Source of the DNA: a virus | Taxonomy: Duplodnaviria > Caudoviricetes | IMG/VR virus record: IMGVR_UViG_3300025652_000254 | Span: 1-34,118 of that record | Direction: 5' to 3' (one strand) | DNA length: 34,118 bases | Part shown: piece by piece, positions 1 to 34,118 of the stretch | Layout of the letters: every line of letters starts with the position of its first letter | How positions within the stretch are numbered: the first letter of the stretch is position 1 | Position numbers and translations under genes: made by a program | Notes under the pieces: generated by a model | What the model was told of the DNA's origin: nothing | Database searches by the model: none | Seen by the model: the letters and a program-made list of their open reading frames with translations, nothing else

Positions 1-37
1 AACGAGACACTGATACCAGTGCCCACGGAGAAACAGG

Positions 38-271
38 ATGGCAAAAATAAGCGTAGAGCTTGAGGTTGATGAGCAGACGCTGGAGGAAGTTCTTACGGGC
101 CTACGGGCGGTGGAGAATCTTGCTAAAACAACAATGGAGATGCTGGACGATTTGCAGTTCCTATCCAAAGCTATTTCAGCTAACCAACGTGAGATGAAAA
201 AACTCACGCTGAGTGTAACTAATTTACTGAAGGAGGTACGCGATGGCGATGACGCCAGAGGCGAAGGTTAA
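38..271 (+). CDS. Hypothetical protein, predicted coiled coil
   Basis: 77-aa ORF with GGAG upstream (27-30) and heptad-like Leu spacing. It overlaps the next gene. Confidence 0.7.
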   Translation: MAKISVELEVDEQTLEEVLTGLRAVENLAKTTMEMLDDLQFLSKAISANQREMKKLTLSVTNLLKEVRDGDDARGEG

Positions 272-566
272 GAAGAAGGTAGCGGAGACACTAAAGAAGT
301 TAGGTGTTTATTACTTTTACCCCGTGACCGGAGGCTACGGTAGGAGTGGTGTGCCGGACATAGTGGGGTGCTACAACGGTAAGTTTTTTGGGATTGAGTG
401 CAAGGCGGGGAAGGGTAAGACAACGCCACTGCAAGACATGAACATAAACCAGATTAGGGCGGCGGGTGGAATCGCTGCCGTAGTGAACGAGGAGAACCTG
501 CACACAGTGGCAGACATCCTCAACGAAAGAGAGGTAGATGAGCGCCAGTTGGCGTTTGATTTTTAA
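243..566 (+). CDS. VRR-NUC domain nuclease (PD-(D/E)XK, Holliday junction resolvase-like)
   Basis: Motifs TPEAKVK, SGVPDI, FFGIECKAG, TPLQ. Strong SD AAGGAGGT at 230-237. Confidence 0.9.
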   Translation: MAMTPEAKVKKKVAETLKKLGVYYFYPVTGGYGRSGVPDIVGCYNGKFFGIECKAGKGKTTPLQDMNINQIRAAGGIAAVVNEENLHTVADILNEREVDERQLAFDF

Positions 567-579
567 CTAGGAGACCGAG

Positions 580-1071
580 ATGACGAAACGGAAGTACAAC
601 CGCAAAGCGGTAAAGGGGGCGATGGTGACTGAATACTTGAACAAGAACGGGTACGCCACGCCTGAAGTTCTGGCTGCTGAAGTAGGCGTAAGCGAGAGCT
701 ATGCTGGTAAGTGGCTACGCAAATGGAAGTTGGCTAAGAGGAACTGGGAAACAAGTTCAAGGGAACAAGCTACACCCAAATATGCAAACGATAGCAGGCA
801 GGATCTTATAAACGAGTTACCACAAACACTGGTACAGGACGACAAACACGAATCTGTAACTAGCGACGGAAGCACTGCATCCTATTACGAGTTACCTGCT
901 GGGGCTGCGGAGTTACAGGATCTAATCTCATACAAGAACATGAACGCGCAAATCGGTGAGATATTCCGTGCGTGTTATCGCATGGGTGAGGCATCTCACA
1001 GCGACGAGCTACGCGATGCAAAGAAGATCCGGTTCTACATCGACGCTGAGATCAAACGGTTGGGGGGTTAA
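580..1071 (+). CDS. N-terminal HTH-like region fused to a DUF3310-like (T7 gp1.7-related) domain
   Basis: ATPEVLAAEVGVSESYAGKW resembles an HTH. The C-terminal GSTASYYELP...GEIFRACYRMG...DAKKIRFY resembles DUF3310-like phage proteins. SD AGGAG at 569-573. Confidence 0.6.
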   Translation: MTKRKYNRKAVKGAMVTEYLNKNGYATPEVLAAEVGVSESYAGKWLRKWKLAKRNWETSSREQATPKYANDSRQDLINELPQTLVQDDKHESVTSDGSTASYYELPAGAAELQDLISYKNMNAQIGEIFRACYRMGEASHSDELRDAKKIRFYIDAEIKRLGG

Positions 1072-1072
1072 G

Positions 1073-1351
1073 GTGGAGCCGAAGATAGAGAAAAATTTAC
1101 CGATGCCGCCGAAGGGTAAGTCTGGTGGCCGAAACACTAAATACCTGTACCTCGAAAAAATTATTAGATCGTGGCAGGTGGGCGACAGTGTGGCATTTGG
1201 ATTTTCCGAAAAAACCACGGGGAAGGATAAACGACCCTCCTATTCACTCGAAGCAAACGCTTTTACGAAAAGAGCACAAAAAGCTGGGCAAGAAATATCG
1301 TCCCGCATTTTAGTTGACGAGGGCGTCATTCGGGTGTGGAGGATAGAATGA
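1073..1351 (+). CDS. Small phage protein, paralog 1 of the 'VGDS...RVWR' family (putative DNA-binding)
   Basis: The in-frame GTG at 1073, just after the upstream stop, is preferred over the 956 start. Motifs IEKNLPMP, WQVGDSVAF, GVIRVWRIE. Confidence 0.75.
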   Translation: MEPKIEKNLPMPPKGKSGGRNTKYLYLEKIIRSWQVGDSVAFGFSEKTTGKDKRPSYSLEANAFTKRAQKAGQEISSRILVDEGVIRVWRIE

Positions 1352-1530
1352 AAAAGTTTATCGTAACTTTCTCTGAGACTGTGGAACGTCAAGTGGTCGT
1401 GGAAGCCAAAGACGAAGAGATGGCGCAGTACAGGATCATAGATGACCGTGGTACTTGGGGTGATTGGATACGCAAGCCCGTCACTACTGACGTAATCGTC
1501 ACCCGCGTTGTAGAAAAGGAGGAGGCATGA
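1348..1530 (+). CDS. Small phage protein, DpnD/PcfM-like
   Basis: ATGA overlap at 1348 with GGAGG upstream. MKKFIVTFSETVERQVVVEAKDEEMA resembles the DpnD/PcfM pattern. Confidence 0.6.
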   Translation: MKKFIVTFSETVERQVVVEAKDEEMAQYRIIDDRGTWGDWIRKPVTTDVIVTRVVEKEEA

Positions 1531-1805
1531 TGCTGAAGTTAGATAAGCATGTGCCAATACCCAAGAAGGCCAGCGGCAAAAGGCGCAACGAAGAATTCTA
1601 TAACTTGTTAAAGGTTATGGAGGTTGGTGACAGCATTGCGTTTCCTGTTGACTCGACAAGACGTGGGCCTAGAAACCGTAGGGACATCTTAGTGTCTAAA
1701 CAGGCTGAAAACTTTAGGAGTGCGGCTAGAACGCAATTCGGCTACAAAATGACGATGCGAGGGTCAGCCGATAGAAGCGAAATTCGTATCTGGAGGGTTG
1801 AGTGA
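1527..1805 (+). CDS. Small phage protein, paralog 2 of the 'VGDS...RVWR' family
   Basis: Motifs LDKHVPIP, MEVGDSIAF, EIRIWRVE. SD AGGAGGAGG and ATGA overlap. Confidence 0.8.
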   Translation: MMLKLDKHVPIPKKASGKRRNEEFYNLLKVMEVGDSIAFPVDSTRRGPRNRRDILVSKQAENFRSAARTQFGYKMTMRGSADRSEIRIWRVE

Positions 1806-2068
1806 GCGATGACTTAGAAGAAATCGTGATCGAAAAAGGGGTGCTGCTGTTTGATAAGCAATACAAGCATCAGCGCCTTTATGAAGACACGTTAGAGCGT
1901 ATGTCTCTGGGGGACTCATTTGTAGTAGACGATCCCTACGGGCACAAGGTACGTGCGTTTCGTATATCTGCCAGACGTAGGGGTTGGAACATCACAAGCC
2001 GTAAGATCAGTAACGACGGCGAACACCGCATCTGGCTAACAGAAAAGGACGGTAAAACATGGACTTAA
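1802..2068 (+). CDS. Small phage protein, paralog 3 of the 'VGDS...RVWR' family
   Basis: Motifs IEKGV, MSLGDSFVV, GEHRIWLTE. GTGA overlap with GGAGG upstream. Confidence 0.75.
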   Translation: MSDDLEEIVIEKGVLLFDKQYKHQRLYEDTLERMSLGDSFVVDDPYGHKVRAFRISARRRGWNITSRKISNDGEHRIWLTEKDGKTWT

Positions 2069-3891
2069 TAACGCTCGACTTCGAGACGTATTATAGTAAA
2101 GACTTCTCTCTGACCAAGATGACAACTGAAGAATACATCCGCGACCCTCGCTTCGAGATCGTGGGTGTGGGGGTGAAGGTAAACAATGGCTACACCGAAT
2201 GGGCTTCTGGGACGCACGAAGAGCTTAAAGAATACTTTGACGAGTTTGACTGGGCTAACAGTATGGTGCTGGCTCACAACACTATGTTCGATGGCGCTAT
2301 ATTATCTTGGCTATTTGATATTCGCCCTCGGGTTTGGGTTGATACTCTTTGTATTGCCCGTGCTGTACATGGGGTGGAAGTTGGTGGAAGTCTCAAGGCG
2401 CTTGCGGAACGATACAACGTAGGTGCCAAGGGTACTGAGATACTCAACGCGCTGGACAAACGCCGCCTAGACTTTACTGATGATGAGTTAGATCGTTACG
2501 GCGACTACTGCATCAACGACGTAGAGCTTACCTATAAGCTGTTCAGCATCTTTATGAAGCAGGGGTTCCCCAAGAAAGAACTCAGGATCATTGACTGTAC
2601 GCTGCGTATGTTCATACATCCTATGCTGGAGCTAGATCAAGACTTACTGGGCCAACATCTTGAGAAGATCAAAGAACATAAAGATAAGTTGTTATGTGAT
2701 GCTAGCGTGACCGACAAGAAAGAGCTGATGAGTAACGACAAGTTTGCTGATCTGCTGCGCTCCAAAGGTGTTGAACCACCTACCAAGGTCAGCCCCACCA
2801 CGGAAAAAGAAACCTACGCATTCGCCAAGACTGATGAAGGGTTCAAAGCTCTTGCCGAACACGAGAACCCAGAAGTGCAGGCGCTAGTCGCTGCTAGGTT
2901 GGGCAACAAAAGTACGTTGGAAGAGACCCGTACTCAGCGGTTCCTTGACATATCCAATCGCGGAACTCTGCCGGTTCCTGTGCGATACTATGCGGCACAC
3001 ACTGGCAGGTGGGGTGGGGATGACAAGATCAATCTGCAAAACCTACCGAGCCGTGGGCCAAACGGTAAGATGTTAAAGAGAAGTATCATCGCTCCCGAGG
3101 ACTACATACTCATAGACTGTGACTCGTCGCAGATTGAAGCGCGAGTGTTGGCGTGGTTCGCTGGGCAGGATGACCTGACCGATGCGTTCCGTAAAAAGGA
3201 AGACGTGTACATCAAGATGGCGGCACGGATTTACGAAGTACCTGAAGATCAGATAACGAAGGATCAGCGGTTTGTAGGTAAGACTACGATACTGGGTGCC
3301 GGTTATGGCATGGGCGCTGTTAAGTTTCAGGCGCAGTTGAAGTCCTTTGGTACGGACATATCACTTGATGAAGCGCGACGGATTATCAACATATACCGTG
3401 ATACAAACTGGAAGATCAGTCATGTGTGGCGAGAAGCCCATAACATGATCTCGCACATGGCGAACGGTGCTACTTACCAGTTTGGTAAGGATGATGTGGT
3501 TGAAGTTATAGGAGACCGGGGATCTATACGTCTACCGTCTAAGCTCCTGATGCGTTATGAGGATCTCAGGGGAGAGTATAACTCACAGGGGACAGAGTAT
3601 AGTTACAAGACACGCCGAGGCCGAACGCGGATCTACGGTGGCAAGGTGATAGAGAACGTCTGCCAAGCCTTAGCACGTTGTGTGATAGGCGATCAGATGT
3701 TACTAATAAATAATAAGTACCGAGCGGTACTGACAGTTCACGACTCAGTTATCGCATGTGTACCTGAGTCTGAAGCGATACAAGCCCAGCAGTACGTCGA
3801 GAAGTGCATGAGGTACGTCCCGACATGGGCTAAGGGGTTACCACTTGAATGTGAGAGTGGTATGGCATACACATATGGAGACTGTGAGTAA
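2059..3891 (+). CDS. polA: Family A DNA polymerase with 3'-5' exonuclease domain (no 5'-3' exonuclease)
   Basis: ExoI DFETY, ExoII HNTMFD, ExoIII YCINDV, HTGRWGG, NLQNLP, motif A DSSQIEARVLA, motif B RFVGKTTILGAGYG, motif C VHDS. Confidence 0.96.
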   Translation: MDLITLDFETYYSKDFSLTKMTTEEYIRDPRFEIVGVGVKVNNGYTEWASGTHEELKEYFDEFDWANSMVLAHNTMFDGAILSWLFDIRPRVWVDTLCIARAVHGVEVGGSLKALAERYNVGAKGTEILNALDKRRLDFTDDELDRYGDYCINDVELTYKLFSIFMKQGFPKKELRIIDCTLRMFIHPMLELDQDLLGQHLEKIKEHKDKLLCDASVTDKKELMSNDKFADLLRSKGVEPPTKVSPTTEKETYAFAKTDEGFKALAEHENPEVQALVAARLGNKSTLEETRTQRFLDISNRGTLPVPVRYYAAHTGRWGGDDKINLQNLPSRGPNGKMLKRSIIAPEDYILIDCDSSQIEARVLAWFAGQDDLTDAFRKKEDVYIKMAARIYEVPEDQITKDQRFVGKTTILGAGYGMGAVKFQAQLKSFGTDISLDEARRIINIYRDTNWKISHVWREAHNMISHMANGATYQFGKDDVVEVIGDRGSIRLPSKLLMRYEDLRGEYNSQGTEYSYKTRRGRTRIYGGKVIENVCQALARCVIGDQMLLINNKYRAVLTVHDSVIACVPESEAIQAQQYVEKCMRYVPTWAKGLPLECESGMAYTYGDCE

Positions 3892-4076
3892 TGGACTTTA
3901 CATCGCGGGAAGAGCAGCAAAAGCTAGTGCGGCGTGACAACGCTGATGCCGTCATAGACGATGCGACATATTTACAAGAAGTCATGAACAATAGAGATAT
4001 AACATTTGACCACGCTCTTATGGCACTACTTATAGCTGAGTTACGTGACTTAAATCTGATACTTGATTCTCCATGA
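3891..4076 (+). CDS. Hypothetical protein
   Basis: 61-aa ORF coupled to both neighbours (TAATG and ATGA overlaps), with GGAG upstream. Confidence 0.7.
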   Translation: MDFTSREEQQKLVRRDNADAVIDDATYLQEVMNNRDITFDHALMALLIAELRDLNLILDSP

Positions 4077-4744
4077 GCATAGCGCCGTGGTCGTTCAGTA
4101 AGATCAAGGCATTCCAGCAATGCCCTAAGCAGTTCTACCATGAGAAGGTGCTCAAGCAGTACCCGTTCAAGGAGTCTGAGGCTACGTTGTATGGAACAGC
4201 TTTTCACGAAGCTGCGGAAGAATATATCCGTGACGGCGGTGAACTCGACCCACGGTTTAGCTACGCTCAAGGTATGCTCGATGCGCTGAACGCCAAGAAA
4301 GGTGAGAAGCTATGCGAGATTAAGATGGGGCTAACCAAAGACTTAGAGGCGTGTAGCTTCTTTGCTGACGATGTTTGGTTCCGAGGTATTGCCGATCTTG
4401 TGATCTTGAACCGCGAGGACAACCTTGCATGGGTGATTGACTACAAGACCGGCAAGTCGGCAAGATATGCTGACAAAGGGCAGCTAGAGCTTATGGCTTT
4501 GGCTACCTTCAAGCACTACCCCGAGGTGGAGACCGTTCGGGCTGGGCTGTTGTTTGTGGTAAGTAACGACCTGATAAGGGATCGCTACACCATAGAGGAA
4601 GAGGAGAAGATGTGGACTAAGTGGCTGAGTAAATACAGCGACATGGAAACAGCTTTTGAGAACGATACGTGGAACCCCAACCCCAGCGGACTATGTAAAG
4701 CATGGTGTCCAGTGTTGGAATGTCCACACAACGGAAAGAACTGA
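4073..4744 (+). CDS. PD-(D/E)XK exonuclease, Cas4/RecB-like, probable Fe-S cluster
   Basis: WSFSKI..F..CP, GTAFHE, RGIADL, IDYKTG, QL motif, and C-terminal CKAWCPVLEC (1+3 Cys arrangement). Confidence 0.88.
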   Translation: MSIAPWSFSKIKAFQQCPKQFYHEKVLKQYPFKESEATLYGTAFHEAAEEYIRDGGELDPRFSYAQGMLDALNAKKGEKLCEIKMGLTKDLEACSFFADDVWFRGIADLVILNREDNLAWVIDYKTGKSARYADKGQLELMALATFKHYPEVETVRAGLLFVVSNDLIRDRYTIEEEEKMWTKWLSKYSDMETAFENDTWNPNPSGLCKAWCPVLECPHNGKN

Positions 4745-5043
4745 TGCCGTACAAAAACAAAGCAGACCGCAAGAAGCAGAAGAACCCGCCAGTGGGCAGT
4801 AAAGCACACGAAGCGCGGATGGAGAGGCAGCGTGCGCGTCGAGCTATGGACAGAACGAGTCGTGATGCCAACAAAGATGGCAGAGCGGATAAGAGGGAAG
4901 GTAGAGACGTAAGCCACAATAAGATGTTAAGTCGTGGTGGTAGTAATGCGGACGGCGTGCGGATAGAAAGCAAGAGTGCTAATCGCAGCCGTAACGGGCA
5001 GAAGCCCAAGAAGGCGGGGCATAGACCTCGACGTAGGCAGTGA
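4744..5043 (+). CDS. Basic HNH-like endonuclease
   Basis: ATG at 4744 overlaps the upstream TGA. GRDVSHNKMLSRGGSN...ESKSANR resembles an HNH beta-beta-alpha core. Confidence 0.6.
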   Translation: MPYKNKADRKKQKNPPVGSKAHEARMERQRARRAMDRTSRDANKDGRADKREGRDVSHNKMLSRGGSNADGVRIESKSANRSRNGQKPKKAGHRPRRRQ

Positions 5044-5141
5044 ATAAGGACGACGTAAAGACGGGCATATTGGTCGGCGTAGGTATTGTCGTGGCGATCA
5101 ACGTACTGTCTTTTCTTCTTACTGTGTTAATAACAGTTTAG
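5040..5141 (+). CDS. 33-aa single-pass membrane protein (not in the ORF track)
   Basis: GTGA overlap with the upstream stop. Translates to MNKDDVKTGILVGVGIVVAINVLSFLLTVLITV, with TAG at 5139-5141. Confidence 0.6.
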   Translation: MNKDDVKTGILVGVGIVVAINVLSFLLTVLITV

Positions 5142-5155
5142 ACCAAGGCGGACTT

Positions 5156-5242
5156 CCTGCCTGTTGGCACCGTTCCCGTCCGGTGTGGTCGCATGGCGGG
5201 CTTTTTAACCGCGTGTAGTGGACACCCACTTCGCGCTTTTTT
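5156..5242 (+). terminator. Two tandem hairpins, each followed by a T-run, upstream of the SNF2 gene
   Basis: Hairpin 1: CCTGCC..GCACCG/CGGTGT..GGCGGG then TTTTT (5202-5206). Hairpin 2: GCGTGTAGTGG-ACAC-CCACTTCGCGC then TTTTTT (5237-5242). Confidence 0.55.
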
Positions 5243-5255
5243 GCATGAAGGGTAT

Positions 5256-6791
5256 ATGAAAGTAATAGACAACAAGGCGCTGCTGTTGCGGCTACGTGAT
5301 CCACGGAAAGTTACCGAGGTCATACCAAAGAGTAAGGAGTTATCAGGTAACCGTGTGGTGGTTAACTGGGGCGTAGACGAGACCCACGTACTCAAGAATC
5401 TAAACATAAAAGCGCCATCGCCCATCGAAGGCAAGTATAAGTGGACGGGTAAGTACAAACCGTTCGAGCACCAGAAGACCACGGCTGGGTTCCTGACACT
5501 CAACAAACGTGCGTTCTGTTTCAACGAGCAGGGTACAGGCAAGACCGCCAGTGCTATCTGGGCAGCAGACTTCCTGATGAAACAAGGCCGCATCAAACGT
5601 GCTCTGGTCATCTGCCCTCTATCTATTATGGATTCGGCGTGGCGAGAAGACCTGTTTAGTTTTGCTATGCACCGCAAGGTAGATATAGCGCACGGTTCAG
5701 CGAAGAAAAGAACCGCTGTGATCGAAAGCGATGCGGAGTTCGTAGTAATAAATTATGACGGGGTGGCAATCGTAGCGGACGCCATATCCAACGGTGGGTT
5801 TGACCTAGTGATTGTGGACGAGGCCACGCACTACAAGAATGCCCAGACTGACAGGTGGAAGACACTCAACAGGCTACTCAGCCCTGATACGTGGCTGTGG
5901 ATGATGACGGGTACACCCGCTGCACAGAGTCCGCTGGATGCGTACGGTCTGGCTAAACTTGTTAACCCGAAAGCTGTACCACGCTTCTTTGGCTCGTTCC
6001 GCGATCAAGTCATGTACAAAGTGACTAACTTCAAGTGGGTGCCTAAGCCCGATGCCACCGAGACAGTATTCAGTGCACTGCAACCAGCGATACGGTTTAC
6101 CAAGGAAGAGTGTCTTGACCTACCTGACATCGTGTACACAACTCGTGAGGTACCGCTGACCCGTCAGCAAGAGAAGTATTACAAAGAACTGAAGAACCGC
6201 ATGGTCATGGAAGCTGCGGAAGAGACAGTCACGGCAGCTACAGCAGCGGTCAACATGAACAAGCTGCTACAAATCAGTTCTGGTGCGGTGTACACCGATG
6301 ACAATGAGGTGGTGGAGTTCGACATCAAGCACCGATACAAGGTGCTACGTGAGGTAATTGACGAGTCCAGTAAGAAGGTACTCGTGTTCGTACCGTTCAA
6401 GCATACGATCCAGCTACTTACTGACAAGCTACGCAAGGACAAGATACCTACCGAGGTCATTAGTGGGGCTGTCAGTGCCACCGAGCGCACGCGCATATTC
6501 AAAGAGTTCCAAGAGACAGATACCCCACGAGTGCTAGTCATCCAGCCGCAAGCTGCGGCACACGGCGTTACGTTGACCGCTGCTAATACAATTGTGTGGT
6601 GGGGGCCAACCAGTTCGGTAGAAACATACGCACAGGCTAACGCCCGCATCCACAGAGCGGGGCAAGACCATAAGTGCACAGTGGTACAGTTACAAGGATC
6701 TCACATAGAAAAGCGTGTGTACGCATTACTAGATAACAAAATAGACACACATACAAAAATTATTGATCTTTACAAAGAAATACTTGATTAA
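5256..6791 (+). CDS. SNF2-family (SF2) helicase/translocase
   Basis: Motif I NEQGTGKT, Ia LVICPLS, II VDEATH, III MTGTP, VI QANARIHRAGQ. ATG at 5256 with GAAGGG SD is preferred over 5193. Confidence 0.92.
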   Translation: MKVIDNKALLLRLRDPRKVTEVIPKSKELSGNRVVVNWGVDETHVLKNLNIKAPSPIEGKYKWTGKYKPFEHQKTTAGFLTLNKRAFCFNEQGTGKTASAIWAADFLMKQGRIKRALVICPLSIMDSAWREDLFSFAMHRKVDIAHGSAKKRTAVIESDAEFVVINYDGVAIVADAISNGGFDLVIVDEATHYKNAQTDRWKTLNRLLSPDTWLWMMTGTPAAQSPLDAYGLAKLVNPKAVPRFFGSFRDQVMYKVTNFKWVPKPDATETVFSALQPAIRFTKEECLDLPDIVYTTREVPLTRQQEKYYKELKNRMVMEAAEETVTAATAAVNMNKLLQISSGAVYTDDNEVVEFDIKHRYKVLREVIDESSKKVLVFVPFKHTIQLLTDKLRKDKIPTEVISGAVSATERTRIFKEFQETDTPRVLVIQPQAAAHGVTLTAANTIVWWGPTSSVETYAQANARIHRAGQDHKCTVVQLQGSHIEKRVYALLDNKIDTHTKIIDLYKEILD

Positions 6792-6812
6792 GCCATTACC
6801 TACCACTATATT
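6784..6812 (+). promoter_or_regulatory. Sigma70-like promoter
   Basis: TTGATT (6784-6789), a 17-nt spacer and TATATT (6807-6812), running into one of the few intergenic gaps. Confidence 0.6.
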
Positions 6813-6842
6813 ACCTTTCTCGGCAATGGAAGGACGAAGATC

Positions 6843-7253
6843 ATGGCTGATGCAAAAGACGTAGACGGTGTGCCACTAGGCAAGATGACTGGGGTTTACC
6901 TCAAGATTAAGGCTGAACGGGAACGCCTATCTGCGGAATTTAAGGAGGCTGATGACAAGCTAGTCAATCAGCAAAATAAAATAAAGAGTGCGCTACTGAG
7001 TTACTTGAAAGAGAACGACATCAAAAGCGTCAAGACCGATGCTGGTACGTTTTACCGTACGGTTAAGCAGAAGTATTGGACTAGCGATTGGGAGCACATG
7101 CACGAGTTCATTCTTGAGCATGGTGTACCTGAGTTCTTAGATAAGCGCCTGAATCAGAAGAACGTACGGGAGTTCTTGGAAGAGAACCCAGACCTTCTGC
7201 CAAAGGGCTTGAACGTAGACGCAGAGTTTGCACTCACAATAAGGAAAGCGTGA
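6843..7253 (+). CDS. Conserved phage protein, N-terminal coiled coil (possibly Gam/Gp157-like)
   Basis: 136-aa ORF with GGAAGG SD. Helical N-terminal half, then SVKTDAGTFYR and LLPKGL. Function not established. Confidence 0.7.
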   Translation: MADAKDVDGVPLGKMTGVYLKIKAERERLSAEFKEADDKLVNQQNKIKSALLSYLKENDIKSVKTDAGTFYRTVKQKYWTSDWEHMHEFILEHGVPEFLDKRLNQKNVREFLEENPDLLPKGLNVDAEFALTIRKA

Positions 7254-7504
7254 TGGAGCAATTAGTTCCGATTGAGGATGTCGCAAAGCACTTTGGTGTG
7301 TCATTATCCACGACCCGTAAATGGGTGAGGGATGGCGTAATTCCAGAGAATACGTACATCAAGGTAGGTAAAACGCAGCGATTCGCCTTGGCGAGTATCG
7401 CAGAAGCTCTGTTAAAGGGTGGTGCATCTAAGGAAGAAGCAACGGAAGAAGCTGTTGTGGATGACTTTGACCCCACAGCGTTTGATCCTGATGCGGACGT
7501 ATAG
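7250..7504 (+). CDS. MerR/excisionase-like HTH DNA-binding protein
   Basis: IEDVAKHFGVSLSTTRKWVRDGVIP..YIKVG..RF is a winged HTH pattern, followed by an acidic tail. Confidence 0.8.
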   Translation: MMEQLVPIEDVAKHFGVSLSTTRKWVRDGVIPENTYIKVGKTQRFALASIAEALLKGGASKEEATEEAVVDDFDPTAFDPDADV

Positions 7505-8160
7505 TGCGCCGAATCAGCATACAGGGTAATAGGTTTACTGGGTTAGACCAGCAAGCGGACAGTACGGCGATAGACGTAGTTATCGTAAACGCAGCGACAG
7601 TAGCTCGCTCGTATTACAAAGATGCCTACGACCCTAGCGCCAAACGTCTGCCGACATGCTGGTCGAACGATACCCAGAGACCCGCACCTGAAGTGCCGCC
7701 AGACCAGAGACAGAGTACGCGGTGTATTGATTGCACCAATAACGTCCGAGGTTCTGGCACTGGAGGGGGTAGGGCTTGTAGGTTTAGTCAGAGACTAGCG
7801 ATTGTTGAAGAGCAAGCACTAGACACTGTGTACCAACTACAGGTACCTGCCTCATCCATATTTGGTAAGGCCCAAGGTAGAAGCTCTATGCCTCTACAGG
7901 CTTACGCCAAATTTTTGAGTGGGCATGGAACGCCCAGTGCAGCAGTGGTGACAAAGATAAGTTTCGATGCGGGTAGCCCTGTACCAAAGCTGTTCTTTTA
8001 CCCACAAAGACCGTTGGAAGAAGAGGAACTACAGAAAGTTAGATTGATGGTGGATGACGATGACACGTTAGCAGCGATTGCTTTCGACATCGTGCCCCAC
8101 AACCGCGAGGGTTCGCCCTTCGCTGCGACTGAAGGGTTCACAATAAATAGCCTAAGTTAA
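7504..8160 (+). CDS. Cys-containing conserved phage replication protein (putative ssDNA-binding/annealing)
   Basis: GTG overlaps the upstream TAG. PTCWSND, RCIDC and GRACRF give four Cys, a possible Zn site. Function inferred from position. Confidence 0.6.
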   Translation: MRRISIQGNRFTGLDQQADSTAIDVVIVNAATVARSYYKDAYDPSAKRLPTCWSNDTQRPAPEVPPDQRQSTRCIDCTNNVRGSGTGGGRACRFSQRLAIVEEQALDTVYQLQVPASSIFGKAQGRSSMPLQAYAKFLSGHGTPSAAVVTKISFDAGSPVPKLFFYPQRPLEEEELQKVRLMVDDDDTLAAIAFDIVPHNREGSPFAATEGFTINSLS

Positions 8161-8171
8161 GGAGACCAACA

Positions 8172-8921
8172 ATGGCTGAAGCAAATATGTACTACACAAT
8201 CGAGGGTGTGAAAGCCCTTTACCCAAGACTCGACGCTACCTACAAGTTCGATAACAAAGCGAACGGTGGTAAGGGTGGGTCTGTTAAGTGTGACCCGCTG
8301 GACGACGGCGCGGAATACTCTATGTCTTTCGTGATGTCTGAAAGCGAAGCCAAAGCCTTGTACAAGGCAATGGCAGTGGGCTACAAAGCTAAGAAAGAAA
8401 AGAGCTGGCCTGATAAGTTTGCCCTACCGTTCAAGAAGGACGATGACGGTAACTACATCGGCAAGTGCAAGTTGAAAGGTGCTTACGGTACCGACAAGAC
8501 CACGCCACCACTACAAGTGGACGCGCAGAACAACAAACTGCCAGCGGACTTTCAGTTGACCAGCGGTAGCACCGTGAACCTTGCCTTCACTTTCGTACCG
8601 TACTCTATGCGTGACAACGGCGTTAGCCTACGTCTGAGCGGTGTACAGGTGATCGAATACGTGCCGATGGTGTCACGTTCGCCCTTCGGTGTTGTGGAAG
8701 GCGGCTTCGTAGCACAACCTGATAACCCGTTTAGTGATACTACTAGCAGTGTCAAGAGCACCGATGTCGCGTTAGACGACGATGACTCTGACGATATATT
8801 TGGCGATGAGCCAGATACCTCCGAAGTGGAGGAACCCAAGAAGGTCGTAAAGAAATCTGCCCCCGCACCCAAGGAAGATGACGACGATCTGAGTGCCATT
8901 GTTGACGGTTGGGATGACTAA
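8172..8921 (+). CDS. Single-stranded DNA-binding protein, T7 gp2.5/DUF2815-like
   Basis: OB-fold-like motifs LPFKK, LTSGSTVN, GVSLRLSGVQVIEY, and a long acidic tail ending DGWDD. SD AAGGAG. Confidence 0.75.
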   Translation: MAEANMYYTIEGVKALYPRLDATYKFDNKANGGKGGSVKCDPLDDGAEYSMSFVMSESEAKALYKAMAVGYKAKKEKSWPDKFALPFKKDDDGNYIGKCKLKGAYGTDKTTPPLQVDAQNNKLPADFQLTSGSTVNLAFTFVPYSMRDNGVSLRLSGVQVIEYVPMVSRSPFGVVEGGFVAQPDNPFSDTTSSVKSTDVALDDDDSDDIFGDEPDTSEVEEPKKVVKKSAPAPKEDDDDLSAIVDGWDD

Positions 8922-8937
8922 CCACTAACAATCACTC

Positions 8938-8989
8938 CACTATGGCTAGGTTTTGCCGAAAAGGATGCGCCGACATCCCTGCCATAGTG
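8938..8989 (+). other. Three-way-junction structured element upstream of the primase
   Basis: Outer stem CACTATGGC/GCCATAGTG encloses the hairpins TTTT-GCCG-AAAA and GGATG-CGCCGA-CATCC. Confidence 0.6.
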
Positions 8990-9011
8990 TCTCTCGGCAT
9001 TGGGTGCAACC

Positions 9012-11936
9012 ATGAATACAAGAGAATTTTTACGGTGGGTACTACCCACAGAAGGTGTGTACGTCGCTCTACAATACGGCCTAGCGTCGAACGGGGTACG
9101 GCAGACATACTTTCACTCAACAGATGAATTAGCAGAAGCCGCCGAATATCACGACAGTGAAGGGTGGGACATGTACTTTGCGATGAGTAACTTCAAAGAA
9201 GAAGGTACCCGCAAAGGTGATGACGCTAAACAGATTAAGTCATTCTTCTTAGACTTAGACGTTGGCGAAGACAAAGTAGCTAAGAACGAGGGGTTCGCTA
9301 CACAGGGGGAGGCGCTACGTAGGCTACAAGAATTTATCGTAGCCCTAGAACTACCAAAACCTCTTATCGTTAATTCTGGTCGTGGCATACACGTTTACTG
9401 GGTGCTATCTGAACCCGTTGCTGTAGAGCAGTGGAAGGTAGTGGCTGACCAGTTCAAGGCTAAGTGCAAAGAGTTCGGGCTTGAGATAGACCCCGCAGTA
9501 CCTGCTGATATAGCGCGGGTTCTTCGCATAGTGGGTACGCATAACCACAAACCTGATACCCCTGCGCCAGTAGAAGTCATAGGTAAGACTCCTGATACGG
9601 TTAACTTTGACTTCTTCGCCAGTAAGCTGGGGATGGACACGATACCAGTTCCCAAGAAGTACGTACCTGCGGAGGGGCCAGCGAGCTTACGCGATGCGAT
9701 CATTCAGAACTATAAGCACGAGTTCAGAACCATACTGCTCAAGGCACAGAACGGTAACGGGTGTGAGCAACTACGCCGCATAATAAAAGGCCAAGCCGAA
9801 ACGAGTGAACCTATGTGGAGGGCAGGTCTGTCCATCGCTAAGTTCTGCGAAGACGGTGAGAAAGCCGCGCACAAGATCTCAAACCAACACCCCGAATACA
9901 CGCCAGAGCTAACGCTAAAGAAGCTGGATCTAATTAAGGGGCCGTACCGCTGCACAACATTTGACGAGAATGAAGGCGGTATCTGCACGGAATGCCCTCA
10001 CTGGGGTAAGATCAGTTCACCGATTGTGCTAGGGCGCAAGGTGGCTGAAGCAGAAGCCAATGAAGACGGTACGTATGTAAATGATCTTCAAGATCAGCAA
10101 CTACAAACAGTTGAAGGTACGCTACTTGAAAAGTTGGAAAACCAAGATCTTTCTACACAACACGTTATACCAGTCTACCCGCGCCCATACTTCCGTGGTC
10201 AGAACGGCGGTGTCTATGTCAGGAACATAAGCCAAGACGGGGAAGTTGATGAGCACGTCATCTACCATAACGACATTTACATTACGCAGCGTTTGTTAGA
10301 TATAGAGGACGGGGAGTCTGTAGTTTGTAGGATACACCTGCCACAAGACGGTGTACGTGAGTTTACGATGCCTCTTACGGCGGTCACTTCACGAGAAGAA
10401 TTTAGAAAAAACATGGCGATGCAAGGTGTTGCCATCCCTCAACTAAACGATTTGATGCAATATATGATTACTTGGGTAAACGAATTACAAGCAACCTCTA
10501 CAGCAGCCACGGCACGTCGCCAGTTCGGTTGGGTAGACGAGAACATGGACGCTTTTGTTGTAGGAAACAAAGAAATACGCGCAGACCGTATTGACCACAA
10601 CCCACCGTCCACACCGACAGCCGCACTAATCCCATACCTCAAACCGAAAGGTACGCTGGAGGCGTGGAAAAAGATGGCTAATTTCTACAACACGCGGCCC
10701 GAACTTGTGATGCACCAGTACGTTGTAAGCACAGCGTTTGGCTCTCCGTTAATGGCCTTCTTGCCTCAGAAGGCTTGTGCGTTACACATACACAGCCCAC
10801 TTAGTGGGTGCGGCAAAACAGCAGCTATACGGGTAGCGGGTTCGGTGTGGGGTGCTGAGAAAGGCATGATGATAACCGCAAAGGATACCGACGCGATAAA
10901 GTTTAATCGTTCGGAGGTGCTGCACAACCTACCGTTTTACATAGACGAATTGACCAATGAGAAAAGTGAGCAGCTAAGTGACTTAGCGTATCAAATATCC
11001 TCTGGGGAACAGCGTGGGCGTATGGCTGGTGGGGCTAACCTTGAACGTGCTCGTGGCGAGCCGTGGCACCTCTCATGTGTAACTACAGGCAACGCCAGTG
11101 TCATTGAACGTATTGCAGCGGAAAAGCAAGCGCCGAAAGCAGAGGCGCAGAGGATAATGGAATGGAGGGCGCAGCGGGTATTCTCCAGCACGGAGGAGAA
11201 GAAAGGTACGGATGCGTTCGATAGGTCTATCGAAGAAAACTATGGGCACGCTGGGGTTATTTATATCCAGTGGGTCATGCAGAACCTAGAAGACGTTAAG
11301 AAGCTCGTACTTGGGTTTCAGCGTAAGATTGACGAGGCGGCAGGGCTTACATCAGAAAACCGTTTCTGGTCTGCCGGAGCTGCTACCACACTAGCTGGGG
11401 CGTACATCGCTAACAAGCTGGAGCTAATCGACTACGACATGAAGGGCTTATTTAAGTGGACTGTTAACCTACTTAAACTAAACCTGCAATCGGTTAACGA
11501 TATGGGGTCATCAGTAGAACAAACACTTAACGACTACCTGACTGAAAACTATAACAACATACTGGTAATCAAGAGCACGGACGATCTGCGTAGTGGTTCC
11601 GGTAATGGGTTGGACAGCATCGTCATACCCGATGCACTACCGAAGGGTAGGCTAGTAGCGCGGTTCGAGACGGACACGAAGAAGGCGTACTTAGTCCCGA
11701 GGTTCTTGAAGGCTTGGTGCGCCACACATCAGATTAACTACGGCGCATTCACGAGCGACCTGATTAACAAGTTAGGTGGTAAGCGTGGATCTATGCGGTT
11801 AGGTAAAGGCACGCACATAGGGTCGGCCATGCCTGCATATAGAGTGCTGATAGTTGACTGCAAGGTGTTTAATGCAACTAACGAAGATGGAGAAAGTTTA
11901 GATGATGACCCTCAAGACGCACGACTTGAACCCTGA
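9012..11936 (+). CDS. AEP/RepB'-type primase fused to a DUF927 and P-loop helicase region
   Basis: FLDLD, NSGRGIHVYW, RVLRIVGTHN; Cys cluster (RC..F, CTECPH); Walker A SGCGKT and Walker B FYIDE. ATG at 9012. Confidence 0.88.
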   Translation: MNTREFLRWVLPTEGVYVALQYGLASNGVRQTYFHSTDELAEAAEYHDSEGWDMYFAMSNFKEEGTRKGDDAKQIKSFFLDLDVGEDKVAKNEGFATQGEALRRLQEFIVALELPKPLIVNSGRGIHVYWVLSEPVAVEQWKVVADQFKAKCKEFGLEIDPAVPADIARVLRIVGTHNHKPDTPAPVEVIGKTPDTVNFDFFASKLGMDTIPVPKKYVPAEGPASLRDAIIQNYKHEFRTILLKAQNGNGCEQLRRIIKGQAETSEPMWRAGLSIAKFCEDGEKAAHKISNQHPEYTPELTLKKLDLIKGPYRCTTFDENEGGICTECPHWGKISSPIVLGRKVAEAEANEDGTYVNDLQDQQLQTVEGTLLEKLENQDLSTQHVIPVYPRPYFRGQNGGVYVRNISQDGEVDEHVIYHNDIYITQRLLDIEDGESVVCRIHLPQDGVREFTMPLTAVTSREEFRKNMAMQGVAIPQLNDLMQYMITWVNELQATSTAATARRQFGWVDENMDAFVVGNKEIRADRIDHNPPSTPTAALIPYLKPKGTLEAWKKMANFYNTRPELVMHQYVVSTAFGSPLMAFLPQKACALHIHSPLSGCGKTAAIRVAGSVWGAEKGMMITAKDTDAIKFNRSEVLHNLPFYIDELTNEKSEQLSDLAYQISSGEQRGRMAGGANLERARGEPWHLSCVTTGNASVIERIAAEKQAPKAEAQRIMEWRAQRVFSSTEEKKGTDAFDRSIEENYGHAGVIYIQWVMQNLEDVKKLVLGFQRKIDEAAGLTSENRFWSAGAATTLAGAYIANKLELIDYDMKGLFKWTVNLLKLNLQSVNDMGSSVEQTLNDYLTENYNNILVIKSTDDLRSGSGNGLDSIVIPDALPKGRLVARFETDTKKAYLVPRFLKAWCATHQINYGAFTSDLINKLGGKRGSMRLGKGTHIGSAMPAYRVLIVDCKVFNATNEDGESLDDDPQDARLEP

Positions 11937-12126
11937 CGGGGTACGTATCGTGGTGGACTGGGGTGCTATGGTGGTAGGGAGTTCGATATTTGTGCCGTGC
12001 ATCGACACGGACAAGGCACTACAGCAGATTAAACGCATCTGCGTGGACGAGATGGAGTGGGATATACGAGCCAAGGGCGTCCTAGAAGGTCGTTTTTTAG
12101 GGGTTCGCGTCTGGAGATTGGTGTGA
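11902..12126 (+). CDS. Small phage protein, paralog 4 of the 'VGDS...RVWR' family
   Basis: Motifs WGAMVVGSSIFVP and LGVRVWRLV. GGAG upstream. Confidence 0.7.
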   Translation: MMTLKTHDLNPDGVRIVVDWGAMVVGSSIFVPCIDTDKALQQIKRICVDEMEWDIRAKGVLEGRFLGVRVWRLV

Positions 12127-12132
12127 TACGAT
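12124..12132 (+). promoter_or_regulatory. Extended -10 promoter candidate
   Basis: TG-A-TACGAT resembles TGnTATAAT. The -35 region is poor (TTCGCG). Confidence 0.4.
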
Positions 12133-12138
12133 CCGCCC

Positions 12139-12229
12139 TGATAAGGTCGTCCGGTCTCCTGCTGAAAGGTCTTATCGCCTTCCTACCCCCTTACCGTAAC
12201 CACCCCTTCTTGCGGTAAGGGGGTTTTTT
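12139..12229 (+). ncRNA. Candidate small RNA with exposed anti-Shine-Dalgarno loop
   Basis: Stem GATAAGGTC/GGTCTTATC with CCGGTCTCCT in the loop, a CCTTCCT linker, then an intrinsic terminator. Lies downstream of an extended -10. Confidence 0.45.
12185..12229 (+). terminator. Rho-independent terminator at the convergence of the two gene blocks
   Basis: 15-bp stem ACCCCCTTACCGTAA/TTGCGGTAAGGGGGT followed by a T-run. Confidence 0.88.
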
Positions 12230-15200
12230 ACAAGAACCCTTCACCCGAATCCACCGTACGCTTCATGTATGGCGATAGCGTTGTACCGTTGTGCATCTCC
12301 GCAGAACGGGTCTCGTGCCCACGTATTGACCTATCAATAGTGTCACCTGTTATACGTTTCTGGCGATCTCGGCGCACGGCACTGGACTTGTTGAACTCTC
12401 GCATAGATCGCCGTGCATCACGCATACCTTCTCTGTCACCGAATCTCTTGGCAACGTAGTAACGTCTCAGCAGGTCACGGCGTTTAGCACTCGCAGCTAT
12501 GTCTAGGCGTTTAGCTGTAGATGTCTCGTCCGCTTGTCTGGTGTAATCGACGGGCGGAAACCCTAGTAGCTGCGTAGCCAAATCACCGGCTGTGAGATCA
12601 TCGTAGATAGGATCACCGCGCCGAGTCAGAATGCCCTCATCCCTCGGGTACCTGATAACAGCTTTATAAGCATTACGTACAGCGCCCGGCATTAGGTCTT
12701 CTATACCACGCTCTATCTCGCCTTCACGTAGTTTGTCTATGCCATCTCTACCTCGTGAGTAGATGCTCCATGCAGGGCCACCAAACAGGTGAGCAATCTC
12801 TTCTTCTGGCGATGGATCACTGTTGAATCTGTCGGCTTCAAATAGCAGGTCGGTCAGCTTAACGCGCTGCGATACATCAACCCCAGTTATTTCAGACAGA
12901 GCGCCCTTGAATAGCACTTCACTGTCTAGGTACTGCCGTAGCATGGTGTCGGTGTCTTCTTCGTAGTCTTCTCTAAACATGTCAATAAGCATGGAGACTG
13001 CACCGTACAACGGTAGACCCTGTACCCCAGCGAAGAACAGAGCAGATAAATGTACACCGGCAAGCTGTTTCAGAGCCTCATTACGTAGCTCTCTGCTCTT
13101 AGCGTCATTGCCCGGAAAAAAGTTCTCTATAGCTTGTCTACCAGACTTAAACATCGTGTAGTACATCTGTATGCCGTACGCTTTATACATCAGCGCAATA
13201 CGACCTAAACTCTCACGGGCGTACCGTGGGCCAGTTTCTAGTGTGGCACCACCGTTGATTAGCTGCGTCTCACGTACAGCTTCTTCTGCGGCTTTCTTCT
13301 TGTCACCATCAAACTTCTTTAGTGCGAGTTTATACGCTGCCACCATCGTAACTTGACGATTCATTACTTCTGCTTCATGGAACATAAGAGCCGAAGCGTT
13401 TGTCACCGCGTCCATCTTAGACATCTTACGCCCCGCCTGACTCGTGCTGAGTGTGTCGGCAATGAACGACGAGTTAAGCTGCCCCCGCCTAGAAGCAAGC
13501 TCCATCAACGGTAGAAGGTCTTTCAATTCCTTTGTTTGCGCTGCATCGAGGTCTAGGTCTTTACGTACTTCGTAAGTGACTCGGCCATCTTTGTCGCGGG
13601 AGAACGTATAGTAGTTATCCAGCGATGGTAATGCCTTGTCTTTGAGGGCTTCTCTCGCTGCGTTGAGGTCACCTTTACGTAGCGCTTCTCTTACAGACCG
13701 TGGCGTTCTTGCGTCCCCGACTAAAGTAGCTATGTCCTTGTTCATTGGAGAACCCATAAACAACTTAGTAGCACCGCTTAGAGCGGTTCGTGTGGCTCCG
13801 AACCCATACTTACCTGCCAGCATCGGGTATGCGAACAACGGTATCTGCGACAAGTTTACCAGCGCAGACGAGGCGTTGAAGCCGATAGTCCACATGAATG
13901 CCATACGGTTTGCGTTCTTAGCGAAACTGTCCAGTGGCGGATTGACGGCAAATCTAGCGCGGTCTTTTACCTCTTCGATTTCTGGGCTGTTCGCATCTGC
14001 CATTTTAGGGTTGGCTTCAAGCATCTCTTGTACGGCGTTGTCGATTAGCCGTGAGTTCTTAATGCGCTCTACCTGCCGTGCCAGATCAAAAGCCTTCGTA
14101 CGTGCCGCTTCCACAGCATCTACATCATAACCTTCAGTGCCCTTACGTCGAAGCAGTGACTTAGCGAAAGAAGACTCTGGCAGGTACTCAATAAACAAAC
14201 GTGTTATCTGTTCCTGAACCTCTGGGTCTACTTTGTTCACCTTCATAATGCCCAGTATGCTGGAGACAAAAGAACCAGAGGGCGCGTCCTCGTAGGAGGC
14301 TTTGTCACTAGGGCTGAACGTCGATACTCCGTAACCTTCTGCTTCGTAGGCTTCCGCTGCCCTGAACCGTTCCGCAGCGTTCTCGTATGCAAACACGGCA
14401 GAGTCCGCGCCTTCCTTGGGGTTCTTCACAGACAGGAAGTACGTGCCGGTACGAGTCAGCGGGAAGTATGGCTCCAGCTTAGTCGCCTCTAACATCTTAG
14501 CGTATAGACCGTTCTTGAGGTTGGTCTTCGCTTGTTCTGCTATGGGCAGTCCGTCAATACGATTTTGCAGCGTGTCATTAAGTTGGTCGTACTGATCTTT
14601 ATATAGCTTACGCAAAGCGGCGTAGTTCTTCCTACCCTCGGCACCAACCATCTTGCTGTTGTAGACCGCCCGTAGTTCTTTGTAGCGGTCTATTTTTAGC
14701 TGCTTAGTGCCGTCTACGGGCTGGTTGCCGTACCGTTTTTGTGCTTGCTGTGGCGTTAGCTCTGGATCTACTTGGTCAACGGTACTGTCGTAGATCAAGT
14801 TATTCCACGCCTTAATCGTTTCTCCAGACTGTTTAGCAGCCCACTCTCGTATAGGTTGTAGGTTGTTTCTGACCGCTTGCTCTGCGGTAGTTAGGCCACC
14901 ACGTTGGTTTTCTATAGCAGCGAAAACCTTATTAACACCGACTACACCTGCCCTTTCAAGCTCTACTTCGACGGCGTTGTTAGGTAAGAGACCAAGTATT
15001 TTGCGTTTTAGTCCGGTGTTTTTCTGCCCTGCTGTGAGTGCACCGTACTCGCCAACTATTCTTTCTTTTGCACGCTCTATCGGCCCTTTAGGTAGGGCGT
15101 CCTTGAGTCCTTCCTCTACTCTACGTACGCCAGCAGGGTCGGTCATAGATGCTAAGAGAGGAGCACCACGGTGCTTGGCGGCAGGTGCCAGTATGTCTTC

Positions 15201-18017
15201 AATTAACTGTTGGGCTTCACGCTGTGCAGTACCACGTTCTTTGCCCAGCCCGAGGAAGTTAGATACCACGCGGATAAATTCTTGCCAGACACTAAGCGGC
15301 CTACCGTCTGGGTTGATTCGAGCTAGCTCACCTTGGAAGGTGGGGTTAGTAAAGGCTTCAGCGACAAACTCTGCTACGTTCTTAGACCCATAAGAGTTAC
15401 GTAGGTACTCTTTGCTAGCCTCATGCAGCTTTATCAGCTTCTTAGTAGTCGGGTGTGACGGGTTCTTCAGAGTGCTAATCGTTGCAGCGTGCGCCATCTC
15501 GTGCAGTAGGACATACACATCTGTGTAGTCTTTATTCAGTACGATTGTGTTGTCTGCGGTTATGAACCGTCCGTCAACCTGTTTACCGTCTACTGTACCC
15601 AACTGGCTTGGGGGCACGGTCATTATCTTGGTGTCACCAGTGAGTTTAGCCAGACGGCCAGCTACTCGCTTGATGAACTTATCGTCTGACTTGTTAGATA
15701 GCTCTAGTAAGGCTCGACGTAGTTCGTTGTTACGTACCGCACGTTTTACAGTGTCAGGCAGTGAAGCATCCAACACCTCGGTGTAGTCTCTTGGAGGTGC
15801 GTTGAGGACTTGTTCGGATGCGACACGCATAGCGTCTGCTTTACTGAGACCTTCTTCTTTTACGAGCCTGTCTCTTTCTGCACGACGTTCAGCTAAAAGA
15901 CTTTGCTTGTCGGCAGTTTTTTCCTCTGGGGCACGTAGATCTACGTCCGCCGTAGGCTCTTCTACAGTAGGTTCTGCCGGGGCGGGTGTAGGTTCCTTCG
16001 TCAAAACCTCTTTTACGGTAGCTGGTGTGGCTGCGGCAGTGGCGGACATAGCCCGCTCTGCACGGCGTTGGGCGTCCACAGTCTCTTGAGGTATGACTTG
16101 CGTATCTACATCGGCAAGCTGTTCGTTGGCTTTTATACCTTCTTCAGTAACTTTCTGTAGCTTCTTCTCAGCACGAGCCAACTTACGTTGGTTAGCCTGC
16201 GTTGGTTTTACTGTTGCAGCTTCTTCGGCTTTAGCTACTTCAGTTCGGGCTGCGTTAGCCTTGGCTACTGCCGAAGTAACCTTTCGGGCTAGTGCACCAC
16301 GCTGTTTTCTCGTTCCAGAAACAGGTCGTCCAACGCCTCTTCCAGCATCTCCCACTGGTTCTCCGACAAGTGCAGCAGGTTCCACGGTATCCGCACGTCT
16401 TGTAGGGACTCCCACGCCTCGTAGATCAGCTTCATCGCCTGTTCTACTTCTTGCTGCGACAGGTTCTCTTTTGCGCGGGGTAGGTAGATCACGTTGCTCA
16501 CTAGGTACTCCTTCTAGCAATCGGGTAACGCCACGTCGAACCTTTTGAGATTTTAGACGGTTAGCTTCGTTAGTTAGCTCAACCCGGACTTCTGGGTCAT
16601 CTAAGTCTTTACCTATAACACGTCTGCGTATAGCAGCATTCGGCGCAAACCCAGCGGTAGTGAGGTCTTCTTCTGTGACAGGACGCGATTCGGGTGTTGG
16701 TTCTGCTTCTGGCGCTACTGCGGCTCCTTCTGCTACAGCAAGTTCAGTCGGAAATAGGTCAGGCTGTTCTCGTTGAGCAATCTCAGCACGTTCTCTACCT
16801 GTCCGCGCTTCGTCAGATACTGGCTCTTCAGTGATCTGTTGTTCTCTATCACGTAAGTTGGTTCGGTCTAAGGCTTCTTGTCTACCTAACACATCGCCTT
16901 CAGGCGTTACAGCTAACGTCTCACCAGCAATAGTTTCACCTTCTGGTGCAGGTAGACCTCGCAACTGTGGCCCAACACGTTCTGGCTCTAGCCCCGGCAG
17001 TGATATTTGGTCAGGGCTTACTTCGGCTGTACGTTCTTCCTCAAACAGCCTGTCTCGTTCTTCCTGATCTATGTCGTCTATGACTTCATCTATCTCAGGA
17101 GTACGCTCCTCTGCGTCGTCAAACAGTTCAAGTTGCCCTTCGGCTTCAGCTTCTTCAACAGCATCACCAATGGTCTTACCGGCTCTGCGTGGGGCGAACA
17201 GGTCAACAAGACCCTGTAAAATAGCACCGGCTCCAGCGCCTAATGCAGCTTCTTCTGCGGTACCGCCAAACGTCTCAGCAGCAGCGTTGTATTCTTGCTC
17301 GTTAAGATTTTGCAGTATGTTGGATGCAGCTTCCTGTGCACCCTCAAACCCACCTGTCACACCCGCGCTGTAGATACGTTCGCCAATGGTTTCGACCTTC
17401 TCAGGCGGTATCTTGTCAACTAGCTTGTTTAGCGTAGGTAGATCAGCGAACTTAACTACTTTTGCAACGGGGAGTATGTCTAGCAAACCGATTACTGTGC
17501 CCCGTACGGTGGCTTCACCACGTTTTTGCTCTGTAGTATCAGCGGCACGAGCACGCTCACTCGCCTCACCAGCACCGGCAGCACCGGCAGCTAACGCACC
17601 AAGACCCAAAGCCGCAGCACCGGGGGCACCAGCTATACCAGCGGCAACAGGTATAGAAGCAAGGCCAGCAACGGAACCAAGCGCGGAGCTTAGTTTGTAG
17701 GTAATAGATTCTGAGTCACCGCCTTCGGGACGGAAAGACTCCGCAATAGACTGAATACGCTCGCGTGCAGCTAGTTCGCTTTCTTCTTCCAGTGGCGCAG
17801 CGAGACCGAGTGCAGCCATCTCACCTACACCGACAACACCCGCACCGAATCCAGAGGTAATGTCCTCGAATATGCCGGTTTCTCGTGGTGCGCTGGTAGG
17901 GAGAGGGGTAGTACGCCCTACTAAAACACCCCTTAGCGCGTCTACAGCTTCTGTATCCCCAGCAGCTAGAGCGTTGCGGTACGCCCGATAAACTTTCTCT
18001 CTTGGTACTACTGGCAT
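12228..18017 (-). CDS. Large polyvalent internal virion/ejection protein with zincin-like metallopeptidase motif and PLxRFG/LPD-like C-terminal region
   Basis: 1929 aa. Gly/Ala hydrophobic N-terminal segments, LLHEMAH followed by EFVAEAF, YFPLTRTG. Last gene of the structural block. Confidence 0.75.
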   Translation of the reverse strand: MPVVPREKVYRAYRNALAAGDTEAVDALRGVLVGRTTPLPTSAPRETGIFEDITSGFGAGVVGVGEMAALGLAAPLEEESELAARERIQSIAESFRPEGGDSESITYKLSSALGSVAGLASIPVAAGIAGAPGAAALGLGALAAGAAGAGEASERARAADTTEQKRGEATVRGTVIGLLDILPVAKVVKFADLPTLNKLVDKIPPEKVETIGERIYSAGVTGGFEGAQEAASNILQNLNEQEYNAAAETFGGTAEEAALGAGAGAILQGLVDLFAPRRAGKTIGDAVEEAEAEGQLELFDDAEERTPEIDEVIDDIDQEERDRLFEEERTAEVSPDQISLPGLEPERVGPQLRGLPAPEGETIAGETLAVTPEGDVLGRQEALDRTNLRDREQQITEEPVSDEARTGRERAEIAQREQPDLFPTELAVAEGAAVAPEAEPTPESRPVTEEDLTTAGFAPNAAIRRRVIGKDLDDPEVRVELTNEANRLKSQKVRRGVTRLLEGVPSEQRDLPTPRKREPVAARSRTGDEADLRGVGVPTRRADTVEPAALVGEPVGDAGRGVGRPVSGTRKQRGALARKVTSAVAKANAARTEVAKAEEAATVKPTQANQRKLARAEKKLQKVTEEGIKANEQLADVDTQVIPQETVDAQRRAERAMSATAAATPATVKEVLTKEPTPAPAEPTVEEPTADVDLRAPEEKTADKQSLLAERRAERDRLVKEEGLSKADAMRVASEQVLNAPPRDYTEVLDASLPDTVKRAVRNNELRRALLELSNKSDDKFIKRVAGRLAKLTGDTKIMTVPPSQLGTVDGKQVDGRFITADNTIVLNKDYTDVYVLLHEMAHAATISTLKNPSHPTTKKLIKLHEASKEYLRNSYGSKNVAEFVAEAFTNPTFQGELARINPDGRPLSVWQEFIRVVSNFLGLGKERGTAQREAQQLIEDILAPAAKHRGAPLLASMTDPAGVRRVEEGLKDALPKGPIERAKERIVGEYGALTAGQKNTGLKRKILGLLPNNAVEVELERAGVVGVNKVFAAIENQRGGLTTAEQAVRNNLQPIREWAAKQSGETIKAWNNLIYDSTVDQVDPELTPQQAQKRYGNQPVDGTKQLKIDRYKELRAVYNSKMVGAEGRKNYAALRKLYKDQYDQLNDTLQNRIDGLPIAEQAKTNLKNGLYAKMLEATKLEPYFPLTRTGTYFLSVKNPKEGADSAVFAYENAAERFRAAEAYEAEGYGVSTFSPSDKASYEDAPSGSFVSSILGIMKVNKVDPEVQEQITRLFIEYLPESSFAKSLLRRKGTEGYDVDAVEAARTKAFDLARQVERIKNSRLIDNAVQEMLEANPKMADANSPEIEEVKDRARFAVNPPLDSFAKNANRMAFMWTIGFNASSALVNLSQIPLFAYPMLAGKYGFGATRTALSGATKLFMGSPMNKDIATLVGDARTPRSVREALRKGDLNAAREALKDKALPSLDNYYTFSRDKDGRVTYEVRKDLDLDAAQTKELKDLLPLMELASRRGQLNSSFIADTLSTSQAGRKMSKMDAVTNASALMFHEAEVMNRQVTMVAAYKLALKKFDGDKKKAAEEAVRETQLINGGATLETGPRYARESLGRIALMYKAYGIQMYYTMFKSGRQAIENFFPGNDAKSRELRNEALKQLAGVHLSALFFAGVQGLPLYGAVSMLIDMFREDYEEDTDTMLRQYLDSEVLFKGALSEITGVDVSQRVKLTDLLFEADRFNSDPSPEEEIAHLFGGPAWSIYSRGRDGIDKLREGEIERGIEDLMPGAVRNAYKAVIRYPRDEGILTRRGDPIYDDLTAGDLATQLLGFPPVDYTRQADETSTAKRLDIAASAKRRDLLRRYYVAKRFGDREGMRDARRSMREFNKSSAVRRDRQKRITGDTIDRSIRGHETRSAEMHNGTTLSPYMKRTVDSGEGFL
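16289..16501 (-). CDS. Nested same-strand, alternative-frame 70-aa acidic protein
   Basis: SD AGAAGGAG (16508-16515) 6 nt before a GTG. Amphipathic helical sequence. The host frame here is low-complexity R/G/P/A. Confidence 0.6.
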   Translation of the reverse strand: MSNVIYLPRAKENLSQQEVEQAMKLIYEAWESLQDVRIPWNLLHLSENQWEMLEEALDDLFLERENSVVH

Positions 18018-18023
18018 ACGGAC

Positions 18024-19799
18024 TTACTGTGCATACCTATCTACAAGGGCTGTTAAATCAGGATTCACGTCTATGCCGCTTGGAGTTTCGTTACCACTAC
18101 CACTTATTGCACCTATACGCCTCTGAAGGAACTCTTCAAAGTCGTTTATGTTCCCTTTTTCTAGCATTTGATGGAATTGAACAGTCATGGTTTCAAGCCT
18201 TTTTATAGCAGCAGTAACCTCCTCCGGACTATCGGCCATATCAAACCCAGCATCGCCCATAATCTCTTTCTCCATTTCCCTCTTCCCCTGCAAGAACTCA
18301 ACCGCTAGCTGCGTGTAAGCCAGTTCTTTATCCTCTGCTCGTTCCGCTGCGGCACGGCGGTCTTCCATCTGGCTCAAGAACAGTTCGAGCTTAGTCTTAG
18401 CTCCCTGTATGTCGGCATCAAACTTACGATCACCTTCAGCAATAGCCATCTTCACGTCATCCGCTGCGGCACTTTGAACTGCGGCAACAGCGGCTCGCTG
18501 GTCTTTACCCAGAAGCTCAACGGCATCCTGACCCGATTGGATCTGAGAACCTGCTATATCCAGATCAAGCTGAATTTTCTCATTTTCAATACCAAACTGA
18601 TCCGTCAAGTTTTTACGTGCAGCGGCTTCTTGCTGGGTACGCTGATTAAATACGCCTGCGCCGAATCCAGCTAGGGTAGTGCTACCTCGACCCGCAGCAC
18701 CCAGAAGACCCGCTGTAAGGCGCTCTCTACGTAACTTATCAGGGTCTGTTTGTTGCGCTTGTAGGTCTTGCATACGCTGTAGTTGAGACTCTTTCGGCCC
18801 TAACTTACCTTCTTCTCTACCGATAGCGGCTTCAAGAATACCCTTGGTACGGGCTTCAGCGGCTTCTCTAGCTTCTTCACGAGTCCCTTCGGGTTTGACG
18901 CCCATCTCACTCATAAGAGTTCGCGCTATATCCTGACGCTCCGTGCCTACAACAGTAGGTGGAGGTGTAGGTGGAGCTAACCCTAGAGCTTCAAGACCTT
19001 GCCCTTTCGTAGCATCGGGTTCAACTTTGGGGAGTTGGGGAGCTAGTACACCCATACCGCCCATATCAGGTATTGTGCGTTCAGTAGGTGCCGCAGATGG
19101 CTCTGTTTTTGGGGGGCCACCTAACGCTGCTGTAGGGTCGTACTCTTTTGCAAACTGACGTTGCGCTCGACGCGATTCGGCTCCGGGCGCTTTACCCGCT
19201 AACGCTTGTGTTCTAGCAGCAGATTTGGCTTCTTGCGCTCTGACTTTGAGGATGTCTTCTTTAGCCATCTCCCTGTTTCTGGGGTTATCTAATTGGTTGA
19301 ACCGAGCAAGATACTCCCTAATCTCTTCCTCAGATACCGCAGATATTGGCCCTTTACTGCCTTCTTGGAATGCAACAATACCGCCACCAGCCATCATAGC
19401 GGGCTTTTGTGGGGCGTTTGCGGGGGGTCTTTGTGGGCCACCTATAGAGGGTAAACCTTGCTTGGCAGTGCGCTGTACGTTCTGCTGCGCTCTTTTGTTG
19501 ATCTGCCCTAGCGTACCGGCAGTGCGCTGTGCAACGTCGCCTAGCTTTCGGCCTTGCTCTTGCTTAATCATGCCAAGCACTTCTTGCTCACGCTGCTGTG
19601 CAATCGTGGCAGGGTTCTGCTGCATCTGCATCTGCATGTTACGGGCAGCGGCTTCTTTCTCTGTTTTAAGCTGCTGTAGCGCAAGAAGGTCAACTAATTG
19701 CTGACTCTTTTGGTACTGCTGCTGTAGTGCCTGTGGGTTGCCTTGGTACGCTTCTTTCTTACGCTGTACCTGCTCGCCCAAACCTCGTGAATTAAGCAT
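18024..19799 (-). CDS. Putative internal virion (ejection) protein
   Basis: 591 aa, Gln/Ala-rich and helical, with a Gly-rich hydrophobic patch (LTAGLLGAAG..LAGFGAGVF). TAATG coupling. Confidence 0.65.
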   Translation of the reverse strand: MLNSRGLGEQVQRKKEAYQGNPQALQQQYQKSQQLVDLLALQQLKTEKEAAARNMQMQMQQNPATIAQQREQEVLGMIKQEQGRKLGDVAQRTAGTLGQINKRAQQNVQRTAKQGLPSIGGPQRPPANAPQKPAMMAGGGIVAFQEGSKGPISAVSEEEIREYLARFNQLDNPRNREMAKEDILKVRAQEAKSAARTQALAGKAPGAESRRAQRQFAKEYDPTAALGGPPKTEPSAAPTERTIPDMGGMGVLAPQLPKVEPDATKGQGLEALGLAPPTPPPTVVGTERQDIARTLMSEMGVKPEGTREEAREAAEARTKGILEAAIGREEGKLGPKESQLQRMQDLQAQQTDPDKLRRERLTAGLLGAAGRGSTTLAGFGAGVFNQRTQQEAAARKNLTDQFGIENEKIQLDLDIAGSQIQSGQDAVELLGKDQRAAVAAVQSAAADDVKMAIAEGDRKFDADIQGAKTKLELFLSQMEDRRAAAERAEDKELAYTQLAVEFLQGKREMEKEIMGDAGFDMADSPEEVTAAIKRLETMTVQFHQMLEKGNINDFEEFLQRRIGAISGSGNETPSGIDVNPDLTALVDRYAQ

Positions 19800-20707
19800 T
19801 AAGAGACTCCTGTACCTTGTAGTACACCGTCTACGTACGTGTTTCCTTGAGCATCTGTGAATGCTCCTGTGTTGGGTATTATGGGTGGAGTTCCACCACC
19901 GCCGCCACCGCCGCCACCGCCACCACCAAACAGATTAAGAAGTTCACTGACACCCCCCGCACTGCCCAGCATGGTAGATAGTGTACTGGGCTGAGAGTAA
20001 CTGTAGGTTTGCGCTGCAATCGGCAATCCTTGTAGCAGCGACTGCTGGAACTGAACCTGCTTATAAGGGTAATCACGTTCTTCACGGAACTGCGCGTAGT
20101 CTTGCGCTATGCCTTCTTGTTCAATAGCACGTTGTTCAGCCCCGCCAACACGTTGAGCACCTAGCGCCTCTAATCCATACCCTCTATCACGAGCGAACTG
20201 CTCCCGACCTTGTTGATACGCTTGCGAGTAACCTGTTCCACGGATATTTGCTAAGTTCTCTAGTAGCGCACGGTTACCCTCTGCTTCTACTAAACCTAAA
20301 CGAGATCCGCCGAAAGCTCCGGCCTGCTGCATCCTAGCAGCGTTAGCCAACCGCACACGATCCGCTTCACGCTGTGCCGCCTGTAGCTGAGGCTGAAGAG
20401 CTGCTTCTGTATAAGGGTTCATATACTGTTGAGCAGTAGCAGCATCAAATGTAGCGGGGGTGGTGGGTACAGCTAGGCTAGCTAGTCCTGTAAACGCCTG
20501 TTGCTGTACGTCAGATGCTCCAGCAGACAACGGCCCCATGTAGGACTGGTAAGGTTGTTCCGAAAGAGCTTGCCCTCTACCCAGCATTTCTGTGACATAG
20601 GGGCCAGCAAACTCCGCAAGTGCACCTGATCTACCTACTTCTTGACCTACATTCGGATCTGCGGGAACAGTTACATCACCACCAGTGTTATATTTATACA
20701 TAGTCAT
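19799..20707 (-). CDS. Putative DNA transfer/pilot (ejection) protein
   Basis: 302 aa with YMNPY and AGAFGGSR motifs seen in podovirus internal proteins, Gln/Ala-rich, with a Gly12 run. Confidence 0.65.
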   Translation of the reverse strand: MTMYKYNTGGDVTVPADPNVGQEVGRSGALAEFAGPYVTEMLGRGQALSEQPYQSYMGPLSAGASDVQQQAFTGLASLAVPTTPATFDAATAQQYMNPYTEAALQPQLQAAQREADRVRLANAARMQQAGAFGGSRLGLVEAEGNRALLENLANIRGTGYSQAYQQGREQFARDRGYGLEALGAQRVGGAEQRAIEQEGIAQDYAQFREERDYPYKQVQFQQSLLQGLPIAAQTYSYSQPSTLSTMLGSAGGVSELLNLFGGGGGGGGGGGGTPPIIPNTGAFTDAQGNTYVDGVLQGTGVS

Positions 20708-20712
20708 TACCT

Positions 20713-21381
20713 TTATGCAGGTAGCATCTTCTGAGGTTTGATTTGCCTACCCTGTTTCGGGTTACCCGTGCGTTCTTTACGTACTCTGGTCATCATTTGG
20801 TGTAGCTGATTTGCACCGGCATCGGAGTTACCGTTACCTAGATGGCTCACCACATCCGCAGGTATGACAAACTCCCCATCGCTAAGGCGTGCTTCTTGTC
20901 TACCATCAATAGTAGCTGGAATCTTATCAGCCATACCATCCGTAATACCACCTAAGTAGTACCCTTTGTTCATGCCAATAGCACCGCCAGCAGCCATTCC
21001 AGCTAGCCCTTGCGCTTGTGTTTGGGCTTTTTGCCGTGCTTGCTCTACTGTCATAGACTGACGTTCAGGACGGTCAGCGTACTGAACATCACTGAAGTAT
21101 CTTCTACCAGCAGATCCGGGCCTACGGTTAGGGTCTGCCTGCATAGGTACGCGCTCTCGCACGGCCTCATACTCTGGAATGCTTCCTTGGTAGCCAACTA
21201 CAGGCGTTTTAGTGTCCATGATTCCAGTCTTAGTGGCTAAAGCTCCAAGCCCTGCGGTTCCAATAAGACTACCAACATCAGAACGAAAAAAATCACCAAC
21301 GCCCCCTAAAAACGTGTTTTCATTTCCAGTATCGGTAAAAGCACCGGACACGCCAGATGTAAGATCAGTCCACCAGCTCAT
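20713..21381 (-). CDS. Conserved virion-associated protein
   Basis: 222 aa. C-terminal DGMADKIPA...ARLSDGEFVIPADVVSHLGNG motif is recognisable from environmental podovirus proteins. Confidence 0.7.
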   Translation of the reverse strand: MSWWTDLTSGVSGAFTDTGNENTFLGGVGDFFRSDVGSLIGTAGLGALATKTGIMDTKTPVVGYQGSIPEYEAVRERVPMQADPNRRPGSAGRRYFSDVQYADRPERQSMTVEQARQKAQTQAQGLAGMAAGGAIGMNKGYYLGGITDGMADKIPATIDGRQEARLSDGEFVIPADVVSHLGNGNSDAGANQLHQMMTRVRKERTGNPKQGRQIKPQKMLPA

Positions 21382-24300
21382 TAGCTTTCTCCAATAATCC
21401 GTAATAGTTCGTCGTTTGCATCAATTATACCTCCACGTTTACGTCCAAACGGCAGTCTAGGCCGTGTAGTCGGTTGAACTGGCCCTCGTTCGATTGTGCC
21501 GTACGGTGTAGGGAACATAGACGCTCTTTGTTGCGGCCCGAATATACTACCAAAATCATACAGATAGTCGATCTGTGCCAAGGGAGATTGATCTACTGTA
21601 ACTTGTTGTCCTGTTATGTCTGCGGCACCCATGATCTGGCCTAACAGATCCCTACGGCGAGCCTGCTCCCCTTCTTGTGCGATTTGAGTCTGTATTGCCT
21701 GCTGCGACTGCATTTGCTGCTGCATCTGCTGCTGTTGCTGTAGCTCTTGCTGCTGTTGCAGTTCCTGTTGCGTCTGAATCTGTTGCTGTTGTTGCTGCTC
21801 CATCTGACGCTGTAGCGCTTGTTGCGTCTGCTGCTGTGCGGCGTATAGGCCCGTAGGAGCGAACATACTGTCAAGGTCAAACAGTACATCTTGCCCTGTT
21901 CTAGCTTGTTGCAGGAGGTCTAGGTCAGCTTGGTCTACTACACCGTCACCTGTTACGTCATAGGCTAGCTGTTCTTGTGTGTACGTAGCAGGGTCGTTGA
22001 TCGCTTCTTGCTGTGCGATAAGGTCAGCAACAAAGTCAATATCCGCATCAGTCACCTCAGAAGCAGGCTTACCTACAAGCTCCGCTACCGCTTCAATTTC
22101 GGCAGTCAGTGCACCCTCAGCGCCGCTAATTGCACGCAACAAATCAGCTTCAGTTTCACCGATTGCAGCGCGTAGGGACTCTTCAGACTCTCCGATACGT
22201 GTAAGTAAAGTTTCTTCGGTAACGCCAAGCTCGCTAGCAAGGTCGGATATAGAGGTACGCAGTGCCGTATCTCTGTCGGCACCTGCTTGTTCAGCTTCGT
22301 CAATCTTCGTCAGAAGGGTACGTGTTGTGGCGTCAACATCCCCAGACACATCTTCGATAGCTTTAGCTAATGCTTCATCCCGAGAAAGCCCTGCTGCCTC
22401 GTACTCAGCCATCTTGTCGAGGACGTTTGTTTCAAGGCCAGCTACTTCTCCAGATAGGCTTGTCTGTAAATCAGCTAACTCGCCCTTGAAGTCTTCTCGT
22501 ACAGAAAGCTCAGAGTCCGCTATGGCATCTAGTAAGGTTTCTTTTGTTGTACCTAGATCACTAGCAAGCTCGTCAACAGTCTTGGCTAGTGCTTCATCAC
22601 GGGACATCCCCGCTGCTTCGTATTCTGCTACTTTATTAAGTAGGGTCGTCTCAAGGTTAGCTACATCCCCAGACACGTCTTCGATAGCTTTAGTTAGTGC
22701 TTCATCACGAGACAACCCTGCTGCTTCGTATTCCGCTATCTTATCAAGGAGGTTTGTTTCAAGGCTGGCTACGTCACCAGATACATCCGCAACAGCTCTG
22801 GATAGTGCTTCATCACGCGACAACCCTGCTGCTTCGTATTCAGCTACTTTGTTAAGTAGATTTGTCTCAAGGCCAGCTACGTCTCCAGATACATCTTCGA
22901 TAGCTAAAGCTAATGCCTCATCACGGGAAAGCCCCGCTGCTTCGTATTCGGCTATCTTCTCAAGAAGGTTTGTTTCGAGGTTAGCTACATCCCCAGATAA
23001 GCTCGCCTGTAAGTTAGCTAACTCGGTTCCAAAATCTTCTCGTATGGCAAGTTCAGAACCCGCTATCCTGTCTAACAGGCTCTGCTCTGTTGTACCTAAC
23101 TCTGCGGATACATCTGCAACGGACTGCGATAGTGCCTCATCCCGAGAAAGTCCCGCCGCCTCGTACCCCGCTATCTTCTCAAGAAGGTTTGCTTCAAGGT
23201 TAGCTACGTCTCCAGCTAGACTTGCCTGTAAATTGTCTATCTCATCCTTGAACTCTTCCCGTATGGCAGTGTCGGAATTCGCTATTCTGTCTAACAGGTT
23301 CTGCTCTGTTGTACCTAGTTCTCCAGATACATCTGCAATAGACCGCGCTAACGCTTCATCGCGGGAAAGTCCTGCACCCTCATACTCGGCCATCTTCTCA
23401 AGGAGGCTTGTCTCAAGGTTAGATACATCTTCAGATAGAGTTGTTCGTAAGGCAGATAACTCGTTTGTGAAGTCTTCCCGTATGGCGAGATCAGAGTCCG
23501 TTATCCTATCTAGCAGGTTCTGTTCTGTTGTACCTAACTCTCCAGATACATCTTCGATGGCCTTAGCTAGTGCTTCATCACGAGAGAGTCCTGCGTTCTC
23601 ATACTCAGCCATCTTTCCAAGGAGGTTCGCCTCGATGTTGGACATACCTTCGGATAGGTCTGCCTGCAAACTTTCTAGTTCACCCTTGAAGTCTTCTCGT
23701 ATGGCAAGATCGGAGTCCGTTATTCTGTCTAACAGGTTTTGCTCTGTTGTACCTAGTTCTCCAGATACGTCCTCAATAGCTTTGGCTAACGCTTCATCAC
23801 GAGACAGCCCTGCGTTCTCGTACTCGGCCATTTTCCCAAGGAGGTTCGCCTCAAGGTTGGACATTTCCTCAGATAGATTTGTCTTTAGGGTAGTCAACTC
23901 ATTTCTGAAGTCTTCCCGTACGGCAAGTGCAGAGTCCTCTACAACGTCTAACAGGTTTTGCTCTGTTGTGCCTAGCTCTCCCGACACAGCTTCGATAGCT
24001 TGGGCCAGTGCTTCGTCCCGAGAGAGTCCTGCTGCTTCGTATTCAGCTACTCTATCAAGGATGCTTGCCTCAAGATTCGACATATCTCCGAGTAAACTTG
24101 CCTTTAGGCCCGTCAGCTCACCCTTGAAGTCTTCTCGTATAGCAAGTTCGGAATTTGCTATGGTGATTAACAGGTTTTCTTTTGTTGTACCGAGATCACC
24201 GGCAAGGTCGTCAATAGCCTGCGATAATGCCTCATCCCGAGAAAGCCCTGCATTTTCATACTCATTTACTTTATCGAGTATGTTTGCCTCAAGATTCGAC

Positions 24301-27300
24301 ATGTCCTCGGACAAACTTGTCTCTAGGGTAGTTAGCTCATCCCTGAAGTCTTCTCGTATGGCAAGCTCAGAGTCCGCTATAGTGTCCAGCAGGTTTTCTT
24401 CTGTTGTACCTAGCTCTGCGGATACATCTGCAATGGACTGTGCTAACGCTTCATCACGAGAAAGCCCTGTTGCCTCATACTCTGCTATCTTCTCAAGAAG
24501 GTTTGTCTCAAGGCTGGACATATCCCCAACCAAACTTGCCTTCAGATCGACTAACTCGTTCCTGAAATCCTCTCGTATGGTAAGTTCAGAGTTCGCTATA
24601 ACGTCTATTAGGGATTCTTTTGTCGTACCTAGATCACCAGCAAGCTCATCAATAGCCTGCGCTAACGCTTCATCACGAGAAAGCCCTGCTGCTTCGTATT
24701 CAGCCACTTTAGCGAGAATGCTTGTCTCAAGGTTCGACATATCCCCAAGCAAACTTGTCTTCAGATTAGCTAATTCGCCTTTGAAGTCTTCTCGTATGGT
24801 GAGGTTAGAGTTTGTTATAACGTCTAACAGCTCTGCCTTTGTTGTACCTAGCTCTGTGGACACCTCTTCGATGGCCCTAGCCAGTGCTTCATCCCGAGAA
24901 AGCCCTTCTGCTTGGTACTGATCCATCTTGCCAAGGAAACTTGTTTCGAGGGTAAGCATGTCTTGAGACACATCTTCAATAGCTTTGGCTAGTGCTTCAT
25001 CCCGAGAAAGCCCTTCCGCTTGGTACTGAGCCATCTTGCCAAGGATACTTGTCTCAAGATTAGCCATATCCTCAGATACAATCGTCTCTAGGACAGCTAG
25101 TTCGTCCCTAAAGTCTGTTCGTAAGGAAGACTCAGAGTCCCCTATGATGTCTAGCAGAGTTTGTGTTGTTGTGCCCAATTGACCTGCAAGCTCGCTAATA
25201 GCCTGCGCCAATGCTTCATCACGAGTCTTACCCTCTCCTTGTAGCTGATCTATACGGTCATTAAGCTGCTGCTCAGACTCTGTTAGCTGGTCGGACAACG
25301 CAGCTATTTGATCGTCTACAGGATCGACTACAGGATCGACTACAGGATCGACTACAGGATCGACTACAGGATCGACTACAGGATCGACTACAGGATCGAC
25401 TACAGGATCGACTACAGGATCAACTACAGGATCGACTACAGGATCGACTACAGGATCGTCTACAGGATCTGGCGTTGGGTTAAGTAAGCTACCGTCATCG
25501 TCAATGCCAGAATCCGTACGGGCAGTAGAGTCTGGGTTGATTGATTCAATCTGGTCTAGCAGACTGTCTAATTGCAAAGGCGTTGTGTTTGGATTACCAA
25601 GCAGCCCGTCTAGCTGAAGCATTAACATGTTTTCAGAGTATTCAGTCACATTGTCTGAAGCGTACTTTTCTGACTTACCTACAAACTCAGCCAAGTCTTC
25701 TTGTGTAGGTGTATACCCAATGTCAGTAAAGTAATCCCTAGCTTCTCGGTTAGTGACATACATCGGGTCGAAAACATCAGAACGTAAGCTGTTAAGCGCA
25801 GCCTCGGCTTGCCCAGACTCGGTTTGGCGTACGTACTGAGCGACCTGTTCGTTAGTTAATGTCAGACCTTCAAGCGCTGCGACATCTATGGCTTCTTGTG
25901 CGTCGATATAGCTGCGGTCTACTAAGTCTGCAACGCTAGCAGCTAACCTATCTTCAGCGATGTCGCCGGTAAAACCAAGTATGTCCGCTTCAGTGGGGGC
26001 GTAATCAGGGTTTTCAATTTGGAACGTATCTTTGGATTCGGTATATGTGGTGTAATCCGCGTCAAACGCATCATTTAATAGGGTGGTTTGTAGACCGCCG
26101 TATTCATCACTGGCTATACCAAATTCTGCTAAGGCCGCTTTAGCCTGTGCATCATTAATCAGCCCCCTCTTAGCGCCTTCTATTGTGGCATTTATACCTG
26201 CATGAGTAGAGCGTACAGCCCCAGCCAAAGCATCTCGTGCGCCATCAACACCTAACAAAGCCGATGTAACTGCGGTGCCGCTAATAAGACCTCCCGCACC
26301 GGCAGAAGCTATTGCAGCGCCCCAGTCGCGGTTTGGATCTGTAGAAGTTAGAGTAGCCTCTAACGCTGTCCCAGTTAGTGCTTCTTCTCCGTATTCAAAA
26401 ATCCCTTCTTTACCCGCAGTTTTTGCAGCCCGCAGCCCTGTAACGAGAGCGTCTCCAGCATTGACACGATCACCTAGCTCTTTAGCCAAAGCCTCCATTT
26501 TTGGGTTTAAGGTGGTTTTTTTACCCCCGAGTAAGAGTTTGTCTAGTGCCTCGCCACCCAAACCAAAAGATGCAAGCGACAGCACCGTAGCGGTACCACC
26601 GCTAATCATTGCAGCATCATGGGCAAACTTGTGGATCTCATCCATTTGCCCCGGAAATAGACCATTCTGGTCAACTAAATTGCCGATAGGTATACCGGCG
26701 GATTGCATAAGAGCTACTGTGGCTTCGTTGTTTTCTCGTAACTGCTTTAGTTTCGCATCAAACGCCTCGTCATAAGCCCCGTCAGCGCTACCCCCAAAAG
26801 CCTCGCTAGCGTCGGTAGCAGCGGCGGTAGTCAAACCAGCCCTCGTACCAATCTGAGTTGCTGCAACTTTAGCAGAAGCGGATACCGCGCCTTTCCCTGC
26901 AATTTTTGCTGCGGATAACGCAGCGCCCTTCGCTATTACTCCTGCACCACCACCAACAAGTAAAGGGCCGATTTCTTGGAAAAGCTCTACCCCTGCAAGT
27001 TCAGCCAGCATGATAGTTGGGTCGTCAGCAAGTGCGTCTGTCCATGCTTGAGTAGTGCCCCAGAACCCTTCTGCTTCTTGTATTGTCCCCCACATGTCTT
27101 TAACGCGGGCTTGGTATCCTTCGGTATTCGCAGAATCGCCAAGTTCAAGAAGTTTATTTACGTATTGACCAAGTTCTAAGTCATCTGGGCGTGCCCCAAA
27201 TAGGTAAGTAAGCCCCAACATGGCTTTGGTAAAACCCGCACCCGCACGGATCATGTTTGCAGTGGTGTTAATTGCACCCGCTTCCAAATTAGCGGCTAGC

Positions 27301-30300
27301 TCACGGGCTTTTGTCTCGTCCATGCCAGAAGCAAGCATCGCGGGTAAGATGTTTTCAGCCACATTATTAGCGGCTTCTACAGCGTCTTCAGCTATTTCGT
27401 AAACGCTAATGCCGTCAGTCGCGCTTTCTACGCCGTTCTCTTTGACGTATTCAGCGCTTTCTTTATTGCCTGTAGCAGAGTCGGCACGACCTAACTTGTT
27501 TGTGTACGCTTCTGGGTCACTGTTACGTAACTTTGCAAGTTCATCGAGATCCAACGCAGATACAGCATCTACAAGTCTGCCAGTAAGCTCCACACCAGAC
27601 TCTTCTAGCAACCTTAAATGGCTATAACCTTCACCACGCAGCTCTACATAGGCGTTTATAGCATCTAAGCGGAAATCTGCGGGAGAGGCGTTACCGCCAG
27701 CTCTGCGAGCCATAGACTCAGCTATTTGATCTATTGCTAACCCAATAGACGCTGCTCTAGCTTCTGGAGTCACTCCGGGCAAAAATTGTTCCGTGGTGTA
27801 TTTCGTACCTTCAATATCTAATTCAATTACGCCATCAGCAACAAAAGTATCTGCTACAGAGACATTGGGGTCTGCAATTCGAGAATCTGCTTCAAAATTA
27901 AGCGGTGTAGTGGGGGCTTCTTCTCCAAAAGACTGTCCAAGTAAAGTGTTAAGTGTGCTTCGTGGGTCTAACCTGTCCGCTAAAGAAACCCCCGCCGCGT
28001 CAAGATATTTTTGGAACTGCGGGGCATCTATAATTTCATTAGCAAGATCAAGTTTTTGTTCTTGCGGTATGTCTCTAGTGGTACGAAAAATATTAGCCCA
28101 CAAAGAAGGTTTTTCCTTAAACTTAAGTAACAACCCATTGACATCTTCAAATATAGGAAGTCCATCTTCATCGACCAACCCACGGGGTTTGTAGCCTCCT
28201 AATACTTCAGACATTTCTGCGGCTCTTGCCGCTTCCCTATTAAAGGCAGCAATACCGTACTTACGTATATATTCATCTTCGCCTAGAAGATCAGAAAACT
28301 CCTCACGTTCTAAGTCTTGTTGTGCTCTAGTTAGCCCTGCTATACCTTCAGAACCTTCAAACTGATAATCAATACCCCCCGCTGCGGCAGTTATATCCGC
28401 TTGACTTGGTGAGAACAGACCACCTATAGCTTCACCAGTGCCGCGTAACACCTCGCCCATTTTCTCGAAGAAGGTGTCTTTGTTTATGCCTGCTATACCG
28501 CCACCAGACAGGACGTACTGCCCTAAGCCTATAGATAAAGCATCTTCAAGCTCGATACCTTGCGTTAAGGCTACTTGGGTTCTGACCAAACCATTCACTA
28601 ACAAGTCTTGGTTTACACCTGCTCTGTCAAGCAGTTCGGGGGTAAGTCCTACCTTGTTGAGAGCAGTGGTGGTTAGATCAGGGCCAAAAGCTGCAAGCAC
28701 CCCCGCACCAAGATTACCGCTTACAGCACCAGAACCTACTTGGGCTGCTGCGTATAAAAGTTTTGCCGTGTTGTATTCTGTTAGCGCTTGTGCGGCTAAG
28801 GATGCTGCGCCGGGGCCAGCAGCGGCAAGAGTTTCATAAGCTGCTTTAGCATTACCCAGCTTTTGTGCGGCGGTTGATCCGACAAACGACAGCCCTGCAC
28901 TTTTGAGTACGTCTTCAAAATCTCCACCAGATATAACGGTTTGCCCTGCGGATACTGCTGCGGTAGCAGCGGCTAACTGTGTAGCACTATACCCAGCAGC
29001 GCCAGCAGCACCAGCAGCAGTACCACCACCAGCAGTACCCGCAGCGGCCGGAGCACCGAACATTCCTGTTTTTACAAGCATTTGCGGGGCGTAAAACGCA
29101 ATAGCTACAGAAGCTATGATCTTAGCGGCGTTTTGAAAGTCCCTGTCTTTAACTTCTTTTGTACGTATTTCACCATAAGTAAACGGGTCGTATATATAAG
29201 TAGAGCCGTCTTTTGTCTGTCGTAGGGGAGTAACGTCATACTTACCGTACAACGCTTGTATCATAGGATCTTCGCTATACGCGGCTTGCAATGCGTCTTG
29301 GTAATTCAATCCGCGAGTTATCTGTAGATAAGGTATCTGCTCTTGAAGAATGGGTTCAATAAACGAATGAAACTCAGAAAGTTGCGCTTGCGAAGAGTTT
29401 GTATGGGTTTGTAAATTGCCACCAAACCTTCCTAGCTGCTGCGCTACAGGAGAAAAATCTATTCCATAATACCCACCGAGAACGGTAGCAACTTGTTCTG
29501 GCGAATCTGTGATGGACAATACGGTGTAAGCGTTTTTTGCTTCGTTCTCGTCACGAGACTTGTTTTTTTGTAGTACATCAGTGAGGTACGCAGGGGCACT
29601 TGTAGAGTTTATGTATTCATCTGGACTAATAGTGAATTTTAAAGTACCGCCATAGGTACCGCCCTCACCCCCGACAATATCCGCATAGTCATTGATGTTC
29701 GCGGCTTTAAGCGCTTCGTCGTACGCCCTGTCATACCAGTCGTCTACTTCATCTACGTCGTCTATTGCGTAGTAGTCAGCGCCTTGCGCTAGTTTAGCTT
29801 TATACGCTGCACGGAAATCTTGAGCGGCTTTGGGGCTTACGGCTAGAGGTTGACTACGGCGTTCGGCAAGTGCGTCCGCTTCAGCTTTCGCTTTTGCTTC
29901 TTCCTCAGCTTTGCGTGCGGCTTCCGCTTCAGCTTCCTTCCTCTTACGTTCTTCCTCTTCAAACAGCTTTTGAAACCTTAGTCTGTCTTCTTCCTCTTGG
30001 AGTTTTATGGCTTCAGCAGCTTTTCGGAGACGTTCGGCTGCTTTTCTCTTACGTTCCGCTTCGGCTTCAGCTTCTCTTTTCGCTTTTGCTTCCGCTTCGG
30101 CTTTTGCCTTGGCTTCAGCTTCTGCTTTAGCTTTTTCTGCTGCTTCGGCTTCTGCTTTAGCTTTTGCTTCAGCTTCTTTCTTCGCTTTCGCAGCCGCTTC
30201 TGCCTTTGCCTTAGCTTCAGCTTCCGCCTTAGCTTTTGCTGCTGCTTTTGCCTTGGCTTCAGCTTCCCTTCTCTTACGTTCTTTCTCTTGTTCCCTAAGA

Positions 30301-30356
30301 AAATTTGCTATGTAGTCATCGGAAAAATTAGTATCGCCAGCGCCACCTTCACTCAT
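21381..30356 (-). CDS. Giant (2991 aa) repeat-rich putative internal virion protein
   Basis: Uninterrupted ORF coupled by TAATG overlaps at both ends. Contains an A/E/K helix, Gly/Ala hydrophobic segments, DPVV repeats, 36/73-aa repeats, an EF-hand-like loop and a polyQ tract. Confidence 0.85.
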   Translation of the reverse strand: MSEGGAGDTNFSDDYIANFLREQEKERKRREAEAKAKAAAKAKAEAEAKAKAEAAAKAKKEAEAKAKAEAEAAEKAKAEAEAKAKAEAEAKAKREAEAEAERKRKAAERLRKAAEAIKLQEEEDRLRFQKLFEEEERKRKEAEAEAARKAEEEAKAKAEADALAERRSQPLAVSPKAAQDFRAAYKAKLAQGADYYAIDDVDEVDDWYDRAYDEALKAANINDYADIVGGEGGTYGGTLKFTISPDEYINSTSAPAYLTDVLQKNKSRDENEAKNAYTVLSITDSPEQVATVLGGYYGIDFSPVAQQLGRFGGNLQTHTNSSQAQLSEFHSFIEPILQEQIPYLQITRGLNYQDALQAAYSEDPMIQALYGKYDVTPLRQTKDGSTYIYDPFTYGEIRTKEVKDRDFQNAAKIIASVAIAFYAPQMLVKTGMFGAPAAAGTAGGGTAAGAAGAAGYSATQLAAATAAVSAGQTVISGGDFEDVLKSAGLSFVGSTAAQKLGNAKAAYETLAAAGPGAASLAAQALTEYNTAKLLYAAAQVGSGAVSGNLGAGVLAAFGPDLTTTALNKVGLTPELLDRAGVNQDLLVNGLVRTQVALTQGIELEDALSIGLGQYVLSGGGIAGINKDTFFEKMGEVLRGTGEAIGGLFSPSQADITAAAGGIDYQFEGSEGIAGLTRAQQDLEREEFSDLLGEDEYIRKYGIAAFNREAARAAEMSEVLGGYKPRGLVDEDGLPIFEDVNGLLLKFKEKPSLWANIFRTTRDIPQEQKLDLANEIIDAPQFQKYLDAAGVSLADRLDPRSTLNTLLGQSFGEEAPTTPLNFEADSRIADPNVSVADTFVADGVIELDIEGTKYTTEQFLPGVTPEARAASIGLAIDQIAESMARRAGGNASPADFRLDAINAYVELRGEGYSHLRLLEESGVELTGRLVDAVSALDLDELAKLRNSDPEAYTNKLGRADSATGNKESAEYVKENGVESATDGISVYEIAEDAVEAANNVAENILPAMLASGMDETKARELAANLEAGAINTTANMIRAGAGFTKAMLGLTYLFGARPDDLELGQYVNKLLELGDSANTEGYQARVKDMWGTIQEAEGFWGTTQAWTDALADDPTIMLAELAGVELFQEIGPLLVGGGAGVIAKGAALSAAKIAGKGAVSASAKVAATQIGTRAGLTTAAATDASEAFGGSADGAYDEAFDAKLKQLRENNEATVALMQSAGIPIGNLVDQNGLFPGQMDEIHKFAHDAAMISGGTATVLSLASFGLGGEALDKLLLGGKKTTLNPKMEALAKELGDRVNAGDALVTGLRAAKTAGKEGIFEYGEEALTGTALEATLTSTDPNRDWGAAIASAGAGGLISGTAVTSALLGVDGARDALAGAVRSTHAGINATIEGAKRGLINDAQAKAALAEFGIASDEYGGLQTTLLNDAFDADYTTYTESKDTFQIENPDYAPTEADILGFTGDIAEDRLAASVADLVDRSYIDAQEAIDVAALEGLTLTNEQVAQYVRQTESGQAEAALNSLRSDVFDPMYVTNREARDYFTDIGYTPTQEDLAEFVGKSEKYASDNVTEYSENMLMLQLDGLLGNPNTTPLQLDSLLDQIESINPDSTARTDSGIDDDGSLLNPTPDPVDDPVVDPVVDPVVDPVVDPVVDPVVDPVVDPVVDPVVDPVVDPVVDPVDDQIAALSDQLTESEQQLNDRIDQLQGEGKTRDEALAQAISELAGQLGTTTQTLLDIIGDSESSLRTDFRDELAVLETIVSEDMANLETSILGKMAQYQAEGLSRDEALAKAIEDVSQDMLTLETSFLGKMDQYQAEGLSRDEALARAIEEVSTELGTTKAELLDVITNSNLTIREDFKGELANLKTSLLGDMSNLETSILAKVAEYEAAGLSRDEALAQAIDELAGDLGTTKESLIDVIANSELTIREDFRNELVDLKASLVGDMSSLETNLLEKIAEYEATGLSRDEALAQSIADVSAELGTTEENLLDTIADSELAIREDFRDELTTLETSLSEDMSNLEANILDKVNEYENAGLSRDEALSQAIDDLAGDLGTTKENLLITIANSELAIREDFKGELTGLKASLLGDMSNLEASILDRVAEYEAAGLSRDEALAQAIEAVSGELGTTEQNLLDVVEDSALAVREDFRNELTTLKTNLSEEMSNLEANLLGKMAEYENAGLSRDEALAKAIEDVSGELGTTEQNLLDRITDSDLAIREDFKGELESLQADLSEGMSNIEANLLGKMAEYENAGLSRDEALAKAIEDVSGELGTTEQNLLDRITDSDLAIREDFTNELSALRTTLSEDVSNLETSLLEKMAEYEGAGLSRDEALARSIADVSGELGTTEQNLLDRIANSDTAIREEFKDEIDNLQASLAGDVANLEANLLEKIAGYEAAGLSRDEALSQSVADVSAELGTTEQSLLDRIAGSELAIREDFGTELANLQASLSGDVANLETNLLEKIAEYEAAGLSRDEALALAIEDVSGDVAGLETNLLNKVAEYEAAGLSRDEALSRAVADVSGDVASLETNLLDKIAEYEAAGLSRDEALTKAIEDVSGDVANLETTLLNKVAEYEAAGMSRDEALAKTVDELASDLGTTKETLLDAIADSELSVREDFKGELADLQTSLSGEVAGLETNVLDKMAEYEAAGLSRDEALAKAIEDVSGDVDATTRTLLTKIDEAEQAGADRDTALRTSISDLASELGVTEETLLTRIGESEESLRAAIGETEADLLRAISGAEGALTAEIEAVAELVGKPASEVTDADIDFVADLIAQQEAINDPATYTQEQLAYDVTGDGVVDQADLDLLQQARTGQDVLFDLDSMFAPTGLYAAQQQTQQALQRQMEQQQQQQIQTQQELQQQQELQQQQQMQQQMQSQQAIQTQIAQEGEQARRRDLLGQIMGAADITGQQVTVDQSPLAQIDYLYDFGSIFGPQQRASMFPTPYGTIERGPVQPTTRPRLPFGRKRGGIIDANDELLRIIGES
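21695..21837 (-). repeat. Glutamine-rich low-complexity tract
   Basis: CAG/CAA-rich stretch encoding QQQTQQ...QQQQQQ...QQQQQMQQQMQSQQ. Confidence 0.8.
22260..25250 (-). repeat. Degenerate coding tandem repeats with 219-bp and 108-bp periods
   Basis: 16 RDEAL anchors (mostly GLSRDEAL) at 22376, 22595, 22703, 22811, 22919, 23138, 23357, 23576, 23795, 24014, 24233, 24452, 24671, 24890, 24998 and 25217, plus a degenerate RDTAL near 22268. Confidence 0.92.
25309..25470. repeat. 12-bp tandem repeat (GGATCGACTACA) x ~13, encoding (DPVV)n
   Basis: 11 core units at 25321-25452 (one with a single substitution), flanked by GATCGTCTACA variants. Confidence 0.97.
29860..30290 (-). repeat. Ala/Glu/Lys low-complexity repeat (KAKAEAEA)n
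   Basis: Repeated AEAKAKAE-type units at the N-terminus of the giant protein. Confidence 0.85.
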
Positions 30357-30679
30357 TACGATACCTCCAACAAACTAGCGACAACGTGTAACCTGTTAGC
30401 AGTTGCAGCGGTAACTTTTAGTATTTCGGATTCTTCTATCACTAAAGGCGCAGTGAGTAGCTCCACGGTAGCGTTAGCGCTTACGGCTTTTGTGTTAAAC
30501 ACGTTAAATACTGCCGAAGCAGAATCGGTCAAAGTCACTGTTATGGTGTCGGCATTGCCAGAGTCTTCGGACACTAATATAGACTTAACGATGGTCGTCG
30601 TAGCTATAGGGCACGTATACAGTGTAGTTGCGTTAGTGGTAGTTAAATCTACCTTGGCGTTCCTGTAGAGATTAGCCAT
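30356..30679 (-). CDS. Small beta-rich virion structural protein
   Basis: 107 aa, Thr/Val-rich (TTLYTCP, IVKSILV), TAATG-coupled within the structural block. Confidence 0.7.
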   Translation of the reverse strand: MANLYRNAKVDLTTTNATTLYTCPIATTTIVKSILVSEDSGNADTITVTLTDSASAVFNVFNTKAVSANATVELLTAPLVIEESEILKVTAATANRLHVVASLLEVS

Positions 30680-30873
30680 TAGCTAAGGAACCAACTGTTA
30701 GCCTCAGAAACATCCGATATATACGCATCTCGTACAGCTTTATCCATGTTGTTGAAGTATATACGTAGAGTATTGTTTAGCTGATCTTGATACTCCATGC
30801 TGTACATGGGAGTAGGCTGCGGCAGTGCAGGAGCAACAAAGTTTACGTAGTATCTAGTAGTATCAATACTCAT
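30679..30873 (-). CDS. Small virion-associated protein
   Basis: 64 aa (APALP..Y...YQDQLNNTLRIYFN), coupled to both neighbours. Confidence 0.7.
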   Translation of the reverse strand: MSIDTTRYYVNFVAPALPQPTPMYSMEYQDQLNNTLRIYFNNMDKAVRDAYISDVSEANSWFLS

Positions 30874-32747
30874 TATCGCCTCCCGTCCGCACGCATATCA
30901 ATCCTTGGTGTACCTAACTGCCACGTAACACCTTCTCCAGTAGATTCTATCTTAACTGCTAACTGCCGCCCTCGCACTCGTGTATTGAGTTGTTGTGTAA
31001 ACGCTTCCACTGGCAGCACCGCGCTTCTTGTAATTGTGCCGCTGTTTGACCCCCCTTCAGACAGGGGTGAGTTGTAGCCCGCACCAGAATTAGCGAGAGG
31101 TAACAAGGTCATTGTTGCAACAGGAGCGGCGGCTGTAGAACCTTCAAAGGTAATATCCGGTATCACTCGCCAAATAAACGCAAACTGATGTCCGTCTTCT
31201 ATGTCGAACTGAGCAGAAGATATGTTCGCCGTAATCGCTGCCGGTGTCGTAGTCTGGTTGTCGTCTGTACCTTGTTCATGGTCTACAAGGTTATAGCTGT
31301 ACGTAGCGGCAAGTGGAGCTTCTCGCAGTCCAGAATCAAGCCACGCCGTACGAGATAGCGTACCGTAATACCAAATGTCTTCTTGGTAATTGTACACCGC
31401 GTATCTGTTTGCGGTTTGTGAGTCAGAAGAACAGTAGAACCACCATATTTCATGGAAAGACTCATTCGTACCGGCGAATACCTGATCGTACTGTAGGGAG
31501 TTAAAGTCGTTGAATATGTACCTACGGATGTCGCAGCGTAGCGGTTGAGTTCGCCCGTCGTACTTATAGAACTTATCCTTACCCATCCAGTAAGCCACAC
31601 CGTTAGCGTAGGCTACGCAGTTCTGGGACGCTGTAGAGGTGTTTTCTCCTACTAACTGTGCACCCCATACAGCAGGTGCTCCCACGTACTGCAAGGAATA
31701 AAGCGCAGAATCCGTCCACACCAATACCTCTTGGCGAGCCTGCGTAGCCGTAATAATCTCTGAACCGTTAGACAGCCGTAGGTCACCTGCTTGGTTACTT
31801 GCGGCGGGTGTCCAGTTACTTACGCTTTCTTGATCTGCCCATCGTATTAACATGGGGTCAAGCGTGGTACTGCCTAACGGGTTAGTACCAAGACAGAACA
31901 CAAACCGACTTATGTCAGAAACAAGAATGCGATTTTGTACAACAGGTACGTTGGACGCCGTGCTAGAAAAGGCATCTGCGACTAGCTGTGCACGAGTATT
32001 GAGGCCATTTGTAGCATCCCAATAGTAAACACCCCCACCACGAGGGCCGAATACTAAGTCTTCACCAAAATTAGTTTGGCTCCAGAGACGAAGAGCCTCC
32101 GTATTAGAGCCTCCTGTACCCCACACATTCTCACCCCAATCACCAGCGCTCCAACCTGTTACTGGTTCAGCAAATTCGGGGCCAGTGTTTAGCTGGTACG
32201 CGCCGACTACAGAGCTTCCACCGTTTCCTGTATCAGATGAGTTTGCGGTAGCTGTAGCAGTTATTGTGTACGTGTTTGCAGTAGGGAGAGGGCCGACTTG
32301 GTATTCTTGATTTAAGACATCTGCGGTTATATTACCGCCAAGAGATACTGCTCCGCTAAAGGTAACAAAATCACCTTCGAGAGCGCCATGCGACGAATCG
32401 GTAACGGTTATGGTGGTACTGCCATTAGTCGCAGCAAAAGTCACATCACCGGCAGCGGTAGTAGCGCGAATGGGAGTAATGTCGTTGTATCCGCCGCCAA
32501 GTTCTATATAGAACTTTAGGTTGGTACCTACGCCAATAAGATCCTGTTTGTTTAACGTAACCCAATTATGTAACGAACGGCAGACGCCTTGGAACGTGGT
32601 ATCTGATATACGTACCCACCCACCGATTTTTTCAGGCATACCTTGGCGAAACCGCACTTTGTCGCACTCATACCAACCGCCTTCGCTCGTGTACCGCGTG
32701 TTTTCTCGGTTTACTCCGGGCTTAAACTGTAGCTTCTGCAAAGGCAT
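30873..32747 (-). CDS. Tail hub / packaged-DNA stabilisation protein (P22 gp10-like)
   Basis: 624 aa, beta-rich. N-terminal FKPG...VRFRQGMPEKIGGW, internal IRWADQE, C-terminal RIDMRADGRR. Located upstream of the ejection genes. Confidence 0.7.
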   Translation of the reverse strand: MPLQKLQFKPGVNRENTRYTSEGGWYECDKVRFRQGMPEKIGGWVRISDTTFQGVCRSLHNWVTLNKQDLIGVGTNLKFYIELGGGYNDITPIRATTAAGDVTFAATNGSTTITVTDSSHGALEGDFVTFSGAVSLGGNITADVLNQEYQVGPLPTANTYTITATATANSSDTGNGGSSVVGAYQLNTGPEFAEPVTGWSAGDWGENVWGTGGSNTEALRLWSQTNFGEDLVFGPRGGGVYYWDATNGLNTRAQLVADAFSSTASNVPVVQNRILVSDISRFVFCLGTNPLGSTTLDPMLIRWADQESVSNWTPAASNQAGDLRLSNGSEIITATQARQEVLVWTDSALYSLQYVGAPAVWGAQLVGENTSTASQNCVAYANGVAYWMGKDKFYKYDGRTQPLRCDIRRYIFNDFNSLQYDQVFAGTNESFHEIWWFYCSSDSQTANRYAVYNYQEDIWYYGTLSRTAWLDSGLREAPLAATYSYNLVDHEQGTDDNQTTTPAAITANISSAQFDIEDGHQFAFIWRVIPDITFEGSTAAAPVATMTLLPLANSGAGYNSPLSEGGSNSGTITRSAVLPVEAFTQQLNTRVRGRQLAVKIESTGEGVTWQLGTPRIDMRADGRR

Positions 32748-33166
32748 TAGCGGTACTCCCCAGTCCTTATCATCTCAGTTACTTCTAGGGCACGGTTGCC
32801 AACTTGTTTGGCCCAAAGGCTATCCATAAACTCATCCGCAGCAATATCAAACTGCTCGCGGGACATAGCTTCCAGAGCGTTAACAAACCCACGTAGTCGC
32901 GTAATACCTAGATTGAAGCACATATCAACCATCGCGTCTCGTCTAGCTTTGTTCAGCCCTCCGTACCAGTAATACGCATCTTGCAGTTCTTGGTGACAAC
33001 GCTCTAAGTCGTTATGTAGTAAGTAGTCAATCTCATCGGCAGACAAGCCCAAGCCAGACTCTGAGATGTTTCGGCCTACACCTATGGTTTCAAAACCCGC
33101 AGTACATAAGTACACCTTAGACTTGACGCCCTCATGCCGCTTAACCATCTCGACTAGATCACCCAT
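32747..33166 (-). CDS. Endolysin, T4-lysozyme-like (GH24)
   Basis: HEG-x4-VYLC-TAG-x2-TIGVGRN catalytic region, DMCFNLG, DSLWAKQVGNRA. Confidence 0.92.
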   Translation of the reverse strand: MGDLVEMVKRHEGVKSKVYLCTAGFETIGVGRNISESGLGLSADEIDYLLHNDLERCHQELQDAYYWYGGLNKARRDAMVDMCFNLGITRLRGFVNALEAMSREQFDIAADEFMDSLWAKQVGNRALEVTEMIRTGEYR

Positions 33167-33549
33167 TACTTCTCCCGTGCGACGGAGTTAACCTTCTCGT
33201 AGGAGCGCATAGCGCCCAAACCCAGCATCCCCATCATAACGGGCACAAGCAGTGTTGTATCTACTTCCGGCACTGCGAACCAAATACCGAGGATATTGGC
33301 GATAATAGTGTTGTACAGCAGTCCCAGAGCGCATATCCAGCCGATGCAAGGTCTCCAACCAGCAACAAATAACGACTTATGTGCGGCTTCCATTTTGTTG
33401 ATTTCTAGCTGGCCCTTGAGCGCCTCATGCGAGTGCTTTTCAGACATGGTGGCAATCTCATGGGCCAAGGCGTTTTTCTGATCCTTGTCCTCTATGAACT
33501 TGTCCAGCAGCCCTGTAACTGGCCCTACTAGCGATGCAACGATACTCAT
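33166..33549 (-). CDS. Holin (3TM GTA-type holin family)
   Basis: SLFVAGWRPCIGW motif, hydrophobic segments and MLGLGAMRSYEK. Directly upstream of the lysozyme. Confidence 0.85.
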   Translation of the reverse strand: MSIVASLVGPVTGLLDKFIEDKDQKNALAHEIATMSEKHSHEALKGQLEINKMEAAHKSLFVAGWRPCIGWICALGLLYNTIIANILGIWFAVPEVDTTLLVPVMMGMLGLGAMRSYEKVNSVAREK

Positions 33550-33566
33550 AATATATTATTTCCTAA

Positions 33567-34016
33567 TTACGCTGTGAGCCACGTCAGCAGAACGGCAAGG
33601 GTCATCGGCAACAACAGCGCAAGAACCGCGATAAGCGTCATTACCTCTCTTACATCCTTCCAAAACTTCTTCTTTTCCGCAGCCTTACGCGCTAACTCTG
33701 TTTGTTTGGCTTTCCTCGCCGCTGCCATAGACGCCATCGCCTCTTGATACAGGTCACCATTGCCACTCATGGTAAAAAGATCGCGGACTTCGCGCATGGT
33801 GTCTTGTATTTGCTTTTTTGCCAGAGCAGCTTTTACAGCATCCGCCTCTGACAACTTACCCTCATTCTGGGCACGTTGAAGCTCAACTTCGGCACCACCG
33901 AGAGTCGATAAGAAACTAGAAATACTGGAGATGTCGTTGGTGGTCTCAGCGACTTGTTTTATCGCACTAGTAGCAGCATTTACGCCAGCTACGATAGCTG
34001 CGATTTCACCAATCAT
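33567..34016 (-). CDS. Hypothetical protein with C-terminal transmembrane helix
   Basis: Likely start is the ATG at 34016 (MIGEIAAIV...), 2 nt after the upstream stop. Coiled-coil body and a hydrophobic C-terminus. Confidence 0.7.
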   Translation of the reverse strand: MIGEIAAIVAGVNAATSAIKQVAETTNDISSISSFLSTLGGAEVELQRAQNEGKLSEADAVKAALAKKQIQDTMREVRDLFTMSGNGDLYQEAMASMAAARKAKQTELARKAAEKKKFWKDVREVMTLIAVLALLLPMTLAVLLTWLTA

Positions 34017-34018
34017 GG

Positions 34019-34118
34019 TTAGGCCATAAACTGCGGTAAAGCTACTGCAACAACCACCGTGACATATACGCCCCAAATCATTAGCTCAAGGCGATCAAAC
34101 CGCTTACTCCCGTCTTGG
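34019..34118 (-). CDS. 3' end of a small membrane protein (truncated by the window)
   Basis: Reads ...QDGSKRFDRLELMIWGVYVTVVVAVALPQFMA with TAA at 34019-34021. Confidence 0.6.
   Translation of the reverse strand, partial: QDGSKRFDRLELMIWGVYVTVVVAVALPQFMA

Follow-up and report, generated by a model that had tools for sequence, protein, structure and literature searches.

The replication operon of phage record IMGVR_UViG_3300025652_000254 (34 kb) carries, between its SSB and primase genes, an element that comparison with relatives identifies as a genuine structured RNA and as a divergent RNA of the int-alpA type (Rfam RF02996). The comparison established three stems (P1, P2 and P3), the strands that join them, and a P3 loop whose overlapping bases match two sites arranged in tandem downstream. 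The best reading of this architecture, and in our judgement a somewhat probable one, is a two-state cis pseudoknot switch that would throttle primase translation. In the literature searched, int-alpA is catalogued as an sRNA without a function; the two-target architecture would give it a concrete mechanism as a translational switch that is cheap to test. What is new is an intercistronic int-alpA-type copy with a short P2, located on a core primase and swapped in and out among close relatives. With this copy, int-alpA is seen not just at accessory nucleases and initiators but also at a core phage primase, in the middle of an operon. Throughout, the window denotes the whole stretch of DNA that was analysed (34,118 nucleotides).

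Genomic setting and fold of the element

In the replication operon, the SNF2 helicase gene is followed by a sigma70-like promoter and then by a Gam-like gene, an HTH_17 gene, orf218, the SSB gene and the primase gene. This gene order is conserved in relatives down to 44% primase identity, and the promoter at 6784-6812 is also kept in relatives. Family-wide, the operon -35 box (window 6784-6791) is formed by the final helicase codons and the stop (TTG-x-TAA/TAG). The element lies upstream of a phage gene on the same strand, with 22 nt between the end of P1 and the primase ATG at 9012. This ATG, rather than TTG 9000, is the likely start, because relatives align at ATG 9012. The N-terminal part of the primase is similar to clusters that include RepB_primase members (26% share, score 0.96), and a sequence search of this part against the PDB returned nothing at E<=0.1; the likeness to RepB'/AEP clusters is taken as a lead only. 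No tRNA was found in the window. The virion module, on the minus strand, has huge ORFs at 12228-18017 (1929 aa, LPD39) and at 21381-30356 (2991 aa, apparently repetitive).

A preliminary description of the locus, made from the DNA alone, drew a 9-bp outer stem, CACTATGGC (8938-8946) with GCCATAGTG (8981-8989), that enclosed two hairpins, both presenting GCCGA (8955-8959 and 8969-8973). The outer stem is present, and so are both GCCGA words, but the first of these is not a hairpin loop. The supposed first hairpin, TTTT-GCCG-AAAA, had a pair probability of 0.05-0.08, compared with 0.53-0.61 for a P2 of the GG(UUU)CC type. It displayed zero two-sided changes and was 69.7% paired, versus 70.9% in shuffles, and the G of the first GCCGA was found in just 23 of the 57 core-bearing primase relatives. 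The twin-loop fold was ruled out by these pair probabilities, the missing covariation and the count for the first G. By comparison, a single GCCGA loop is present in the element: the first GCCGA is read as mostly the 3' strand of P2 plus junction, and CCGAA as conserved junction core rather than a loop (Table 1). Across core-bearing primase relatives, 4 to >20 nt separate GG from CC, and because this length varies, GG..CC was assigned to P2 and GAARA to a junction strand. P2 length is hypervariable in relatives, and the window copy is without a P2 palindrome.

The folding energy of the element alone was not above chance (z -0.77). The structural covariation that the preliminary description had proposed to look for was found in primase relatives, in which P1 and P3 covary. 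With the corrected fold and a pseudoknot between the loop and UCGGC, 99.7% of 399 cells were paired in 19 primase orthologues, and two-sided changes occurred in 10 of the 21 pairs (0/500 shuffles; relatedness uncorrected). The junction strands UA/GAARA/CU were invariant in the 19 orthologues, 16 of which had been gathered as primase relatives, and the core GGCUAGG-var-CYGAARAR-var-YUGCC was present in 57 of the 69 primase relatives examined. G.U exceeded A.C in P1 on the plus (message) strand (22 vs 8).

Table 1. Coordinates of the element, its predicted sites and the surrounding operon features in the window
Feature	Position	Strand	Remarks
Sigma70-like promoter TTGATT-17-TATATT	6784..6812	+	Overlaps helicase stop; predicted start of the Gam-like/HTH/orf218/SSB/primase operon
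Leader UCUCGGCAAUGG	6818..6829	+	At predicted +1; 11/12 identical to 8992-9003
T7 gp2.5-like SSB gene	8172..8921	+	Stop codon 16 nt 5' of P1
P1 5' strand CACUAUGGC	8938..8946	+	Two-sided changes in 6/9 pairs
J1/2 UA, conserved junction strand	8947..8948	+	Invariant in orthologue alignment; fits Rfam int-alpA consensus CUAG
P2	8949..8957	+	G8949-C8957, G8950-C8956, U8951.G8955, loop UUU
J2/3 GAAAA (GAARA), conserved junction strand	8958..8962	+	Overlapped by the first 'loop' of the preliminary description
P3 hairpin GGAUG/CAUCC, loop CGCCGA (8968-8973)	8963..8978	+	Predicted switching loop
J3/1 CU (8979-8980) and P1 3' strand GCCAUAGUG	8979..8989	+	Fold and orthologue alignment
Site A UCGGC(A), proximal decoy	8994..8999	+	Predicted to pair with loop GCCGA (pseudoknot); -9.1 kcal/mol as isolated duplex
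Predicted SD GGGUG overlapping site B GGUGC (9003-9007)	9002..9007	+	Predicted to pair with GCGCC 8967-8971
974-aa primase with DUF927 domain	9012..11936	+	PHROG primase/helicase matches; predicted regulated gene

Assignment to int-alpA and gene context of the family

The int-alpA motif is reportedly the work of Weinberg et al. 2017, and RF02996 is typed 'Gene; sRNA' with 71 positions in Rfam. The Rfam consensus shares with the window element the core CUAG..CGAAAAG..CCUG and the order of the stems. Two features of int-alpA recur in the window, namely a three-way junction of P1/P2/P3 with strands UA, GAAAA and CU, and complementarity of the P3 loop to the tail 3' of P1; in the consensus itself, the loop CCuU and the tail aAgGG represent the loop:site A match. 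The window copy is unlike the model in its 3-bp P2 with a UUU loop and its 6-nt P3 loop, and Rfam gave no match to it, either at the gathering cut-off (35.8 bits) or at E<=10. In one Rfam scan, no candidate got through the initial filter. The window copy is also intercistronic, before a primase, and its site B falls outside the Rfam model, past the 3' end. In front of the same primase, an orthologous copy (L185) passed the RF02996 cut-off with 37.1 bits, a copy with the same CGCCGA loop (L172) fell narrowly under it with 34.6 bits, and two near-identical copies (L165 and L175) were unreported by Rfam. Since the window copy is without a cut-off score, it is filed as an int-alpA-type variant and not as a cut-off member. 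A model from 16 cut-off members outside the primase family scored the window copy at 38.7 bits (E 9e-9) and its next best place at 9.0 bits, a favourable test, because the training set of 16 shares a search pattern drawn from the core of this element.

The core pattern returned an estimated 440 IMG/VR stretches, 650 metagenome stretches and 85 GTDB genome matches, and a variant core pattern about 250 matches. The stem filter was passed by 34 of the 85 GTDB matches; the 51 that failed were mostly taken as chance. Rfam placed int-alpA above the cut-off in 8/20 and 9/20 sampled pattern loci. The patterns used to gather most of the family fix the core, so that its invariance in those sets is by construction. 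The available portion of the main text of PMC5737381 does not name int-alpA, and in the available portions of PMC12370729 and PMC13612085 the name occurs in one presence table and in one unrelated gene-order label. Literature searches, in which subscription papers were mostly uncovered, yielded no functional study of int-alpA, nothing relevant on mechanism and nothing for 'RF02996'; the original int-alpA supplement may discuss function and may already draw the loop:site A pseudoknot.

The genes downstream of 62 family members were scanned and comprised 26 replication initiators, 10 primases, 11 HNH/homing nucleases, 4 other genes and 11 without a match. Family copies precede unrelated genes, in genomes labelled with many phyla. 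A -10 box was found directly 5' of 30 of 131 members (3.2 in the control), and other members are located just after an upstream stop, as here.

This gene context bears on an alternative that the preliminary description had raised, namely that the element is a single-stranded DNA hairpin serving as a priming signal for a RepB'-like primase. RSF1010 ssiA/ssiB are priming signals of this kind, and the element does adjoin a primase whose N-terminus resembles the RepB_primase clusters mentioned above. However, the fold is also found before HNH nucleases, O-like initiators and a glycosyltransferase, and site B, the second loop target, tracks the SD and the start codon. In addition, the element invariably lies on the message strand, frequently just after a -10 box, and is absent from many primase relatives. 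Because the fold precedes non-primase genes and site B tracks the SD, the analogy with ssiA/ssiB appears very improbable.

Some loci are recorded here for their copies. In the cultured Pseudomonas phage PS-1 (L637; NC_029066, about 20164-20284), a copy precedes the HNH gene gp42; it is 92.6% like the Rfam-positive copy of L087, and the phage is a usable experimental model. A DUF3800-VII RNA match (L087, 4367-4451) lies ~800 nt downstream of the int-alpA copy of that locus. Two copies ~1 kb apart in L411 have the loops ACCACGA and ACCUACGA, each matched by its own downstream site pair. Well-formed copies were also seen in L369 and L349, one on a contig of a Methanothrix-labelled MAG and one in Rhodopirellula sallentina, the latter preceding a 420-aa ORF that is integrase-like by eye.

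The P3 loop, its two downstream sites and a candidate switch

For the family-wide analysis, 266 members were parsed by stems only (P1 at least 4, P2 at least 2, P3 at least 3, sum at least 12). Of these, 21 were dropped for loops >12 nt or cut flanks, and the remaining 245 formed 135 clusters; loops matched to the tails of other members served as the permuted control. The best helix between the P3 loop and its own downstream 40 nt scored 14.81, versus 11.05 permuted (z 18.7), and a second downstream helix, after masking, 12.49 versus 8.95 (z 25.5). For the 45 loops without anti-SD-like words, z was 9.5 for the first site and 11.9 for the second. Covariation between loop and target, likewise proposed at the outset, is therefore a family-wide property of the P3 loop and its downstream sites in these 135 clusters.

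The positions of the two sites are regular. In the 100 two-site clusters, site A mostly starts 5-12 nt after P1 and site B mostly 11-16 nt after A, and the loop segments for A and B overlap by at least 3 nt in 93, so that one loop cannot hold both. Of the 87 clusters with a start found, 64 have a site B that ends 4-11 nt before the start codon; B is the better SD in 70, versus 16 for A. A longer P1 goes with a shorter linker to A (rho -0.63), a trade-off of the kind that a fixed-geometry cis pseudoknot predicts. As isolated duplexes, loop:A and loop:B had mean energies of -8.9 and -8.6 kcal/mol, respectively, a difference that was not significant.

In the window, the complement TCGGC was described as lying just downstream, in TCTCGGCATTGG (8992-9003), over the primase start. 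It does lie just downstream; its position over the start was not borne out, since UCGGCA sits 13-18 nt upstream of ATG 9012, beside the predicted SD. A second loop-complementary site, GGUGC at 9003-9007, had been missed and overlaps the predicted SD. It pairs with GCGCC 8967-8971 (-9.8 kcal/mol as isolated duplex), for which the last P3 pair must open. The loop helices of the window copy are just 5 bp each, and the site B helix takes one P3 base. Among 19 close orthologues, 4 of the 5 loop:A pairs never vary, and the G.U/A.C test on the loop:site helices was null (27 vs 29). Site A was also tried as a partner of the first GCCGA, in the junction core, and this pairing was rejected; it was 87% paired with no two-sided change, and its variable pair was broken in 12/16. 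As a 6-bp UGCCGA/UCGGCA helix it is possible in the window genome (-10.3), though not selected as a covarying pair. Sites A and B can also pair mutually at window 8997-9007 (GCAU/GUGC, 3-nt loop, about -2.4 kcal/mol), and a U.G to C-G change occurs in this A:B hairpin in L035. The hairpin would add an SD block, to be opened by loop:A pairing.

The preliminary description had proposed an RNA switch gating primase expression, and of this proposal the loop-to-downstream pairing is supported comparatively; the twin loops and the upstream target are not. In the two-state cis pseudoknot switch, the junction would pack P3 beside P1, so that the loop could reach the strand leaving P1. Pairing of the loop with site A (UCGGC) would leave the SD free (ON), and pairing with site B (GGUGC) would cover it (OFF). 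With A transcribed before B, the nascent message would begin ON. The near-equal stability of the two helices would let the loop compete with the 30S subunit for the SD and cap initiation, which would keep at a low dose a protein of which little is needed. Such an output fits the other targets of the family, i.e., replication initiators and homing/HNH nucleases. An external trigger would not be required for throttling of this kind, and since P2 palindromes are absent from the window copy and not enriched in the primase family, action in cis is favoured here.

Occurrence in primase relatives and comparison with known systems

The core, the loop, A and B are all kept in 54 of 69 close primase relatives, and 3 close relatives with a replaced loop have lost site A too. 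Other primase lineages have matched loop/A/B sets of their own (UACCGA/UCGGU/GGUA; GCCGCA/UGCGG/GCGGC; CCGCCGUC/GACGGCG/GACGGC). The loop:A match is absent in 20 of 41 core-bearing primase rows, and 75 distant primase loci comprised 41 without the junction, 28 with the junction and another loop, and 6 with a CCGA loop. Since the loop:A match or the junction is often absent at primase loci, either the switch would be dispensable or the junction has another job. On the primase tree (FastTree, no support values) the element is patchy, and near-identical primases differ in it. Because leaders differ between near-identical primases, the leader seems to have been repeatedly swapped or lost, as a swappable regulatory module. 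In many primase relatives, the junction core is degenerate or replaced by plain (GC-rich) hairpins.

Individual loci illustrate this range. The junction is present in L278 and L286 and absent with the close primases of L265, L280 and L284, which carry an unrelated plain hairpin; L109 and L271, L274 and L281 likewise have different leaders on closely related primases. The loci L055-L066, L214-L224 and L293-L304 are junction-less, with a single hairpin with P1-like arms (CCRCGGCTA...TAGCCGTGG) upstream of the primase, possibly a collapsed form of the element. Nine loci (L246, L252, L254, L256, L285, L258, L261, L147 and L268) keep the junction with the P3 loop reduced to 4 nt and without targets, yet YUCGG persists before their RBS; complementarity between CUUUCGGU and the junction strand ACCGAAAAG was noted in the L246 group and may reflect either another switch or a vestige. 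The element is absent from cultured phages whose primases belong to this family (Pseudomonas phage Rollin and Rhizobium phage RHph_TM3_14A); in Rollin, a plain hairpin alone is found upstream of the primase.

Two further explanations are touched by this occurrence. The junction could chiefly be a signal for pausing, attenuation or processing between SSB and primase, with the loop pairings secondary. Of 135 clusters, 41 have a U-rich stretch after P1, and both the plain GC-rich hairpins and the junctions without loop complements would suit such a signal. However, the window copy has UCUCUC and no U-tract, and two covarying targets, one of them at the SD, would be left unexplained; we regard this explanation as highly unlikely.

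The other explanation is that a host metabolite or protein binds at the UA/GAARA/CU junction and flips the switch, which would give replication and nuclease genes a riboswitch-like timing. The invariance of the junction strands in the orthologues is consistent with a binding site, but family-C three-way junctions need short invariant junction strands, and a purely structural junction of this family would show the same. The balance of the loop:A and loop:B helices and the position before unrelated genes, in genomes labelled with many phyla, also suit a ligand, and a multistem junction with a pseudoknot agrees with the 'sophisticated RNA' criterion in the available portion of PMC5737381. Against it, the core is degenerate or replaced in many primase relatives, as described above, and no ligand candidate emerged, so that we consider a ligand-flipped switch unlikely. 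A broader proposal is doubtful to a similar degree: int-alpA RNAs might form a phage-borne, cross-phylum, riboswitch-like class, in which the invariant junction would bind a conserved host ligand or protein and flip the loop between decoy and SD, and phages would plug the leader in and out of core genes, tying replication and homing-nuclease activity to host state. If the junction does sense a ligand, it would represent a new riboswitch class in phages.

The preliminary description also noted a near-identical copy of the downstream site, TCTCGGCAATGG at 6818-6829, which was confirmed, six bases after the sigma70-like promoter. At the predicted +1, UCUCGGCAAUG is found in 15/15 distinct rows with a (C/U)GCCGA loop, and CGGU(A) is in the leader of 3/5 rows with UACCG loops (L108/L192 and L109 carry CGGUA). 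Among random window 12-mers, 5% have a copy with at most 1 mismatch in the 2.15 kb upstream, a rate probably inflated by coding repeats, and at this chance rate the 6818 repeat is suggestive only. No enrichment of loop complements was detected in the upstream 40 nt (z -0.1, 135 clusters), and other genes' RBS as loop targets were null family-wide (z 0.2-1.1). A 6818-type leader is kept in L044, which is without a GCCGA loop; the loop:A match is present and a complementary leader absent in L278/L283; and related leaders occur in phages without the junction. An upstream target of the CI/c4 type, as first suggested, could not be upheld as a general feature, given the upstream z and the leader of the loop-less L044, and the 6818 leader as a loop target would be at most lineage-specific.

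A CI/c4-like antisense role was weighed on the same evidence. The loop might have the leader at 6820 of its own transcript as a further partner, or site B might be bound in trans by a copy that has been processed or dimerised, providing negative feedback or immunity. The leaders that complement their own loops speak for such a role, and P2 palindromes, which would allow kissing dimers, are enriched family-wide (59/99 vs 36.9 +/- 4.5). A precedent is P4 CI RNA, which according to the available portion of PMC4825925 pairs with seqA and seqC, up- and downstream. However, the null results upstream and at other genes' RBS and the uncoupling of leader and loop in L044 and L278/L283 argue against it. 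P2 palindromes are also not enriched in the primase family (3/14 vs 2.4) and are absent in the window copy, and a consensus scan for antisense sigma70 promoters gave no peak in 92 clusters and none near 9010-9100 in the window. We therefore consider this role quite unlikely.

The c4 antisense RNA of P1/P7 is a small branched RNA whose loop matches sites in its own transcript. Like it and P4 CI RNA, the element is a small branched phage RNA with a loop that matches its own transcript, and the operon around it leads up to replication genes; unlike them, its targets are both downstream and in tandem, and it has no family-wide upstream target. The Rfam check for a C4-type model gave no match in the window, and C4 or CI identity was ruled out in favour of the int-alpA type. 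In the repZ/repA switches, a leader peptide and an antisense Inc RNA are required, and the pseudoknot has a single partner. Such pseudoknot switches, of IncI/IncB/IncL-M plasmids, are named in reference titles of PMC10724649. As in these, a loop-to-downstream pseudoknot by the RBS would control the translation of a replication protein; unlike them, the element has no antisense promoter signal and presents a three-way junction with two tandem partners.

Follow-up and report, generated by a model that had tools for sequence, protein, structure and literature searches.

A predicted phage small RNA carries an anti-Shine-Dalgarno seed that co-varies with ribosome-binding sites of early genes in the same phage

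The element between the convergent gene blocks

The window analysed here is the whole 34,118-nt stretch of IMGVR_UViG_3300025652_000254, a 55%-complete virus record of the Caudoviricetes. Its early block on the + strand encodes PolA, a PD-(D/E)XK exonuclease, an SNF2 helicase, a weakly Gam-like protein (gene 6843), an HTH protein, a Gp2.5-like SSB, a DUF927 primase/helicase and a 74-aa ORF; the virion/lysis block on the − strand is convergent with it. No close cultured phage was found, primase matches being below 30% and the 74-aa ORF having no match among cultured phages. Many of the relatives bear marine contig names, and the three GTDB matches are short binned contigs that do not name the host. 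In the region between the blocks, 12124-12229, an extended −10 box precedes a 9-bp hairpin, which presents GGUCUCCU, and a terminator of 15 bp; all coordinates given for it in the initial annotation were borne out on recheck. The features are as follows.

11902..12126, + strand: conserved 74-aa ORF, function unassigned; last gene of the early block and marker for finding relatives
12124..12132, + strand: extended −10 promoter TG-A-TACGAT, whose TGA is also the stop codon of the 74-aa ORF
12140..12229, + strand: predicted ~90-nt sRNA, its presumed 5′ end 7-8 nt past the −10 box
12140..12176, + strand: 5′ hairpin SL1 (stem 12140-12148/12168-12176), 9 bp comprising 7 Watson-Crick and 2 G·U pairs
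12151..12160, + strand: seed CCGGUCUCCU with core GGUCUCC, anti-Shine-Dalgarno (anti-SD) plus SD-to-start spacer; complements 569-577 and 8160-8167
12177..12184, + strand: pyrimidine-rich single-stranded linker GCCTTCCT, the main seed site in distant relatives and variable in close ones
12185..12229, + strand: intrinsic terminator with a 15-bp stem (hairpin 12185-12224) and a U run behind it; adjoins the stop (12228) of the convergent 1929-aa gene
569..577, + strand: predicted target 1, RBS AGGAGACCG of gene 580 (HTH/DUF3310-like, the family being a lead)
8160..8167, + strand: predicted target 2, RBS AGGAGACC of the Gp2.5-like ssb gene (8172)

The loop of SL1 contains CCGGTCTCCT (12151-12160). 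In the minimum free energy structure a weak 4-bp helix also closes within the loop, while CUCCU stays open. The fold z-score of the element is −3.56 on the + strand and −1.34 on the − strand. AGGAGACC occurs three times on the + strand of the window (569, 3510, 8160) and once on the − strand, in the element itself. Rfam returned no match to the element, the ArcZ match (E=0.8) lying outside it, and a 53-codon ORF crossing the element was set aside, being open with a start in just 23 of 142 loci. The seed DNA GGTCTC (12153-12158) is identical to the BsaI site, which matters for cloning only. Of four sequencing runs considered as expression evidence, two RNA runs contributed a small share; all four consisted of assembled contigs and thus bear nothing on expression.

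Two large − strand genes show features of their own. The 3′ end of the gene for the 1929-aa LPD39/DarB-like protein (12228-18017) varies among close relatives right to the terminator, so that the predicted sRNA adjoins a variable module. In the gene for the 2991-aa virion-side protein (21381-30356), a 219-nt repeat composed of 108-nt subunits recurs about 11 times (22200-25480), and a 12-nt tandem array lies at 25310-25470.

Conservation of the transcription unit

The primase and the 74-aa ORF served as queries for collecting relatives. They match about 870 viral stretches, of which each scan contributed 80 at most. By a rule that asked for a promoter plus a terminator, the unit was present in 185 of the 206 loci with sequence past the 74-aa ORF, a redundant set that includes copies of the window genome. 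Among the 21 misses, 17 look by eye like variants or truncations and four (L123-L126, one lineage) have a terminator only; the covariance model matched the missed loci on which it was tried (L043, L099, L128, L212). Locus boundaries were corrected by hand for about 20, and 200 loci were carried into the later analyses.

The TG of the extended −10 box is part of the stop codon of the 74-aa ORF in 142 loci. TAnnnT was found in 23 of 23 clade representatives of this stop-overlapping class, a class chosen by the same pattern. In 36 further loci (13 distinct sequences) repeats or an inserted gene have detached the promoter from the stop, yet it is kept, with TGGACA upstream in 34 of the 36. A search for the RNA pattern alone gave 85 distinct matches, of which the 42 beside the ORF, some of them contigs already in the set, all had a −10 box at the right distance and the 43 elsewhere had none. 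At the level of sequence, the element thus has its own promoter and its own intrinsic terminator.

This arrangement bears on whether the unit is transcribed separately. Lying on the early strand directly past the last early ORF, and with its promoter TG doubling as a stop codon in the 142 loci, it could be the 3′ UTR of a polycistronic early mRNA and pair, either in cis or once processed, with the RBSs upstream. We consider this unlikely. The promoter outlives its detachment, once behind an inserted gene of ~780 nt, and retains the upstream TGGACA. Moreover, a read-through transcript of the window folds the seed onto the last codons of the ORF, which masks the seed, although this pairing is not conserved.

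In an alignment of 15 close sequences, 98.1% of the stem cells were paired and nine pairs had changed on both sides, a level reached by none of 500 shuffles. For SL1 alone 95.6% of cells were paired, with two pairs changed on both sides; for the terminator 100% were paired over 12 counted pairs, seven of which showed compensatory changes. The 5-bp stem of 16 distant sequences was conserved in sequence with weak co-variation (25/500 shuffles). A covariance model built from distant-type relatives only was run on 27 sources and in 20 of them found a single match, located where expected; the window is one of these, with 12122-12230 (E=0.003) as the sole match. It found none in L088, L123-L126 and two cultured phages whose primase is related, Pseudomonas phage Rollin and Rhizobium RHph_TM3_14A. 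Taken together, this element is very probably a real, conserved and so far uncatalogued phage sRNA gene.

Several lineages deviate from the common form. L123-L126, records of 51-60% completeness, have lost promoter, hairpin and seed and kept the terminator, and GGAGAAC or GGAGACC was found at none of their 11 called early starts. The clade of L039, L140, L146, L149 and L212 has no TCTCC core; its loop carries CCTCCTTC, and a same-strand gene with its own AGGAG RBS follows. An additional hairpin lies between seed and terminator in L130, L135, L136, L144 and L216. In L009, L010 and L019 an extra gene of ~780 nt separates the stop of the 74-aa ORF from the sRNA promoter, and in L073-L082, L113, L115 and L026 a ~10-nt repeat (GCGTTTATGG / GAACTTTATG type) occurs two to five times upstream of the detached promoter. 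These repeats are possibly protein-binding sites controlling the RNA.

Predicted targets and co-variation with the seed

With helix energies computed for contiguous helices from Turner stacking values, and opening costs counted, the RBS of gene 580 ranked best of the 29 start regions of the window (−10.6 kcal/mol), the ssb RBS second (−8.2 kcal/mol) and the late gene start 30873 third (−7.9 kcal/mol). The latter, a 9-nt match that the initial annotation had overlooked, was taken as chance: just four weak homologs were found, one with a similar start region and a different RNA. Two starts only are good targets in the window. In relatives, the RBS of gene 580 reads GGAGACC in 11 of 15 cases and can still pair in the other four, the variants GGAGACT and GGAGGCC being G·U-compatible with a + strand RNA. 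The ssb RBS reads GGAGACC in 95 of 98 close-type loci, compensated GGAGATC in two and GGAGACA in one.

By themselves, the RBS matches of the window are marginal. Among 3000 dinucleotide shuffles of the 46-nt body, 233 had two start regions with matches of at least 8 nt and 115 had matches of at least 9 and at least 8 nt (4-8% of shuffles); when only the flanks of an unchanged TCTCC core were varied, 52 of the 1024 combinations did as well. The support comes from the relatives.

Other complementarities fared less well. A match inside polA (3510..3519, + strand), which the initial annotation had counted among the sites, encodes codons G-D-R, and AGGAGACCG is kept there in 11 of 46 aligned relatives; we reject it as a target. 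The match GGAGACTG of gene 3891 coincides with the last polA codons Y-G-D-C-E and is uninformative, and GGAGACC within the exonuclease gene at 4528 is variable. The pairing proposed between the linker CCTTCC and the RBS of gene 6843 gained no advantage for the own over foreign RNAs in the close group (p=0.11), and for both gene 6843 and the helicase gene the pre-terminator body failed to co-vary in that group; the terminator loop was scored against these two genes in the window only.

Across the relatives, seed and RBS change together. Close relatives carry GGUCUCC in the loop and distant ones mostly GUUCUCC in the linker. The seed/RBS pairs are GGUCUCC/GGAGACC, GUUCUCC/GGAGAAC, GAUCUCC/GGAGAUC and AUUCUCC/GGAGAAU. 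Counting one start per family and clade, GGTCTCC seeds accompany the RBS GGAGACC ten times and GGAGAAC never, GTTCTCC seeds accompany GGAGAAC 22 times and GGAGACC never, and GATCTCC seeds accompany GGAGATC in two of four cases. The seed is conserved, complementary to target RBSs and single-stranded, apart from its partial inclusion in the weak 4-bp helix of the window.

For ten families, starts were called with a generic anti-SD and pairing with the own RNA was compared with pairing with foreign RNAs by clade-level permutation at 31 and 18 clades. The own RNA paired better for ssb (p=0.00005/0.00025), the Gam-like gene 6843 (p=0.0001/0.00005), the helicase (p=0.00005/0.00005) and the primase (p=0.0002/0.0025), all at p≤0.0025 and passing Bonferroni correction for ten families, with p-values that are optimistic because clades share ancestry. 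PolA and gene 7504 were borderline, and HTH, exonuclease and gene 4702 showed no own-RNA advantage under the clade permutation. The advantage persisted among distant clades alone (p 0.004-0.00005). Inside the close group there was none (p 0.09-0.81), as its members show almost no variation of the seed.

In a quickly computed primase tree with 36 rows, in which the seed-finding rule had mis-picked the seed labels of L022 and L147, paired seed/RBS switches fall on separate branches. One is that of the GGTCTCC clade as a whole. Another distinguishes L071 (GATCTCC/GGAGATC) from its sister L107 (GGTCTCC/GGAGACC). Further ones are the L094/L206 clade, a separate switch to ATTCTCC/GGAGAAT with pairing of up to 16 bp, and L128, with CTCTCTTTCTCT/AGAGAAGGAGAG. 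Likewise, the L019 seed GGTCTCTCC matches its own gene-580 RBS GGAGAGAC. In one subclade a second seed, in the loop, fits the primase start (L152 with 13 bp, L096, L136; L141 with one bulge). Compensatory change of seed and target is accordingly found, with exceptions: L132/L136/L152, where the ssb RBS reads GGAGACT, and L120 have a GTTCTCC seed that this RBS does not match, and the TCTCC core is absent in L039, L140, L141, L224 and L227.

Predicted pairing was concentrated on early genes. Start regions at or below −16 kcal/mol numbered 62 of 347 among early and 2 of 77 among late genes (p=0.001), and GGAGA is absent from 53 of 54 late starts. Five near-complete genomes, three of them scanned over their first 60 kb only, contain 47 perfect 7-mer sites; 15 of these fall in start regions, and each of the 15 is on the early strand. 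Among the targets are the gene-580 ortholog and DUF2201, DUF3150, DUF3310/HTH, SspB-like and ATPase genes; in one of the genomes, G005, the top-scoring start is that of a late gene. The predicted RNA would spare the late genes. An SspB-like protein is encoded in the early block of one relative (L251:7461-7961).

Proposed action, alternatives and known systems

We place a probability of roughly 0.7 on the reading that the element is a trans-acting anti-SD sRNA that damps or represses the phage's own early replication genes by pairing with their RBSs. Unit and seed behave in related phages as the initial annotation's proposal of a ~90-nt anti-SD RNA called for, the unit being conserved and the seed co-varying with the own RBSs; that core stands, whereas two of its four proposed pairing sites fail. 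The established action of anti-SD sRNAs suggests how such an RNA would work. Host sigma-70 RNA polymerase would make it as a separate ~90-nt transcript, whose open CUCCU would nucleate on the Shine-Dalgarno sequence. Pairing would then run on into the SD-to-start spacer (7-16 bp) and thereby provide specificity, binding of the 30S subunit would be blocked and a subset of early and replication mRNAs would go untranslated. In the window, ssb and gene 580 would be damped and late genes spared. More loosely, build-up of the RNA might serve as a timer or as negative feedback on ssb and other early proteins.

The dormancy or immunity role also entertained in the initial annotation drew no support from a search for integrases. 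No tyrosine integrase was found in five relatives of 91-100% completeness, which favours a role in the lytic cycle over prophage immunity and is still compatible with a carrier state.

A different set of targets is conceivable. UCUCC is the complement of a common SD variant, and the RNA might mainly silence host mRNAs with AGGAGA-type RBSs, the likeness of the phage RBSs reflecting a shared host style. Host anti-SD sRNAs such as AbcR1/2 do have large regulons, as described in the part of PMC8844928 available. A host style should mark late genes too, yet GGAGA is depleted there, and single-base switches of the seed are mirrored in the phage ssb RBS; both make this explanation distinctly unlikely.

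Very unlikely, in our view, is that the motif is a protein-binding site, with co-variation following the specificity of the protein. It would then be an operator in the DNA or, on the minus strand, an RNA decoy with the same sequence as the RBS motif, which would titrate a repressor of translation. The minus strand does present AGGAGACC along with four GGA motifs, and it could be covered by late transcripts. A G·U versus A·C asymmetry, intended to reveal the pairing strand, was 31:25 and did not differ from foreign controls (Fisher p=1.0; also p=0.32), as a protein site would allow. However, the + strand is the one indicated by the promoter and the U run, its fold is the better of the two, and the gene-580 variants are G·U-compatible with a + strand RNA. 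In addition, clades differ in the length and the sequence of their matches, which extend to 16 bp and include the second, unrelated primase seed. That the region is a terminator only and the RBS matches are chance is hardly credible: the single-genome probability of 4-8% and the bare terminator of L123-L126 would fit, but promoter, 5′ hairpin and seed are conserved with repeated compensatory changes, and co-variation largely refutes it.

For the preferred reading, in which a trans-acting RNA is directed at early RBSs of its own phage, compensatory changes that recur across hundreds of records provide evolutionary evidence that one seed regulates a set of the phage's own replication genes. They suggest that the timing of phage genes has a post-transcriptional layer. 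The seed/RBS pairs found in nature are ready allele-swap tests and possibly orthogonal repressor parts. More speculatively, virulent phages that depend on host RNA polymerase might use a self-encoded RNA mimicking 16S rRNA as a general early-phase timer, with a clade-specific address in the SD-to-start spacers of early genes, so that one small RNA shuts a regulon. If this were true, the address, which differs between clades, could exclude superinfecting kin too.

Phage sRNAs of known function are few. According to the portion of PMC12197685 available, they include the cis-antisense RNAs sar, OOP and aQ, the host-directed PreS, VpdS and DicF, and 24B_1. They share with our element phage riboregulation of development or replication; in that text, however, each of them is the cis-antisense RNA of a single gene, is directed at host mRNAs or Hfq, or has a single phage target proposed for it, and none of the sRNAs it covers has a seed that evolves together with several early RBSs of the same phage. 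The available part of PMC10914365 lists ncRNA candidates of virulent Pseudomonas phages and gives no functions. Within the openly accessible literature searched, no phage sRNA was described as co-varying with its own early RBSs.

Two known systems come closest. As far as the accessible text of PMC12197685 describes it, the c4 antisense RNA of phages P1/P7 likewise pairs through loop sequences near the RBS of the phage's own mRNA and blocks translation, with a specificity that differs between related phages. Whereas c4 targets an antirepressor message and acts in prophage immunity, the element described here has several predicted replication-gene targets and its seed is the anti-SD itself. The Rfam C4 antisense RNA model did not match it, and no antirepressor is among the 30 annotated ORFs of the 55%-complete window, where ssb and gene 580 are the best targets. 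The Rfam models AbcR/alpha-r15 and ar14 (cuckoo) gave no match either, the seed being GGUCUCCU and not of the CUCCUCCC type. AbcR1/AbcR2 and NfeR1 of Sinorhizobium meliloti, in the available part of PMC8844928, resemble the element in having an anti-SD seed in a 5′ hairpin loop and a second one between stem-loops, a multi-target regulon and flanking bases that add specificity. These RNAs are chromosomal, 114-121 nt long, and use CUCCUCCC/UUCCCCUC seeds on transport and metabolic mRNAs; the element presented here, in contrast, is phage-encoded, has a (G/A)NUCUCC seed and finds its predicted targets in the same genome. By analogy, it is expected to function like c4 or AbcR1/2 while belonging to neither family.

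Follow-up and report, generated by a model that had tools for sequence, protein, structure and literature searches.

A conserved gene, probably overprinted on the linker of a giant polyvalent virion protein gene in viral metagenomes

We propose that the window analysed here (the whole stretch of viral DNA, 34,118 nucleotides) carries at 16289-16501 on the minus strand a conserved overprinted gene which is under purifying selection and which likely uses its own Shine-Dalgarno (SD) sequence and GTG start to yield a separate protein; the comparative evidence given below leads us to place the probability of this reading at about 0.85. The ORF lies wholly within a 1929-codon ORF on the same strand, in the +1 frame, and its translation is V/MSNVIYLPRAKENLSQQEVEQAMKLIYEAWESLQDVRIPWNLLHLSENQWEMLEEALDDLFLERENSVVH, a product of 70 residues in which no Cys, signal peptide or hydrophobic segment is present. 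The host frame across the overlap reads ...DLRGVGVPTRRADTVEPAALVGEPVGDAGRGVGRPVSG... The initial annotation had described a same-strand, alternative-frame ORF of 70 codons with a GTG located 6 nt after AGAAGGAG, and all of these sequence features were confirmed (Table 1). It had also placed the ORF just upstream of a metallopeptidase region; 'just' applies only loosely, with the HEMAH motif ~260 residues downstream of the overlap. Exactly one HExxH motif was found in every relative host protein of sufficient length, and the conserved host motif directly 5' of the nested gene is also present in a recognisable version in the distant host of locus L053. The holin and endolysin of the window are situated ~16 kb from the nested gene.

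Table 1. Coordinates of the nested gene, its putative initiation signals and the features of the surrounding giant gene within the window
Feature	Position	Strand	Details
Host gene, polyvalent virion protein	12228..18017	-	1929 codons; Pfam LPD39, PHROG DarB-like antirestriction, annotated in isolates as 'PLxRFG protein'
Host N-terminal conserved Gly/Ala-rich domain	17178..17885	-	Residues 45-280
Host conserved motif directly 5' of the nested gene	16503..16685	-	Residues 445-505, ...RRRVIGKDLDDPEVR...RLLEGVP; conservation 0.54-0.61
Upstream TAG, nested frame	16514..16516	-	5 codons before GTG; shuts that frame upstream
Shine-Dalgarno-like AGAAGGAG	16508..16515	-	6 nt 5' of GTG; host frame here is part of L-E-G-V
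GTG start codon, nested gene	16499..16501	-	Homologous position in relatives is GTG (22) or ATG (30)
Nested gene	16289..16501	-	70 codons + TAG stop (16289-16291); predicted two-helix hairpin protein
Dual-coding low-complexity linker	16290..16502	-	Host codons 506-576; open, peptide not conserved
HEMAH zinc-metallopeptidase motif, host protein	15489..15503	-	Residues 839-843
LPD39 domain, host protein	14487..15020	-	Residues 1000-1177; E 6.1e-07, 29.7 bits, cut-off 27
C-terminal PLxRFG/DarB-like region, host protein	12294..14537	-	Residues 1161-1908; phrog_11358 and phrog_10089, E ~2e-53

Same-strand, alternative-frame ORFs of about this size are not rare per se, as evidenced by the two (82 and 65 codons) found in the neighbouring 2991-codon gene. 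The excess over chance is due instead to the comparative signal, i.e. conservation and selection, and not to the length of the ORF itself. For codon usage, the nested frame scored -4.11 per codon; in other parts of the host gene, the +1 frame scored between -4.33 and -4.78. Homologues of the nested gene were identified in 62 of the 63 loci examined, all at offset +1 inside a giant ORF; the 62 carriers represent 52 distinct DNAs, with 51 complete copies and a 52nd that is cut by the end of its locus. All 25 loci retrieved with the nested protein keep a frame of 70-71 codons within an open giant frame, 30 of the 31 retrieved with three distant family members are carriers (offset +1, in ORFs of up to 2629 codons), and among loci retrieved independently with the host N-terminal domain the nested gene is present in 20 of 23. 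The three relatives in which it is absent are L036, L042 and L047; no second copy was found elsewhere in these records, which are fragments.

Conserved signals are found at both ends of the frame. The starts of the 52 distinct copies comprise 30 ATG and 22 GTG codons, and an SD-like core of at least 4 nt, 3-12 nt before the start, is present in every one of them (at least 5 nt in 41; the cores measure 7 nt in 4 copies, 6 nt in 24, 5 nt in 13 and 4 nt in 11). The 11 cores of just 4 nt are a weak point of this series. The sequence surrounding the SD varies between clades in at least four ways. At the 3' end of each of the 51 complete copies, the stop codon follows directly after the last profile position, which is occupied by a conserved C-terminal His or Gln. 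Frame, start and stop are retained down to ~30% protein identity. The initial annotation had named stop codons in homologues, or a missing SD, as observations that would count against the gene. When this was examined, 52 of 52 copies had a start with an SD-like core and 51 of 51 complete frames were intact. Its central claim, an overprinted and separately initiated gene within the giant gene, is thus strongly supported by conservation and by the frame-specific selection described below.

The family is so far one of environmental sequences, from uncultured aquatic phages. Freshwater and marine metagenomes from 13 studies contain the window's own DNA, and contigs of one metatranscriptome run span the corresponding segment of relatives, with DNA carry-over being possible and the contigs having no transcript ends. 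No match was obtained among phage isolates by blastn of the region or tblastn of the nested protein, and none of the five nearest isolates, as judged by a 624-residue virion protein, contained a family member (positive control, 5/5). A query with the family member P0023 found no locus among the viral contigs. Since same-strand nested genes are invisible to standard gene callers, this family, which forms 42 clusters at 50% identity and was encountered in more than 60 viral contigs, escapes annotation in every case where the giant frame has been called.

The pattern of variation among relatives identifies the nested frame as the one under selection. Across 17 unique sequences, positions 1, 2 and 3 of the nested codons had entropies of 0.62, 0.30 and 0.92, respectively, and pN/pS was 0.27 for the nested frame as against 2.26 for the host frame and 0.76 for the third; the earlier suggestion that the other frame is the selected one, made on the basis of the low-complexity host peptide, was therefore borne out. 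A window scan of 12 complete host genes gave host pS values of 0.28, 0.17 and 0.44 in the three windows that overlap the nested gene versus 0.55-0.77 in the other 52, so that the fall in host synonymous diversity is confined to the overlap. The pN/pS of the +1 frame was 0.37, 0.30 and 0.66 in the same overlap windows, while the other 52 had a minimum of 0.76 and a median of 1.08. The overlap is gap-free and the surrounding linker has gap fractions of up to 0.59. The host frame is open across the overlap in all 17 sequences and the third frame contains 3-8 stops. When codons of the nested protein were resampled synonymously, the host frame stayed open in only 0.8-4.8% of trials (mean 2.1%). Because the host frame is always open despite a chance of ~2% per sequence, the segment must be truly dual-coding. 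From these sequence comparisons, the host frame in the overlap is kept stop-free only, and the dual coding is over a disordered, indel-rich linker. Dual coding is thereby seen with unusual clarity: a structured protein is laid over a disordered linker, with measurable selection of both frames, purifying in one and stop-avoiding in the other.

A profile search for the nested protein family recovered 42 representatives at E<=1e-3 (clusters at 50% identity), mostly of 57-89 residues. P39, L42 and W50 are invariant residues, 57 of 58 family members have E20, and C-termini of the ...LH type occur in 36 of the 40 representatives that were fetched. AlphaFold2 with 58 sequences predicted a confident two-helix hairpin (pLDDT 85, pTM 0.67); a monomer run with 22 sequences was poor (pLDDT 58). 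The nested protein of the window matched nothing at or above cut-off in Pfam, PHROGs, NCBIfam or PADLOC, and 34 family members had no match in Pfam or PHROGs. Two sub-threshold Pfam candidates were rejected, namely DUF2922 (17.4 bits against a cut-off of 25.5, touched by just one of the 34 members) and Antitox_RHH (13.3 bits against 27.2), and a profile match to P0017 was spurious, this being a 1705-residue repeat protein with 17 matches to 15 profile positions. A sequence-profile search of the PDB gave no match (best E-value 0.55), Foldseek with the pLDDT-85 model gave best E-values of 4.9 in the PDB and 0.6 in BFVD, and VIA-align against 48,161 chains gave a best Z of 5.4, which is under the level deemed meaningful for helical models. 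The top VIA-align matches were generic helical structures, including the KaiA C-terminal domain, homeodomains and FF domains. In the ESM Atlas, only unnamed viral clusters were reached (0.90), with low recognition. The net charge of 58 members ranges from -15 to +7 (median -7), with five members at 0 or above. One role suggested in the initial annotation was that of a DNA mimic; a conserved function of this kind (Ocr/ArdA-like) is unlikely because strong negative charge is not conserved across the family.

We suggest that free 30S subunits would use the internal SD to initiate within the giant gene's late mRNA, in which case the small protein would be made together with the giant one. The gene was most likely born by overprinting of the linker and may later have moved between divergent host genes through recombination of the linker block. 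Small genes within larger phage genes have precedents. The Rz1 gene of phage lambda has its own start and lies wholly inside Rz in the +1 frame, with both products being made; the Rz1 product is a lipobox-bearing lipoprotein of the outer membrane, and its direct partner in lysis is encoded by the surrounding gene, Rz. The arrangement described here is alike in that a small gene with its own start is nested in the +1 frame of a larger phage gene, but the nested protein has none of the features of Rz1 (Cys, signal peptide or hydrophobic segment) and its host is a giant LPD39/DarB-like virion protein rather than a spanin. The identity of an embedded o-spanin was accordingly rejected, as there is no lipobox Cys or hydrophobic N-terminus and the host gene does not encode an i-spanin. 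Other classical examples of out-of-frame overprinting are gene E in D and B in A of phiX174, and genes 4.2, 19.2 and 19.3 of T7; these belong to small or compact genomes and are mostly without deep family conservation. Unlike them, the nested frame described here is structured and more constrained than its host frame, lies over a disordered linker of a ~6 kb gene, and belongs to a family that persists to ~30% identity. A search of open-access papers and bioRxiv found no nested gene in polyvalent, PLxRFG or DarB-like proteins. The gene should be useful for the study of gene birth by overprinting and for the benchmarking of detectors of overlapping genes.

What the protein does can be addressed only tentatively. 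One possibility, which we hold with less than even confidence and which is drawn by analogy, is that it serves as an accessory partner of the giant internal protein, a holding or packaging helper, comparable to the small Dar proteins that phage P1 requires for the loading of DarB. The Dar proteins of P1 are reported to be internal, co-ejected and loaded in order; giant DarB resides within the head, is ejected together with the DNA and depends on other Dar proteins for its packaging, and deletion of Hdf and DarA leads to its exclusion (PMC12810830). The likeness to the P1 system (DarB with Hdf, DarA, DdrA, DdrB and Ulx) lies in the C-terminal part of the host protein, which matches the PHROG 'DarB-like antirestriction'; unlike the situation described here, the P1 partners are separate genes and have no detected similarity to the nested protein. 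Type III secretion chaperones and colicin immunity proteins are likewise small, mostly acidic, helical and encoded beside a large delivered protein. The median net charge of the nested family is reminiscent of these, in contrast to the lack of any sequence or fold match, the lack of co-divergence with host domains and the existence of relatives without the gene. In a partner model, the C-terminal His/Gln and the conserved Glu20 would be candidate contact residues. A bolder version, which we consider improbable, is that a protein born de novo from the linker is a 'safety catch' encoded in the giant protein's own mRNA, holding that protein inactive or loadable until packaging, e.g. with the C-terminal His/Gln and Glu20 positioned at the metallopeptidase zinc site, and travelling as a cassette between divergent giant genes. 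A nested protein that does act for the giant polyvalent/DarB-like protein would help to explain the safekeeping, loading and ejection of internal proteins of 2000 residues. Complex prediction of the nested protein with the host N-terminal domain plus residues 745-965 (metallopeptidase) gave a score of 0.00, which is evidence neither way. Speaking against a partner function, 3 of 23 relatives are without the nested gene, and two of these (L036 and L047, in records only 24% and 47% complete) have the HExxH domain.

Comparison of the two proteins across loci bears on the same question. Identity of the nested protein versus the host protein was 77% versus 93% for L008 and 77% versus 31% for L015 (pair L002/L015); mean identity was 71% for the nested and 47% for the host protein, with the nested protein scoring higher in 52 of 66 pairs. 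Judged by these identities, the evolution of the nested protein is independent of that of the host protein; such decoupling makes for a poor fit to a tightly co-evolving partner. The proposal in the initial annotation of a cognate inhibitor or chaperone is weakened by this divergence (77% versus 31%) and by the retention of HExxH where the nested gene is missing. None of the functions put forward in the initial annotation, superinfection exclusion among them, gains support from the present results.

A role directed elsewhere has a similar, likewise less than even, chance of being correct. In this view the nested gene is real, but the target of its product is the host cell or some other component of the phage, as for an accessory factor in anti-defence, takeover or exclusion, and the gene has stayed where overprinting gave rise to it because it cannot readily leave. 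Such a role is favoured by the nested protein often being much better conserved than the protein around it, by the exchange of blocks between divergent host genes, for which L042/L043 show a breakpoint 17 nt before the ATG, and by the dispensability of the gene in the three relatives; moreover, de novo viral proteins that arise by overprinting tend to be accessory. It has to contend with the observations that the gene was never found outside a giant gene (62 of 62 carriers nested), that a single copy was present per record in five of five records checked, that the gene would be expressed late, alongside a structural gene, and so be ill-timed for anti-defence unless the protein is packaged, and that no PADLOC, Pfam or PHROG match points in this direction.

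Both of these functional proposals presuppose a separately initiated protein, and three explanations that dispense with one were weighed against it. Entry into the nested frame by programmed ribosomal frameshifting, which would add a helical C-terminus to a truncated N-terminal product (compare the tail-chaperone G/GT), is very unlikely. It was brought to attention by two database gene calls, P0009 and P0048, in which the host frame continues as the nested one. The P0009 fusion requires two indels within ~120 nt, the second of which leads into the third frame, as is typical of sequence errors; that of P0048 requires a one-base deletion relative to L056, and the frames are separate in L056-L058, the loci nearest to P0048. 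These fused calls are probably errors but could be real variants. Own starts with SD-like cores in all 52 distinct copies also argue against frameshifting. Furthermore, 16 of 20 loci have an in-frame stop 1-5 codons ahead of the start. The distance is 5 codons in the window, and in 6 of the 20 the stop lies directly before the ATG; in the latter there is therefore no room for frameshift entry upstream of the start.

About as unlikely is a conserved nucleic-acid element (an RNA structure, regulatory site or packaging signal) in place of a second protein. Such an element would equally suppress synonymous variation in the host frame, but variation in the segment tracks the nested codon phase (position 3 > 1 > 2), frame, start and stop outlast divergence to ~30% protein identity, and the family holds enough co-variation for a confident protein fold. 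In addition, RNA folding around the nested start is no stronger than in shuffled sequences (z +1.06), and no promoter-like or terminator-like site was found within 16000-17000. An antisense ORF of 151 codons on the plus strand (16093..16548) overlaps the nested segment and is open in 14 of the 17 sequences, but as the source of the signal it can practically be dismissed, given stops in 3 of the 17, a phase of variation that does not match the antisense frame, and similarly long antisense ORFs elsewhere in the host gene that mark a general property of the frame; the same holds for an assembly error with the true host frame running through the nested frame, since identical frame relations recur in dozens of independent assemblies from several studies.

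The initial annotation had proposed that an overprinted 70-aa gene lies inside the giant gene, and the ORF, its GTG start and AGAAGGAG ahead of it were present in the window as described. The giant (host) protein has a Pfam match to the LPD39 domain; its PHROG matches include 'DarB-like antirestriction' (residues 1161-1908), a HEMAH motif occupies residues 839-843, and isolate proteins annotated 'PLxRFG protein' are distant relatives. Going by the family names of these matches, it is probably a virion protein that is internal and ejected. Completeness of the window, a phage fragment, is estimated at 55%, and the genes on it encode a DNA polymerase, helicase, primase, exonuclease, Gp2.5-like SSB, holin, endolysin and virion structural protein. 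A same-strand, alternative-frame ORF of about 70 codons is unremarkable alone, as the 2991-codon neighbour contains two; the PHROG matches of that neighbour were weak and short only. At the nested ORF, however, the +1-frame codon-usage score was -4.11 per codon, near the -4.07 of the host frame and uniquely high relative to the rest of the host gene (-4.33 to -4.78).

Coordinates of the nested ORF, its host gene and other features (in the window unless a related locus is named)
Feature	Location	Strand	Remarks
Nested ORF	16289..16501	-	70 codons; GTG start 16501-16499, TAG end
SD-like AGAAGGAG	16515-16508	-	6 nt ahead of GTG
In-frame TAG	16516-16514	-	Shuts nested frame 5 codons upstream of GTG
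Host ORF	12228..18017	-	1929 codons; nested ORF in +1 frame over host codons 506-576
Plus-strand ORFs	13636-14130, 14863-15393, 16093-16548	+	151-176 codons; antisense to giant gene
Flank compared in run X20	15885-16284		
Second giant ORF	21381-30356	-	2991 codons
ORF within second giant ORF	21641..21889	-	82 codons; alternative frame
ORF within second giant ORF	22106..22303	-	65 codons; alternative frame
Putative lysozyme-like segment	L053:4303-5000		N-terminal
Longer nested frames	L032:5457-5801, L033:5487-5855, L046:989-1378		Open 115-130 codons
L042/L043 comparison	L042:5240-5400 vs L043:5240-5480		

Seven relatives of the nested protein, six of them called as genes of 70-71 residues, came from a word-indexed search across 5.8 billion proteins. 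When viral contigs were scanned with the nested protein, 25 loci were obtained (the window's own record among them), and in all 25 the nested frame was intact, the giant frame open across it and the third frame broken. An independent scan with the N-terminal 280 residues of the host, unbiased as to the nested gene, gave 23 loci; 20 carry the gene, one in a divergent 74-residue form, and it is absent from L036, L042 and L047. Against 1.84 billion representatives, a profile search produced 42 matches at E<=1e-3, one being a spurious repeat protein and the remainder mostly proteins of 57-89 residues with the common motif L-S/T-x-x-Q-V-E-x-A-F ... I-P-x-x-L-x-H-L ... W ... L ... E-x-E-x-S-x-L-H. 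The last His or Gln of this motif is the C-terminus in 36 of 40 fetched family proteins, and all ten cluster representatives checked were from metagenomes only. For three distant members, with 27-38% identity to the window's protein, 30 of 31 loci showed the same arrangement, with the ORF at offset +1 inside a longer one that spans it (up to 2629 codons); the single miss is a locus that stops short of the expected position. The 2449-residue host of locus L053 is homologous to that of the window, and both have the motif GKDLxDPxVR ... LEGVP directly ahead of the nested gene. In some homologous giant proteins, as in L053, an extra N-terminal segment (GFSDATYLDGKRIPTTGVGQT...), labelled lysozyme-like by eye, precedes the Gly/Ala-rich domain and displaces the nested gene to around residue 899 of the host.

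Pooling of these loci showed that 62 of 63 carry the nested ORF, as 52 distinct DNA sequences. Conservation among homologs, the check named with the initial proposal, is borne out in these 52 copies, all of which keep a start (30 ATG, 22 GTG) and an SD-like core (7 nt in 4 copies, 6 nt in 24, 5 nt in 13 and 4 nt in 11); in every one of the 51 complete copies the frame runs uninterrupted to a stop immediately after the last profile position. The sequence flanking the start varies from clade to clade, which indicates that the start signal has persisted, or been re-formed, against differing host-frame backgrounds. The divergent clade of L032, L033 and L046, with its longer open frame, has an ATG upstream (MLLVQNKIRF...) and retains a GTG with AGGAG in the usual place.

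The claim that the other frame is under selection within the host linker agrees with the frame-specific pN/pS of 17 unique overlap sequences: 0.27 in the nested frame, 2.26 in the host frame and 0.76 in the third. Among 12 complete host genes, three overlap windows gave 0.37, 0.30 and 0.66 in the +1 frame and 1.17, 1.83 and 0.95 in the host frame, whereas in the 52 other windows the +1 values had a minimum of 0.76 (median 1.08) and the host values were 0.38-0.81. Synonymous diversity of the host frame (pS) was 0.28, 0.17 and 0.44 in the overlap windows versus 0.55-0.77 elsewhere. Nested codon positions 1, 2 and 3 had site entropies of 0.62, 0.30 and 0.92, as would be expected if the frame is coding; no alignment gaps occur in the overlap, while the gap fraction reaches 0.59 in the linker around it. 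The overlap reads as a Gly/Arg/Val/Pro-rich stretch in the host frame, where mean identity is 46%, as opposed to 71% for the nested protein. After synonymous resampling of the nested codons, only 0.8-4.8% of trials (mean 2.1%) kept an open host frame, yet this frame is open in all 17 unique sequences, against 3-8 stops in the third frame. The segment thus codes in two frames, with purifying selection on the nested protein and stop avoidance on the host linker. The nested ORF is supported as an overprinted gene as strongly as comparative sequence analysis permits. The arrangement, a nested phage gene, is of a known kind; its setting is new.

Could the nested frame instead be reached by frameshifting from the host frame? 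Two database gene calls, P0009 and P0048, do join the frames. However, in 16 of 20 loci the nested frame is shut 1-5 codons ahead of its start, immediately before the ATG in six, and the fusions require two indels in P0009 and, in P0048, a one-base deletion relative to the nearest loci, where the frames are separate. Frameshifting is accordingly unlikely, and we read both joined calls as probable errors. An antisense gene was rejected: stops break the overlapping antisense frame in 3 of 17 sequences, and long antisense ORFs recur all along the host gene, apparently as a side effect of codon pattern in the host frame. An RNA or DNA element would leave three things unexplained: conservation of the start and stop, the codon phase of the variation, and co-variation sufficient for a confident protein model. 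RNA folding of the start region was no better than that of shuffled sequences, and a local sequence search found no promoter-like or terminator-like sites.

AlphaFold2 produced a poor model from 22 close sequences (pLDDT 58) and a better one from 58 diverse sequences (pLDDT 85, pTM 0.67), in which helices are predicted at residues 16-32 and 47-67 with a loop near the invariant Pro39 and Leu42. Trp50 is also invariant in the 58 sequences; E20, A22, L45 and L57 each occur in 57, and the protein ends in His in 52 and in Gln in six. Net charge across the family runs from -15 to +7 (median -7), making a conserved role as a DNA mimic, one of the functions first suggested, unlikely. Family, sequence and fold searches with the nested protein gave no informative match; it represents a new protein family.

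In the loci and records examined, the nested gene always lay within the giant gene, with one copy per record. It is not obligatory to the giant gene, and HExxH is kept without it in L036 and L047; the three records lacking it are all fragments, so a copy may exist elsewhere in those genomes. L042 and L043 share ~98% DNA identity as far as a point 17 nt ahead of the nested ATG, at the edge of the SD, past which L042 has an unrelated (EEARAA)n-type repeat in place of the gene; the linker thus behaves like a unit open to exchange, with its left edge sharply set at the SD. Identities to the window are 93% (host) versus 77% (nested) for L008 and 31% versus 77% for L015, and nested identity exceeds host identity in 52 of 66 pairs. 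This decoupling suggests that the linker block recombines, with its gene, between divergent giant genes. The hosts in L015, L016, L018, L024 and L025 are only 30-31% identical to the window's giant protein and their nested proteins 71-77% identical to its own, which shows that the giant gene has evolved as a mosaic; the N-terminal domain of these five hosts was undetected by BLASTP.

This pattern of presence and exchange fits an accessory, exchangeable factor and argues against a partner co-evolving tightly with variable host domains; binding to an invariant host feature such as the zinc site may be compatible with it. The most likely single mechanism, to which we give a probability of roughly one in three, is that the small nested protein would be made alongside the giant internal protein and help it. 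This proposal is made by analogy with phage P1, in which, according to PMC12810830, loading of DarB depends on other Dar proteins. The main rival, a factor aimed at the host cell or another phage component and nested only through its birthplace, is also tentative, its larger but less than even weight being summed over several unspecified targets. Overprinting of the linker would be the simplest origin, since the gene overlies a disordered, indel-rich linker of the host and no free-standing copy turned up. The codon-usage scores of the two frames are tied and do not indicate their relative age.

By the 624-residue virion protein, the nearest isolates (30-38% identical) are phage DSL-LC04, Synechococcus phage MinM2, Pelagibacter phages HTVC027P and HTVC023P, and Roseobacter phage CRP-901; none of these five carries the nested-protein family. 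Window DNA was detected at half or more of the sampled words in 14 sequencing runs, four of which may be the source sample, and the runs listed with window DNA come from at least 13 studies of freshwater and marine metagenomes. In the marine metatranscriptome run X20, where DNA carry-over is possible, contigs of relatives span the nested ORF; among the differences listed, at least four fall inside it and at least 35 in the flank.
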